Assembly (NCBI GenBank): GCA_951406725.2
Contig: OX597816.1
Location: 46,252,001 to 46,316,000, forward strand
From: Octopus vulgaris
Taxonomy: Eukaryota
Length of the DNA stretch: 64,000 nucleotides
Direction: 5' to 3'
The notes under the pieces are model-generated. The model saw nothing but the letters and a program-made list of their open reading frames with translations, was not told where the DNA came from and made no database searches. Below, one piece after another: positions 1-64,000 of the stretch. The position numbers and the translations under genes are program-made. How positions within the stretch are numbered: the first letter of the stretch is position 1; each line of letters starts with the position of its first letter.

Positions 1-62
1 TCCGTCGATTTGCGTAAAAAACTTTTATGCCCTTTGTAAACTATGCCTTTGTGGCGAAGTTT

Positions 63-1276
63 GTGGCGAAGTTTCGCATGTCGTAGCACAGATTTCCGTC
101 GATTTGCGTAAAAAACTTTTATTTTTTTACATAAGTAATGAGAGCGAAAGAGACTAAGAGGAAGCGATTTTATGACGAGAAGGTTTCTCTTTGAAATCGG
201 CCTGTGTGTGTTTGATGGGGTGTGGGAGACAGACAGTATGTTGTGTAAGTGAAGTGCTTCTGTTAGTGTGTGCGAAGAGACAGAGAGAGTAATGTGTGAA
301 AGAGAGAGATAACTGATTTTTTACTCGGTGTATGTGTATATGTATGTATGCATGTATGTGTGTGTGTGTGTATGTATCTATGTATGTGTGTGTAAGTATG
401 TGTGTGTGTATATATGGCCGATTCATCGTAATTTTTTACTCGGTGTATGTGTATATGTATGTCTGCATGTATGTGTGTGTGTGTATGTATCTATGTATGT
501 GTGTATGTGTATGTATGTATGTGTGTATGTATGGTCGATTCAGTGTAATTTTTTACTCGGTGTATGTGTATATGTATGTCTGCATGTATGTGTGTGTGTG
601 TGTATGTATCTATGTGTGTATGTGTGTGTAAGTATGTGTGTGTGTATGTATGTATGTATGTATGTGTGTGTGTGTGTATGTATCTATGTATGTGTGTGTG
701 TATGTATGTATGTATGGCCGATTCATCGTAATTTTTTACTCGGTGTATGTGTATATGTATGTCTGCATGTATGTGTGTGTGTGTATGTATCTATGTATGT
801 GTGTATGTGTATGTATGTATGTGTGTATGTATGGTCGATTCAGTGTAATTTTTTACTCGGTGTATGTGTATATGTATGTCTGCATGTATGTGTGTGTGTG
901 TATGTATCTATGTGTGTGTGTGTGTGTAAGTATGTGTGTGTGTATGTATGTATGTATGTGTGTGTGTGTATGTATCTATGTATGTGTGTGTGTATGTATG
1001 TATGTATGGCCGATTCATCGTAATTTTTTACTCGGTGTATGTGTATATGTATGTCTGTCTCTTCGCACACACTAACAGAAGCACTTCACTTACACAACAT
1101 ACTGTCTGTCTCCCACACCCCATCAAACACACACAGGCCGACTTCAAAGTGAAACCTTCTCGTCGTAAAATCGCTTCCTCTTAGTCTCTTTCGCTCTCAT
1201 TACTTATGTAAAAAAATAAAAGTTTTTTACGGAAATCGACGGAAATCTGTGCTACTACAACCGAAACTATGCCCAC
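63..1276. repeat. Fold-back: ~210-bp inverted arms enclosing a TG-rich minisatellite
   Basis: 63-283 is the near-exact reverse complement of 1054-1276 (agagcgaaagagactaagaggaagcgatttt vs aaaatcgcttcctcttagtctctttcgctct). The spacer repeats ttttttactcggtgtatgtgtatatgtatgt at ~317, 432, 549, 732, 849, 1024. Confidence 0.9.
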
Positions 1277-1486
1277 TTGGTGGGTCCCCATAACCCAGTT
1301 ATTCACACTCAGAATATTGAGCGTTTATGGGGAAACCTGAAAAAATGCATTGTTCGTCCCGGAATGAGACCGAAGTATCTCAAACAATATGTCGCTAAGT
1401 CACTTTTTATACGGGCCATCTCACCGCCAACTCAGCGACTCCACAAGTTTCTTTTAGAAGCTGGAAAACTCTACCCATGTTCCTGA
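1277..1486 (+). pseudogene. Merlin/ISXO2-like transposase, C-terminal fragment
   Basis: HTQNIERLWGNLKK...YLKQYV matches the HTNxIExxWxxxK motif carrying the third catalytic residue (E) of IS1595/Merlin transposases. N-terminal part absent. Confidence 0.7.
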
Positions 1487-2754
1487 GGACTTGGAAGAAT
1501 TGTTTTTAGATGTTCAATCACCCTTAAATTTGTCTATCATGAAACGATATTCAACACATATTTATGAAACAATTTGGATAAATTTTTACAAGTGCACCTC
1601 CACGCAGTTCATAAAAAAAAACCCCTCGGATTTCTCGCTTGTAAATCACCTACCCTGGCCTCCTAATCTGCTGCAAACCCCTTATTTTTCTTCATAAAAA
1701 AGGGTGGGGCAGGAAACTGGAACCCCACCTCCCTAAAATTATTTGAAAATGTGCATAAATAGGATATATATTGTACAGGCCAAAACAAAACAAAAAAAAT
1801 ACATAAATGACAAAACACACCTTTATACACTCACTCTCTCTCCGTCTCTTTCCATAAAAAAATCGAAGAGTACTTGTTACCCGCTTAAAATTTCGGCGCG
1901 AAAAATTACTATAGGACAAAACTGTTTTGCAGCTTAGGTCTTATATATCCTAGGATCTATATATCCAGTAATTTTGGAAGGTATGTAAAAGATACTGTTT
2001 TAATACACTTTGACTGGTTTCACACAAACATTAACATGGTTTTTTTTATCCAGACTTCGTTACCACTTTGTTTATTATTGTTTTCAAAGTTCTTTGATTT
2101 TTCAGTCTAATGTAATCCACACTATAAAATGTATTTCTGCAGAATGTCATCTTAAAATATGTGTAAAGAATGGGGGCTGATGCAGTTTCGCACCTCACCT
2201 TCAAAAGTGCATTTTAAAAAAATAGCCAATTTTCAATTAACAGTTCACCAGCACTTTTCTCACGGTCACGGTAAAACAATAGTTTTTCTGTGACAGCAGT
2301 TAAATTTGCCGGATACCTTAAGCTAAGCAAAATAATGTCTTTGCCACTTGACCCTTCTAACCTCTTCTATTTCAATAATAGCTAGAATAGATATCACAGA
2401 CCTCCAACGAATTCTATTGTTGGAGAAGCGAGTTGGTGAAAACTCATTGACAGCAACCATTAGGGACAGAGGGAGAAAGAAGGTTATGAGACACAACATC
2501 CCTCGACTCTATAACTTTTACTAGCTCAATTTCTTTTCTCTTACGACATCATGCTATCTTTATCTGTGGGTTACTGCTACGAGAACGTGTACACACATAC
2601 AGGCCGAAATTAACTTTCCGTTTTTACCTTGCATACTTTTCCATTTACTAGTTATACATTCCAACCCGTCGTGGTTTTGGGTATATACAATGTAACAGTA
2701 AATAAATAACTTTTTCTAACCTAAACATTAACCCCTACATCTTGACCCGCAAAA

Positions 2755-3430
2755 TTCGGATCTTGTGAATTTTCCAAAGTCCTCTCCCCCACCGTCTTGG
2801 AAAAGATTTTTCCCACAAATTTCTTTATAATCGTAATGTATGCCGTTTGAAAGGTATTTCTATAAAAGTTCATTGAAAAAAAAAACCGCCATTTTCCTAA
2901 AAGTTACGAGGGAAAAGCTCGGATCTTGTGAATTTTCCGAAGTCCTCTCCCCACTCCCTTGGAAAAGATTTTCTTTATAAATCGTAAGGTATGTCTTTTG
3001 AAAGGTATTTCTATAAAATTTCATTGAAAAACCCCCCATATTCCTAAAAGTTACGAGGGAAAACTCGGATCTTGTGAATTTTCCGAAGTCCTCTCCTCAC
3101 CCCCTTGAAAAAGATTTCCCCCACAAATTTCTTTAGAATCGTAATAAAATTTCATTGAAAAAACCCCCCATATTCCTAAAAGTTACGAGGGAAAAGCTCG
3201 GATCTTGTGAATTTTCCGAAGTCCTCTCCCCACCCTCTTGGAAAAGATTTTCCCCACAAATTTCTTTATAATCGTAATGTATGTCTTTTGAAAAGTATTT
3301 CTATAAAATTTCATTGAAAAAAACCCCCATATTCCTAAAAGTTACGAGGGAAAAGCTCGGATCTTGTGAATTTTCCGAAGTCCTCTCCTCACCCCCTTGG
3401 AAAAGATTTTCCCCACAAATTTCTTTATGA
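2755..3430. repeat. Tandem repeat, 5 copies of a ~135-165 bp unit
   Basis: tcggatcttgtgaattttcc(g/a)aagtcctctcc recurs at ~2756, 2919, 3065, 3198, 3357, with a cctaaaagttacgagggaaaa linker. Confidence 0.9.
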
Positions 3431-4129
3431 TAACATTAACCCTGAAATGTTGTAATCCCATTACGTTGTTTACTTTTGATAAATGTATCGTTCCATATGT
3501 ATTCCTCTATACTGTCACAACATTGTACTAACTTGCAGAAAATCAAACTTTCCTCTAGAAAACCAGATAGGGTGTGTGATGAAACATCCTGAATTTGTTT
3601 TTACAAACATACAAAAGATACTTATACAACAGAAAATACAGAAACTCTTAAAATAGAATAACAAAAAGATCAATAATGTGTAGAAGTGCTTGGCGAGAAA
3701 GCAGAGACAGAGTCGAGAGTATCCTTTAGTCTGGTTGGGTATCACAACCTCTTTAGTATTGGGGACCAAGATAAAATGTACCTAAATAGTGTTAGGAAGG
3801 GTCTTGAGTATTGGCTAAAATGTTAAAACAGGAATGTACTTGTAAAATATAGAATTTAATTGAAGCTGCAACTTTCGGTTCTATGGGCGTTAGTTTTTAC
3901 CAAACTTGGTGTGCTGACTTAATGTAATGAAGAAGCAGTATATTTCAAATTTCAGTTTTCAAGTTTAAGTAGTTAGGAGTTATAGAGTTTTTAATTTATT
4001 TCCACTTAGGCCCTACTTTAGGAAATATCCTCTTCCTTTCCTTTTTATTTCTGTAATGCTAAAAACTTTGACTATATTAACTGTTTTTCAGAATAGTAGG
4101 CTTATCCAACTAGTGTATCTAAAATAATG

Positions 4130-5810
4130 TCTCATAAGAGAAGTGCTTGTGTCACTCAAAGAAACAAAAAAAAAAAAAAAAATCTGGACGCAGCATCTCA
4201 TGCAATTTCAAGACTAACATAGGAAAAGAAGACCTGTTCCTTTAGAAGAGCATTCTTTGGAAAACAACTGCAGGATACCAATGAAACTTCAAATTGTCAG
4301 TTGCTACCTGTTCCTTGGAGGCACCATCAAAGGAAGGAAAGAAAGAACAAAGGAAATTTCGAAAGAAGTAACCTTTTTTTTGTAGCAAAAGATTAAATTT
4401 CCCATATTTATCAATTCAAAATGTGCAAGCAAAAGTAGAAGTGCTGAATACTTATGATGTGTGTAAAATGAGGAAAATACAATTCATTGAAAGGAATTTT
4501 TGACATCACAAGGGAAAACGGTGAATGGCTGTGCAGTGAGGATAGAAGGTTATATGATCTTCAAATTGAAAGCAAGGGACTGGTTGGGTATGCAACTGTA
4601 AAGGCAGCCAATTCCAAAACTATCCATCCATCCAAAAGAGGAAAAGTGTCCTTAATGCCAACTTCAACCAGAGCAACTCCAGTGTCATTGTCAACGCCTG
4701 AAGCAGAACCTGAAAGCGAATGTCAAGTGTCCAAAAAATCAGATGAAGAATCCACACAAACAAGGAGAAAGTATAGCAAAACTGGAACTGCAACCAAGTT
4801 AGTAATATTTTCCAGGCTATCAACCCAAAAAGCAGCAACAGTTTGTCAACAATTATCTCAAGAAGGAATCAAGTCGAGACTCCTTCCCAATTTGGTATTT
4901 ACAGATTGACTATCAAAGAAGCTGTTAAACTAAAAAAGAAAATGAAGAAAACACTACATTTAGAAAACTGATCTTTGCATTTTGACAGTAAATGTATTGA
5001 TGACCAAGAATGCCAAGTACTTGTTTTAAAGAATGATCAGTGAGTTAGAAGCACTCCAATTACCAAAGGAAAAGCTGACACTGTTGTGAAAGGAATAACA
5101 ACAGTTTTAGATGAATACAATTTATGGAACTGTGTGAAGATGATTGTCGCTGATATGAGTGTGAACACTGGGAAAAGAAATGGCATTGTCATTCAGTTGC
5201 AAAGACTGTTTGCTCAAAAGGGTTTGAAAGAACCACAGTTTATTGGTTGTCAGCATCATATACTTGGTAGAGTTCTTCATGTTGTAAAGGATAACGGACT
5301 TGAAGGAAAAAAGTCATCTTCCAGTATTGAATATATATATTTATCTCAGAGCTTCTAAGTAATTACGAGAAACTCCAGGTTAATTTCAACAATGGTTAAG
5401 AAAAGATTACTGAATCAGCAGGATGGCGAGAAGACATGAAATTTCTATTTAATTTGATCAGAGTTTTTCGTTCCTTTGAAGAAATCGTAAAATTTCTAAT
5501 TCTGAGATAAATGTATATTCAATATTGGGAAATGACTTTTTTTCTCCAAGTTCGTTATCCTTTACAACATGAAGAATTCTACCAAGTATATGATGCTGAC
5601 AATGCAAGATAGAATTCTTGAGCAATACTAGCTCTTTTGGCATTTGTTCTTCTATCAGTGAAAAGAGTTTTGCTTCTCAATGTTTGTCGATTCATCTATT
5701 ACAGCTGGGCAGATTTTTGGTTTAATGGCCAAATGTTCAATGTGCATGAATATCAGAAGTTATGTGGTAGCCTGCAAGTTCATAAAAAAGCATTGAACTC
5801 TGTAAAAAAC
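4130..5810 (+). pseudogene. Frameshifted DDE transposase (hAT-like)
   Basis: Fragments LHFDSK, MIVADMSVNTGKRNGIV (decayed DTTxxNTG) and FIGCQHHIL (CxxH-type insertion-domain motif), spread over ORFs 4487-4909 and 5086-5358 with stops and frameshifts. Confidence 0.65.
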
Positions 5811-6088
5811 AGTAACCGCTCGACAACGTAAAGTGTACTAGCCATCTGAATGTGGCTAGCCACTGGGGGTGGGGTATGTATCACTTAGGTTTTCGAGGGA
5901 GGATGACCTCCCTTTGCAAATAACACAAGGGCACTGAAATTATGTCTAAGGCCAGCTGGTGACGTTGATCTCTTGGGGCTAAAAGCGTCAGTAACACCCC
6001 ACCCCCAGTGGCTAGCCCATTCAGATGGCTAGTACACTTTACGTTGTCGAGCGGTTACTGTTTATATCTCGTTCGGAGATTTATTAAT
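5807..6088 (+). mobile_element. Fold-back insertion, same family as 50705-51158 (Penelope-type pseudo-LTR derivative)
   Basis: Arms 5807-5875 and 5996-6063 are near-perfect inverses. The unpaired tail tactgtttatatctcgttcggagatttatt matches 51127-51156, and internal ccctttgcaaata...ccagctgg...ggggcta is also shared. Confidence 0.75.
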
Positions 6089-6790
6089 AATTTCAATTCA
6101 GTTATCTTCAAAATGTATAAATGCACTTTTATTCTACATCCCTATTGTTTACAAGGGTTTAGGTAGCTGTGGATCTGATGCCACTTAGTGATTATTGTTT
6201 AAAAAGCCCATAACTCTGAAACTATTTCAACTAGAAAGCTGAAATTTCAGGTATACTATTTCTGCATTGCACCGAGTCATCACACCAAGTTTGGTAAAAA
6301 CTTGAGCAGGCATTATGAATCCTGCTAGAATTTTGCATGATTTGGGTTAAAAGTGGTGATTAATTTCTTAAGTTAGAGGGTGACAATTTTTTATAAATAA
6401 AGCAAAATAAATGTTAGTTTGCTGACTTTTATGAAATTATTCATTGAATTACAATATAGGGTTATTAGATTGTGAAAAAGTCATAACCCTAGTGGTTACA
6501 TTTTGGAAAAATTACAAAACCATAAGGTCATTGCATTCAGACAGGATCTTCATTTGCACTCTCTTGTTTCTACATTGGAGAGGCAGCAATGCAGGGGTAA
6601 TACTCTATAATATCATCATCTGTGCTAGGAAGACAGTCTGGAAAGAACTCTAAACCAGTGTAAAAGTATTTTATTAAGGCTGCCACAGATTCTTGAATGG
6701 TTGCTGAAATGAGCTTATCCAGGTTTGCATTTTGTCCTTTCCATCAGCTGTTGTATGCATCTTTCACCATTACTTTATATATATATATAT

Positions 6791-7171
6791 TCTTTTACTC
6801 TTTTATTTGTTTCAGTCATTTGACTGTGGCCATGCTGGAGCACTGCCTTTAATCAAGCAAATCAACCCCAGCACTTATTCTTTGTAAGCCTAGTACTTAT
6901 TCTATCGGTCTCTTTGGCTGAACCGCTAGGTTAAGGGGATGCAAATACACCAACATCGGTTGTCAAGTGATGGAAAGAGTACAAATACAGACACACAAAC
7001 ATATGCATATATATACATATATATATACGACAGGCTTCTTTCAGTCTCTGTCTACCAAATCCACTCACAAGGCTTTGGTCAGCGCAAGGCTATAGTAGAA
7101 GATATTTGCCCACGGTGCCATGCAGTGGGACTGAACCCAGAACCATGTGGTTGGTAAGCCACTCCTGCGCT

Positions 7172-7172
<1 letters not shown>
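6791..7172 (-). mobile_element. tRNA-derived SINE, family A
   Basis: Same body as the 27540 and 53712 copies (gactgtggccatgctggagc...ctaccaaatccactcacaaggctttggtc...gtgggactgaacc). Confidence 0.9.
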
Positions 7173-7231
<59 letters not shown>

Positions 7232-7662
7232 TGTTATATTGTATTAACTTAGCCTACATGCACACACACACGCACACACATGTATATGTCTACATGAAAA
7301 TTCAGAAACTTCAGATGAAATATTTTGTCTTCTTTTAATTGTGGAACTTGAAACGAGTAAAGCTATAAATAATAGCATGTAACTGTTGGGTTAAAAAACC
7401 ATTTGGAGAGAAAAAGTCAAACAGTGTCTATGTATAATTGTGTGTATGTGTGCATGTCATCATCATGCAAGTAGCAGCATTCTTTTCCATCATCTGTGGA
7501 AAATGTCTAGCCAAGGAGAAATATTACCTTACTTAGAAATAAATGAGGGTTGGTAACAGGAAAGGTATCCAACCATAGAAAATCTGCTTTGGTGAATTAC
7601 ATCTGACCAAGCATAGAAAACTGGACATTAAAATAATGATAATGATGATGATGGTGATGATA

Positions 7663-7957
7663 ACTTTATATATAAAAGTAAGGTTGTGTGTCTGTCTCCT
7701 AAGATTTAGATTCCTAACTACTCCCAGATTTTGCGGTGCAGTTTAACCAAAACCGGGTATCTTATAGTTCTGATTCATATCGAGCCCTTCTGGGTATTAG
7801 CGCGCGTCTACGATGAGTCTACGATTTAAAAAAAAATTTACCATAATTTTTTTCCATTTTAATGCATTTTTTTGCTATTTTTTGGCTATAACTCTCTAAA
7901 AATGCTTATATAGTTATTTCCCTTACAAACCCGAGCAACGTCGGGCGATACTGCTAG
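7663..7957 (+). mobile_element. Non-autonomous Helitron
   Basis: 5' ctttatatataaaag; 3' hairpin cccgagcaacgtcggg followed by ctgCTAG|T. Confidence 0.8.
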
Positions 7958-8279
7958 TTGTATTATAAAATATCTTTATTAGTAATAAAATTACCAGTGT
8001 CACATTTGAACAAGAATAAGTTGGGAAATAAGATTACAGTTGAACAAAAATTCACAGCTATGGTTTTTATTATTGATGATAAGCCTCTTCAATAGGGAAA
8101 GACAGTGAAATAAAACTTAGTTGGAAAGAGAAGAGAAATCCTGGAAGAAAAGAAATTCTGGAAGATTGCGGAATGACTGCTCTTCTATAAATGTCATCAT
8201 TAAGTTATCATTAACTAACTTTGAACAATAAAAAAGCCGAGACAAGTGTTGAGTGGTTTGCAATATTATTCATATTTAT

Positions 8280-8655
8280 AAGGCGGTCGGCTGATAGAAT
8301 ATTTAACACACTGGCCAAAATGCTTATGTTCTGAGTTCTAATTCCACCGAGCCTGATTCTACCTTTCATCCCTTCAGGGTCGATAAAATAAGTACCAGTT
8401 GAGCACTGGGGCTGATGTAATTAACCTAAACTCTCTTCCAAAATTACTGGCCAACTGGCAGAATTATTAGAGCTCCATGCAAAATGCTTAGCATTTCATC
8501 TGTCTTTGTGTTCTGAGTTCAAATTCTGCTGAGGTCAACTTTACCTTTCATCCTTCTGGGGTTAATAAAATAAGTACTAGTCAAGTACTTGTGTCATGTA
8601 ATCGACTTATATCTCCCTCGAAATTGCTGGCCTTGTGCCAAAATTTGAAATCAAA
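8280..8655 (+). mobile_element. Two tandem tRNA-derived SINEs, family B
   Basis: Two units of ...ctggcagaat..ttag...ttctgagttcaaatt...cctttcatcc...ggggtcgataaaataagtaccag. Further B copies lie at ~13148, 20765, 24752, 25565, 41785, 42410, 43298, 54278, 55158, 58177, 58430. Confidence 0.85.
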
Positions 8656-9399
8656 ATTATTCATGTTTATACTCGAATGTTCTAGAATGTCCATCAAAAA
8701 TGTTTTGTTCCAGAAATGTCATCACTATTCCTTGCAGAGAATTTGATTCAATTCAATTAAGACAAGAAGTGCAAAATTCAAATGATCTCAGTTTGTTTAA
8801 TAAGCACATGTATGTGTTTGCATGCCCATACTGTATGAATTTATGTGGGTGGGTGGGTGGTTGGGTGGCTGGGTAAGTGTTGCTATGGTTGTGGATTATT
8901 AACACTTGGTGTTTAATCCATCTTGATATATTTAAATTTAAGCGAAATATAAAATGGTACTGTTGCTAAGCAAGATTACTAAAAATAGATTATTACAAAT
9001 ATTCAGGTTGAGTCCACAAGGGATGCAAGTCAATGAGGAACATCTGCTAGAAATAGCAGCTAACTCTCTCTTTATACCATATGTAGTCCTGGATATATTG
9101 TGGTACTGACTAAAAAGTGGGGAATTATTACAGCTTGCTGGAACATATTTGAGTATAGATCTATTGGATCAGACTTAAACCTGAAGCTAAGAATAAACCA
9201 AAAATTACTGAGCCAATTGATTTATGGGAACACTGGGGCTGATTTGCTCCATGATATCAGACCTTTGTAAAATTGCAGTTTTCTGCAAATATGAGATATA
9301 TATATATTAGTTTGTGTTGTTATTTAACCCCAGGTTAGACTTGATTGAACAGACATGTGATCAAAGGTGCTTCAGTTATGATCATCCAGTCTTTATTTA

Positions 9400-10656
9400 T
9401 CAGGTCATCTCATAAGTTCTGTCCGAATTTTGAATAAAGAAAACAAGTGATCAAATGTTATATTTAATTGAAATTTAATCATCAATGTACTTTCCCTGAT
9501 TATCTATGACTTCCTTCCATCTATTTACAACCTTTTCAATCCCATCAATGTAAAACTCTTTTGGTTTCAAAGCGAAGATCTCAGAAATGTCAGTTTCGAC
9601 CGCCGCCTGGCTTGCGAAAGTTATGTCCCCCAAATGATTCTGTAAACTACAAAACAAATGGTAGTCTGAAGGAGCAAGGTCGGGAGAATAAGGTGAATGA
9701 GGAATTTTTTCCCAACCAAACTCTTCGATCTTCTGTGATGTGATCTTTGCAGTGTAGGGTCGCGCATTGTCCTGATGAAACATCACTCCTTTTTGATTCA
9801 CTAAAGTGGGTAATTTTTTCGTCAAAACTTGGTTCAAATGCTCTAATTGCTGACAGTAGACTTGTGCATTGATTGTTGCATTAGGTGGTAAAAATTCAAA
9901 GTGAATTACTCCTTTGCAATCCCACCAGATAGAGAGAAGAACCTTTTTTCCATGAAGTTCCCTTCTCAGTTGTGGTTGAACTTTTTCCCTTTTACCAAGC
10001 CACTGTTTACGACGTTTAACATTTCAATAGAAGATCCATTTTTTGTCACCAGTCACAAGTCTATCTAAAAAGGAGGAAATGAGTTCGTGAGAATGGAGAG
10101 AAAAGTAGATGTCAACTTGGGATTTGCGGTTGCTTTCGGACAATTCAAGAGGCGCCCATTTTCCAAGTTTAGGAACCTTTCCAAGTTGTTGAAGATGATG
10201 ATGAACAGTTGTATGGTTTGAACTAAGCTTTATTGCCAATTCTTCAACTGATAATACAGCATTTTCTTCAATTAATTCTTCAAGGAGCTTGTCAAACTCA
10301 ACTGGACATCCTGTTTGATCTTTATCTTCAAGGCTGAAATCTCCACTTCTGAATTTTGCAAACCATCTTCTGCAAGTTCTTTCATTCAAGCATTCTTTCC
10401 CATAAACTGAGTGTATATTTTGAGATGCTTCAGCTGCAGATTTTCCTTTTTTTGTACTCCTGAAGCCATTATGTGCCTGAAATGCTCTTTTGATACTTCC
10501 ATGTTAGAAAGGGTTTTAATCAAAGAAATTTTAATTCTATTATTCTGTAAAATAATATTTAATTAGTTTAAATGTACACAGACATTCTAAAATACTATTA
10601 AATTTCATTCAGTTTTAAAAAAGGTAAAATCGGACAGAACTTATGGGATGACCTGA
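9400..10656 (-). mobile_element. Full-length mariner element (~1.26 kb) with TA target duplication
   Basis: TIRs tcaggtcatctcataagttctgtccga (9400) and tcggacagaacttatgggatgacctga (ends 10656), each flanked by TA. Confidence 0.95.
9475..10502 (-). pseudogene. Mariner (DD34D) transposase, disrupted
   Basis: RWFAKFRSGDFSLED, WAPLEL, VTGDKKW, HQDNARP, YSPDLAPSDYHLF. Split over several frames by stops and frameshifts. Confidence 0.93.
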
Positions 10657-10984
10657 TAAGTTATAATATATCCAGGACTATATTAGCCTGGATGCACACA
10701 GCTTCTCTTTTCAAAACAGTGAAGTGTAGTTTGATGGAAATTTGGCTGCTATTTCTTGCATTTGGAGTAACCACATAGAGAATCTTTCATTGATTTATGT
10801 CCTCTTCATCTTTGGCTCTTTGGTTGATACATATTGTTTATGTATGATATGTGTTGTGTAACTACGAACACATGGGCTTGTGTTGTTATGTAATGCTTGT
10901 GATGAATGTATTTCATTGTGTATTTTAAATTTGCATTTTGTTATATGTCATGTATATGCTAGGAATTAAGTTATGTAATTTATG

Positions 10985-11368
10985 TGTTGTGAATTATGAA
11001 TACATTATAATACTAATGAGCTTATTGTCATTTGTTGCTATGTACTGATGTAAATTATGAATATATTATAATAATAATGAGCTTATTGTTATCTGTTGTT
11101 ATGTGCTGTTGTGAAATATGAATACATTATGATAATAATGAGCCTATTGTCGTTTGTTGCTGTGTGCTTATGTGAATTTTTAATATATTATAATAATAAT
11201 GAGCTTATCATCATCTGTTGCTATGTGCTGTTGTGAATTAGGGATACATTATAATAATAATGAGGTTATTGTCATCAATTGCTATGTGCTGTGGTGAATT
11301 ATCAATACTTTATGATAATAATGAGCATATTGTCATTTGTTGTTAAGAGCTTTGTGAATTATAAATAC

Positions 11369-11412
<44 letters not shown>

Positions 11413-11722
11413 CAGGGACCTTTTGAGCGGGATGGGCTACTCAACCTGAAGAAAATTCTAACTGGGCCCCACCTGCAAGGTCATGTGCTGTTTATCTTGA
11501 TATGAGATCACCATGTCGCGCACATATAGTTGTGATGCATGTGCCTGGTGTACCCTTATCAGACGGGTAGTCATGATGGGTATATTGGGCTTCGTATATT
11601 TTACCCCAGTGTCACTTTGATGGCATGAACTGATCTCTCACTCAATAATAATAATAATTTCATTGTTGTGTTGCTATGTGCTGTGGTGAATTATGAATAT
11701 ATTATAATAATGAGTTTATTGT
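10985..11722. repeat. ~58-60 bp minisatellite interrupted by an (AAT)n-targeting element
   Basis: Unit tgtgaattatgaatacattataataataatgagcttattgtcatttgttgctatgtgc, about 7 copies to 11370, resuming after ~11660. Confidence 0.85.
11409..11643 (+). mobile_element. 5'-truncated copy of the (AAT)n-associated ~555-bp element
   Basis: Matches the 3' part of 48952-49505 and 54542-55097; flanked by (aat)n on both sides. Confidence 0.85.
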
Positions 11723-12000
11723 ATGAGGTGCTCAGGTATGCTACAACTCATCAGAAAACAGAAAAAGTAGGAACAGAAAGCAAACATATAAATTAACTAA
11801 AGAAAGACAACAATGAAAGCCAAAAGTGCAAGCACAGTATACGGAATAAAACGCGAAAGGACAGAAAAATGAACAGTAAAAAAGCCATTAAGAAGAATAG
11901 GGTGCATAGACATGTCAGCAGTGGTGTTGGAAAATTTCTAAAAAACATTGAATGTTTGCAAGATGCCGTGTCCTGACAGCTAACAAATGATTTATGTATT
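11720..12000 (-). mobile_element. CR1-like LINE 3' end remnant
   Basis: Minus-strand gatgagttgtagcatacctgagcacctcatac tail and ttgttagctgtcaggacacggcatc resemble 40810-40957. Confidence 0.5.
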
Positions 12001-12428
12001 GTTATGGACTCTGTGCATGTTTTGCATAATGTATACTCAGAATTATAAACACAATGGGTTATGCGCTTCTACACAAGTTGTAGTGGTTGTGTGATGTCAT
12101 ATGCGTTGCATGATTGTGTGCGTATGTGTATGATGTTATGTGCTGTTATGGGTTGTGAGTGTGATGCTCTGCAATGTCATGTATTGTGAATGTTTTATGC
12201 GTTGTGTATTGCATGTGTTGTGTGATGCAAAGTGGTGTATGTGCTGGACATATTGAAAGTACTGGTTTATGTGGTTTGAATGTGAGTTAGATGTGATATT
12301 ATGTGTTGTGTGCGTGTATGTGTGTGTGTGTGTGTGTTATGTTGCTAGTGTTGTGCAAGTAATAGGTAACCCTCTTCGAAGTTGAACCTAGAATGTTTAA
12401 GTTTGAAAGTCAAACTACTGGTGGCTAA

Positions 12429-12724
12429 TCTATCTAAATACTGTATATATAAAGCTGAAGTTGTCTGTGTATGGCAGGTTTGGTAGCCTTCAACAAACAC
12501 TATCTCCTCCAAGACCCTGCGGCGCAAGTTGACCAAAATTGAGAGTATGATAGAAGAAGGCTTGCTCTTCCTTCCGTAGAAGAAAAAATTCAAAAAAATT
12601 TCAACCAGAAAAATGTTCACTTAAAGAGACTAACAAGCTATATAATGCGAAATTTTTACTTTTCAAAAATTCCAATTCTAAAAGGTCAAAACAAATCCGA
12701 GCAACGCCAGGCGATACTTGCTAG
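12429..12724 (+). mobile_element. Non-autonomous Helitron
   Basis: A|TC 5' end (tctatctaaatactgtatatataaag); 3' ccgagcaacgccaggcgatacttgCTAG|T, the same terminus family as 7663-7957. Confidence 0.8.
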
Positions 12725-13740
12725 TATTACTATATTTGGTGATATTGACCAGAGTTCATTTCAACTATATTCTTGAACCCTATTATAATGCCATCTGACA
12801 TATTTTCAAGCTTATTGTCTTTGACATCAGCTATGGATGGACATTAACAGACAAAAAGAAAAATTCAATTTTCACATCTAAAAGTCACATAGAACATTCT
12901 GAAGCATTTTAGTGAATGAGCTTACACAAATTCTGGAGTTTGGCTATCTATTGAGAGTGTTCTTATTACTACTGAAGACTATGTGTCCTTTGATTCATAT
13001 TTAATAAGATAATTTTCATCTCTTAGCCATTCAAAAATGCACAAAGACTGTTAGCTCTACTTAAACATTTATCATTTGCTGTTTGGTATCAAAATTTTTG
13101 TTGACAATCTTTATGTCTTTTCTTGAATAGCTAATAGGTGTCTTCCATAAGGTGGCAAACTGGAAGAATTGTTACCATACCAGGCATGATGTTTAGTGGC
13201 ATTTTGTCCATCTTTATCTTCTGAGTTCAAATTTATTTTTCATCCTTTCATGGGGGGTCAATGTAATCGACTTACCCCCTCCCCACCGAAGTTGCTGGCC
13301 TTGTGCCAAAATTTGAAACCAGTGTGTGTCTTTTTTCACACTACAACCATTTTAGCTGCAACACACTCCCTGATCTAATCACTTGCCTGGTGAGTGTATG
13401 CCACCGAAATTTCATTGCATAACTCTCTAAGAGATTATTCTTGTAACTGAAAACTGTGTCCTAAATTTGTTTGAGAATATTTCAGCTCTCATCTTTTGGC
13501 AGTTTCACCGTTTCTTGACTTACACACATAACCTACATGCAACAAATTGTACATTATGTACATAAGAATATTTGGTGTTATTAATAAACATTGTTGAAGG
13601 CTAATTCTTCTTTCTATTGATTATTTGACATGTTAATCATAACACAACTAATGCATATCAAATATTGGGTTATGTGATTTGAATGTGAAAAGGTTTACGT
13701 ATCTCTTGAATATTTGTGGGATTTAGCAAATAATTATTAA

Positions 13741-13776
13741 GATATATATATATATTTATGTGTATATATATATATT

Positions 13777-13808
<32 letters not shown>

Positions 13809-13835
13809 CGTGTATATATATATATGTGTGTTATA

Positions 13836-13912
<77 letters not shown>

Positions 13913-14178
13913 ATATATATATATATTTATGTATGTATATATTTATATGTATATATATATATATATTTATGTATGTATATATTTATGTATGTATATATAT
14001 ATATATATTATGTATGTATATATTTATGTATGTATATATATATATATTATTATGTATATATTTATGTATGTATATATATATATATATTTATGTATGTATA
14101 TATATTTATGTATGTATATATTTATGTATGTATATATATATATATATTTATGTATGTATATATATATATATATTTATG

Positions 14179-14213
<35 letters not shown>

Positions 14214-14248
14214 GTGTATATATATATTTATGTGTATATTTATATATT

Positions 14249-14290
<42 letters not shown>
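13741..14290. repeat. (TA)n/(TATG)n compound microsatellite
   Basis: Visible directly; source of the spurious YI-rich ORFs. Confidence 0.95.
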
Positions 14291-14293
<3 letters not shown>

Positions 14294-14958
14294 GTTACTG
14301 TTAGTGTGTATTCATTATTGGATATTTGTATGTTATGTGTATGTTGGAACAGACAGGTACATGTAATATAATGTTTATCTCTGTGAGTTTATGTGTTTGT
14401 ATATGTAGGTGTGCATGTGTGTGTTGATATATATACATGTGTGTATATGTGTGATGTTGGCAATTGTCTGTCAGTAACTACAGTTCCATGTGTATATGTG
14501 TATGTATGTATATCTGTATGAGTGTGATGTTGGCAATCATCTGTCTATAAATACGCTTCTATATGTGTCTGTGTATTTTTGTATATGTGTGTGTATGTGT
14601 ATCTATATGTGTGATGCTAATTTGCAGTCTGTATATATATATACTTCTATGTGTGTTTGTGTATGTGTGTGAGTACATGAGTGTGTGTGTGTGAATGTGT
14701 ATGTGTGATGTTGGCAAATTGTATTTCTCTGTGTGTATATATGTGTGTACATGTGTATATGTGTGTGTGTGTGTATGTGTGAGAGGTTAGCAATTGTCAA
14801 TCTGTAAATATATTTCAAAGTGTGTATTCATGTGTATTTGTGTGTGTGCGTGTGAGTGTGTATGTGAGATGTTAGCAAATTGTATTTCTGTGTGTGTATA
14901 TATGTGTGTGTGTATGTGTGAGATGTTAGCAATTGTCAATCTGTAAATATATTTCAAA

Positions 14959-14997
<39 letters not shown>

Positions 14998-15688
14998 GGA
15001 GATGTTAGCAGCTTTTTATCTATAAGTACACTTCTCTGTGTGTGTGATGTGGCCCATATCTATATGCTTATGCATATTCATGCATGCTTGTAGATGACTA
15101 TACATATGTGTGTGTACATGTACATGTGTCCACGAGTGTATGTGTGTATATGTTTATGTATGTGTTTGATGTTAGCCATTTTCTATCTGCAAGTGAACTT
15201 TTTCTCTATGTATGTGCATATGCATGTTCACATGTTATGTGTAGGTTGTGTATACTTGCAAGGCTGTATGTGTATATGTGTGTGTGTAAGTATGCTAAAT
15301 CTGACATTTCAAACTTCTTTGTAATTAACATATAAATTATAGTGACATTTCAAAACTTTGTTGGAAAATGATAAAAGGAAGTCAGAAATGTGTAGAACTG
15401 AAGTGCCAGAATTTGGAATATCCACTAGTAGCTGAAATGTCCAGTGGTAACCAGAATAACAACTGGTAATTTGAATATCTTTTGGTAACCAGAACAACCA
15501 TTTATAACCATAAAGTCGCTGCTGGTGTCTCTAACAGCTATTGGTAAACCCAATATCCATGGTAACTAGAATAACCAGTGAGCTAGTTGTTGTTATTTTG
15601 TGTGTATGTGTATATGTGTGTATGGATGTGTAGGGTGTGTGTGTGTGTGTGATGTAGGCAAACTGTCCATTGGTATGTACACTTCTTT

Positions 15689-15910
15689 CAGGCGAGCTGG
15701 CAGAATCGTTAGCACGTCGGGCGAAATGCTTAGTGGTATTTCGGCTGCCGTAACGTTGCAAGTTCAAATTCCGCCGAGGTCGACTTTGCCTTTCATCCTT
15801 TCGGGGTCGATAAATTAAGCACCAGTTACGCACTGGGGTCGATGTAATCAACTTAATACCTATGTTTGTCCCCTCTATGTTTAGCCCCTTGTGGGTAATA
15901 AAGAAATAGG
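15689..15910 (+). mobile_element. SINE family B with Tx1/L1-like 3' tail
   Basis: Head aggcgagctggcagaatcgttagc, B-box-like agttcaaattcc, tail tttagccccttgtgggtaataaagaaa. Flanked by duplicated ggtatgtacacttcttt. Confidence 0.9.
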
Positions 15911-15924
15911 TATGTACACTTCTT

Positions 15925-16570
15925 TATTCTTTTATTATTTTACTTGTTTTAGTCATTTGACTGTAGCCATACTGGAGCTCCATTTTAAAGTGATTTTTTA
16001 GTTGAAAAAATCAAACCCAGGATTTATTCTTTGTAAGCCTAGTACTTATCCTACTGGTCTCTTTTGCTGAACCACTAAGTTACAGGGACATAAACACATC
16101 AGCATCATCTGTCAAGCAATGATGGGGGGACAAACACAGACACAAAGATACACACACACACACATATATATATATGACAGGCTTCTTTCAGTTTCCATCT
16201 GCCAAATCCACCCACAAGGCTTTAGTCAGCCTGAGGCTATAGTAGAAAACACTTGCCCATGGTGCCCTGCAGTGGGACTGAACCTGGAATCATGTGGTTA
16301 GGAAGCAAGCTTCTTATTTCTTTATTGCCCACAAGGGGCTAAACATAGAGGGGACAAACAAGGACAGACAAAGGGATTAAGTCAATTACATTGACCCCAA
16401 TGCGTAACTGGTACTTAATTTATCGAGCCCAAAAGGATGAAAGGCAAAGTCAACCTTGGCAGAATTTGAACTCAGAACGTAACAGCAGATGAAATACCGC
16501 TAAGCATTTCGCCTGGCATGCTAACGTTTCTGCCAGCTCGCCACCTTTTACCACACAGCCACACCTGCAT
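15925..16570 (-). mobile_element. SINE family A interrupted by a nested family B SINE (16313-16547)
   Basis: A-body breaks at ggaagcaagcttctta and resumes at ttaccacacagccacacctgc after the B copy. Confidence 0.85.
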
Positions 16571-17089
16571 GTGTGATGTGCTTTGTGGTTTGGGTATTAG
16601 CTTGGGCTCATGATCATAAAATCATGTGTTCAATTCCTGGACCGGATGGTTCTTTGTGTCCTTGAGCATGGTTCTTCATTTCACATGATCTAATCTACTC
16701 AGCTAAAAGTGAGTACCTGCTACCAAATGTTGTTGCAGCCTTTCCTCCTTCCTGCAGTTACATCTTCAATGTTTTGCTGGGTCTATTGGGTATACTACTG
16801 AAAGGATGTCTATATCTGCTCATCACTATATAGGCACTTAAAACAATTAGTGAAAGTGCAATGCCACGTAGAAGCACCCATGCGACAAGCCGTTCAAGAA
16901 TTTGGACCTGGAGATCTCCATTTCCAACGACTTCGAGGGCCACCTCCCAGTGGTGTCAGGCATCAATGAAGAGCCCTCGACTACAACAAGATGACCAAAG
17001 TTTTTTTTTTCCAAGGTCTGGGGTCTCCCGCCCCTAAGCCCTAGACCATCACCAAATCACCCTTACCCGTCTTGTTACTTAACAACAGC

Positions 17090-17402
17090 AACAACCCATG
17101 CGACAACATGTAAAAGCACCCATGTGACATGTTAAAGTGCTTGTGCAGCACCACACGAAGTGCCTGTGCAGTGTCACATAAAAGCGCCCGTGTGGTGTCA
17201 GATAAAAGCACCCAGCACATTGTAAAATGGGTGGTATTAGGAAGGGCATCCAGCCAGAGAAACCATGCCAAATCAGACTGGAGTTTGGTACAGCTCCCCA
17301 GCTTGTCACCTCTGGTCAAACTGTCCAACCCATGCCAGCATGGATAGTGGATGTTAGATGATGAAGATGAAGGGGAGGAAGAGGAGGAGGAAGATGATGA
17401 TG
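17090..17402 (+). mobile_element. RTE-type 3' tail element ending in (GAT)n
   Basis: Repeats of aaaagcacc, then ggtattaggaagggcatccagcc...ccaacccatgccagcatgga...gatgatga; same family as 19730-20275, 29297-29625, 37248-37550. Confidence 0.75.
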
Positions 17403-17442
17403 GTGTGTACTACCACTACACAGTCTTTTTTTTTTGTGGTGA

Positions 17443-17745
17443 GGTGGCTTGTGACCCTGAAAACTATGCCAGTAGATTGTAAGCTCCTGGTAGGTCCTCC
17501 CATGCTGGACGGGTCAAAGGATTGAAGCCAGAATAATATGGGCTACTTCTTCCCAAAGGTAAAAATAGGTTTATATAGGGCCAACACCTCTACTTAGAAA
17601 CAAGGCAAGAAGATATTGAAGCAGAGCTGAAAAAAATGGGGATCCATCTGGAGAGAATCAGAAAAGACAACTCAGAGTTGAAAACCGTGGAACAAGTTGT
17701 CAATGGCCTATGCTCCACTGGGAGTGTAGGGCTTAAGTAAATTAG
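17443..17745 (+). mobile_element. Short internally deleted RTE-clade element (5'UTR joined to ORF 3' end)
   Basis: 5' part ctatgccagtag...gctcctggtaggtcctcccatgctggacgggtcaaagg resembles RTE 5'UTRs. 3' part encodes ...DIEAELKKMG...VVNGLCSTGSVGLK*, an RTE-type C-terminus. Confidence 0.55.
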
Positions 17746-18898
17746 TAAGCATGGTAAATACTACAAAATCATGCATGCTCTGCATGTGAATACTATGATT
17801 TTTTTCAGCAGTAGATCAGCCCTGAATGAGAAAGACTTTGATGAAAAACTTTCCCACCATGACCATTCCATTTTTTTTTTTGTTCAAAGAACCATAGGCT
17901 ACATTATCCATTGTATTCTTTTCAAAGGTGTTAAGAAGATGTTAAGATGTGATTTGAAAGAGTTTTACCTGTTATTTCAAGTAGGTCTAACAACGAAGGA
18001 GAGAGGTTTTCCTTATTGACTTGAATGGTCTGGTATGGAACATAGAGAAGGGTTTTTGCAGGCTAATTTGGAATGGTTCCACAGTCTAACTTGGAATATA
18101 GAGCTACAGTGATGTAGAGTATCAGTGACTTGGTTAGGTATGGTGAAAAACTTTGTTCTTCAACCAGCTGTCTGGAACAAGGAAAACAATTAACAATTGA
18201 TAATAACTTTTTAACTTAGGCACAAGACCAAGCGTTTTGTGGGGAAGGTACAAGTCAGTGACATTGATTCATGTACTTGACAGGTATTTATTTTGTCACT
18301 GAAAGAAAAAAAGAAACCAGATAAGCAAATGGAAATGAAGAAAATTCTTCAATTATAGTAAGTAAAAATTTGAATAATTAGAATGAGAAAGGTGTCATTT
18401 CAAGTATATTGACAAATGCCTAGATGGATACGTAGCTTTTATAAGTGAAATATCTTTCAGCTGATAAAGTTTCGTTTACTTTCCTAACATACATGGCAAT
18501 TGGTGCAAACTTGCCATACTTCTTCAACAGAACGGAAAATGATGGATAACATATTTTTATGACATGAAGCATTCTTCTTATACCAGTAATTCTAAATGTG
18601 TAGTTGTTGAAGCAGTAGCACAAGTATGAGACAGATAATCAGTTGTAAAATTTTTCAAATCAGGTTCACAGTTTATAGGATGTGAGAGAGGAGAATGTTT
18701 GATTATCCAGCATATGATTTTATCATAGTTTTTATTATTATTTCTGTCTGGTTTTCATTGTCAGATATAAATGAAATGAACCTTTGATCTGTCTCTAAAT
18801 TAAAATGTTTTGTGAGGAAACGTTTCCATTTTCTCACGGCTTCAATAACTCTATCAGCTTCTATGTTAACAATATGGTAATATTTTTTCTTCTCAGAA

Positions 18899-18975
18899 TT
18901 AATTCAAGACCTTGACAAAATTCCACAGTCTACCATCTTGAGATAATGTTGCAGTTATAGTCTCATCAGTAGCAT
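18899..18975 (-). CDS. Putative terminal coding exon of an unidentified host gene
   Basis: Minus-strand acceptor tttgtcctttacag| then (x)ATDETITATLSQDGRLWNFVKVLN*; unique non-repetitive sequence follows as a possible 3'UTR. No homology recognised. Confidence 0.3.
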
Positions 18976-19233
18976 CTGTAAAGGACAAATTATTATTGAT
19001 AGCAACCACAGCTGCTCATTTAATAGCATTTTAAATAGAAATGCTACATTTCATAGTATCTTGATAAGGGTAACTTATACTAACTAAACAGCCTAGTCTT
19101 TGAAGAGTAAGAAAAGCACAAGCATTGCTGTGTGATAAAAAAATTACTTTTCAATCACATGGTTCCAGGTTCAGTCTTACTGTACCAATGCCTTATAAGT
19201 GGATTTGGTAAACAGAAACTGAAACGAACCTGT

Positions 19234-19269
<36 letters not shown>

Positions 19270-19729
19270 CATATAAGAGACCAAAGTGTACATATCAGTG
19301 AACGTAACTGATATGAAATATGTCATAAATAACAGTGACACATTGATATGACACCGCCAGAAAATGTTATGGCAGAAATTGTATTCACCTCAATAGACAT
19401 CATTGATTGGTTGAAATTGCCGAAATGCAAGAAATTAAACAACAAATAGCTTACAAACTACAGAATTTTCTCAAGAAAGCCAAGAGAAAAATATGTTTTA
19501 TGTAACACTACCAGTATATGAAGTTTAAAAGTGTTTAGTTACAAAGAAATTATTTTAAAAATCTGCCGGTCAAAGCGAAAAAATACCACATTTGTACTGT
19601 CATACTGTCATTCATGCACACTGATATTGCACATACATAAAGCATGCTCACTTCATTTCTTTCTAGTTATTCTACATTCAGGATCCAATCAAGCACCATA
19701 CAGTTTGCCTTTTACTTTGTGAGAGAAGC

Positions 19730-20275
19730 CTTTTATTACTAGCCTCAGTCCACTTATGCATACCTTTCCTTCTTGGGACACAAAACCCTACTTGTGAAGA
19801 CCTGTTGAGGCAAGTGAAAATCAAAAAATCAAAAAATCAAAAATCAAAATCGATCAACATGAATGGAAATTGTCACTGTGATATCAGTGCTGGTGGCACA
19901 TAAGAGAACCATCCGAATGTGGCCGTTGCCAGTGCCGCCCTGACTGGCTTCCGTGCCGGTGGCACGTAAAAAGCACTATCCGATCATGGCTGTTTGCCAG
20001 CCTCGCCTGGCCTCCGTGCCGGTGGCACATAAAAAGCACCATTCGACCGTGGCCGTTTGCCAGACTTGTCTGGCACCTGTGCAGGTGGCACGTAAAAAGC
20101 ACCCACTACACTCATTGAGTGGTTGGCATTAGGAAGGGCATCCAGCCATAGAAACATTGCCAGATCAGACTGGGCCTGGTGCAGTCTTCTGGCTTCCCAG
20201 ATCCCCAGTTGCACCATCCAACCCATGCTAGCATGGAAAGCAGACCCTAAACGATGATGATGATGATGATGATAG
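19730..20275 (+). mobile_element. RTE-associated 3' region with ~60-bp internal tandem repeats and (TGA)n tail
   Basis: Four copies of gtgc(c/t)ggtggcac(g/a)taaaaagcacc; ends gcatggaaagcagaccctaaacgatgatgatg. Confidence 0.8.
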
Positions 20276-21557
20276 GTAATAGCCCTCTGAAGACACTTGC
20301 ACAAGGTGATGCTCAGTAGGACTGAACCTACAACAAGTGGTTTCAAAGCTAACTTCTTAACCACATAGCCCCAAAAAAATCACAGTAAAAAAAATTTGCT
20401 ACAATGTCAGCTTTTTGTCTGGTCTTGCTTTCTTGTTCATTTTGTTTCAATAATTGATAATTTTTAAATTGATTTAAAGAAAGTTTCAGCTATAATACTT
20501 TAATCAATTTAAAAGAGACACATCTCGCCAGTAGCCATTATTAACATTAGTAATGGAAGGTGTAAGACAGTGAAAAGACATAACTGTTTATATAGATAAG
20601 CAGTTCTTATCGTAACTCTTGGAATATTGCTTAAAAAAAGAAAGCATGGTTATTGGTTAATGCTTACATAAACAGAACACAATTGATAGTTTCTAGTTTT
20701 GTCTGGAACTAAGTTTACACCCCCCCCCACACACACACATGCATAAATGCTACAACAGTAATATTGATTTCAAGTTTTGGCACAACGCCAGCAATTTTAG
20801 GCGAGTCAGTTACATCAGCTCAAGGGTTCAACTAGTACTTATTTTATCGACCCTGAGAGGATTAAAGGGAAAATCGACCTTGGCAGAATTTGAACTCAGA
20901 ACATAAAGACTGACAAAACGCAGCCAGGCATTTTATCTGGAATGCTAACAATTCTGTTAGTTTGCCACCTTGCTACAACAGTAATATTAAACTGTTTGAT
21001 TATTGGTTAGCTTTGAGTTTACAAACATCGAAATGAAATCAAAGAGTGGTTGCTCTAATTGTAAGAAATAACAGTCAGATCACCCTCAAATCATGCTTTA
21101 CCGACATGAAAAGAAGACATCGATAACGTAATTTGAGAAACGCTATGTCTGAATAAAAAGACTGCATAGTTACAGCTGGAATCTATTTGATCTTTGGACC
21201 GGCCTGGAACAACACCACCGTCACCTCACCACAAACAACAACAAATCATCATCATCATCATCAAAAGTAGCAGCTTCCACTTTTGTCTGGAATTAACCAG
21301 GGATATCAAAAAAAAAAAAGAAGAAAAAAAAGAAAAAAGAAATATCAACAATCAATGCAATGTTAAAATGTTTGGGTTATTGGATAGCTTCTTGATAAAC
21401 AGAATGGAATGGTAGCTTTGAATTTTGTCTGGTGTTGGCCAAAGATATAAAAATCATCCAACTCCAAAACAAGAATCCGGTCAATAATAGCAACAAGGGA
21501 TATTACCAGAATATAATATAATGATACAATTTTGAAATATATATATGTATATATATG

Positions 21558-21895
21558 TTACGGAGATGTACTTGCATAGCGAGTGACTTGATCTGAGATC
21601 GTGTGCTGGAACGAAAACAATTGCAGCGTGGAAGGTGTTTATAAGCCATTTAAGAAACACACAAAACCGTTAGATTCACTTCAACATTTAAATTTAATTT
21701 GTCAAAATATTTTCGTCGCTTTGAGACAAAACTGACAAAACTTCGTGATGCAGCACGAAGTTTTGTCAGCGAACAGGTTGCGGTCTCAAATCGACAAAAA
21801 TATTTTGACAAATTAGATTTAAGTGTTGAAGTGAATCTAACGGTTTTGTGTGATTCTTAAATGGCTTATAAACACCTTCCACGCTGCAATTGTTT
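21558..21895. mobile_element. Fold-back element containing a decayed G3-C8 hammerhead-like motif
   Basis: Arms 21615-21727 and 21783-21895 are inverses with few mismatches; central hairpin ctgacaaaacttcgtg-atgcag-cacgaagttttgtcag; unpaired extension 21558-21614. Confidence 0.8.
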
Positions 21896-22377
21896 ATGTA
21901 TATATGATTTAGATTAAAGTGTTAGGTGAGTACAGAGTGTAATATGAAATTTGAAGAAGTGACAAGGGAACAAGGATTGCATGCTCAACTGTCACTGTCA
22001 TTCCATTAATTTTATATTACACTCTGTAATTGTCTAATGCTTTATTTTGAAGCATGTATATTGAGTTCTGACAGTGGATTATTAGTGTTGCTATGCCTAA
22101 GCAAAATCCTTATGTGTATATAAATGTGCCTTTCTATATATATATACACATACAAATGTGTGTGTGTGTGTGTGTAGATACAGATAGGAAAGTAGATTGA
22201 TTGACAGATAGACAGACAGACCAGTCGATGACCCAATATATGTGTGTGTGTGTAGATATAACCCTATTCAGTAACCAAAAATGCTCAACTTTAATAAATT
22301 ACAGTCTATGTTACAAGCTCTCTTTACTCTTTTAACTCTTTTATTTGTTCATCTGTTCCTCTCTTTCTCTTTTTTTT

Positions 22378-22778
22378 CTCTTTTACTTGTTTCAGTTATT
22401 TGACTGTGGCCATGCTGGAGCACCACCTTTAGTCGAGCAAATCGACCCCAGGACTTATTCTTTGTAAGCCCAGTACTTATTCTATCAGTCTCTTTTGCCA
22501 AACCGCTAAGTTACGGAGACGTAAACACACCAGCATCAGTTGTCAAGCGATGTTAGGGGGGACAAATACAGATACACAAACACATACACACATATATACA
22601 TATATATATATACATATATATGACGGGCTTCTTTCAGTTTCCGTCTACCAAATCCACTCACAAGGCTTTGGTCGGCCTGAGGCTATAGTAGAAGACACTT
22701 GTCAAAGGTGCCACGCAGTGGGACTGAACCCTGAATCATGTGGTTGGTAAGCAAGCTACTTACCACACAGCCACTCCT
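22378..22778 (-). mobile_element. SINE family A
   Basis: Full family A body ending accacacagccactcc. Confidence 0.92.
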
Positions 22779-22956
22779 TGAGTTTTTCTTTTTTTTTTTT
22801 TTTGTTTTCTTTTTGTTCTAAGAAGCCAGCATGCTTCAGGCTTTGGTGCAGTTTCCATCTACCAAATTTCACTTGTAAGACATTTGTCAGTCTGAAGCTA
22901 AAGTAAAAAATTTATTACCAAGTTTTCACACAGCAGGATTGAACCCAGAATCATAT

Positions 22957-23530
22957 TGTAGGGATTTGAACCCCAACCCTGAGATATTCAGTTAAGGGTC
23001 GTGAATAATCTATCACCGTTTCATGTGATCAATCTCTAAATTGATCAATCAGCATGAAGCTATGGCGTGATATGGCTCTTCACATTATCTAAAATTTGCT
23101 TGCTTTTCACCCTGTAAAAACTGTTTGGTGCCAACTCAGCCAAATGGTCTCAGCAGGTGGCTAATACAAGACAGCCTCAGGCATTTGCATAGACCACTTT
23201 GGGCACTCACAGAAGGCAGACTGCTAAGACCAGACCACTTTTGGCATTCAGACAGATCACTTTGAGTAATGACAACTCCAGACACCCACACATGATATAC
23301 CACATGTAACCTTCTACAGTTACAGCATGGTTCTCTCCTCCCAGTCAGTGGTTATATTATCAAACATCTTTATTTTGTAAACAGCCAATGCAATAAATCA
23401 TGTTCAGCAATAAATATGTTAAAAGTTAAAAAGTTTGTGAGCTGCTTCATTTATTATGCATGCAGCTAGCTAGACCGCATGACGATGGTCTCTACAGCAT
23501 CCGCCACCACCAAACATTCTCCTCACAGCA
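22957..23530 (+). mobile_element. Solo LTR (574 bp, Gypsy-like 4-bp TSD) inserted in an old SINE
   Basis: TG...CA ends, ATAT duplicated on both sides (22953-22956, 23531-23534), AATAAA at ~23392 and ~23408. The interrupted SINE reads aatcatat|ggtt across the insertion. Confidence 0.75.
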
Positions 23531-25235
23531 ATATGGTTACAAAACAAACCTCTTACTCACAGAGTCATATCTGTGCTAATGATTGTTAATCACAAAGAAA
23601 TATCAATCTTCAAGTTGAAACCTAGCTTTAAAGGTTTGTATTCTGTGTTCATTAGCTTTTATTCTTCTGATTAGATTATTTAATAAAAATATTTCTCATG
23701 ATGACTGAAATCTAATTAATACTATTTTCTAATATTTTCTGCATATATTATTAGCGATGATTTAAAATGGAGTTCTTTCACTTGCTTTTATCTACTTGCT
23801 GTCCACCTTTGATTTCTCGCTCTTTAAGATTTAAAATAAAATAAGAAACTGTCATTATCCTACATTACTTAAAGAATTTAGATTTAGTATGCTTATTGTT
23901 TTTATTTTCATTCTTTTATTATAATTTCCATTTCAGCTCATGAGGTTTCTTTTTTGTTTTTAAATCTTACAAATTGAGTCAGTAATGAGAAAGGAAATGT
24001 TAAAAAGAATCTGTTTTCTGAATTCCAGCTTAATCCACTGATAAAACTTCATTCAATGATAATATCCTTAATTCCTTTGATAACTTTAATCCTCTAATCT
24101 AATCTTTACACTATCTCTATAACTGTCATTACAAAAGTAAATTACCATATTGCTCAACTTGTTAACATTGCTTCACAATTACATTACCTTATTAATCATT
24201 AAGCACTTCAATTCAATTATTATTTGTAATAATATGAATTCAAATTCAAATTAATATTAATGAGTTGGTAAAGGGACCATCATAAAAATTAAAGTTTTAT
24301 CAAATCAACTGTCAGCAACTTCATTTTGTAATGGGCCATTGTTGATTTTCTTTTATGCTTGCTTATTTAAGGGCCACTGTCAGTCAATGATTACCATGCA
24401 TCTGCACATGTATGTGCAAGTCTAGATGAAATTTTTCAAGGAAGATTAGCAAGTTTTATGTCCATATGCTCAATGTTGTCCAAGAGATAACCCATTACTT
24501 GAGGGCTGATACAGTTTGGCACAAGTACCATCTCAAGTGTGGCTGTCAGAATGTGAAGATCTAAGAACAGGTACTGCAAGGCATTGTCTCCGACACTAAC
24601 AATTCCACCAACCACTACCATGGATTGGTAAAAGGCAAACGTGACTTCACTGGAATTTGAACTCAGAGAACAAAATTGCAATAAATACCACAAGGCATTC
24701 ACTCTAATGACCTGACCAGTTTACTGTCTTCCTTGCCTGTCTGTGTCATATAAGGTAGCGAGCTGGCAGAAATGTTAGCATGCTGGGCAAAATGTTTAGC
24801 AGTATTTCGTCTGCTTTATGTTCTGAGTTCAGATTCCGCCAAGGTTGACTTTGCCTTTCATCCTTTCAGCGTTGATAAATTAAGTACCAGTTGCATACTG
24901 GGGTCGATCTAATCAGCTAAAAAGTACCAGAGTTAAGAAAAATAAATGAGTACTGGGGTCCATTTTGTTAGTTAAACCCTTTAAGGCAATGCCCCAGCAT
25001 GGCCACAGTCCAATGAGTGAAACAAGATAGATAAGTATCTACCCACTTTGCCATCACTTGCAATGTGTACATAAGCAAAAATAAAGTAAGTTGTGCCACA
25101 AAAGACTATCTAAACCCATTGATGGCCCACAAATACAATAAATTTGAAAAGTTTATTGGAACGATGTGAGGCCCACAGAGAACATTTCATTGGTCCATAT
25201 GTGGGCCGTGGTCCTCTTGTTACCAACTTCTGTAT

Positions 25236-25465
25236 TAACCCTTTAGCATTCAAATTACTCTATTAAATGTAATGCTTATTTGTTCTCTTTGCTTTGAATT
25301 AATCATTGCATTATTTCATAGCTTCAAGATTTCAATGAGGTGACAGTTTATTTTTAGAATGACATTGTAGGAAAGGCATGAGAGGCTGGATCTGGCTTGT
25401 TTGAACATAAAACAGGTAGAATATTTAGGCCAGGTATGGCCGGTTTGAATGTTAACGAGTTTAGC
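25236..25465. mobile_element. piggyBac-like MITE
   Basis: ttaa-ccctttagcattcaaa at left; decayed inverse tttgaatgttaacgagttt at right. Confidence 0.55.
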
Positions 25466-25807
25466 CTCTAGACCTGTTAACACACCATCTGAAGATTTGA
25501 TGTCATATTCCATTCTATATTTTTAAATCCTGGAGTAGAAAAGAATAATAATAATTTATTATTCTTTTCTACTCCAGGCACAAGACCAGAAATTTTTGGG
25601 GAGGGGGCCAGTTGATTAGATCGACCCCAGTATGCTGCTGGTATTTAATTTATCGATCCTGAAAGGCAAAGTCAACCTTAGCAGAATTTGAACTCAAAAC
25701 ATAAAGACAGACAAAATACTGGTGTGCTAATGTTTCTGCCAGCTCACCACCTTTAAATATTATTATTATTATTAATATACAGTGAGTAAACATCAATCAT
25801 GTTGGCT

Positions 25808-27125
25808 CATGGTGCTGGGTTCAGTCCCACTGTGTGACACCTTGGGCAAATGTCTTCAACTATTGCCTCTGGCTGACCAAATCCTTTTAAGTGGATTTGA
25901 TAGATGAAAGCTGAAAGAAACCTGTTGTATACATACACACACACACACACATGTGTGTGTGTGTGTGTCTTTGTGTCTGTGTTTCCCAACTTGACAACTG
26001 GTGTTGGTGTATTTACATCCCTGTTATTGAGTTGTTCAGCAAAAGAGACTGATAGAATAAGTACCAGGTTTAAAAAAATAAAAATAATTACTGAGGCTGA
26101 TTTGTTTGACAAAAAAATTCCTCAAAGGTGGTGCCCCAGCATGGCCTCAGCCTAATGACTGAAATGAGTAGAAAGAAAGAAAAAAGAAAGTTAAACATCA
26201 CATTTTAAGGATGATTTAATGAAGAACCAAAATTCGAACCTTTTACATGTAGACTCATTTATCACCGCTTCATTTATCACTGATCCACGATAATGTGGTA
26301 TGCTCAATTGTCATCTTTGTTATGCTTAGTATGGATTGATCTGTGATTACATTGAGCAGCGATCAGTTGAACATTCTGCTTGTACTGCAGAAATGTGCCT
26401 CAGCAACCACCCATAATACTTAGCTTCCCAGAATACATTGATTATTGTTCATGTTTTCATGACTAAGCAGTGAGGCTGTGTATTTCTTATATATGTGGAT
26501 TTATTTACTTGTACCCATCAACAAGGGACCAGTAAACAGAAAAATATATGAAGGTGCCCGATCCTAACAAATGATGCAGATGAGTGTTTTCTCTACAGGG
26601 ATAAGTAGAGATAATCAAGAAAATATATGACTGTGGAAGCTTCACTATGGGTTTGGTGCCAATGAATTTACCATTATACATGCAAGCATGCCTTGTAGGT
26701 GCAGGCATAGCTTATAGGTGCCGGTGTGGCTGTGTAGTAAGAAATTTGCTTCCCTACCACATGGTTCTGGGTTCAGTCCCACTGCATGGCACCTTTGGCA
26801 AGTGTGTTCTACTTTAACCTCAGACCAACCAAAACCTTGTGAGTGGATTTGGTAGATGGGAGCTGAAAAAAACTTCATTGTATTTACCATTTTATTTACA
26901 CACACACACACACGTATTTATGTGTGTGTGTCTTTGCGTTTGTGCTTGTCCGCCATCACTGCTTCACACCTGGTGTTGATTTATTTATATCTCTATAATT
27001 TAGCAGTTCAACAAAAGACTGATAGGATAAAATAACTACTGAGGTTGATTTGTTTAAGCAAACCTTTCAAGATAGTAGCCTGGCATGGCTGCTGTCCAAT
27101 GAGTAAACCAAGAGAAAGATAAAAG
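25808..27125 (+). mobile_element. Two family A-related SINEs (25808-26190, 26717-27125)
   Basis: gggttcagtcccactg..tggcacctt...gtggatttg.tagatgg...tgtgtgtgtc body in both. Confidence 0.8.
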
Positions 27126-27169
27126 ATTTGTTTCATTTACAAAGAAAAAGAAAAAAGTAAAGTTACCTT

Positions 27170-27407
27170 TTTGAGTTGCACCTACTCATAAGGTCTGTTT
27201 TCCCAGTTTCATAGCATATAAATTCTCCTCTTGGATGAGACACCAGTCTGTCACAGGTTTACTCATTTTTGTCAGCTGAGTGGACTGAAACAATGTAAAA
27301 TGAAGAGCTTTGCTCCATAACACAACACTCTGCCTGGTCCAGGAATCAAATCCACAATCTTATGATCATGAGTCCAACACCCTATCCACTAAGCCATGCA
27401 CCTCCAC
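27170..27407 (-). mobile_element. tRNA-derived CORE-type SINE (family C)
   Basis: Minus-strand head tgtggaggtgcatggcttagtgg; same family as 56185-56435 and 48475-48800. Confidence 0.75.
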
Positions 27408-27539
27408 AAAGTGCATGGAAATAATTCCTTTATCACCATTTTTTTTTTAACCAAACCCCTGTGATAAACAAGTATAGGTATATTTGATAAACAGTTCGAT
27501 CACTGATTTACTTTAGTACATATTTTATCAATGTTGACT

Positions 27540-27928
27540 AGGCATAGGAGTGGCTGTGTGGTAAGTAGCTTGCTTACCAACTACATGGTACCGGGTTCAG
27601 TCCCACTGCATGGCACCTTGGGCAAGTGTCTTCTACTATAGCCTTGGCCCAACCAAAGCCTTGCGAGTGGATTTGGTAGATGGAAACTGAAAGAAGCCCA
27701 TCGTATATATGTATGTGTGTGTGTGTCTGTATTTGTCCCCCAACATCGCTTGACAACTGATGCTGGTGTATTTACGTCCCTGTAACTTAGCGGTTCAGTG
27801 AAAGAGACCAATAGAATAAGTACTAGGTTTACAAAGAATAAATCCTGGGGTCGATTTGCTCGACTAAAGGAGGTGCTCCAGCATGGCCACAGTCAGATGA
27901 CTGAAACAAATAAAAGAGTAAAAGAGTA
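27540..27928 (+). mobile_element. SINE family A, full length
   Basis: Head ggcataggagtggctgtgtggtaag (A box), gggttcagtccc (B box), tail aaaagagtaaaagagta. Confidence 0.93.
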
Positions 27929-28931
27929 TGCAGTAGGTATGTGGTTATTTTGAAAATACCTCATGGAGTGATGACTATGCTTTACACAGTTATGGATTGC
28001 CCTTTGGCAAGGTATAGCACCCGTTGGCTACCCTGCCAGGTATATGGCAAAGAAATGGGACTGCAGCATGGTGGATTGTGAGGAGGTAGTGGAAGAGCTC
28101 AACTGAGCCAACAGGGCTCCTTACATTGATGCTGAGTGGAGGAATTAGAGAAGTTCAACAGACAGGATCCACCAAGCTGTCAGGAGAGTAACTGCAATGC
28201 ATCCATAGGGGCAAGCATCCGTGGTTGTATAATCAGCTAGTGGAAAATTCACCATGACTCAATCAAGCTCCCGATTCAAATTCATAATAATGGAATTGGA
28301 TGGTGACAAAGAGTCATGGGAATCCATGAAAATAGCATGTCAGAAAAGACTATGCAAGAAGGTAAAAGAGTCAAGCATTTGTAGATTATGAGTTCAAACC
28401 TAGCATAAGCAATTTGTTCTGCCTCTGTGTAACAATACACTTTATTTTACATTGCTGTCATTCACTTAACTGTTGGCGGTCATATCTATACCAATGGTGT
28501 ACAACTACCTCAGACCACAGTCTACTAACCATCTCTACTTTCTGTGTTCAACAGACCTTAAGCATTGAAGTCCTCTCCTACCATGTAGAATTCAATTATA
28601 CATCTTTGTCTTCTTCCCAATCACACTTAAGTTTGTGGCAATAATTGATTTACTCAAGACCATCTTTTATACATGGTTGTGCAGATTTCCCCTTCAGTTG
28701 CTCCATCAAAGGAAGTGTAGAAAATTAAGATTCGACTAATGGTGAAGAAGAAATACATAGGAAATTGCTACAAACTATTTAATTCTATAGAAAATACAAA
28801 ATAGGAATATCTATATTCCAAGTACTGAGTTTTCTAGCAGATAATATTTCCACCCTTACAGAATGTATACATGTACATGATTTACAATTCCTACATTATG
28901 GTATATATATATATATATAGCAATGATACAT

Positions 28932-28999
<68 letters not shown>

Positions 29000-29242
29000 T
29001 TGCTATTATGTTAAACTGTTGTATGTCCAAATTTGGCCAAATGCATTTTTTTTCAATATTTATTTTTCTTGCAATAGGTGACTCTTTTTTGTCAGACTAT
29101 TGTATCTCCAGCTGCTTCAGATGCCAAGATATCAAAAATTGTCAAAGTGTAGTACAATGGTTTTGCTATGGAATGGTGACACTATTTTTTTCATTTTCTG
29201 AAAAAGCAATGTTTTGGACTTATGACACTCTTGCAGTAATAC

Positions 29243-29296
<54 letters not shown>

Positions 29297-32070
29297 TCAT
29301 CATCATCATCATCATCATTTAACGTCCATTTTCCATGCTGGTATGGGTTGGACACTTCGACTGGGCTCTGTGAAGCCAGGAGGCTGCACCAGGCTCCAAT
29401 CTGATCTGGCAGTGTTTCTACAGCTGGATGCCCTTCCAAATGCCAACTACTCCGAGAGTGTAGTGGGTGCTTTTTACATGCCACCAGCACAGGAACCAGT
29501 CGGGGCGAGGGGGCTGGCATTGACCACGTTTGGATGGTGCTTTTTATGTGCCACCAGCACGGGGAGCCAGTCAGGCAGTGCTGGCATCAGCCACAACTAC
29601 AATTTCCATTTGATTGTGGTTTGATTTGATTTTGATGTTCACCCCCATTACAGCCTTGGTTACCAAGGTAGCAGAGGTTATTGACTACTTCCAGTTTCTC
29701 CCCCTGCATGTGATGGAATCTATTTTCTGAACATCTGTGGTTTACTGTCCCTGTGTATCTGCTGCACATAAAAGCTATCTTCCCAGTTAATCTTCCTTTG
29801 ACGTTGTTGCACCTCTTATGCATCCATAGCTTACACTGGGTACATCTTATGGAGTTTCTTCCTAGACCTTTTCTACAGATCAAACAGGGCCATTTACCTG
29901 AAGGGTGTGTGATGCGTTCACCTTCCTACTTACTAGGACTTTGGTTTTTGAAACATTGACTCTAATGCCCTTCGATTCTAAACCTTGCTTTCACACCTGT
30001 AATCTCTTCTCTAGTTCTGGTAGTGATTCTGCTATGAGGGCCAGGTCATCATCATAGAGGAGTTCCCAGGGGCAACCTGTCTTGAATTCCTCTGTTATTA
30101 CCTGGAGGACTATGATGAATAAGAGGAGGCTGAGGGCCGATCCTTGCTGGACCCCTACTTCTACCTGGAATTTTTCACTATACTCATTGCCAACCCTAAC
30201 TTTACTAATGACATCTCTGTATAGGGGCTGTACAGCCCTTATTAACCATTTGTCAATCCCTAGTTTCCACATCACCCATCAGATAAGGAATTGGAGGACC
30301 CTGCCAAAGGCTTTCTCCAAGTCAACAAAAGCCAAGTATAGGGGTTTATCTTTGGCTAGGTATTTCTCCTGCAGTTGCCATACCAGAAATACAGCATCAG
30401 TGGTGCTTTTACCTGGCACAAAACTGAACTGCATCTCATCTAAGCAGACTCTCTCCCGAATTAGATGGGCTATGACCCTCTCCATAACCTTCATCACCTG
30501 ATCCTGCAGTATGATACCTCTGTAGTTATTTCTATCTAAAGTATCATTTTTACTCTTGTAGCAGTTGACTATTGTGTTGCTATGCCAGTTATTGGGTATG
30601 ACTCCATCATGAACTACCTGGTTTACAATACGGTTGACTAGGCCATAACCCACACCACCAGATATTTTAAGCATCTTAGCAGTGATTCCTGATGGGCCAG
30701 GGGCTTTTTCTGTCTTCATACCCTTAATTGCTTTATCTATCAGGGTGCTGTCTATTTGGATAGCTGGTCCCTCTACTTGGTCAACATTTGGCAGGCTCTC
30801 CTCCCATTCATTCTCCATGTTCAGCAGTCTTTCATAATGGCTTCTCCAAGCCTCTTTTTTTTCAGAATCATTAAAAGCAAGTACACCATCATCCATGCGG
30901 ATATGTTTCTCTCCTGTGTTAACATAATTTTCTCTCACACATTGTCTTGCAATCTAAAATACTTCAGTTCTTTTGTCCTCACGTCGCTGGACATTGGCAA
31001 ACTTCTTATCTGCTTTTCCCTTTGCTATGTATACCTGTCGCCCAGCCTCCCTCCTGGCTATCTGGTACGGTTCTCTGCTACTCACACTCTTCCAAGCTTT
31101 CCAGGCCTGTTTCTTTGCTCTAATGGCTTTATCTACTGTATTATTCCACCACCATGTTACTCTAGGTCTGGAAGGGACTTTGCACCATCTGCAGACTTGG
31201 TCTGTGGTACTTAGTAAGCTGTCCTGGAGGAATTTCCAGCTACCCTTGTCCAAGGTCTGTAGCTCCTCTCTCTCATCAAATTTCTTGATAACGATGTCCC
31301 TAAATTTCTGACCATGTGAAGGGTTCTTTAATTTCCAAATCCTTCTTTTCTGGATTGGTCTGCTTCTTGGCATCCTTCTGACCTTGAGTCCAAAGTCACT
31401 AAGGACTAATCTATGCTGGGGGGTACATTCTTCATCCGGGAGGGTCTTTATATTTAAGAACAACCCTGTGTACTGCTGTCTGGTGAGGATGAAATTAATC
31501 TGGCTAGCAGAGTCACCTGATTGATATCAGGTGGCTGCCTGCTTCCTGAAGTTAGTGTTGCAGATTAAAAGGTTACATGCATCACAGAATTCCAGTAGCC
31601 TAGTTCCTTCTTCGTTTTGGGAACCAATACCATGGCTCCCATATACACCAGTGAAGATACCGGATTGCCATCCAGTATGACCATTAAAATCTCCAGCCGC
31701 TAAGATGAGGTCATTGCCACTCATCTTTGAGGTAGCCTGTAGGAGGGTATCATAAAAATGGTCCTTCTGATCATTTGGTAGGTCTGCTTGTGGGGCGTAG
31801 GCAGAGGTAATTGTAGCTGTACTGTTCTGCAGGACTAGCCTGAGGTGAAGAACTCTATCGCATACCCTGACAACCTCTATGATCTTAGCCACCCATTTCT
31901 CCATGTTACCTTGCCAGAAGATTTTATACTTATGTGCCTTGCCTGTGAATCTCCTCTCCATCTTACCTCTTGTATGCAGCATACATTGACATGTCTCCTT
32001 TCAAACATCTCTACAATCTCACTAGACCTACCTTTCAGTGTAACTACATTAACAGTGCCAACTCTGAAAA
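29297..32070 (-). mobile_element. Decayed RTE-clade LINE (APE endonuclease + RT + 3' tail)
   Basis: SAYAPQ, AGDFNGH (APE); NYRGI, LAFVDLEKAF, GVQQGSALS, ELLYDDDLAL (RT); CRKGLGRNSIRCTQC; 3' tail ending (TGA)n at 29297-29317. Many stops and frameshifts. Confidence 0.93.
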
Positions 32071-32222
32071 CTGGAGAAGGAATGTGGGGCAGGCTTGTGG
32101 AGGAGGGATGTTATTCAGCACCTGAAAAGAAGAAAGAGGTTTTGTGTTTGTTTGTTAGACATGCTTCACCTGTTCTCACTTCCGACCTGACTTCATTCAA
32201 ACATTCAAGTGTGTTAAGATTG

Positions 32223-32259
<37 letters not shown>

Positions 32260-32439
32260 TATATGCATATATGAATGTGTTTGTGTGTGTGTGTATGTGT
32301 AATATAAATTATTAAAACTTTTTAAGTTACAAAACAATTTGTCATGGTATTAGCAAGTTCTTGTTGTTAAATAAGATTTCATCAAACTATTTCTCGGTCA
32401 TATATACGGTCACACACGCACACATATATATTTATATAT

Positions 32440-33390
32440 GTATTTATATATCAAGGAGTCTCTCCAGGTCAAGGCTCTACTTCTCTGCTTTGGGAAGGCA
32501 CACACCAATACCATGGACATCTTATTGAGTTTCTACGTATGCCTTTTCTACAGATCGAGCGGGGCCATCTACCTGAAAGGATTTATGATTTGTCTGCCTT
32601 CCTACTTACTAAGACGTTGGTTAACTCTAGGTTAACTCTAAGCCCCTTCAATTCTAGACCTTGTTTCCACACCTGAAACTTTTTCTCTACTTCTGGTAGT
32701 GACTCAGCTATTAGAGCAAGATCATCTGCATAGAGGAGCTCCCATGGGTAACCTGTCTGAAATTCCTTTGTTATTGCCTATGATGAATAAGAGGGGCCTG
32801 AGAACTGGTCCTTAGTGAACCCCTACTTCTACCTGGAATTCTTTGCTATACTTGTTGCCAACCCTCCCATTATTGACAGCATCCCTGTACATGGCTTGTG
32901 CAGCTCTCACCAACTCATCTATCCCTAGTTTCCACATTGACCACCAGATAAAGGATTGGGAAACCCTGTCAAAAGCTTTCTCCATGTCAACAAAAGCCAA
33001 GTACATAGGTTTATCTTTGGTTCGGAATTTCTCCTGCAGCTGTTTTACCAGAAATATAGTATCAATAGTGCTTCTCCTGGCAGAAATCCCAACTGCATCT
33101 CATCTAAAGTAACTCTCTCTCTAATTAGTTGGGCTATGACCTTCTCCATGACTTTCATCACATTGATCCAACGATTTGATGCCTCTGTAACTATTTCTGC
33201 CTAAGGTGTCACCATTACCTTTGAGGCAGTTGACTATGGTGCTGCTACACCAGTCATTGGGTATGACTTCATGTATCACCTAGTTAACTATACGGGTGAC
33301 TAGACTATGGCTTAAACCGCCAGATATTTTAAGCATCTCAGCAGTAATTGCTAATGGGCTGGGGGCTTTCTCCGTCTTCATACCCTTATA
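32440..33390 (-). mobile_element. Second decayed RTE RT fragment
   Basis: YLAFVDMEKAFDRV, EFQVEVGVH, LLYADDLAL; parallels 29850-30725. Confidence 0.88.
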
Positions 33391-33689
33391 TATATATATA
33401 TATATATAAATTTTAAATATCATTGCAATACAATAGTATCACTTTCCAGGTAAATAAATCACTGTAAAGGTAGAATAATAAATAAGAAATAGTGGTACAA
33501 TGAGGCACCTATGTTTGCTGAAAATAGAAGTCAATTACGATACGATGCTATGTAAAGTTTCACTGAAATGCATACTGGCAAAGAAGTATGTGGGTAGCAA
33601 ACTTAAATTTTTGTTTTGCCTTTAGGAAGAACATTGGGAAATGGATAATCTAGGACCTGAATTTCAGACTTTCCAATATATGTTTATAT

Positions 33690-33930
33690 TTCGTTTTGGG
33701 ATTTGGTTTGCAAGATTCTTTATATGAGTTTGTGTGTTGAAGCATATTCTGTTGTGTCTGGGGAGAGTCATTTTCTTTTTGTGCTTTATTATGTAACACA
33801 CTCACTGGTAAAATTTCTACTTATTCCTTATTTTTATCTTCCTAAAATTTTCGTTGTGTCTTGCAACCTTTTCAATAGTCTTACATTATAAGGCACAAAA
33901 AGAAAATGACTCTCCCCAGACATGACACAA
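33690..33930 (-). mobile_element. Fold-back fragment with a U3-A8 hammerhead-like motif
   Basis: 33755-33789 is the inverse of 33888-33922; minus-strand motif at 33841-33880. Confidence 0.65.
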
Positions 33931-34089
33931 TATATGTTTGTTATCATAAATTTGATTAGTCCTCATCAGCTAGATTCACAGGAGAAAAAATTTTAAAATA
34001 TTGCTACATTTTTGGCTGTACACCTAGCTGTTAACAGAACCAAGATTAGTGAAAAAGTTTTCTATGAAAATTTTAAATATTATTGCAAT

Positions 34090-34470
34090 TGTGTGGTAAG
34101 TAGCTTGCTAACCAACCACACGGTTCCGGGTTCAGTGCCCCTGCATGGCATCTTGGGCAAGTATCTTCTGCTATAGCCTCGGGCCAACCAAAGCCCTGTG
34201 AGTGGATTTGGTAAACGGAAACTGAAAGAAGCCTTGTCGTATATATGTATATATATATGTATGTGTGTGTATATGATTGTGTGTCTGTGTTTGTCCCTCC
34301 AACATCTCTTGACAACCGATGCTGGTGTGTTTACGTCCCCGTAACTTAGCGGTTCGGCAAAAGAGACCGATAGAATAAGTACTGGGCTTACAAAGAATAA
34401 GTCCCGGGGTCGATTTGCTCGACCAAAGGCGGTGCTCCAGCATGGCCACAGTCAAATGACTGAAACAAGT
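34090..34470 (+). mobile_element. SINE family A
   Basis: Family A body followed by an A-tract. Confidence 0.92.
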
Positions 34471-34822
34471 AAAAAAAAAAAAAAAAAGTATCACTTTCCA
34501 GCCAAATAAATCACCATAAAGGTAGAATAATAAATAAGAAATAGTGGTACAATGAGGCAACAATGTTTGCTGGAAATAGAAGTCAATAATGATACGGCGC
34601 TATGTAAAGCTTCACTGAAATGTATACTGGCAAAGATGTACCATTATTTCTTATTCATATAAAGTTAAAAGAAGAAATGATACTGGAAACTGGTGCTGCT
34701 CTCTGGTATGCAAAAAGGCTGAAATACATCTGGCATTCTTGCTGGCCACTACTGAGCAATATACATACATACATGCACACACATTGCTATTAAGGAACAT
34801 ACACACATGCACATATCTCTCT

Positions 34823-35167
34823 CTATCCGCTCAGTCGAAGTCGACTCTCGGTCACTCGTTGGATCAGTGTCCTCCAGTCAGTTCTATCCTGGGCCATTTC
34901 CTTCAGTCTGGCCATGTCCATTCCAGTATTACTCCTGATGGTGTCAAGCCAGTGGGTTCTTGGTCGGCCTCTTCCTCTCTTGCCACTGACCATTCCGAGC
35001 ATGATGTCCTTCTCCAGGGATTCTCTCCACATAATATGACCGAAATATGCCAATCTACGCTTGGTGATCCCAGCTTCTAACGACATTTTCGGCCTTATCT
35101 GCTTAAGAACTTCTCCATTGGTGAGCCTCGCTGTCCATGGAATCTGCAAAAGTCTTCTCCAACACCA
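34823..35167 (-). mobile_element. BovB-like RTE LINE, 5'-truncated 3' end
   Basis: Open frame WCWRRLLQIPWTAR...YFGHIM...SLEKDIMLG...GKRGRGRP..WLD...AQDRTDWR...VTESRLRL, the characteristic BovB/RTE C-terminus. Confidence 0.9.
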
Positions 35168-35581
35168 CACACACGCACACACACACACATACACACACAC
35201 ACACTGCCATTAAAGAACATACACACATCCTCATCATCATCTATTTTAATGTTCACTTTCCCATGCTGGTATGGATTAAATGGAGTTTATTCTTAATATG
35301 ACAGATTATCTATTGTCAGATGCTCTTCCTGTCACCAACCCAGCATGTTTCTCAGAAAAGTGAAGGAGGAGGAGGATGTATGCAGTATGCACAGGTGAGG
35401 TAGTATTAAACTAAAATAGCTATTTATGTATCATACTGAATGTATAAACACTTACTGTGGTATTCGTCCCGAGATAACGTTTCTCATGGATGTGGTGTGT
35501 TAAAAACACAATAAATATCAGATGAAAATTCATCTCAGTAGTAGCCAGTGAGAATGCCAGATGTATTTCAGCCTTTACAGG

Positions 35582-35638
<57 letters not shown>

Positions 35639-35781
35639 GTGAGTGTGTGTGTGTGTGTGTGTGTGCATGTGGATAGATAGATAAATATTTAGATGGATAG
35701 ATTGACATATACATTGACAGAGCTAAATAAATGTTTGTCTCTGTAACTTGTTTCATCTTCAAAATCGAAGCTCAACAAATA

Positions 35782-35824
<43 letters not shown>

Positions 35825-35977
35825 GCATCTGCAAATACATACATACATATGCATGTGTGTAAGTATGTATGGGTGTGCATATGCATGCATATACATGTGT
35901 ATATATATATATATATATATATACTTGTATATGTGTGTGTGTGTATATACATACATACTTTTGTATGTACAGATATG

Positions 35978-36016
<39 letters not shown>

Positions 36017-36439
36017 GAGTATAAGTGGCATACATGCATACACACACACACAAAAGCCTGAATACATGCCTATATACATCTTCACCTACATTTATGCAAA
36101 GAATACATCTACAACAACACACACATTTGTGTGCGACCAATCTCTTTGTGTTAAAGACATGCATGCAACAATGACTTATATATTCAGATCCACTCAATTA
36201 TCCAAAAAGACAAACATATAATTACTCAGGGCAATTTCAGGCGCATATAACTTGGCATACACCATAGCAGGGGTAGTAGTAAGGGCAGTGGGTTGTTGCA
36301 GGGGTTGTCAGGTGATGCAGGGGCTCTCGCTATGAGTCTTACAACTGCGTGAGGCTGGTTAATTATTATTTTAGGGCAATTAACCATTTCACACTCCATT
36401 ACAAACTAACAATCCGTGAACAACAGCCTTGCAGCTCCA

Positions 36440-36710
36440 CCTCCAATATCCGTCAACACTACCACAGCCACCACCACTACCACTCTCACTAACACTACTC
36501 CCATGACCACTGCTATTGTGACTGCCAATACCACTACAGCTGCTGCCACCCACCATCACCATCACCACCATAATCACCACATACCAGCAGCAGCACCAGC
36601 ACCACCACCACACACCATACCACCAACACCACCACCATACTACTACTACTACTACTACCACCACCATTCGCCACCACCACTACCACCAACACTGCCACCA
36701 TCATCACCTC
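36440..36710. repeat. Degenerate (ACC)n/(ACT)n trinucleotide tract
   Basis: Visible directly; produces the poly-T/H/P ORFs. Confidence 0.85.
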
Positions 36711-37247
36711 TGACAACACAAACACAATTAGCCAAAACAGAACAGTAACCTCTAACATGGTCACTCAACATGCTAGATATAGCAGCCAAATCTCTCTAAA
36801 TCATACACAAACCATGTTAAAAAGAGCAGAGTCATTGGACAATATAGATTCACAAATAATAATAAACACAAAATGAACAAATAATATATTGTCGTCGTTG
36901 TCGTCGCCATCATCATCATTATCCGCTGTATTAATGTTCACTTTTCCATGCTTGCATTGGGTTGAATGGAGTTTATTGTTATTGTGACAGATTATCTACG
37001 GTTGGATGCTCTTCCTGTCACCTACCCAGAACATGTTTCCCAGCAAAGCAATATTTCTCCATGACCAGACATGTTTTCACAGAATATTGGAAATGAACAA
37101 TGTTGATTTATAACAATTACACAATGTCAAAACAAATGGGCATAAGCACACACTTACACACACACACATGCACACATGTGTAAGTGTATATATATTTATA
37201 TAAAAACTTACTTGGAAAAAGATGCATGGCGTTTGATCATATAATAA

Positions 37248-37550
37248 TCATCATCATCATCATCGTTTAGCGTCCGTTTTCCATGCTAGCATGGGTTGGA
37301 CGGTTCAACTGAGGTCTGGGAAGCCAGAAGGCTGCACCAGGCCCAGTCTGATCTGACAATGTTTCAACGGCTTGATGCCCTTCCTAACGCCAACCACTCC
37401 GTGAGTGTAGTGGGTGCTTTTTACGTGCTACCAGCACAGGTGCCAGACGAGGCTGGCAAACGGCCACGATCGGATAGTGCTTTTTACGTGCCACCGGCAC
37501 GGGGGCCAGGTGAGGCTGGCAACGGCCACGAACGGATGGTGCTTTTTACA
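37248..37550 (-). mobile_element. RTE-associated 3' tail element
   Basis: Reverse complement of ~19960-20272. Confidence 0.85.
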
Positions 37551-38104
37551 TGAGATATATGCATATATACATACATTTATGTACATACCTATGTATATAT
37601 ACATGCATATATGGGTACAGGACATCAAAAAAACATTAAACACAATGAGAAACGAAAGCATAAAAACAAAAACATAGAAACGAACTTTTTTTTGGAACAA
37701 CGAAAAAACAAACAGAATATTCCCCTCCTTCAGTTGCCCCTGTTTCATCTACTCCATGTTTCGAAGGCAAAATATATATATATATATATATATATACACG
37801 TGTGTGTGTATGTATGTATATCTATCTGCATACATATACACACACACACATATATATATATGATGGGTTTCTTTTAGATTCCATCTACCAAATCTCACAA
37901 AGATTCAATAAGCCTGAGGCTATAATAGCAAACACTTGTCTAAGGTTCCATGGATTGGGACTGAACCAGAAATCATGTGGTTGAGAAGCAAGCTTCCTAA
38001 CTACTTAGCTATGCCTGCACACACACATATATAACATACATACATACATACATACATAGCCTGACAGACAAGAAGACAGACAGACAGAATGACAGATAGA
38101 TGGA

Positions 38105-38590
38105 TAGTTTCCTTTATTAGCCATGCAGGGCTGAACACAGAGGCGACAATACAATGTAGAACTTTTCTTTTCGAAAGGGAAAAAAATACCACCAAAAGGG
38201 ATTGAAAGCATTTGGGACATGTAAACAGTGAAATAACAATGTTCCTTTTATAATAGAGTTCCCAAAAGGGGGAGTAAAAATGTAATACAGATTAGGTTTA
38301 ACAATGGAAAGAAAAGCGTACGAGAAAGACCACGGTAACCTCAGGCAGGGAAAGAACACATGAGAGCAAAACACTCTCTCTCTCTCTCTCTCTTCTGGAT
38401 TTACAGGATCATACTCAAAGTAGATAGATAACTTTCTTTATTGGCCATACAGGGCTGAAATATAGAGGGGACAAATACAAATGTAGAACTTTTCTTTTCG
38501 AAGATGGAAAAAGAAAAAAAGGAAACAAATATAAAATTCCGATCAAAAGGGATCGGGAAAAAAAAAAGCGATCAAAAGGGATCGTGTATC
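38105..38590 (-). mobile_element. Two Tx1/L1-like LINE 3' end stubs
   Basis: Minus-strand tails ...ttcagccctg(c/t)atggc(t/c)aataaag(g/a)aa resemble the ends of 55329-56165 and 60880-63562; both abut (GATA)n-type repeats. Confidence 0.55.
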
Positions 38591-39291
38591 AGATAGATAG
38601 GTAGATGGATGGACGGACGGACGGACGGACGGACGGACGGATGTGATTTGTTGTAATGAAGTTAAGAAGTTTGCTCGCTTTTCAACAATTATGATTCTTA
38701 GTTTGGACCATAATGTGGCATCTTGAGTGAGTATCTTCTACAGTGTGTGTGTGTGTATGTGTCAGTGTGCATGTGTTCATCAGTGTAAAATGGTGTGCTA
38801 AAATGCATTAAAAGTATAACTTAATCATTTGATATATATAGGGATCTATAACAAAAATGCCAGACAGGAATAAGTACTGGGATAGTCGTATTATATCATC
38901 ACCTAAAATCCCTTGAAGGCAGTGCCCCAGCATGGCCACAGTCCAATGGCTAAAACCAGTAAAAAAAATACATATACACAGATACGCATATGTACATATA
39001 TACACATGCACATATATACATACACACATTACATACGTATGTATGTGTGTGTGTGTATTGACAGTAATTTCAGAATTTCTTTAAGTATTTGGCTTATTCT
39101 ATCCGTATTTAGTCCTTTATTCAAATAACTCTGCTGTTTTTTATGCATATAAAGATGCTTATTTTCAAACACTTCATACATATACATACATATGTTCATA
39201 TATGTATGTATACAAATATGTACACATAGATGCACATATATGTGTGTGTGTGTGTGTACATGTGTGTGTATATATATATTTTTATTTATTA

Positions 39292-39343
<52 letters not shown>

Positions 39344-39499
39344 CATATGTGTGTGTATGTATATATAGTTAGTTACTTTGATACATAGAGTGATAGGTAG
39401 ATAGATTGATAGCTTATCTACTGATATAAATATAGATATGCACACAAAGGTATTTTGACACACATGCACATACACCCACACACACACCCACACCCAAAG

Positions 39500-39511
39500 C
39501 AGTTACGTAAA

Positions 39512-39579
<68 letters not shown>

Positions 39580-39595
39580 TGTATATATATATATG

Positions 39596-39626
<31 letters not shown>

Positions 39627-39741
39627 GTATATATATGTATGTATATATATATGTATATGTATATATATGTATATATATATGTATATATATATATATGTAT
39701 GTATGTATATGTATATATGTATATATATGTATATATATATG

Positions 39742-39772
<31 letters not shown>

Positions 39773-39787
39773 ATGTATATATGTATA

Positions 39788-39846
<59 letters not shown>

Positions 39847-39934
39847 GTATATATGTATATATATGTATATATATATATGTATATATATGTATATATATGT
39901 ATATATATATTATATATATATATATGTGTGTGTG

Positions 39935-39968
<34 letters not shown>

Positions 39969-39975
39969 TATATAA
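39500..39975. repeat. (TG)n/(TA)n compound microsatellite
   Basis: Visible directly. Confidence 0.95.
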
Positions 39976-40809
39976 AGATCTTAAAGTAAAAATATACCAA
40001 AAATAGGGAACATTAACTTTTTGTCAGGAAGTTCTTATCTGGAGATGTTTCTATTTATAGAATCTCGAAATACATTCTTAGATTATCAAAAAATTGATTT
40101 GGCTACAAGCTGACAGTTTCTTTGAGAAACTAAAAGACAGATGTGTGGAATGAATGAAGGAACAAATAAGTAAATAAATAAATATATAAATAAATAAGTT
40201 TTAATAGAATATCATCAACAATAAGAGACAGCCTGAAAAACTAAAGCAAACAACAAGGAGGAGGAGGAGGTAGCGGAAGTGAAGGAAGAGGAGCAGAAAA
40301 GAAGAACAACCATTAATAATAATAATAAGAAGAAGAAGAACAACAAGGGCAATTATAATATGAGGATTGTTAACAACAACAATAGCGGTTGAATCTCCTT
40401 TAAATGACATCATGTCATGAAAAGAGAGGGTTATGTTGAATGATGTGGTGTTGGATGCAGTGCCCTTGGAAAGAGGATGGTCATGACTGGAATGCCTTTG
40501 GACATAGATCTGATCAATCAGAGCAGACCTGGAGTTAAAAAAACAACAACAAAAAACAAAAAAAAAAGCAACAATGATAGCATCACTGTTACCGCTACCA
40601 GTAACAACCATGCCAAAACTGTCAATAACTACAGAAGAAGCAGTAGTAACAACAACAAGAACAACAAGAGTATGTGTATTATTGGCTTGAATGGTTAATC
40701 ATTTGCCAAGCTGTATTGATACAAGATTTAGTTGTGTTGTCAAAAGATGTAATATGAGAAGAGAGAAATGGAATTAATGGACTAGTTGAACTGAAGGTGG
40801 ACTGGGGAA

Positions 40810-40956
40810 AGAGTTGCTGAAGCATGGAATAAACTGCCTGCGTCAGTTGTTGACTGCCATGACACTGCATCCTTTAAGGCCCTCATGCTTTCCGAAACTA
40901 CACCTGATTATATATACACTTTAGATGAGTTGTAGTGCACCTGAGCACTGTACACA

Positions 40957-40990
<34 letters not shown>
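40810..40990 (+). mobile_element. CR1-like LINE 3' end with (ATT)n tail
   Basis: Encodes RVAEAWNKLPASVVDCHDTASFK, the WNxLPxxVV..SFK C-terminal motif of CR1-clade ORF2. Confidence 0.75.
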
Positions 40991-40992
<2 letters not shown>

Positions 40993-40999
40993 TATTATA

Positions 41000-41462
41000 A
41001 ATCTGGATTGAAACAGGATTGAAGAGGTGGAACTGGATTGAAGAATGGTTGGGGAAAGACTGAAAAAGGACTGGTGTAAGACTAATGAATGACTAAAGAA
41101 GAACTGAAGAATGACAAGTAAGATTGAAGAAGAACTGAAGGACTTAAAGAACGGGCAAAGTCAGATTGAAGGAAGACTGAAGAACTGAAGAAGGTCTGAA
41201 GAAAGGTTGATGCTGAACTGAAGAAGGACTGGAGAAGTGTTGAAGCTAGGCTAAGGAAATACTGAACTGAAGACGGAATGAACCAAAAAAAAAAAAAAAA
41301 GAACTGAAGAAAGGCTGAACAGAAAGACTAAAGTTGGATTGAAGAAGGATTGAATTGATGAAATACTGAACTGAAGTCAAAAACCAACTGGAAAAAGACT
41401 GATTTGGGCAGAGTTGGACTGAAGAGAAACTGTAGTTTGATGAAAAAAGGATTGAAAGAGGA
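41000..41462. repeat. Purine-rich degenerate ~11-bp tandem repeat
   Basis: Recurrent gaagaactgaa / ggattgaagaa units. Confidence 0.7.
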
Positions 41463-41994
41463 ATTTTCAATATCAATCTATTTTTCTAATTTTTGCTTTC
41501 TACATTTCATTTTTACTATATATTTTTTCTTTCCTTTCTTTGTGCATTTGTTGTAGAGTTGTTTCTTGGGGGTTTTTTTAGCCCCTCAACTACCCTGCTG
41601 ACCACTTATTGTGTAGATATACGATTGCATGAGTTCCATCTGTGACCATCCCTCTTGTTTTACCAATATAGTGACTACATTACCCAATATGTTCTTCAGC
41701 TATTTTAAAGATAGTAGTGTGTGTGTGTGTGTGTGTGAAAGTGAGAGAAACCTAGAGCTTCACAAAAAAGACAATATTAATAATTCTTTCTATTATAGGT
41801 ACAAAGCTTGAAATTTTGAGGGAGAGGACTAGTCAATTACATTGACCTCAGTGCTCAAATGGTAGTTATTTTATCGACCCTGAAAAGAAGAAAGGATAAA
41901 GTTGACCTTGGCAGAATTTGAACTCAGAATGTAAAGCATTTTGTCCAGCGTGCTAACAATTCTGCCTGCTTGCAACCTTTTCAATATTGATAGT

Positions 41995-42380
41995 GGAAGC
42001 ACTCTGTCGGTTACGACGATGTGGGTTCCGATTGATCCGAATCAACGGAACAGCCTGCTCGTGAAATTAACGTGTAAGTGGCTGAGCACTCCACAGACAC
42101 ATGCACCCTTAACGTAGTTCTCGGGGATATTCAGCGTGACACAGAGAGTGACAAGGCCGGCCTCTTGAAATACAGGTACAACAGAAACAGGAAGTAAGAG
42201 TGAGAGAAAGTTGTGGTGAAAGAGTACAGCAGGGATCACCACCATCCTCTGCCAGAGCCTCATGGAGCTTTTAGGTGTTTTCGCTCAATAAGCACTCACA
42301 ACGCCCAGTCTGGGAATTGAAACTGCGATCCTATGACCGCGAGTCCGCTGCCCTAACCACTGGGCCATTGCGCCTCCACA
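41995..42380 (-). mobile_element. tRNA-derived SINE (family C) with TSD
   Basis: Minus-strand head tgtggaggcgcaatggcccagtggttagggcagcgg; aatattgatagt duplicated on both flanks. Confidence 0.88.
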
Positions 42381-42712
42381 ATATTGATAGTAATCACAAT
42401 ATTAATAATTCTTCCTAATTTAGGTACAAGGCCTGAAATTTTGGTCGAAGTGGCCAGTTCATCTCATTGACCCTAGTGCTGATACTATTTTACAAAGCCT
42501 GAGAGGATGAAAGGCTAAGTCGATCTCGGTGGTATTTGAACTCATAACATAAGGCCAGAAGGAATGTTGCTAATGTCCAGTGTGCTAACAATTCTGCCAG
42601 CTAACAACCTTTTCAATATCGATAATAATCACAATATTGATATGTTGTTATATTTCAGGATGGTCATTTTTTCTCTTGCCAAATTAGCACGCACACACAC
42701 CACACACACATA

Positions 42713-42751
<39 letters not shown>

Positions 42752-42753
<2 letters not shown>

Positions 42754-43147
42754 CGTAGGAGTGGCTGTGTGGTAAGTAGCTTGCTTGCGAACCACATAGT
42801 TCCGGGTTCAGTCCCACTACGTGGCACCTTGGGCAAGTGTCTTCTACTATAGCCTTGGGCCGACCAAAGCCTTGTGAGTGGATTTAGTAGACGGAAACTG
42901 AAAAGAAGCCCGTCGTATATATGTATATATATATATGTTTGTGTGTCTGTGTTTGTCCCCCAACATTGCTTGACAACCGATGCTGGTGTGTTTATGTCCC
43001 CGTAACTTAGCGGTTCGGCAAAAGAGAACAATAGAATAAGTACTAGGCTTACAAAGAATAAGTCCTGGGGTCGATTTGCTCGACTAAAGGCGGTGCTCCA
43101 GCATGGCCACAGTCAAATGACTGAAACAAGTAAAAGAGTAAAAGAGT
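42752..43147 (+). mobile_element. SINE family A, full length
   Basis: Head ggcgtaggagtggctgtgtggtaag to tail aaaagagtaaaagagta. Confidence 0.93.
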
Positions 43148-43194
43148 ATATATTCATTCTTCACTCGTTTATTATTATTCTTACCTTATGTTCA

Positions 43195-43241
43195 TTGTCT
43201 GGAAATCTTTTGTCACATATTTGTGACCTCTTCAGTGACTC
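43195..43241 (-). ncRNA. Decayed minimal hammerhead-like motif (C3-G8)
   Basis: Minus strand: gagtca CTGAAGAG gtcaca-aata-tgtgac AAAA gatttc cagac. Perfect 6-bp stem II; G12 lost (CpG-type change); stem I poor. Confidence 0.55.
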
Positions 43242-43854
43242 TTTCATCCCACATGTATCCTCCTGTTCTGCTGTTTAGTCCATCCTTTTCAATAGTGGTT
43301 TCAAATTTTGGTACAAGGCCAGCAATTTCAGGGGAGGGGATAAGTTGACTATATTGGCCTCAAAGCTCAAATGATACTTATTTTTATCAACCTTGAAAGG
43401 ATGAAATGCAAAGTCGACTCCAGCAGCATTTGAACTCAGAATGTAAAGATGGACAAAATGCTGCTAAGCATTAGGCCAGGTGTGTTAATGATTCTGCCAC
43501 AACACTAACATCAGCCTCCAAAATTTTCAACCAGAAGTCTAATATCTAACTCTATGCAAAGTACTTCCACTCCTCACTCAACTTCACTCACAAGAGTCTT
43601 CTGCAAGTTATTTTGTCATGACAATAAGAGAGCTGCTATGTGATTGCTCAACTTTCCTCATATCAAAGTCAAACTTTCTTCATATCAATCACACCATACT
43701 GCCTTAAAAGGAAAATACACATTCGATAATGTACTTGTCATATACCAATAAAAATGAGCTGGCCACATCAGGGATGTCTTTGATCATAACTCTGCCCCAT
43801 TTTCAAGATTGATCTGAAGCTAAACATTATCAACCACCACCGCTCTACCAATAT

Positions 43855-44295
43855 ATACGTATTATCTTTAGCAAGAAAAAAATTACCAATGACTTTGAGG
43901 TTTCTGCTTGTTTACCTTCATCAGACTGCATTTTAAATGGGTTCTACTTGGACTTTATATAATCTTTGGCATGTTATTTTTGGGGTGAGGTAGGTGGAGC
44001 TATGTGTATGTTAATTAGATGTGTATATAGACCAGGAAAGTTGTTGTGTAAGAAAGGGAAGACAGAGAAGGATAAGAGGAAAGTATGTGTTTGTTAGGTG
44101 TGGATTGATAGAAAATTATGGTGAGGTTTATTTTGGTTTGATGTAGGAATTTTATTAAATGTTTAGGGTTGAGTCAGGTGTGGAAATAAAGGAGTAAAAA
44201 CATATCAAATTCAAGAAAAGCACAGTCTGATGAAGGTGAGCAAACCAAAACTTTAAAGTTACCATCTTCCTTTTCCTTGCTAAAAGTAATAAATA
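43855..44295. mobile_element. Penelope-type inverted pseudo-LTR pair, each arm with a hammerhead-like motif
   Basis: Minus 43887-43928: cagt CTGATGA aggtaaacaagca GAAA cctcaaa GTC attg. Plus 44223-44263: cagt CTGATGA aggtgagcaaacc AAAA ctttaaa GTT acc. Both are followed by tt(t/c)cttgctaaa...taataa. Confidence 0.7.
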
Positions 44296-44373
44296 TTTAC
44301 CCCACTAAAAATTATTGTGCAATTCCTCAGTTTAATCTTGAATTGTTTCACATATAACTTGACATAAAAACCA

Positions 44374-44404
<31 letters not shown>

Positions 44405-45964
44405 AAGAGATATAGATAGATAGATGCACACAGATACACGCCCCTCATATACAACAGTGTTAAACATTAAAACATTATGCATTTTTATGCATTTAAAAAG
44501 CATATATTGACATTAAAAAATATCTGTTCTTCCTGATCTCCACACATGTAGAAGTGTACACGTATGGGTACTTATTTATGATTTTATATCCTAAACATAA
44601 AATTCCCCAACATGCACCTTAAGGTTTTAAATTCATATTGCTTCATGTCAATTTACCAACTAAATTTTAATTATATTATAGAGGGAAAAATCCCATAAAA
44701 TTATAGATAAGCACTCGAATAACCTAAATGAAGGTATGAATGCATGTACATGTTTTTATATGCATATTGACATATGTTTACTCATGTGCAAAAACACACC
44801 TACACACACACGCAAACATGCACACACACACATATCTATACATATATATGCTCACACACACACATATATATATACACACACACTTAAACACACACATTTG
44901 CACACAGATACACACACATACATGCACACACTTATATGCACACATATATATGCACATACATACATACACTAGAGGATGTTTGCAGGGTTGCCTAGGTACC
45001 AAATATATATAGAAACATTTTCTTGTTTAACTTAAATGACATAACTTACATAAATTTTTTACGTTTTGCTTTATGCATGTAATTATATTTGCATATGTTA
45101 TTTATTATAATGTACATAAAGTTAAATTTTTCCAGGTTTCTGAGATCTATGAAGCTTTTGAGACTGCGTTTATTGATAATGTTTTTTTTAGTTAAGAAAA
45201 TACAATCTTTATGTTCTACTCTGTATATTTTCTTGTATTCTAAATTGAATTTCAACACATAAAACTGAAGCAATTCTAACAGAGATGTAAATTTATTCAG
45301 TGAGACCTGTTAGTTTGATGACATTTCTTGTTCTGCAGTTTGGGACTCTGATGAAAACATATCTGTTTGGTTCAACACGTGAGCATGCAACAGGGAGCTG
45401 ACCACAAGAAAAACATGGACTTGTCAGTTCTACTTCAAAAAAAGTCTTGAGGGACTGTCCTTGAAACTTGTTTGATGGTCATTGTAGAAGATAGTGACAT
45501 TGGAAACTGGAGCTGTGTAAATTTCAATAGAATATCTGATAGGATGAAGGGAACGAGTGGGATGTAAGAATTTATCTTTGCACAACTGTGAAAAATGGGT
45601 GGTTTTGATCACATGGGACATAAGAGTCTTGACATTTAGTCTTGCAGCATTATAGATTTTTGGTGCATCCAAATTTCATAACAACATAATGTGTGTTGTA
45701 GATTACAAAGGTTATGAGGTAGAACAACTGTTGTCTAAAAACATTTTCAAAAATTCTGTTGGATAATTGGCAGCATCTTCAAATACAATGTGAACTGACT
45801 GGTACCACCTGGATTGGGGTGGTATCTGTTGAATGGTGGTGGTATTGAATCCTTCACCATGTCAATTTTAAGAGTAACGATGGTATGTTCAGAAAGCCTC
45901 TCAGCTTCTCTATAGTTCTGTGAGAGGCAGGGATAAACTTGTAATAATATTTCCTGAAAAATAT

Positions 45965-46364
45965 TACTCTTTTACTTGTTTCAGTCATTTGACTGTGGCC
46001 ATGCTGGAGCACCACCTTTAGTCGAGCAAATCGACCCCAGGACTTATTCTTTGTTATTCTAGTACTTATTCTATCAGTCTCTTTTGCCAAACTGCTAAGT
46101 GACGGGGGCATAAACACACCTGCATCAGTTGTCAAGCGATGCTAGGGGGACAAACACAGACACACAAACATACACACACACACATATATATACATATATA
46201 CGACAGGCTTCTTTCAGTTTCCGTCTTCCAGATCTACTCACAAGGCTTTGGGTGGCCCAAGGCAAGAGTAGAGGACACTTGCCCAAGATGCCATACAGTG
46301 GGACTGAACCCAGAACTATGTGGTTGGTAAGCAAACTACTTACCACACAGCCACTCTTGTGCCT
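45965..46364 (-). mobile_element. SINE family A inside the Helitron
   Basis: Full family A body. Confidence 0.92.
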
Positions 46365-46934
46365 ATATTGATGATTTTTTTCACAAATTTTTTATTTTGA
46401 CATCTCCACTCTCAGTATCAATTGGTAATAAGCATTTTCCCAAATGAAAGAAAAATCTTTTGCTAACTGGGATGTTGAAACATCTCTGTTAAGTACAACT
46501 CTCATAAAGTTTCTTCTCTTCTTCACATGTAGGTTTCTTTGTGGTATACACACAACTCATTAGTAAGTGTATCCTTTGGGATGACTAGTAGAATTTATCT
46601 GAAATTACAAGAAAGCAAGAATAAAACTCCACCCACCATATTAGTATTACATCTGATATCTTTCAAGGTGCAAAGAAGAGTCTCAGATGGAAATCTGTGA
46701 AATATTGTGCACTCATCTCATATAGTCATTTTAGTCTGCTTTAGAACCTTGACCTGTCCAGATTCTTTGTCAGTATTGCATGCAGAACTGTCATAATGTG
46801 CAAGGTTGAGTAGCAGCTTAAAAGCAGAATGAGCAGTCTTGCTACCTGTAATCAAAATTTCTGCAGTTCCTGACAAGGTCACAGCATTAACAATCTGCTT
46901 GAGTGAATGAAACTTTTACCAAAATTAGGTTATT

Positions 46935-47141
46935 CTTTTACTTGTTTCAGTCATTTGACGGTGGCCATGCTGGAGCACCACCTTTAGTCAAATCAAATCG
47001 CCCCCAGGACTTATTCTTTGTAAGCCTAGTACTTATTCTATCGGTCTCTTTTGCTGAACTGCTAAGATACGGGGGACTTAAACACATCAGCATCGGTTGT
47101 CAAGTAATGTTGGGGGGACAAACACAGATACACAACATATG

Positions 47142-47185
<44 letters not shown>

Positions 47186-47314
47186 GCTTCTTTCAGTTTC
47201 CAGCTACCAAATCCACTCACAAGGCTTTGGTCAGCCTGAGGCTATAGTAGAAGACACTTGCCCAAGGTGCCATGCAGTGGTTGGTAAGCAATCTACTTAC
47301 CACACAGCCACTCC
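46935..47314 (-). mobile_element. SINE family A inside the Helitron
   Basis: Family A body with a small deletion in the head. Confidence 0.9.
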
Positions 47315-47987
47315 TTTTTTGATCAAATAATGTTGACCAAAATGTTTTGCCTGCTCCACCAGATGCATCAAGAAAAACCATTCCTCTTGAGTTAGTTGTC
47401 ATCAATTAGTTGATCCATTCATAAGCTTTTTTGTTCAACTGGTAATAAAGAATTATTCATTTTGGTGGACATGCTGTTCATGTTGTTGAATGCCATAGCT
47501 CATAGATTAAAGAACCGTTCAACTGAGAACTGCAGCTGCAGTTTGCATTTGAGCTAGCTCGCCACACAGTTCAAAATCCTTGCCAGTCATGAACTGTGCA
47601 GTATTTTTAGTGACAGTCTATACTTGATAAACCCTAAGTGTGTTTTTGTTTCAGTCTTGATAAACCCAAGTGTGTTTTTTTATTTTCAGATATCAGCATG
47701 ATATTCCCTATCATGCTATACTAGTGTCTGTGCCAAAGTTACTGATAAATAGATGGTAAACGGACACAAAATTATAGAAATGATAGAAAAGAGAATCATC
47801 TTGTTTGGAGAATATAAGATTTCTGTCTCTTCCAAGGTGCTTTTACAGTCTGAGTCATCTTCCAAGAGGCATCTCATTTGGCAAGCATTTCAGTATGAAG
47901 CACAGACATATCAACTGATAGTTTTGGTTCTTGGAATCGGGATGGACCATGAGTATTGCATAGGAACTACCTGAGATTTAAATCAAT

Positions 47988-48420
47988 TACTCTTTTACAC
48001 TTTTACTTGTTTCAGTCATTTGACTGTGGCCATGCTGGAGCACCGCCTTCAGTGAAGCAAATCGACCCCAGGACTTATTCTTTCGAAGCCTAGTACTTAT
48101 TCTATTGGTCCCTTTTGCCGAACCACTAAGTTACGGAGACGTAAACACACCAGCATCGGTTGTCAAGCGATGTTGGGGGGACAAACACAGACACACAAAC
48201 ACACACACACACACATACATACATATATATATATATATATACACATATATATGCATATAAACGACGGGCTTCTTTCAGTTTCCATCTACCAAATCCACTC
48301 ACAAGGCTTTGGTCGGCCCGAGGCTATAGAAGACACTTGCCCAAGGTACTATGTAGTAGGACTGAACCCGAAACCATGTGGTTGGTAAGCAAGCTCCTAA
48401 CCATACAGCCACTCCTTCCT
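47988..48420 (-). mobile_element. SINE family A
   Basis: Full family A body. Confidence 0.92.
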
Positions 48421-48951
48421 CATTCAAAAACCATATCTTCAAAAAATTTGTATGCAATTTAAAATAACAGGGAAGATAGGCACTCCATCAGTTACAATGA
48501 TGAAGGTTCTACTTGATTCGATCAATGGAACAGCTTGCTTGCAAAATCAAGGTGTAAGTGGCTGAGCACTCCAGAAATGCATACCCTTAATGTAGTTCTC
48601 AGGGAGATTCAGTGTGACACACAGTGTAACAATGCTGGCCCTTTTGAAATGCATGTACAACTCGTTTTTGACAGCAGAGTAGATTGGAACAATGTGAAAT
48701 AAAGTGTCTTGCTCAAGGATGCAATGCGTGGCCAGGAATCAAGCTAACAATCTTACAATTGTGAATTAAATATCCTAACCACTAAGTCACACACCTTCAC
48801 ATTCTTTCATTGTTTTACATTAAATTTATGCCCACGGGCATATGGTGTAGTGGTTAAGAGTGCCGGCTACTAACCCCAAGATTCCGAGTTCGATTCCAAG
48901 CAGTGACCTGAACATTAATAATAATAATAATGATGATAATAATAATAATAA

Positions 48952-49505
48952 ATGCCCTGATGCAGTACCAGGCAGTGGCTCTCATGGCTTCTAATCTTAA
49001 CTGATTGGAAGTGTTATCATGTACATTCTTTTGTCTTGGTATAAAAGATGGGCTACAGCAAATATTCTGCTCAATACCACAGATTTGCTTATCAGTTGTT
49101 TGACCTTAACCAGTTGAGCATGTCCCTTAGTTGCTGACAATATGTGCTTCTCTGATCACAAGCAGAAGTAGCGGGGAGAGCATCATAGCCATGTGTTGAG
49201 AGGGATTCTTTGGGGTTTGAATGATTCACCTCTGGAAGCATGGGTGTTTTGTTCAACATCCTTTATCAACCCTTATTCAAAGACCTTTTGAGCGGGATGG
49301 GTTACTCGACCAGAAGAAAATTCTAACTGGGTCCCACCTGCAAGGTCATGTTCTGTTTGTCTTGATATGAGATCACCATGTCGCACACACATGGTTGTGA
49401 TGCATGTGCCTAGTGTACCCTTATTAGACGGGTAGTCATGATGGGTATACTGGGCTTCATATATTTTACCCCAGCGTCACTTTGATGGCATGCACTGTTC
49501 TCTCA
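48952..49505 (+). mobile_element. (AAT)n-associated ~555-bp non-coding element, full length
   Basis: Reverse complement of 54542-55097 with scattered differences; (aat)n on both sides. Confidence 0.9.
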
Positions 49506-49585
49506 ATAATAATAATAATAATAATAATAATAATTACATCTAAAAATACCTTAGGAATGAGAACCCAGGTTCAGAATTTTCCCAA

Positions 49586-49631
49586 GACATCTGATGAAGG
49601 CTGGAGTGTATATCAGCAGAAATGTTGTGTT
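49586..49631 (+). ncRNA. Minimal type-I hammerhead-like motif
   Basis: gacat CTGATGA a ggctg-gagtgtatat-cagca GAAA tgTT gtgtt. Stem I gacat/gtgtt, stem II gctg/cagc, vestigial stem III. Confidence 0.65.
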
Positions 49632-50704
49632 AACAAACAAGATGAGGACAAATATCCGTTGAATGTAAATAATTAAAATTTATGTATATTGATATCAAAT
49701 CACGTTTACTTAAAATGTTCTACCACAGTCTGTAATGATATTGGGAAACCATTTACCTTTCTATCTGTCACTTGTTTCAGTCACTGGACTGTGGCCATGT
49801 TGGAGCACTACCTTGAAAGGTTTTAATTGAAAACATTGATGATTTTTAAGTCTGATGCTTATTCTATCCGTCACATTTACCGAACCACCAAGTTACAGGA
49901 CACAAACAAACTAACACCAAATGTCATGCAGTGGGTGGACATACACACGCATACACACACACACACACACAATGAGCTTCCATCAACCAAATTCACTCAC
50001 AAGGCATTGATCAGCCTGAGGCATCAGTAGTAGATACTTTGCCCAAGGTGCCATGCAGTGGGACTGAACCCAAACCCATTTGGTTGCAAAGTGAGCTTCT
50101 TAACCACACAGCTATGTCTGCAGCTATTTTAGTTCATGCAAAGTATTCAGAGTGTGTATATTAGAACACTGTTGTCATTAAAATTCCTCGTTAGAAAGTT
50201 AGTATATACTTTCAAATATCATCAAAGATAGAAAATAATTTATACTTCATTGTTTTCACATGTTAATTTGTATATACTGCTAAAATATTCAGGTATTGTG
50301 TTTTATGAATTGAACTGTAAATTCTTATATAGTTTGAAATATATTCAGATATAAAAAATTATAGCTTCATATATATATATATAACATAGAACTTGAATAT
50401 TTTAGGAGTATAAACAAAATTGAGAAAGAATAGATTATTTTCTGTTGCCTGTTGCATTTGAAACTGTGTACTGACTTTTCAAAGATATACCTTTTAAATG
50501 CGGAACTATAAGCATTCCAAATATATTCTGTCTGTCCTCTCTTCTGTGTGTGTATATATATATTTATATATGTATGTATATATATAATATACATATATAC
50601 ATGTTTCTGTATGTATGTATATACATGTTTCTGTATGCATGTATATACATGTTTCTGTATGCATGTATATACATGTTTCTGTATGTATGTATGATTATAT
50701 ATGT

Positions 50705-51158
50705 ATGTGAAGTATGTTTGCCACTTAAATGTGGCTAACCACTAAGGGTGGATGCTACTGTAGCTTGTAGCCCCAGGAGAACATCTTCTCCAGCTGGCTA
50801 TTGACACACTTTCTGTGCCCTATCAGTATTTGCAGAGGGAAGCAATCCTTCCCATCATCATATTTGCATTGGGACCCCTTCGCATCAAAAACCGGTGATT
50901 GTCGTGCGCTGACAACGGGTAAATACCCAGAAACCCAGGTCCGTGCATATCACGTCAGGTCGACGATGGGAAGGATGGCTTCCCTTTGCAAATACTGATA
51001 GGGCACAGAAAGTGTGTCAATAGCCAGCTGGAGAAGATGTTCTCCTGGGGCTACAAGCTGCAGTAGCATCCACCCTTAGTGGTTAGCCACATTTAAGTGG
51101 CAAATATACTTCACATTGTTTGCAGCTACTGTTTATACCTCGTTCAGAGATTTATTAT
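50705..51158 (+). mobile_element. Fold-back element, ~150-bp arms, hammerhead-like motif in the loop
   Basis: 50705-50857 is the inverse of 50965-51116 with few mismatches; tail to 51158 shared with 5807-6088. Confidence 0.85.
50904..50946 (+). ncRNA. Minimal type-I hammerhead-like motif (decayed)
   Basis: gtgcg CTGACAA c gggt-aaat-accc a GAAA cccag GTC cgtgc. GUC cleavage triplet; G8 changed to A and ACCCAGGT are both explainable as CpG decay from CTGACGA and ACCCGGGT. Confidence 0.65.
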
Positions 51159-51265
51159 TGCTTATATATACATAGTAAATAAACGAACATGTATCAGAAA
51201 AGAAGTACACTCTTAAGAATAAAGTAGTTAGTTAGTTAGTTATGACAAAAATTTTGTCTTGGACG

Positions 51266-51327
51266 TAGAGTTACCCAAGATTTCACATCCACAAGGCAAA
51301 GCCTTGTGAACAGCTCATCAGACTCTA
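51266..51327 (-). ncRNA. Type-I hammerhead ribozyme candidate with intact core
   Basis: Minus strand: tagagt CTGATGA gctgttcacaaggc-ttt-gccttgtggatgt GAAA tcttggg TA actcta. 6-bp stem I, long stem II (8 contiguous Watson-Crick pairs plus wobbles), GUA triplet, weak stem III. Confidence 0.75.
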
Positions 51328-51430
51328 TACAGACGCACACACATATGTATGTATGTATATGCTTGGAAAATGGACTTTAAATGATGATGTGTGTACACAC
51401 GCACACATCAAAACACACACATATACTCAC

Positions 51431-51539
51431 GCATGCTGTGCACTCATTCATTTTAGTCTGCTTCAGAACCTCTGCTTGGGCAGATTCTTCGTATCGCATC
51501 GCATACAGTATTGTCACTACATGTAAGGTTGAATAACAG
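51431..51539 (-). CDS. Putative 5' exon of a minus-strand host gene
   Basis: Acceptor gtacttttaag|, donor |gtgagt; single open frame ...MRYEESAQAEVLKQTKMNECTAC (ATG at 51499); lies at the CpG-poor/CpG-rich boundary. No homology recognised. Confidence 0.35.
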
Positions 51540-53711
51540 CTTAAAAGTACAATGAGCAATCTTGTTACCAATGTATGTGTATGGGGGAGGAGTGTGTAAA
51601 GGTCATTCAACGCTTAAGACACCATTATGACATATTGACACCGTTATGACAACTATCTGATGATCTAACGATTTTTGCCCATATTTAGTTCCTTTTTCTT
51701 TTATAACTGCAGCTGTCAGGACATAATAATATTTTGATATGCTACGATAATTCTGCCTTTGAAAATTAAAATTAATGTTGGAGTTGATTATTTCCAATGA
51801 ATTCTACACCAGAATTTATCTCGGTCGGGTTAAGTGTATAGATTAAGATTAGTTAATATTAAAAGTTGACTAAGCAAGCAAGAGAGGTAACTCCGAACAG
51901 TATTTATTAGGCTTAATCAGCAAGTGTTGCTTAATCTTTACTTGTACTTATTGTAGAAACTAGCTTGCTGGTTTGAAAAACAAAAAGAAAAGAAAAGAAA
52001 TAGAGAAAAAAAAATGATTATCTTATTGCTAGTCACTGATATTATTTTATCGATTCCGGGAAAATGAAAATGATATCACCTTCAAAGGTGTTTTACGGTA
52101 AACAAAAAGCTCCGTATCAGACACCATGAACCATATGAGTTAACGGCTGTTTGAAAAGATAAACAAGATCTATTGTCACACAATCAAGGTGTATGTATAT
52201 TGCCTGTACTTGAGGAATGTACCGTATAGTAATCGACCTGTCCTGAAATATACCATAAATATAAGAAGAAAACATCCGTCCATATTACTGGGACTTGTTA
52301 TGTTTATGGAAAGATTTTAAAGTTGTTTTCGTCGTTGTTATTGTAAGTCCTTGGTGAGCATGATCAAAAGAATTTCTAGCTACGACCTTTCTTTTTCAGA
52401 CGTAGTATATTCCATTAATTTTTTTTTAAGACGATAGACCAGATTCTAAAAAAAGATTTGGCTACTATTTCTAGCGGACATCGAACGCGTAGCATCTCTT
52501 TCGTTTGTTTATTGAAAATTATCGAAATTACTCTTAATAATAATACTCTTGTGCTAAACGTCTGCGAATTCTACTTTCTCGTGATATTTGTGTAGATAGA
52601 TCTAAGTAGATGAGATAGCTTGGGAATAAAATAGTGTTTCGGTAAACTCGTGGTAGTTTACTGTCGGCAGAAATTGTCTAATGAAATTCGTAAATTTTGA
52701 TAAAGTACACAGGCCAAGTGCTTCGCTAAATTGAGAAAAGCATTTTTTTTTTGTTGACTTCATCAAACCTATCCGTGTCACTTATGAAGGCTTTCTTCGG
52801 ATAAAGAATATTTTTTCCTAACTACAGCAGGAATATTTTCCCGGAATATCACGAATGTCGTGTACCCACGCTATACAGAGACTGTTTACAGGCTGAATAA
52901 CATTTTAAATTCAAATTAGGGTTCTATAACATTTACACGTCTATTGTAAATGTGTAGAAACAATGTTTTATATATATATATATAACGAAGTACTTCACAT
53001 GTATTACACGTTTTCGAGAAATGTTTCAGAGAATCCTTGAGCGGTATACATATAATAAAAAAATTAAGGGAAATAATTCTAAATAGCTTAATCTTATATA
53101 GGGGAAGCTACTCTGATGCTATTTCGTGTTTCTTGCAAGGAAACGGGATTGTGGATAATTTATTTTACCTCGACAAGCGCTTTTACCAAAAATCGTATCT
53201 TGAAATACATTATTACAGTTTGTAAAAAAAATATTTGTGTCGATAATTAAGCACACTTTCTGGTTGTGATTCTTTTTCAGTTACTTATTTGTTAGGTTTT
53301 TTTTTCTGAGTATTTAATCATTTTAGTTAAGTTATTTATGTTTGCCTCTCAACTAAATACTTAAAGAATAAATCAAGGAATAATAGTTTCAAGCGGTATG
53401 TTTGATTTTTAGTAATGTGGAAAATAATGCTGGTATTTGATATATTTTAAGCACTATTAGGTGATTCGTACTGTTGTCATAGCAACAAATGATGACGTCC
53501 TTGCTGCCATGTAGCAGAGTGAAAGAAGAAAGGAGGAAGAAAACTAAGTTAGTAATAGAAGACAGTGAGAAGGGGAAACGAGCGGTGGGGGCGGTTAACA
53601 TTAGTGTAGTGTAAATTTATTAAAATACATTAAATTTTAGTGTGAAACGTAAAGGTTTATGCTCTATTGATTCCTTATACATGCATATGGTTTCGAATTG
53701 GAATGTTAGGT

Positions 53712-54113
53712 ATACTCTTTTACTCTTACTTGTTTCAGACATTTGACTGCGGCCATGCTGGAGCACCGCCTTTAGTCGAGTAAATCGACCCCGGGACTTA
53801 TTTTTTGTAAGCCCAGTACTTATTCTATCGGTCTCTTTTGCCGAACCGCTAAGTGACGGGGACGTAAACACATCAGCATCGGTTGTCGAGCAATGCTAGG
53901 GGGACAAACACAGACACACAAACACACACAGGGATATATATATATATATACGACAGGCTTCTTTCAGTTTCCGTCTACCAAATCCACTCACAAGGCATTG
54001 GTCGGCCCGGGGCTATAGTAGAAGACACTTGCCCAAGGTGCCACGCAGTGGGACTGAACCCAGAACCATGTGGTTGGTAAGCAAGCTACTTACCACACAG
54101 CCACTCCTGTGCC
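53712..54113 (-). mobile_element. SINE family A (CpG-retaining copy)
   Basis: Full body with gactgcggcc and cccgggac. Confidence 0.93.
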
Positions 54114-54541
54114 CTATAGTTAATTAAATCGAAAACATTTAACTGGTTCTTTATTATATTGGCTCCAGAAGGATAAAAAGCTAAATCATCCACAGCAGGA
54201 TTTGAACTCAGAGTGCAAAGGCGTAAAGATACGCAACTAAAAGATACTTGTCTTTCTCTGATTGTACCAATCCTCGACCCCAGTGCGTAACTGGTACTTA
54301 ACTTATCGACCCCGAAAGGATGAAAGGCAAAGTCGACCTCGGCGGAATTTGAACTCAGAACGTAACAGCAGACGAAATACAGCTACGCAAAAAAAAAAAA
54401 AAAATCCCCCGTCCTTTTTTTTTGCCTTTACTTTCACAGTGAGACTAAACATACATACAGATATCACTCCATAAAGTCATTAATTTATAAACAACGCTGT
54501 ATTTGCATTCTAATAATTAGATTATTATTATTATTATTATT

Positions 54542-55094
54542 GAGTGAGCGAGCAGAGCATGCCATCAAAGTGACACTGGGGTAAAATATACGAAGCCCAG
54601 TATACCCATCATGACTACCCGTCTGATAAGGGTACACCAGGCACATGCATCACAACCATATGTGCGCGACATGGTGATCTCATATCAAGATAAACAGCAC
54701 ATGACCTTGCAGGTGGAGCCCAGTTAGAATTTTCTTCAGATCGAGTAACCCATCCCGCTCAAAAGGTCCCTGAATAAGGGTTGTTTAAGGACGTTGAACG
54801 AAACACCCATGTTTCCAGAGGTGAATTATTCAAACCCCAAAGAATCCTTCTCAACACATGGCTATGATGCTCCCCCACTACTTCTGCTCGTGATCAGAGA
54901 TGCACATATCGTCAGCCACCAAGGGACATGCTCAACTGGTTAAGGTCAAACAACTGACAAGCAAATCTGTGGTATTGAGCAGAATATTTGCTGTAGCCCA
55001 TCTTTTATACCAAGACAAAACAATGTACATGATAACACTTCCAATCAGTTAAGATCAGAAGCCATGAGAGCCTCTGCCTGGTACTGCATCAGGG

Positions 55095-55097
<3 letters not shown>
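54542..55097 (-). mobile_element. (AAT)n-associated ~555-bp element, full length
   Basis: Embedded in (att)n on both sides; homologous to 48952-49505. Confidence 0.9.
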
Positions 55098-55146
<49 letters not shown>

Positions 55147-55328
55147 GTTATTATTATTCCGTCGAGGTCGACTTTACCTTTCATCCTTTCGGGGTTAATA
55201 AATTAAGTACCAGTTGAACACTGGAGTCGATGTAGTCAGCTCATCCCATCACCCAAATTTGCTGTCCTTGAGGCAAAAATTTGAAATGGAATCATCATCA
55301 TCATCATCATCATCATTATTATTATATT

Positions 55329-56165
55329 AGAGGGGTTGTGGAGGGAAGGAGCGACGATGTTCTCGGGGAAACTCTGGGCGTCGTTGAAGATCAACTAACC
55401 GGTCTGTTTCGGAGAACTTTCGGGCCTGGGCCTATGGATAACTTCCAGAAATCCTTTCCGTGGCAGTGTTACCGAGGGGCGCTGCCTGTTCGAGATAAAT
55501 TTTACAGGCACAGAAGTGCCGTTAGCCGGGCCTGCCTGAAATGCGCCCAAAGCGATGAAACCGTTCTACACGCCCTAGTCCAGTGCCCGAGTTCTGCTGA
55601 CCTGTAGGTTTATGTCGAACACCTTCTGTCGCGTGTAGGACGGATCCGGCTATCAGCTGAATCCATTGTGAGGATTGCCCGGCCGCCTTCTTTGGGCCGG
55701 GAGGGGCAGGCAATTTTTATTTGTCTGGTGGCTGTAGCGAAAGAGGTAGTATGGCGGACCCGTTTGAAAGGGCTAAAAACAGACACTTTTCTCTTTGGCC
55801 AAGCCCATATCAACTTTTTCAAGTTTCACTTGAAAAGGAGGTTGAGGGTGGAGAGGGAAGTGTTGCCTTGTAGCAAGTTTGTTCAAAGGTGAGTGTATGT
55901 TGAAAGAATGGCCAGTGTGAAGGGGCCACTTCTGAGCATGCACCTATAAACAAAAGAAGGGCTCTTGACCTATTGATCAGGCACTCGTGGCTTTTCTGGG
56001 TTTTTCTACGAGGACCTTAAAGTGCCTCCCCTGTTGGGAGTTTTAATTTGTTTAATTTTAATTGTTATATATAATGTTTATATGCTGTAAAATCCATTGT
56101 ATCGTCCTGTTGCATGTCATTTAATGTTATCATATGTGAGCCCTTGTGGCTAATAACAGAATGAA
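55329..56165 (+). mobile_element. Tx1/L1-clade LINE, 5'-truncated 3' end
   Basis: WQCYRGALPV...CLKCAQSDETVLHALVQC (C-terminal zinc-binding CCHC motif); tail cccttgtggctaataacagaa; flanked by (att)n/(cat)n. Confidence 0.85.
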
Positions 56166-56184
56166 TTATTATTATTATTATTTT

Positions 56185-56434
56185 CTTTGCGCCCCTTTAA
56201 AGCCTAGCCAGGCTCATGGGCCTGGTTTCCCAGTTTCAACGGCGTATGTGTTCCCCAGCTGGATTAGACGCCAGTCCATCACATCGTTACTCATTTTTGC
56301 CAGCTGAGTGGACTGGAGCAACGTGAAATGAAGTATTTTGCTCAAGAACACAACGCGTCGCCCAGTCCAGGAATCGAAACCACTATCTTACAATCATGAT
56401 GCTGACACCCTAACCACTAAGCCACGCGCCTCCA

Positions 56435-56435
<1 letters not shown>
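56185..56435 (-). mobile_element. tRNA-derived CORE-type SINE (family C)
   Basis: Minus-strand head tgtggaggcgcgtggcttagtggttagg, ggtttcgattcc B box, gtgttcttgagcaaaatacttcatttcac CORE-like segment. Confidence 0.85.
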
Positions 56436-56465
<30 letters not shown>

Positions 56466-57081
56466 TCGACATACCAAATATATCGACGCCTAATTAATGG
56501 TGAGGTATAACAGGGCAAACGTAATATGATCCATTTGTTCACTCAACTATTAATTACATTCACGAATCCGCGAGGGAAAAACCTGAGTGTGCCGCTCACC
56601 CTACTAAAAAATAGCAGTCAAATCTGGCTAAAATCGCACTCTACTGGGGGTTTTTTAATGAGAAGGCACATTAAGAAATGTATCCTTGGGTGGTAGATCA
56701 CCTGGCACTTTGGCTGACTTTAGTAGAGTCCAGTCTGTTGTAAACATTCGGGCCAGGTCTCCAGTGTAGGATTCCTTCCTTTCTCCTAGTTTCGACGACC
56801 CTGTATAGGATCATGGATACTGCTTTTCTCCTGGCTAAGGGACTAAAGAAAATCTATATTTGAAATAAAAGATTGGATGGTTATGGCAAGAATACCTTTA
56901 ATAACTGATCTGCTATATGTAGGCTAACTTGGGATCAAACAATATCAACAGTAACTATTATATTCACTTACAGAGCAATTTTCAAAACTATGCGATGTTT
57001 CGTGACAATCTGTTGCCAGTCGATGCTAAAGCTCTTGTAACCTATATGACATTTTTAACTACAAAACAAGCTCAAAATACC

Positions 57082-57299
57082 TATTTATTTATTACCCACA
57101 AGGGGAGAAACATGGACAGACATAGGTATTAAGTCGATTATATCGACCCCAGTGCGTAACTGGTACTTAATCTATCGACCCCGAAAGGACGAAAGGCAAA
57201 GTCGACCTCGGCGGAATTTGAACTCACAACGTAACGGCAGCGGAAATACCGCTAAGCATTTCGCCCGACGTGCTAACGATTCTGCCAGCTCGCCGCCTT
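57082..57299 (-). mobile_element. SINE family B with Tx1-like tail
   Basis: Well-preserved copy; acaagctcaaaata duplicated on both flanks. Confidence 0.9.
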
Positions 57300-57552
57300 A
57301 ACAACAAGCTCAAAATAGCGGCGTTCTCAAATGGCTCGAAACATTTTCTCTGTTAAAAATAGAACCATTCCTCAAAGTTACTTCTCTACTCGATAAATAT
57401 GGTGTTCCAGTTTTGGTTTCTTGTAATATAGTAAAACACCACTTTAAATATTTTATCTTCAAGTTTATGGATCAAAGTAGATTAAGATACTTAATCAATA
57501 AATATAGATTATAAAATTTCGATGCTAAAAAAGAAAATGAGCATATTATATA

Positions 57553-57952
57553 CTCTTTACTCTTTTACTCTTTTACTTGTTTCAGTCATTTGACTGCGGC
57601 CATGCTGGAGCACCGCCTTTAGTCGAGCAAATCGACCCCGGGACTTATTCTTTGTAAGCCTAGTACTTATTCTATCGGTCTCTTTGGCCGAACCGCTTGG
57701 TTACGGGGACGTAAACACACCAGCATCGGTTGTCAAGCAATGCTAGGGGGACAAACACAGACACACAAACATACATATACATATATACGACAGGCTTCTT
57801 TCAGTTTCCGTCTACCAAATCCACTCACAAGGCATTGGTCGGCCCAAGGCTATAGTAGAAGACACTTGCCCAAGATGCCACACAGTGGAACTGAACCCGG
57901 AACCATGTGGTTGGTTAGCAAGCTACTTACCACACAGCCACTCTTGCGCCTA
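57553..57952 (-). mobile_element. SINE family A
   Basis: Full body, CpG-retaining. Confidence 0.93.
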
Positions 57953-58665
57953 TATTGCTTTTCTTGTATTCATCTTATTGATTTAGAAAGAATGAAAATC
58001 AAACTCCTTCTGATTCTACCACTAACAATGAATAAATATGATAGGTATGACAAATACTTTCATGTTTCAACACCTTAATGCAACAATACGTTCATTGAGA
58101 ACGGCAAGCTGGATTTAGTTTTGATTTCCTGTCGGAGCCTATTGTCTCTCATTGTTAATATTTATAAGGAAGCTAATGCGGCGAGCTGGCAAAATGGTTA
58201 GCATGTCGGGCAAAACACTTAGCGGCATTTCTTCCGTCTTCGCGTTCTGAGTTCGAATTCCGCCGAGGTTCATTTTTGCCTTTCATCCTTTCTGGATCGA
58301 TAAAATATGTATCAGTTGAGTACTGGGGGTCGATGTAATCGACTTACATCCTCCCCCGGAATTGTGAACCTTGTCCCAAAATTTGAAACCAATATTTATG
58401 AGAAAGATATTGGACGCGGCATTTAAGTGATTGACAGTATCGTTAAGTCGTCGGACAGAATGCCTAGCAATATTTCGTCCGACGCATTATGTTCTGAATT
58501 CAAATTCCGCCAGGCTCAACTTAATTTTTCATTTCTCTGGGGGTCAATAAAATAACGTACCAGTCAAGTACTGGGATCGATGGTATCGACTAACTCCCTC
58601 CCCTCAAAACTTGAAACCTTTATGAACATTAGAGAAAGCAAGAATTGTAGAATGGCCGACTGAAG

Positions 58666-59072
58666 TGCTCTTTACTCTTTTACTCTTTTACTTGTTTCAG
58701 TCATTCGACTGCGGCCATGCTGGAGCACCGCCTTTAGTCGAGCAACTCGACCCCAGGACTTGTTCTTTTGTAAGCCCAGTACTTATTCTATCGGTCTCTT
58801 TTGCCGAACCGCTAGGTGACGGGGACGTAAACACACCAGCATCGGTTGTCAAGCAATGCTAGGGGGACAAACACAGACACACATACACATATATATATAT
58901 ACATATATACGACAGGCTTCTTTCAGTTTCCGTCTACCAAATCCACTTACAAGGCATTGGTCGGCCCGGGGCTATAGCAGAAGACACTTGCCCAAGATGC
59001 CACGCAGTGGGACTGAACCCGGAACCATGTGGTTGGTTAGCAAGCTACTTACCACACAGCCACTCCCGCGCC
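58666..59072 (-). mobile_element. SINE family A
   Basis: Full body, CpG-retaining. Confidence 0.93.
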
Positions 59073-59718
59073 TGCTGTCAGTTTTTTATTTTTTTTCCCC
59101 CTTTATGTTCAAAATTCAAATTCTATTGGTGTCAACTTGCCTTTCATCCTTCCTGAACATAAAATAACTAACCACACACACACACAAACAAACACACACA
59201 AACCTGATTCAGTGCCTTTCAGCTAAAAATAATTTGTATCTTCATATGATAGAACTTAATTTGAACCACAAAAAAAGCACAGTGCTTCGCGAGTTATTCC
59301 CCTTGTTATTACTTCCCGATCACGTTTCACGTTCTATTTGGAAGTATAGGAAGTTATTCTTAGTTAAGACGGTATATCGACTTTTAATATTTCCATGGGA
59401 AAAAAATATTATTTCCAAATTGTTATCTAGTTCTTGTCAGCTCTCATTAGGTAGATTCTTGATCAAAGTCGTTCCATTCATGAGTATACCTGACCTTGTA
59501 TACCCTAGGACTATATTGCACAATGTTTCCTTCGTAATACGACAGTGTGAATCGATGGCTATTTAGCTGCTATTTCCAGTAAGTCAGACCACTACATAGA
59601 CCATCTCTCATTGTATTATCAGAAAAACGTAGACTTGCTCGCTGGTAGTATTCTAGCGAAACAATGTTGATATTTCAACATCTAAATCATTTATTTGTGA
59701 ACGACATATTTCTCTTAG

Positions 59719-59825
59719 CACATTTTGATACAAGATTGGGCAAACTGATCTCCATCTCCGACCGATATTTCGAAACCCAGCCCAGCAAAACTGCATTCAT
59801 TTTGTCGGAGCTGCGGAAAGTGCAA
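59719..59825 (+). CDS. Putative internal exon of a plus-strand gene
   Basis: Acceptor atttctcttag|; only one open frame, HFDTRLGKLISISDRYFETQPSKTAFILSELRKVQ; GC-richer than flanks; donor |gtcggt (alternative |gtatat 4 nt later). Confidence 0.4.
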
Positions 59826-60879
59826 GTCGGTATATGTTTAAAACCCTTGGAGTTTTATTGCAAACACTCTAATCTATACTGTCATCTACTATAGCCCCGG
59901 GTCGATCACAGCCGTGTGAGTGGATCTGATAGACGGAAACTGAAAATAAATTCGTCGTGTGTGTGTTTGTGGGTATGTGTGTGTCTGTGTCTGTATTTGC
60001 CCCCACCCCCTCTTGACAACCAATGTTCGTGTGTTTACGTCCCCGTAACTAGCGGTTCAGCAAAAGAGACCGATAGAATAAGTAGCAGGCTGAACTAATA
60101 AGTACTGGGATCGATTCATTCAACTAAAAATTTTTCAAAGCAGTGCCCCAGCGTGGCCGCAGTTTAATGACCGAAACAAATATAACATAAAATATAAAAG
60201 GATGATATTTTGATATATACTTTGTATATCCCATCAATATATGTGGAGGCACATTTACATTTTGTATTTTTACTGATAATGAGGATGAGACAAAAATTTC
60301 CTTAGCACTTTTTAAGGTGCCAGGTGAATGTAAATTTGAGAATCACTGACCTAGAGCACTGAGGATACATATGAGATTAATAATGATTAAGATTTAAAAA
60401 AAAATCTGGTGTTCAGTTATCTCAGAAGTAGCACCTTTAATATTTAACAGGGATGGACCCAAGAATGGGGCTGAGAGGCACGTTCCCACCTCAAGGAAAG
60501 AAGTGCGCCCTTCTAAATAATGTTATCACACCCTTTTCTCCTAGAATTGTATTTCCTTCTGGCCTTGTGCACTCCCTTCAAAACATTCCTGGGACTGCAC
60601 CTGTTTAATTTGTCAATGCCACGAAAGTAAACATTTGAAATGAAATTGCAACGATATGGTAAAACAACAATAAAACTACTGAATTTTAAATGAACAAGAC
60701 TTCTTTACACACTAAAGGACGTTCGAAGAATTCTATTACCATCGTTCTGTTGCTGTGCTTTAACAATATAGTTCCCAATTTTGGCTGATTCAGTCAATCT
60801 AGTGCTACTACTAAATAAGTATAGTAGATGATTTGATGTTCTCAACGTATGCGACGGAAATATTGTATAGTTAATTTAT

Positions 60880-63562
60880 TTGCAGTGTTGGTCTTAGATA
60901 TATCCAGGAACTACTAATATACATCTATAGTATCATTGTTATTCGACTTTTCGGTGGCATTTCGCTCAGCTGTTTGGGGCGAACAGTCGATTGGACCTTA
61001 CCGCCTAACTCGGCGGCCTGCTGCGGCTCGCAGATAGGAATAAGGAGTACTATGAAAGGCCGATCGAAGTTGACGAAATAGAAGCGATGGCTGGCTGCAC
61101 GAGGGAGGAGTTGCCGAAGCTGGATGGTCTGCCCGACGAACTTCATATGTCGGGCTTGCGCGGGAATCTGTTAGCAGATGCATACTACAATAGTCAGCAG
61201 AACGGGAGAATTCCATATCCTGTGAGAAGAAGCGTGGAGCCAATGCTGTGAAAGGGGATGTTAACGATTTCAGGCTCATATCTCTGTAAATGCAGAGTTG
61301 AAGATTTTGGCGAAGGCGTTAGCAAAGAGGTTGGCACTTATCGTCAACGGTCTGATTCGTGAAACGTAAGTATGCGCCATTTAAACAGGATCTATCCACG
61401 ACAACCTCTATTTCATGCGATACATCATAGAGAGGATTGATAAAGAACTGGTGACGATACTTGGCAGTTGCTCTCACGGTGACCAGTTTCGGTCCCGTTT
61501 TTCGGCTCCGTCTTTCTGCAATGTATAACAACATCTACTCGGTGGGTCAGGTGAATGGTCAGCAATTGGAACTATTCAGTATCAATGCGTCGGTCCCTCA
61601 AGGTTGTCTCCCTCTCTTGCATATGTACTGATTCTAGAACCACAACTACAGAAACAGATGCTGAGGAACATCCTGCGCGAACTAGGGCGTGGGAGAACTG
61701 TGTCAGCATACTCGGACACTAGACACATAGACCCGGTCGACACCGCTCTGAAAGAATACGTGGTAGTGACAGGAGTAAAAATCAACCACGAAAAGTCAGC
61801 GGACTGTAGTTCGGCTCTTAGGTAGGACCATGCCGTTCAACAGCGTTGTGGGACACCGGACAGATAGACCGATTAAATTGCTTGAGGTCTGGTTTGGTTC
61901 AGATCTCTTGGTGAAGAATAAGTAGGACAAGGTGACAAGCAGGACGACCGGGCCGAGAAAAAGCTATCCCTAAAAGGTTGAACAGAGATGGCGAACGCAT
62001 GTATAGCCACCGTCCTATTATCGCCTGACTATCGTACCCTGCCCCAGTTCACGTTTGACCGAACTGAAGCGCGAACTGACCAGGTTTCTGCAGAAGGAAA
62101 ACGTTCTGTTCAGGCGATCTATGTTGTTATCTACATCCACTCAATGGAAGATTGGGCATGCTATAGATGACGATGCGCAGACATGCGCTGAGGCTGCGAC
62201 ATCTCTAAGCATTTCCTTGGCGGTGAGTATATATGGTCGCCGTTTGTCAGACTCGCTTTTCCTTAGCTCATCTCTTTGACTGGGCTGCTGTCCTGGATCA
62301 GGCGTAGACCAAGGCAGGGCGCCTAGCACCTAAAATACCACCAGGCGCCTACAACCCTCTGCCTGTCGAGCAATACGGTCAGTGGAAGTTACGCTGACGT
62401 TATACAGAGGTTTAGTGGTGGGCAAGAGCACCGATTTTCTCGGGTAGACTCTGGGCATCAATGAGAATCAACTGGCTGGCCTGATCTGGAGGACTTTCAG
62501 TCCGGAGCACATGGGTAAGTTTTAGAAATCTCTGACCTGTCAGTACTTCCGGATGACATTGCCGGTTCAAGATAAACTCCATAGGCATAGAAGTGCTGTC
62601 ACTCGGACCTGCCCAACATGCTCATAGAGCGATGAAACTGTTCGGCACGCATTCATCCAATGCTCGAGCGTTGCTGATTTGTGGAATTATGCCAAACGTC
62701 TTGGAGGCGCAATGGCCCAGTGGTTAGGACAGCCGACTCACAGTCAGAGGATCGCGGTTTCGATTCCCAGACCGGGCGTTGTGTGTGTTTATTGAGCGAA
62801 AACACCTAAAGCTCCACGAGGCTCCGGCAGGGGGTGGTAGCGACTCCTGTTTCTCAACTTTCTCTCACTCTTTCTTGTTTCTTGGGTAACGCTGCGATGA
62901 ACTGGCGTCCCTTCCAGCTGGGGGGAACACATACGCCACAGGAGCCGGGAAACCGGGCCTATGAGTCTGGCTAGGCTTGAAAAGGGCGCATAAATAAATA
63001 ATGCCAAATGTCTGCAGTCGTGTGTAGGACGGATTCGGTTATTAGCTGAATCCATTGCGAAGATCGTCCCGCCACCTTCTTTTGGTCGTGAAGTACAGGC
63101 AGTATTTACCCATCTGGTGGCCTTAGCGAAAGAAACTGCGTGTTGGGCAAGACTGAAAGGGTTGAAGATAAACACCTTTCTCTTTGGCCAAGTGTTTCTA
63201 GTTTCAACTGTTTCAAGTTTCACTTGAAAAGGAAAATAAGGTTGGAAAGGTAAGTGCTGTCTTCTAGTAAATTTGTTGAAAGATGGGTGAATATAGCAAG
63301 GATAGTCCGAACTGACCTGATCTGAGCATTCACCTGTAGATTGAGGTGAGGGCGTCCGTGGTTTTGTGGGGTTTCCACGAGAAACCTTCGAAAGTCTCTC
63401 TCGCTGTTGGAGATTCTTTCTTCTTTGAATTTTTTTTGTGTTTCTTTGTTTTTATTATTTTATTGTTTACACACCTTCTTGTAAACCCATATCATGTCAT
63501 ACTGTATCGTACTATACCATCCTTGCTCTTTGCGTAAACCCTTAGTGGTTAGTAAAGAAATC
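60880..63562 (+). mobile_element. Decayed Tx1/L1-clade LINE (RT and C-terminal region)
   Basis: NDFRLISL*NAELKILAKALAKRL, VPQGCLP, TGVKINHEKS; 62400-63340 parallels 55329-55950; many stops and frameshifts. Confidence 0.85.
62701..63000 (+). mobile_element. Family C SINE nested in the Tx1-like LINE
   Basis: Head tggaggcgcaatggcccagtggttagg; atgccaaa(c/t)gtct duplicated on both flanks. Confidence 0.88.
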
Positions 63563-63872
63563 ATCATTATCATCATCATCATCAGTGGCAGTAGTAGTAA
63601 TAATATGCCCTGGTGTAACAAAATCACTAGAACATTGTGTTAAAAGCCATATCAGTTCAAATTTTCCTCTTATTTATATCTGGGCGTCGATACCGACAAG
63701 CACTTTTTTCTAACAAATTTACAACCTTGTGTCGATGTAAAAAGTAAAAGATCATTATTGAAAACGAACGAAAGCGTTCATTTGTTTTGCTTTTTATTTT
63801 GCTTAAAGAAATTACCATAAAAATTTATTACTTATAAATTTATTTGTTTATATTGGAAAGCTCTTGTTTTAG

Positions 63873-63951
63873 TCCATCTAAAATGGCAGAACTAAGGCTC
63901 CTTGCCAGCAATGTTATTCGAGATGATATAAAACAAGTTCTATCGTCCTAA
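63873..63951 (+). CDS. Possible terminal exon of a plus-strand gene
   Basis: Acceptor ctcttgttttag| then PSKMAELRLLASNVIRDDIKQVLSS*. Its phase does not join directly to the 59719 exon. Confidence 0.22.
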
Positions 63952-64000
63952 AGTTATTACTTTCTTCTTAGCTTCGTATGACAGTATCAAAATACACGCT

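What the first reader, a model, noticed from the sequence alone, without database searches (positions are those of the whole stretch)
21762..43241. Hammerhead-like motifs whose cores co-vary at the 3:8 tertiary pair (C-G, U-A, G-C)
Seen: three separate repeats share one geometry (stem I, N-TGAA-N'-AG, stem II starting gt, GAAA, very short stem III, UH, stem I). 43195-43241(-): CTGAAGAG gtcaca/tgtgac. 33841-33880(-): cta TTGAAAAG gttg/caac GAAAATTT tag. 21762-21812(+): tttgtca GCGAACAG gttgc/tcgac AAAAATATTT tgacaaa, where the opposite arm of the same palindrome supplies gcgacGAAAATATTTtgaca. Established: C3 and G8 form a Watson-Crick tertiary pair and residue 8 contributes its 2'-OH to catalysis, so compensated swaps can keep activity. 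Minimal hammerheads with palindromic stem III are typical of Penelope-like pseudo-LTRs. Inference: these are natural U3-A8 and G3-C8 ribozyme lineages that CUGANGA-based scans would miss. Caveat: the individual copies are decayed (U4 to C and G12 to A at 21.8 kb; G12 to A and a poor stem I at 43.2 kb).
Basis: partly seen in the sequence, partly recalled or inferred. Interest (0 to 1): 0.85.

Follow-up and report, generated by a model that had tools for sequence, protein, structure and literature searches.

The report
Octopus retrotransposon hammerhead with inverted core
The three motifs are worn-down ends of three related Penelope-like jumping genes whose hammerhead-shaped RNA motifs use three different base pairs (C-G, U-A, G-C) at one core position; the U-A form is already published, whereas the G-C form, kept in a recently copying element and predicted to cut itself only weakly, was not found in the papers searched.

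Summary
Confirmed and extended. Each motif is a decayed copy of a high-copy repeat whose other copies restore the hammerhead core. All three are 3' ends of sister Penelope-like retroelements (PLEs) in a likely octopus genome. The G3-C8 motif lies about 1 kb behind a reverse transcriptase + GIY-YIG frame in 10 of 10 long-frame loci, which are 98-99.9% identical, so the family copied recently; 6,905 core matches genome-wide. With positions 3 and 8 left free, PLE-linked metagenome contigs gave 31 of 32 complementary pairs (16 U-A, 15 C-G), none in shuffles; the pair switched at least four times on a tree. U3-A8 is published for PLEs (PMC4209133) and elsewhere (PMC3088659). A natural G3-C8 was not found in seven searches, but two key papers were unavailable; an unchecked scan note mentions G3-C8 in a phage. 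Cleavage is untested: the engineered swap gives only partial rescue, the dimer helix is weak, and the window's copies are mutated fossils.

The parts
21558..21893 (.). Family 1 fold-back PLE end: about 60-nt one-sided tail (21558-21616) plus a 277-nt palindrome, in TA-rich flanks
   Evidence: 95% and 88% identity of the two arms to the 3' end of the autonomous element
21762..21812 (+). Family 1 hammerhead motif, G3(21769)-C8(21774), extra G, 5-bp stem II, palindromic AAUAUU stem III, U17 at 21805, 7-bp stem I; this copy has U4>C and G12>A
21558..21750 (-). Family 1 sense arm with tail; 9-nt deletion removes most of the 5' core and one stem II strand
33679..33933 (-). Family 2 PLE end with short inverted piece (33881-33933) and tail
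33841..33880 (-). Family 2 hammerhead motif, U3(33875)-A8(33870), AAUU stem III, U17, 3-bp stem I; core intact, one stem II mismatch
43147..43270 (-). Family 3 PLE end, cut short at its 3' side by another interspersed repeat
43195..43241 (-). Family 3 hammerhead motif, canonical C3(43235)-G8(43230), 6-bp stem II, C17, bulged stem I; this copy has G12>A

Best explanation
The three motifs are decayed 3' ends of three sister Penelope-like retrotransposon families, each ending in a minimal type I hammerhead motif whose 3:8 core pair is C-G, U-A or G-C, and in the parent elements the motif likely cuts the element's RNA slowly, likely as a dimer helped by the element's own protein. Shown: family membership, the link to RT + GIY-YIG frames, the shared geometry, complementarity at 3:8 across lineages, and retention of G3-C8 in a recently copying family. 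Inferred: in full elements two copies of the motif (tandem ends or two RNAs) pair through the palindromic stem III, N3 pairs with N8 so that the 2'-OH of residue 8 reaches the leaving group, and the RNA is cut after U17; selection on this step has kept 3:8 paired through repeated double changes. The copies in this window are truncated insertions with fold-back structure, now decaying without selection; a transcript across the 21.7-kb copy is predicted to form one long hairpin that buries the motif.
For: Family 1: motif within 1.5 kb behind the endonuclease in 21 of 30 loci, 20 of them G-C; identical in all 17 occurrences at 10 loci that I picked for long frames out of 150 rows; those copies are 97.9-99.9% identical; 839-aa frame with DKS, YVDD, CX3CxxC and YIGET motifs. 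Family 2: U3 motif 0.55-1.3 kb behind related RT-EN remnants in 6 of 25 loci (5 U-A, 1 U-G). Family 3: decayed endonuclease about 0.4 kb upstream in L062 and L089 and a young close sister with the same stem II and C3-G8. Octopus families form one clade, bootstrap 100. Free-3:8 scan of 76 metagenome loci: 32 hits in 31 loci, all on the frame's strand, 31 complementary, 0 in 30 shuffles; 18 of 19 aligned motifs paired at 3:8, 9 with changes on both sides, 0 of 500 shuffles as high, slid partners lower. Between family 1 subfamilies loop II and the 5' flank change while core and stems do not; no variant at 3 or 8 reached 4% in contigs of four organisms. Young motif folds into stems I and II with an open core, z -3.6. 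Engineered C3G/G8C partly restores cleavage, also in a PLE hammerhead, which needs its protein (PMC11167929; PMC8495972).
Against: No cleavage data. The whole 3' end of family 1 is conserved (about 94-95%), so an unchanged 41-nt core-plus-stem is only modest evidence of selection on the motif itself. The AAUAUU dimer helix is computed at -0.2 kcal/mol against -7.5 for ACGCGU, and the predicted fold pairs G3 with U17, which resembles the inactive C3-G17 trap discussed in PMC3884650. G-C appears in one lineage only (1 of 19; none in the 76 metagenome loci), so its own covariation rests on one double change. Related sequences inflate the shuffle tests. In Anolis, hammerhead mutants did not block insertion in vitro (PMC11167929), so a dead motif could persist.
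Confidence: 0.62

Rival explanations
1. The family 1 motif descends from a hammerhead but no longer cuts; the G-C pair and stems persist because the fold or sequence serves as a binding site, promoter or splice-region element of the retroelement, or simply because the family is young.
For: Weak dimer helix; G3-U17 pairing; engineered G3-C8 only partly active; hammerhead mutants still insert in vitro; flanks nearly as conserved as the core; a sister family tolerates A9>C.
Against: A double change to a complementary pair at exactly 3 and 8, with all other core positions fixed, is what selection on the tertiary pair predicts; loop II drifts while stems do not; the same pair is complementary in 31 of 32 hits elsewhere.
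Confidence: 0.3
2. The copies in this window act as ribozymes in host transcripts.
For: The 33.9-kb copy has an intact core and folds weakly into stems I and II.
Against: Two copies carry G12>A, one also U4>C; the 21.7-kb palindrome folds into one hairpin at -186.6 kcal/mol; double changes within family 1 look neutral; single minimal motifs do not cut (PMC4209133).
Confidence: 0.04
3. The motifs are chance matches inside DNA-transposon-type inverted-repeat elements.
For: Single decayed copies are near the chance level; family 1 is mostly a palindrome in TA.
Against: One-sided tails, non-palindromic long forms and direct linkage to RT + GIY-YIG frames; strand-specific intact motifs in independent contigs.
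Confidence: 0.02

Closest known systems
Minimal type I hammerheads in pLTRs of metazoan Penelope-like elements (Cervera and de la Pena 2014, PMC4209133)
   Same: Position near the element's 3' end, extra nucleotide between 9 and 10.1, G10.1-C11.1, palindromic stem III, short stem I, single scattered copies and opposite-strand pairs; U3-A8 families in Schistosoma mansoni; an intron acceptor just before stem I as in Drosophila virilis Penelope (here inferred from sequence only).
   Different: G3-C8 core; none of the representatives in its Figure S3 text begins with G3 (supplement parts 1-2 read). The extra nucleotide is G in all four octopus families, against H in that consensus. No cephalopod is listed.
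Natural U3-A8 core variants (Perreault et al. 2011, PMC3088659)
   Same: Compensated change at the 3:8 tertiary pair in nature.
   Different: The passages read name only U3-A8; here three states occur within one clade of sister elements in one genome.
Engineered C3G/G8C double mutant (Martick and Scott 2006 as cited; Anolis PLE hammerhead in PMC11167929)
   Same: Same base identities; partial rescue; protein-assisted cleavage in a PLE.
   Different: Here the swap is natural and fixed in a recently copying family.
Neptune/Nematis-type EN+ PLEs (clade features from PMC8557442)
   Same: C-terminal GIY-YIG, CX2-5CxxC linker, two cysteines between GIY and YIG, TA targets, inverted 5'-truncated copies, tail.
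   Different: N-terminal RWR and DKS motifs recall the Hydra clade; placement against reference sequences was not run.

Membership tests
EN+ Penelope-like element | One frame with RT followed by C-terminal GIY-YIG endonuclease | tested here: met
   839-aa frame at L204 with DKS, YVDD, VYQIKC, YIGET; relatives named reverse transcriptase domain proteins. The window itself holds no coding remnant.
EN+ Penelope-like element | Inverted 5'-truncated copies, one-sided tail, (TA)n targets | tested here: met
EN+ Penelope-like element | Direct-repeat pLTRs flanking a complete frame | tested here: inconclusive
   Partial tandems and inversions seen; no complete upstream pLTR plus start codon was examined
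Minimal type I PLE hammerhead | Core N3-UGA-N-N8-A and GAAA...UH with complementary 3:8 | tested here: met
   Family column counts; not met by two of the three window copies
Minimal type I PLE hammerhead | Extra nucleotide, G10.1-C11.1, stem II of 4 bp or more, palindromic stem III, stem I | tested here: met
   stem I is only 3 bp in family 2 and bulged in family 3
Minimal type I PLE hammerhead | Site-specific self-cleavage after H17, as dimer or with protein | not testable with these tools
   Only assembled contigs were available
Neptune/Nematis clades | CX2-5CxxC linker and CCHH finger in the endonuclease | tested here: met
   CQSNCAVC linker, two cysteines between VYQ and YIG and downstream histidines
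Neptune/Nematis clades | RT phylogeny with reference elements | not tested
   Tree holds no named reference
Hydra clade | No CCHH motif, linker CxCX5C | tested here: not met
   Family 1 protein has CCHH and CX3CxxC
Naiad/Chlamys | N-terminal endonuclease, no canonical hammerhead | tested here: not met
   Endonuclease is C-terminal and a hammerhead motif follows
DNA-transposon MITE | Symmetric terminal inverted repeats without RT link | tested here: not met
   One-sided tail and long non-palindromic forms joined to the RT-EN frame

The most novel reading that the evidence does not exclude
Family 1 carries the first natural, working G3-C8 hammerhead: a fully inverted catalytic tertiary pair fixed in an actively copying animal retrotransposon with thousands of copies, within a clade that has flipped this pair repeatedly, so that hammerhead surveys and profiles built on CUGANGA or UUGANAA miss whole retroelement lineages.
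Probability: 0.4. Interest if true: 0.65.

Novelty: new variant of a known kind. Interest (0 to 1): 0.45.

Why it matters
If it cuts, this is a natural counterpart of the classic C3G/G8C rescue experiment and shows that evolution can cross a double change at a catalytic pair. It gives a ready test series (C-G, U-A and G-C cores in sister elements of one genome, with young autonomous members) for the open question of what hammerheads do for Penelope-like elements. Practically, search descriptors should leave 3:8 free but paired: Rfam listed none of these motifs, although 6,905 family 1 cores lie in this genome.

Tried and rejected
Covariation inside family 1: only 18 of 6,905 cores are changed at both positions; 8 are complementary, 7 of them A-U, the product of two transitions, and none is C-G: neutral decay, no compensation. 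Idea that residue 17 co-varies to avoid pairing with residue 3: rejected, L313 has U3 with A17 and family 1 has G3 with U17. PLE frames beside fold-back copies at L053/L091, L013/L092 and L073/L093 proved to be separate insertions, not the parents. Pfam recognised only 1 of 6 of those PLE fragments, below cut-off; the family 1 frame was not scanned. RNA evidence: no RNA holder listed as such; contigs of four guessed-RNA runs showed no GT..AG joint at the predicted intron and cannot show ends. Viral contigs: no relative. G3-C8 pattern: no match in the 76 metagenome loci. Literature: searches found no natural G3-C8; Lunse et al. 2017 and Przybilski and Hammann 2007 were not held and could report it; figures and bioRxiv supplements could not be seen. 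One search had three rows with wrong coordinates and was replaced. In the tree, L281 was labelled U-A but reads U-G; states of L300, L306 and L315 were read by eye (L306 has G12>A, L315 is decayed).
Full report
Observation. The three strings are present as described. The window lies in a 2.8-Gb genome; the best named relative of the protein found below is from Octopus vulgaris, so an octopus is likely. Taken singly the copies are not striking: Rfam gave no hammerhead among the 150 listed of 160 matches, a strict descriptor finds only the 33.9-kb copy, and a relaxed descriptor that finds two of the three also hits shuffled windows 0.4 times on average.

Families. Each motif belongs to a repeat with thousands of first-look candidates (3247, 3436, 2359; 40 scored each). 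In the fetched copies (counts, duplicate places dropped: 8 of 30, 1 of 30, 1 of 30 loci) the core is restored: family 1 has G3 and C8 together in 36 of 44 arms, U4 in 41, G12 in 41; family 2 has U3-A8 in 26 of 29; family 3 has C3-G8 in 31 of 38, with G12 in 25 and A in 11, as expected from decay of the C11.1-G12 CpG. All have an extra G before G10.1, a 5-6-bp stem II and a self-complementary stem III (AAUAUU, AAUU, AGAUUU). An 18-base family 1 pattern with 3 and 8 free matches 6,905 places, and 95 of the first 100 are G-C. Most short copies are fold-back insertions with a tail on one side, in TA repeats.

Parent elements. A pattern that excludes the palindrome led to longer copies. Upstream of the family 1 motif lie a branch-point-like CTAAC and pyrimidine tract ending in AG about 13 nt before stem I (sequence only; no splice joint seen), a microsatellite-rich stretch, and the end of a GIY-YIG frame. 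A search with that domain gave 150 scored matches; 21 of the 30 fetched loci carry the motif within 1.5 kb downstream, 20 as G-C. At 10 loci chosen for long open frames, all 17 motif copies are identical and G-C, and the frames are 97.9-99.9% identical: a recently copying autonomous family. The 839-aa frame has the RT and endonuclease motifs of EN+ PLEs, with the linker and CCHH features that PMC8557442 gives for Neptune and Nematis (passages read). Family 2 motifs follow related RT-EN remnants in 6 of 25 loci; family 3 follows decayed endonuclease remnants, and a young sister family has the same stem II with C3-G8 and A9>C. Proteins are 47-56% identical over the RT core, tails are homologous, and the octopus families form one clade.

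Covariation outside the octopus. An alignment of 26 relatives fetched 76 metagenome loci (partial scan). With 3 and 8 free and everything else strict, 32 motifs appear in 31 loci, all on the frame's strand, 16 U-A, 15 C-G, 1 A-G (22 distinct strings), none on the other strand and none in 30 shuffles. Many are close kin, so the count of events is smaller: on the 17-taxon tree the pair changes five times as drawn, at least four if a weak node collapses (unrooted, some states read by eye). In an alignment of 19 motifs that I picked to span the lineages, 18 pair at 3:8 and 9 differ on both sides; no shuffle of 500 reached this and slid partners score lower, with the caveat that relatedness inflates the test. 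G-C was seen only in family 1. It is present without a variant above 4% at either position in contigs from four coded organisms. Within family 1 double changes are rare and look neutral.

Mechanism. By established hammerhead chemistry, residue 8 supplies its 2'-OH and is held by a Watson-Crick pair to residue 3; G8C costs about 10^5-fold and C3G partly restores it (PMC8495972, one passage). In the Anolis PLE the same double mutant partly rescues, cleavage needs the element's protein, and hammerhead mutants still insert in vitro (PMC11167929, passages). Metazoan minimal motifs cut only as dimers and slowly (PMC4209133, parts 1-2 of 4 read). The young family 1 motif folds into stems I and II around an open core. 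I therefore infer slow, dimer- and protein-assisted cleavage after U17 in the parent RNA (confidence about 0.6). Against it: the dimer helix is barely stable, G3 can pair with U17 (compare the inactive C3-G17 state in PMC3884650, passages), and the flanks are almost as conserved as the core. The window copies are fossils: two have G12>A, and the 21.7-kb palindrome folds into a single long hairpin.

What is known. Hammerheads in PLE ends are established. Natural U3-A8 is in PMC3088659 (passages) and in Schistosoma PLEs, with about 1,300 hits from a dedicated descriptor; its supplement lists U3 motifs from Schistosoma and Saccoglossus and none with G3 in the parts read (parts 1-2 of 3). The motif table of PMC8557442 lists only C3 cores (supplement part 2). 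A 2026 preprint on retrozymes and PLEs has no passage on core variants or octopus (term search). Seven searches found no natural G3-C8, but Lunse et al. 2017 and Przybilski and Hammann 2007, known to me only from reference lists, were not held.

Verdict. A real feature, largely a known kind. The C-G and U-A families are ordinary members of it; the G-C core in a young autonomous family is a new variant as far as I could check, and is directly testable. Interest 0.45.

Noticed in passing
L092:2215-2290(-); loci L094-L123: A very young PLE family with Hydra-type motifs (717-aa frame, many identical copies, 2.59-kb tandems) ends in a hammerhead-like motif with CCGAAGA, i.e. U4>C, in 30 of 30 fetched loci; the published Hydra-1_Obim has a canonical core.
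   Followed up: partly
L214-L243; L299:2497: The young sister of family 3 has A9>C and an imperfect stem III palindrome; a metagenome relative with U3-A8 also has C9.
   Followed up: partly
G000 contig C16: 30 of the first 100 listed long non-palindromic family 1 copies lie on C16, about 2% of the genome, suggesting a local burst or slower loss of an older subfamily.
   Followed up: no
L172:3815-3862(-), L097:2342-2387(-), L206:8233-8279(-), L161:1928-1977(+): Further hammerhead motifs of other repeats in this genome, two U3-A8 and two C3-G8; parents not traced.
   Followed up: no
window 33961-33969(-) and 43924(-): Isolated CTGATGA cores without an intact GAAA partner; possibly further decayed hammerheads or chance.
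   Followed up: no
window 65-1273: A 220-nt inverted repeat encloses a tandem array of about 120- and 300-nt microsatellite-rich units; part resembles the family 2 3' region at about 71%, which may be low complexity only.
   Followed up: no
L091:8020-8300; L210:1213; L275: These PLE ends often sit inside or next to other PLEs and TA tracts, including one insertion with a 10-nt target duplication in the 3' end of an unrelated PLE.
   Followed up: partly
G000:C2:15437296-15437658: Ten 37-nt tandem copies of the 5' half of the family 2 motif.
   Followed up: no
window 6.8, 16, 22.4, 27.6, 34.3, 43.0, 46, 48, 53.8, 57.6, 58.7 kb: Many copies of one abundant interspersed repeat, recalled as an octopus SINE; not examined.
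   Followed up: no
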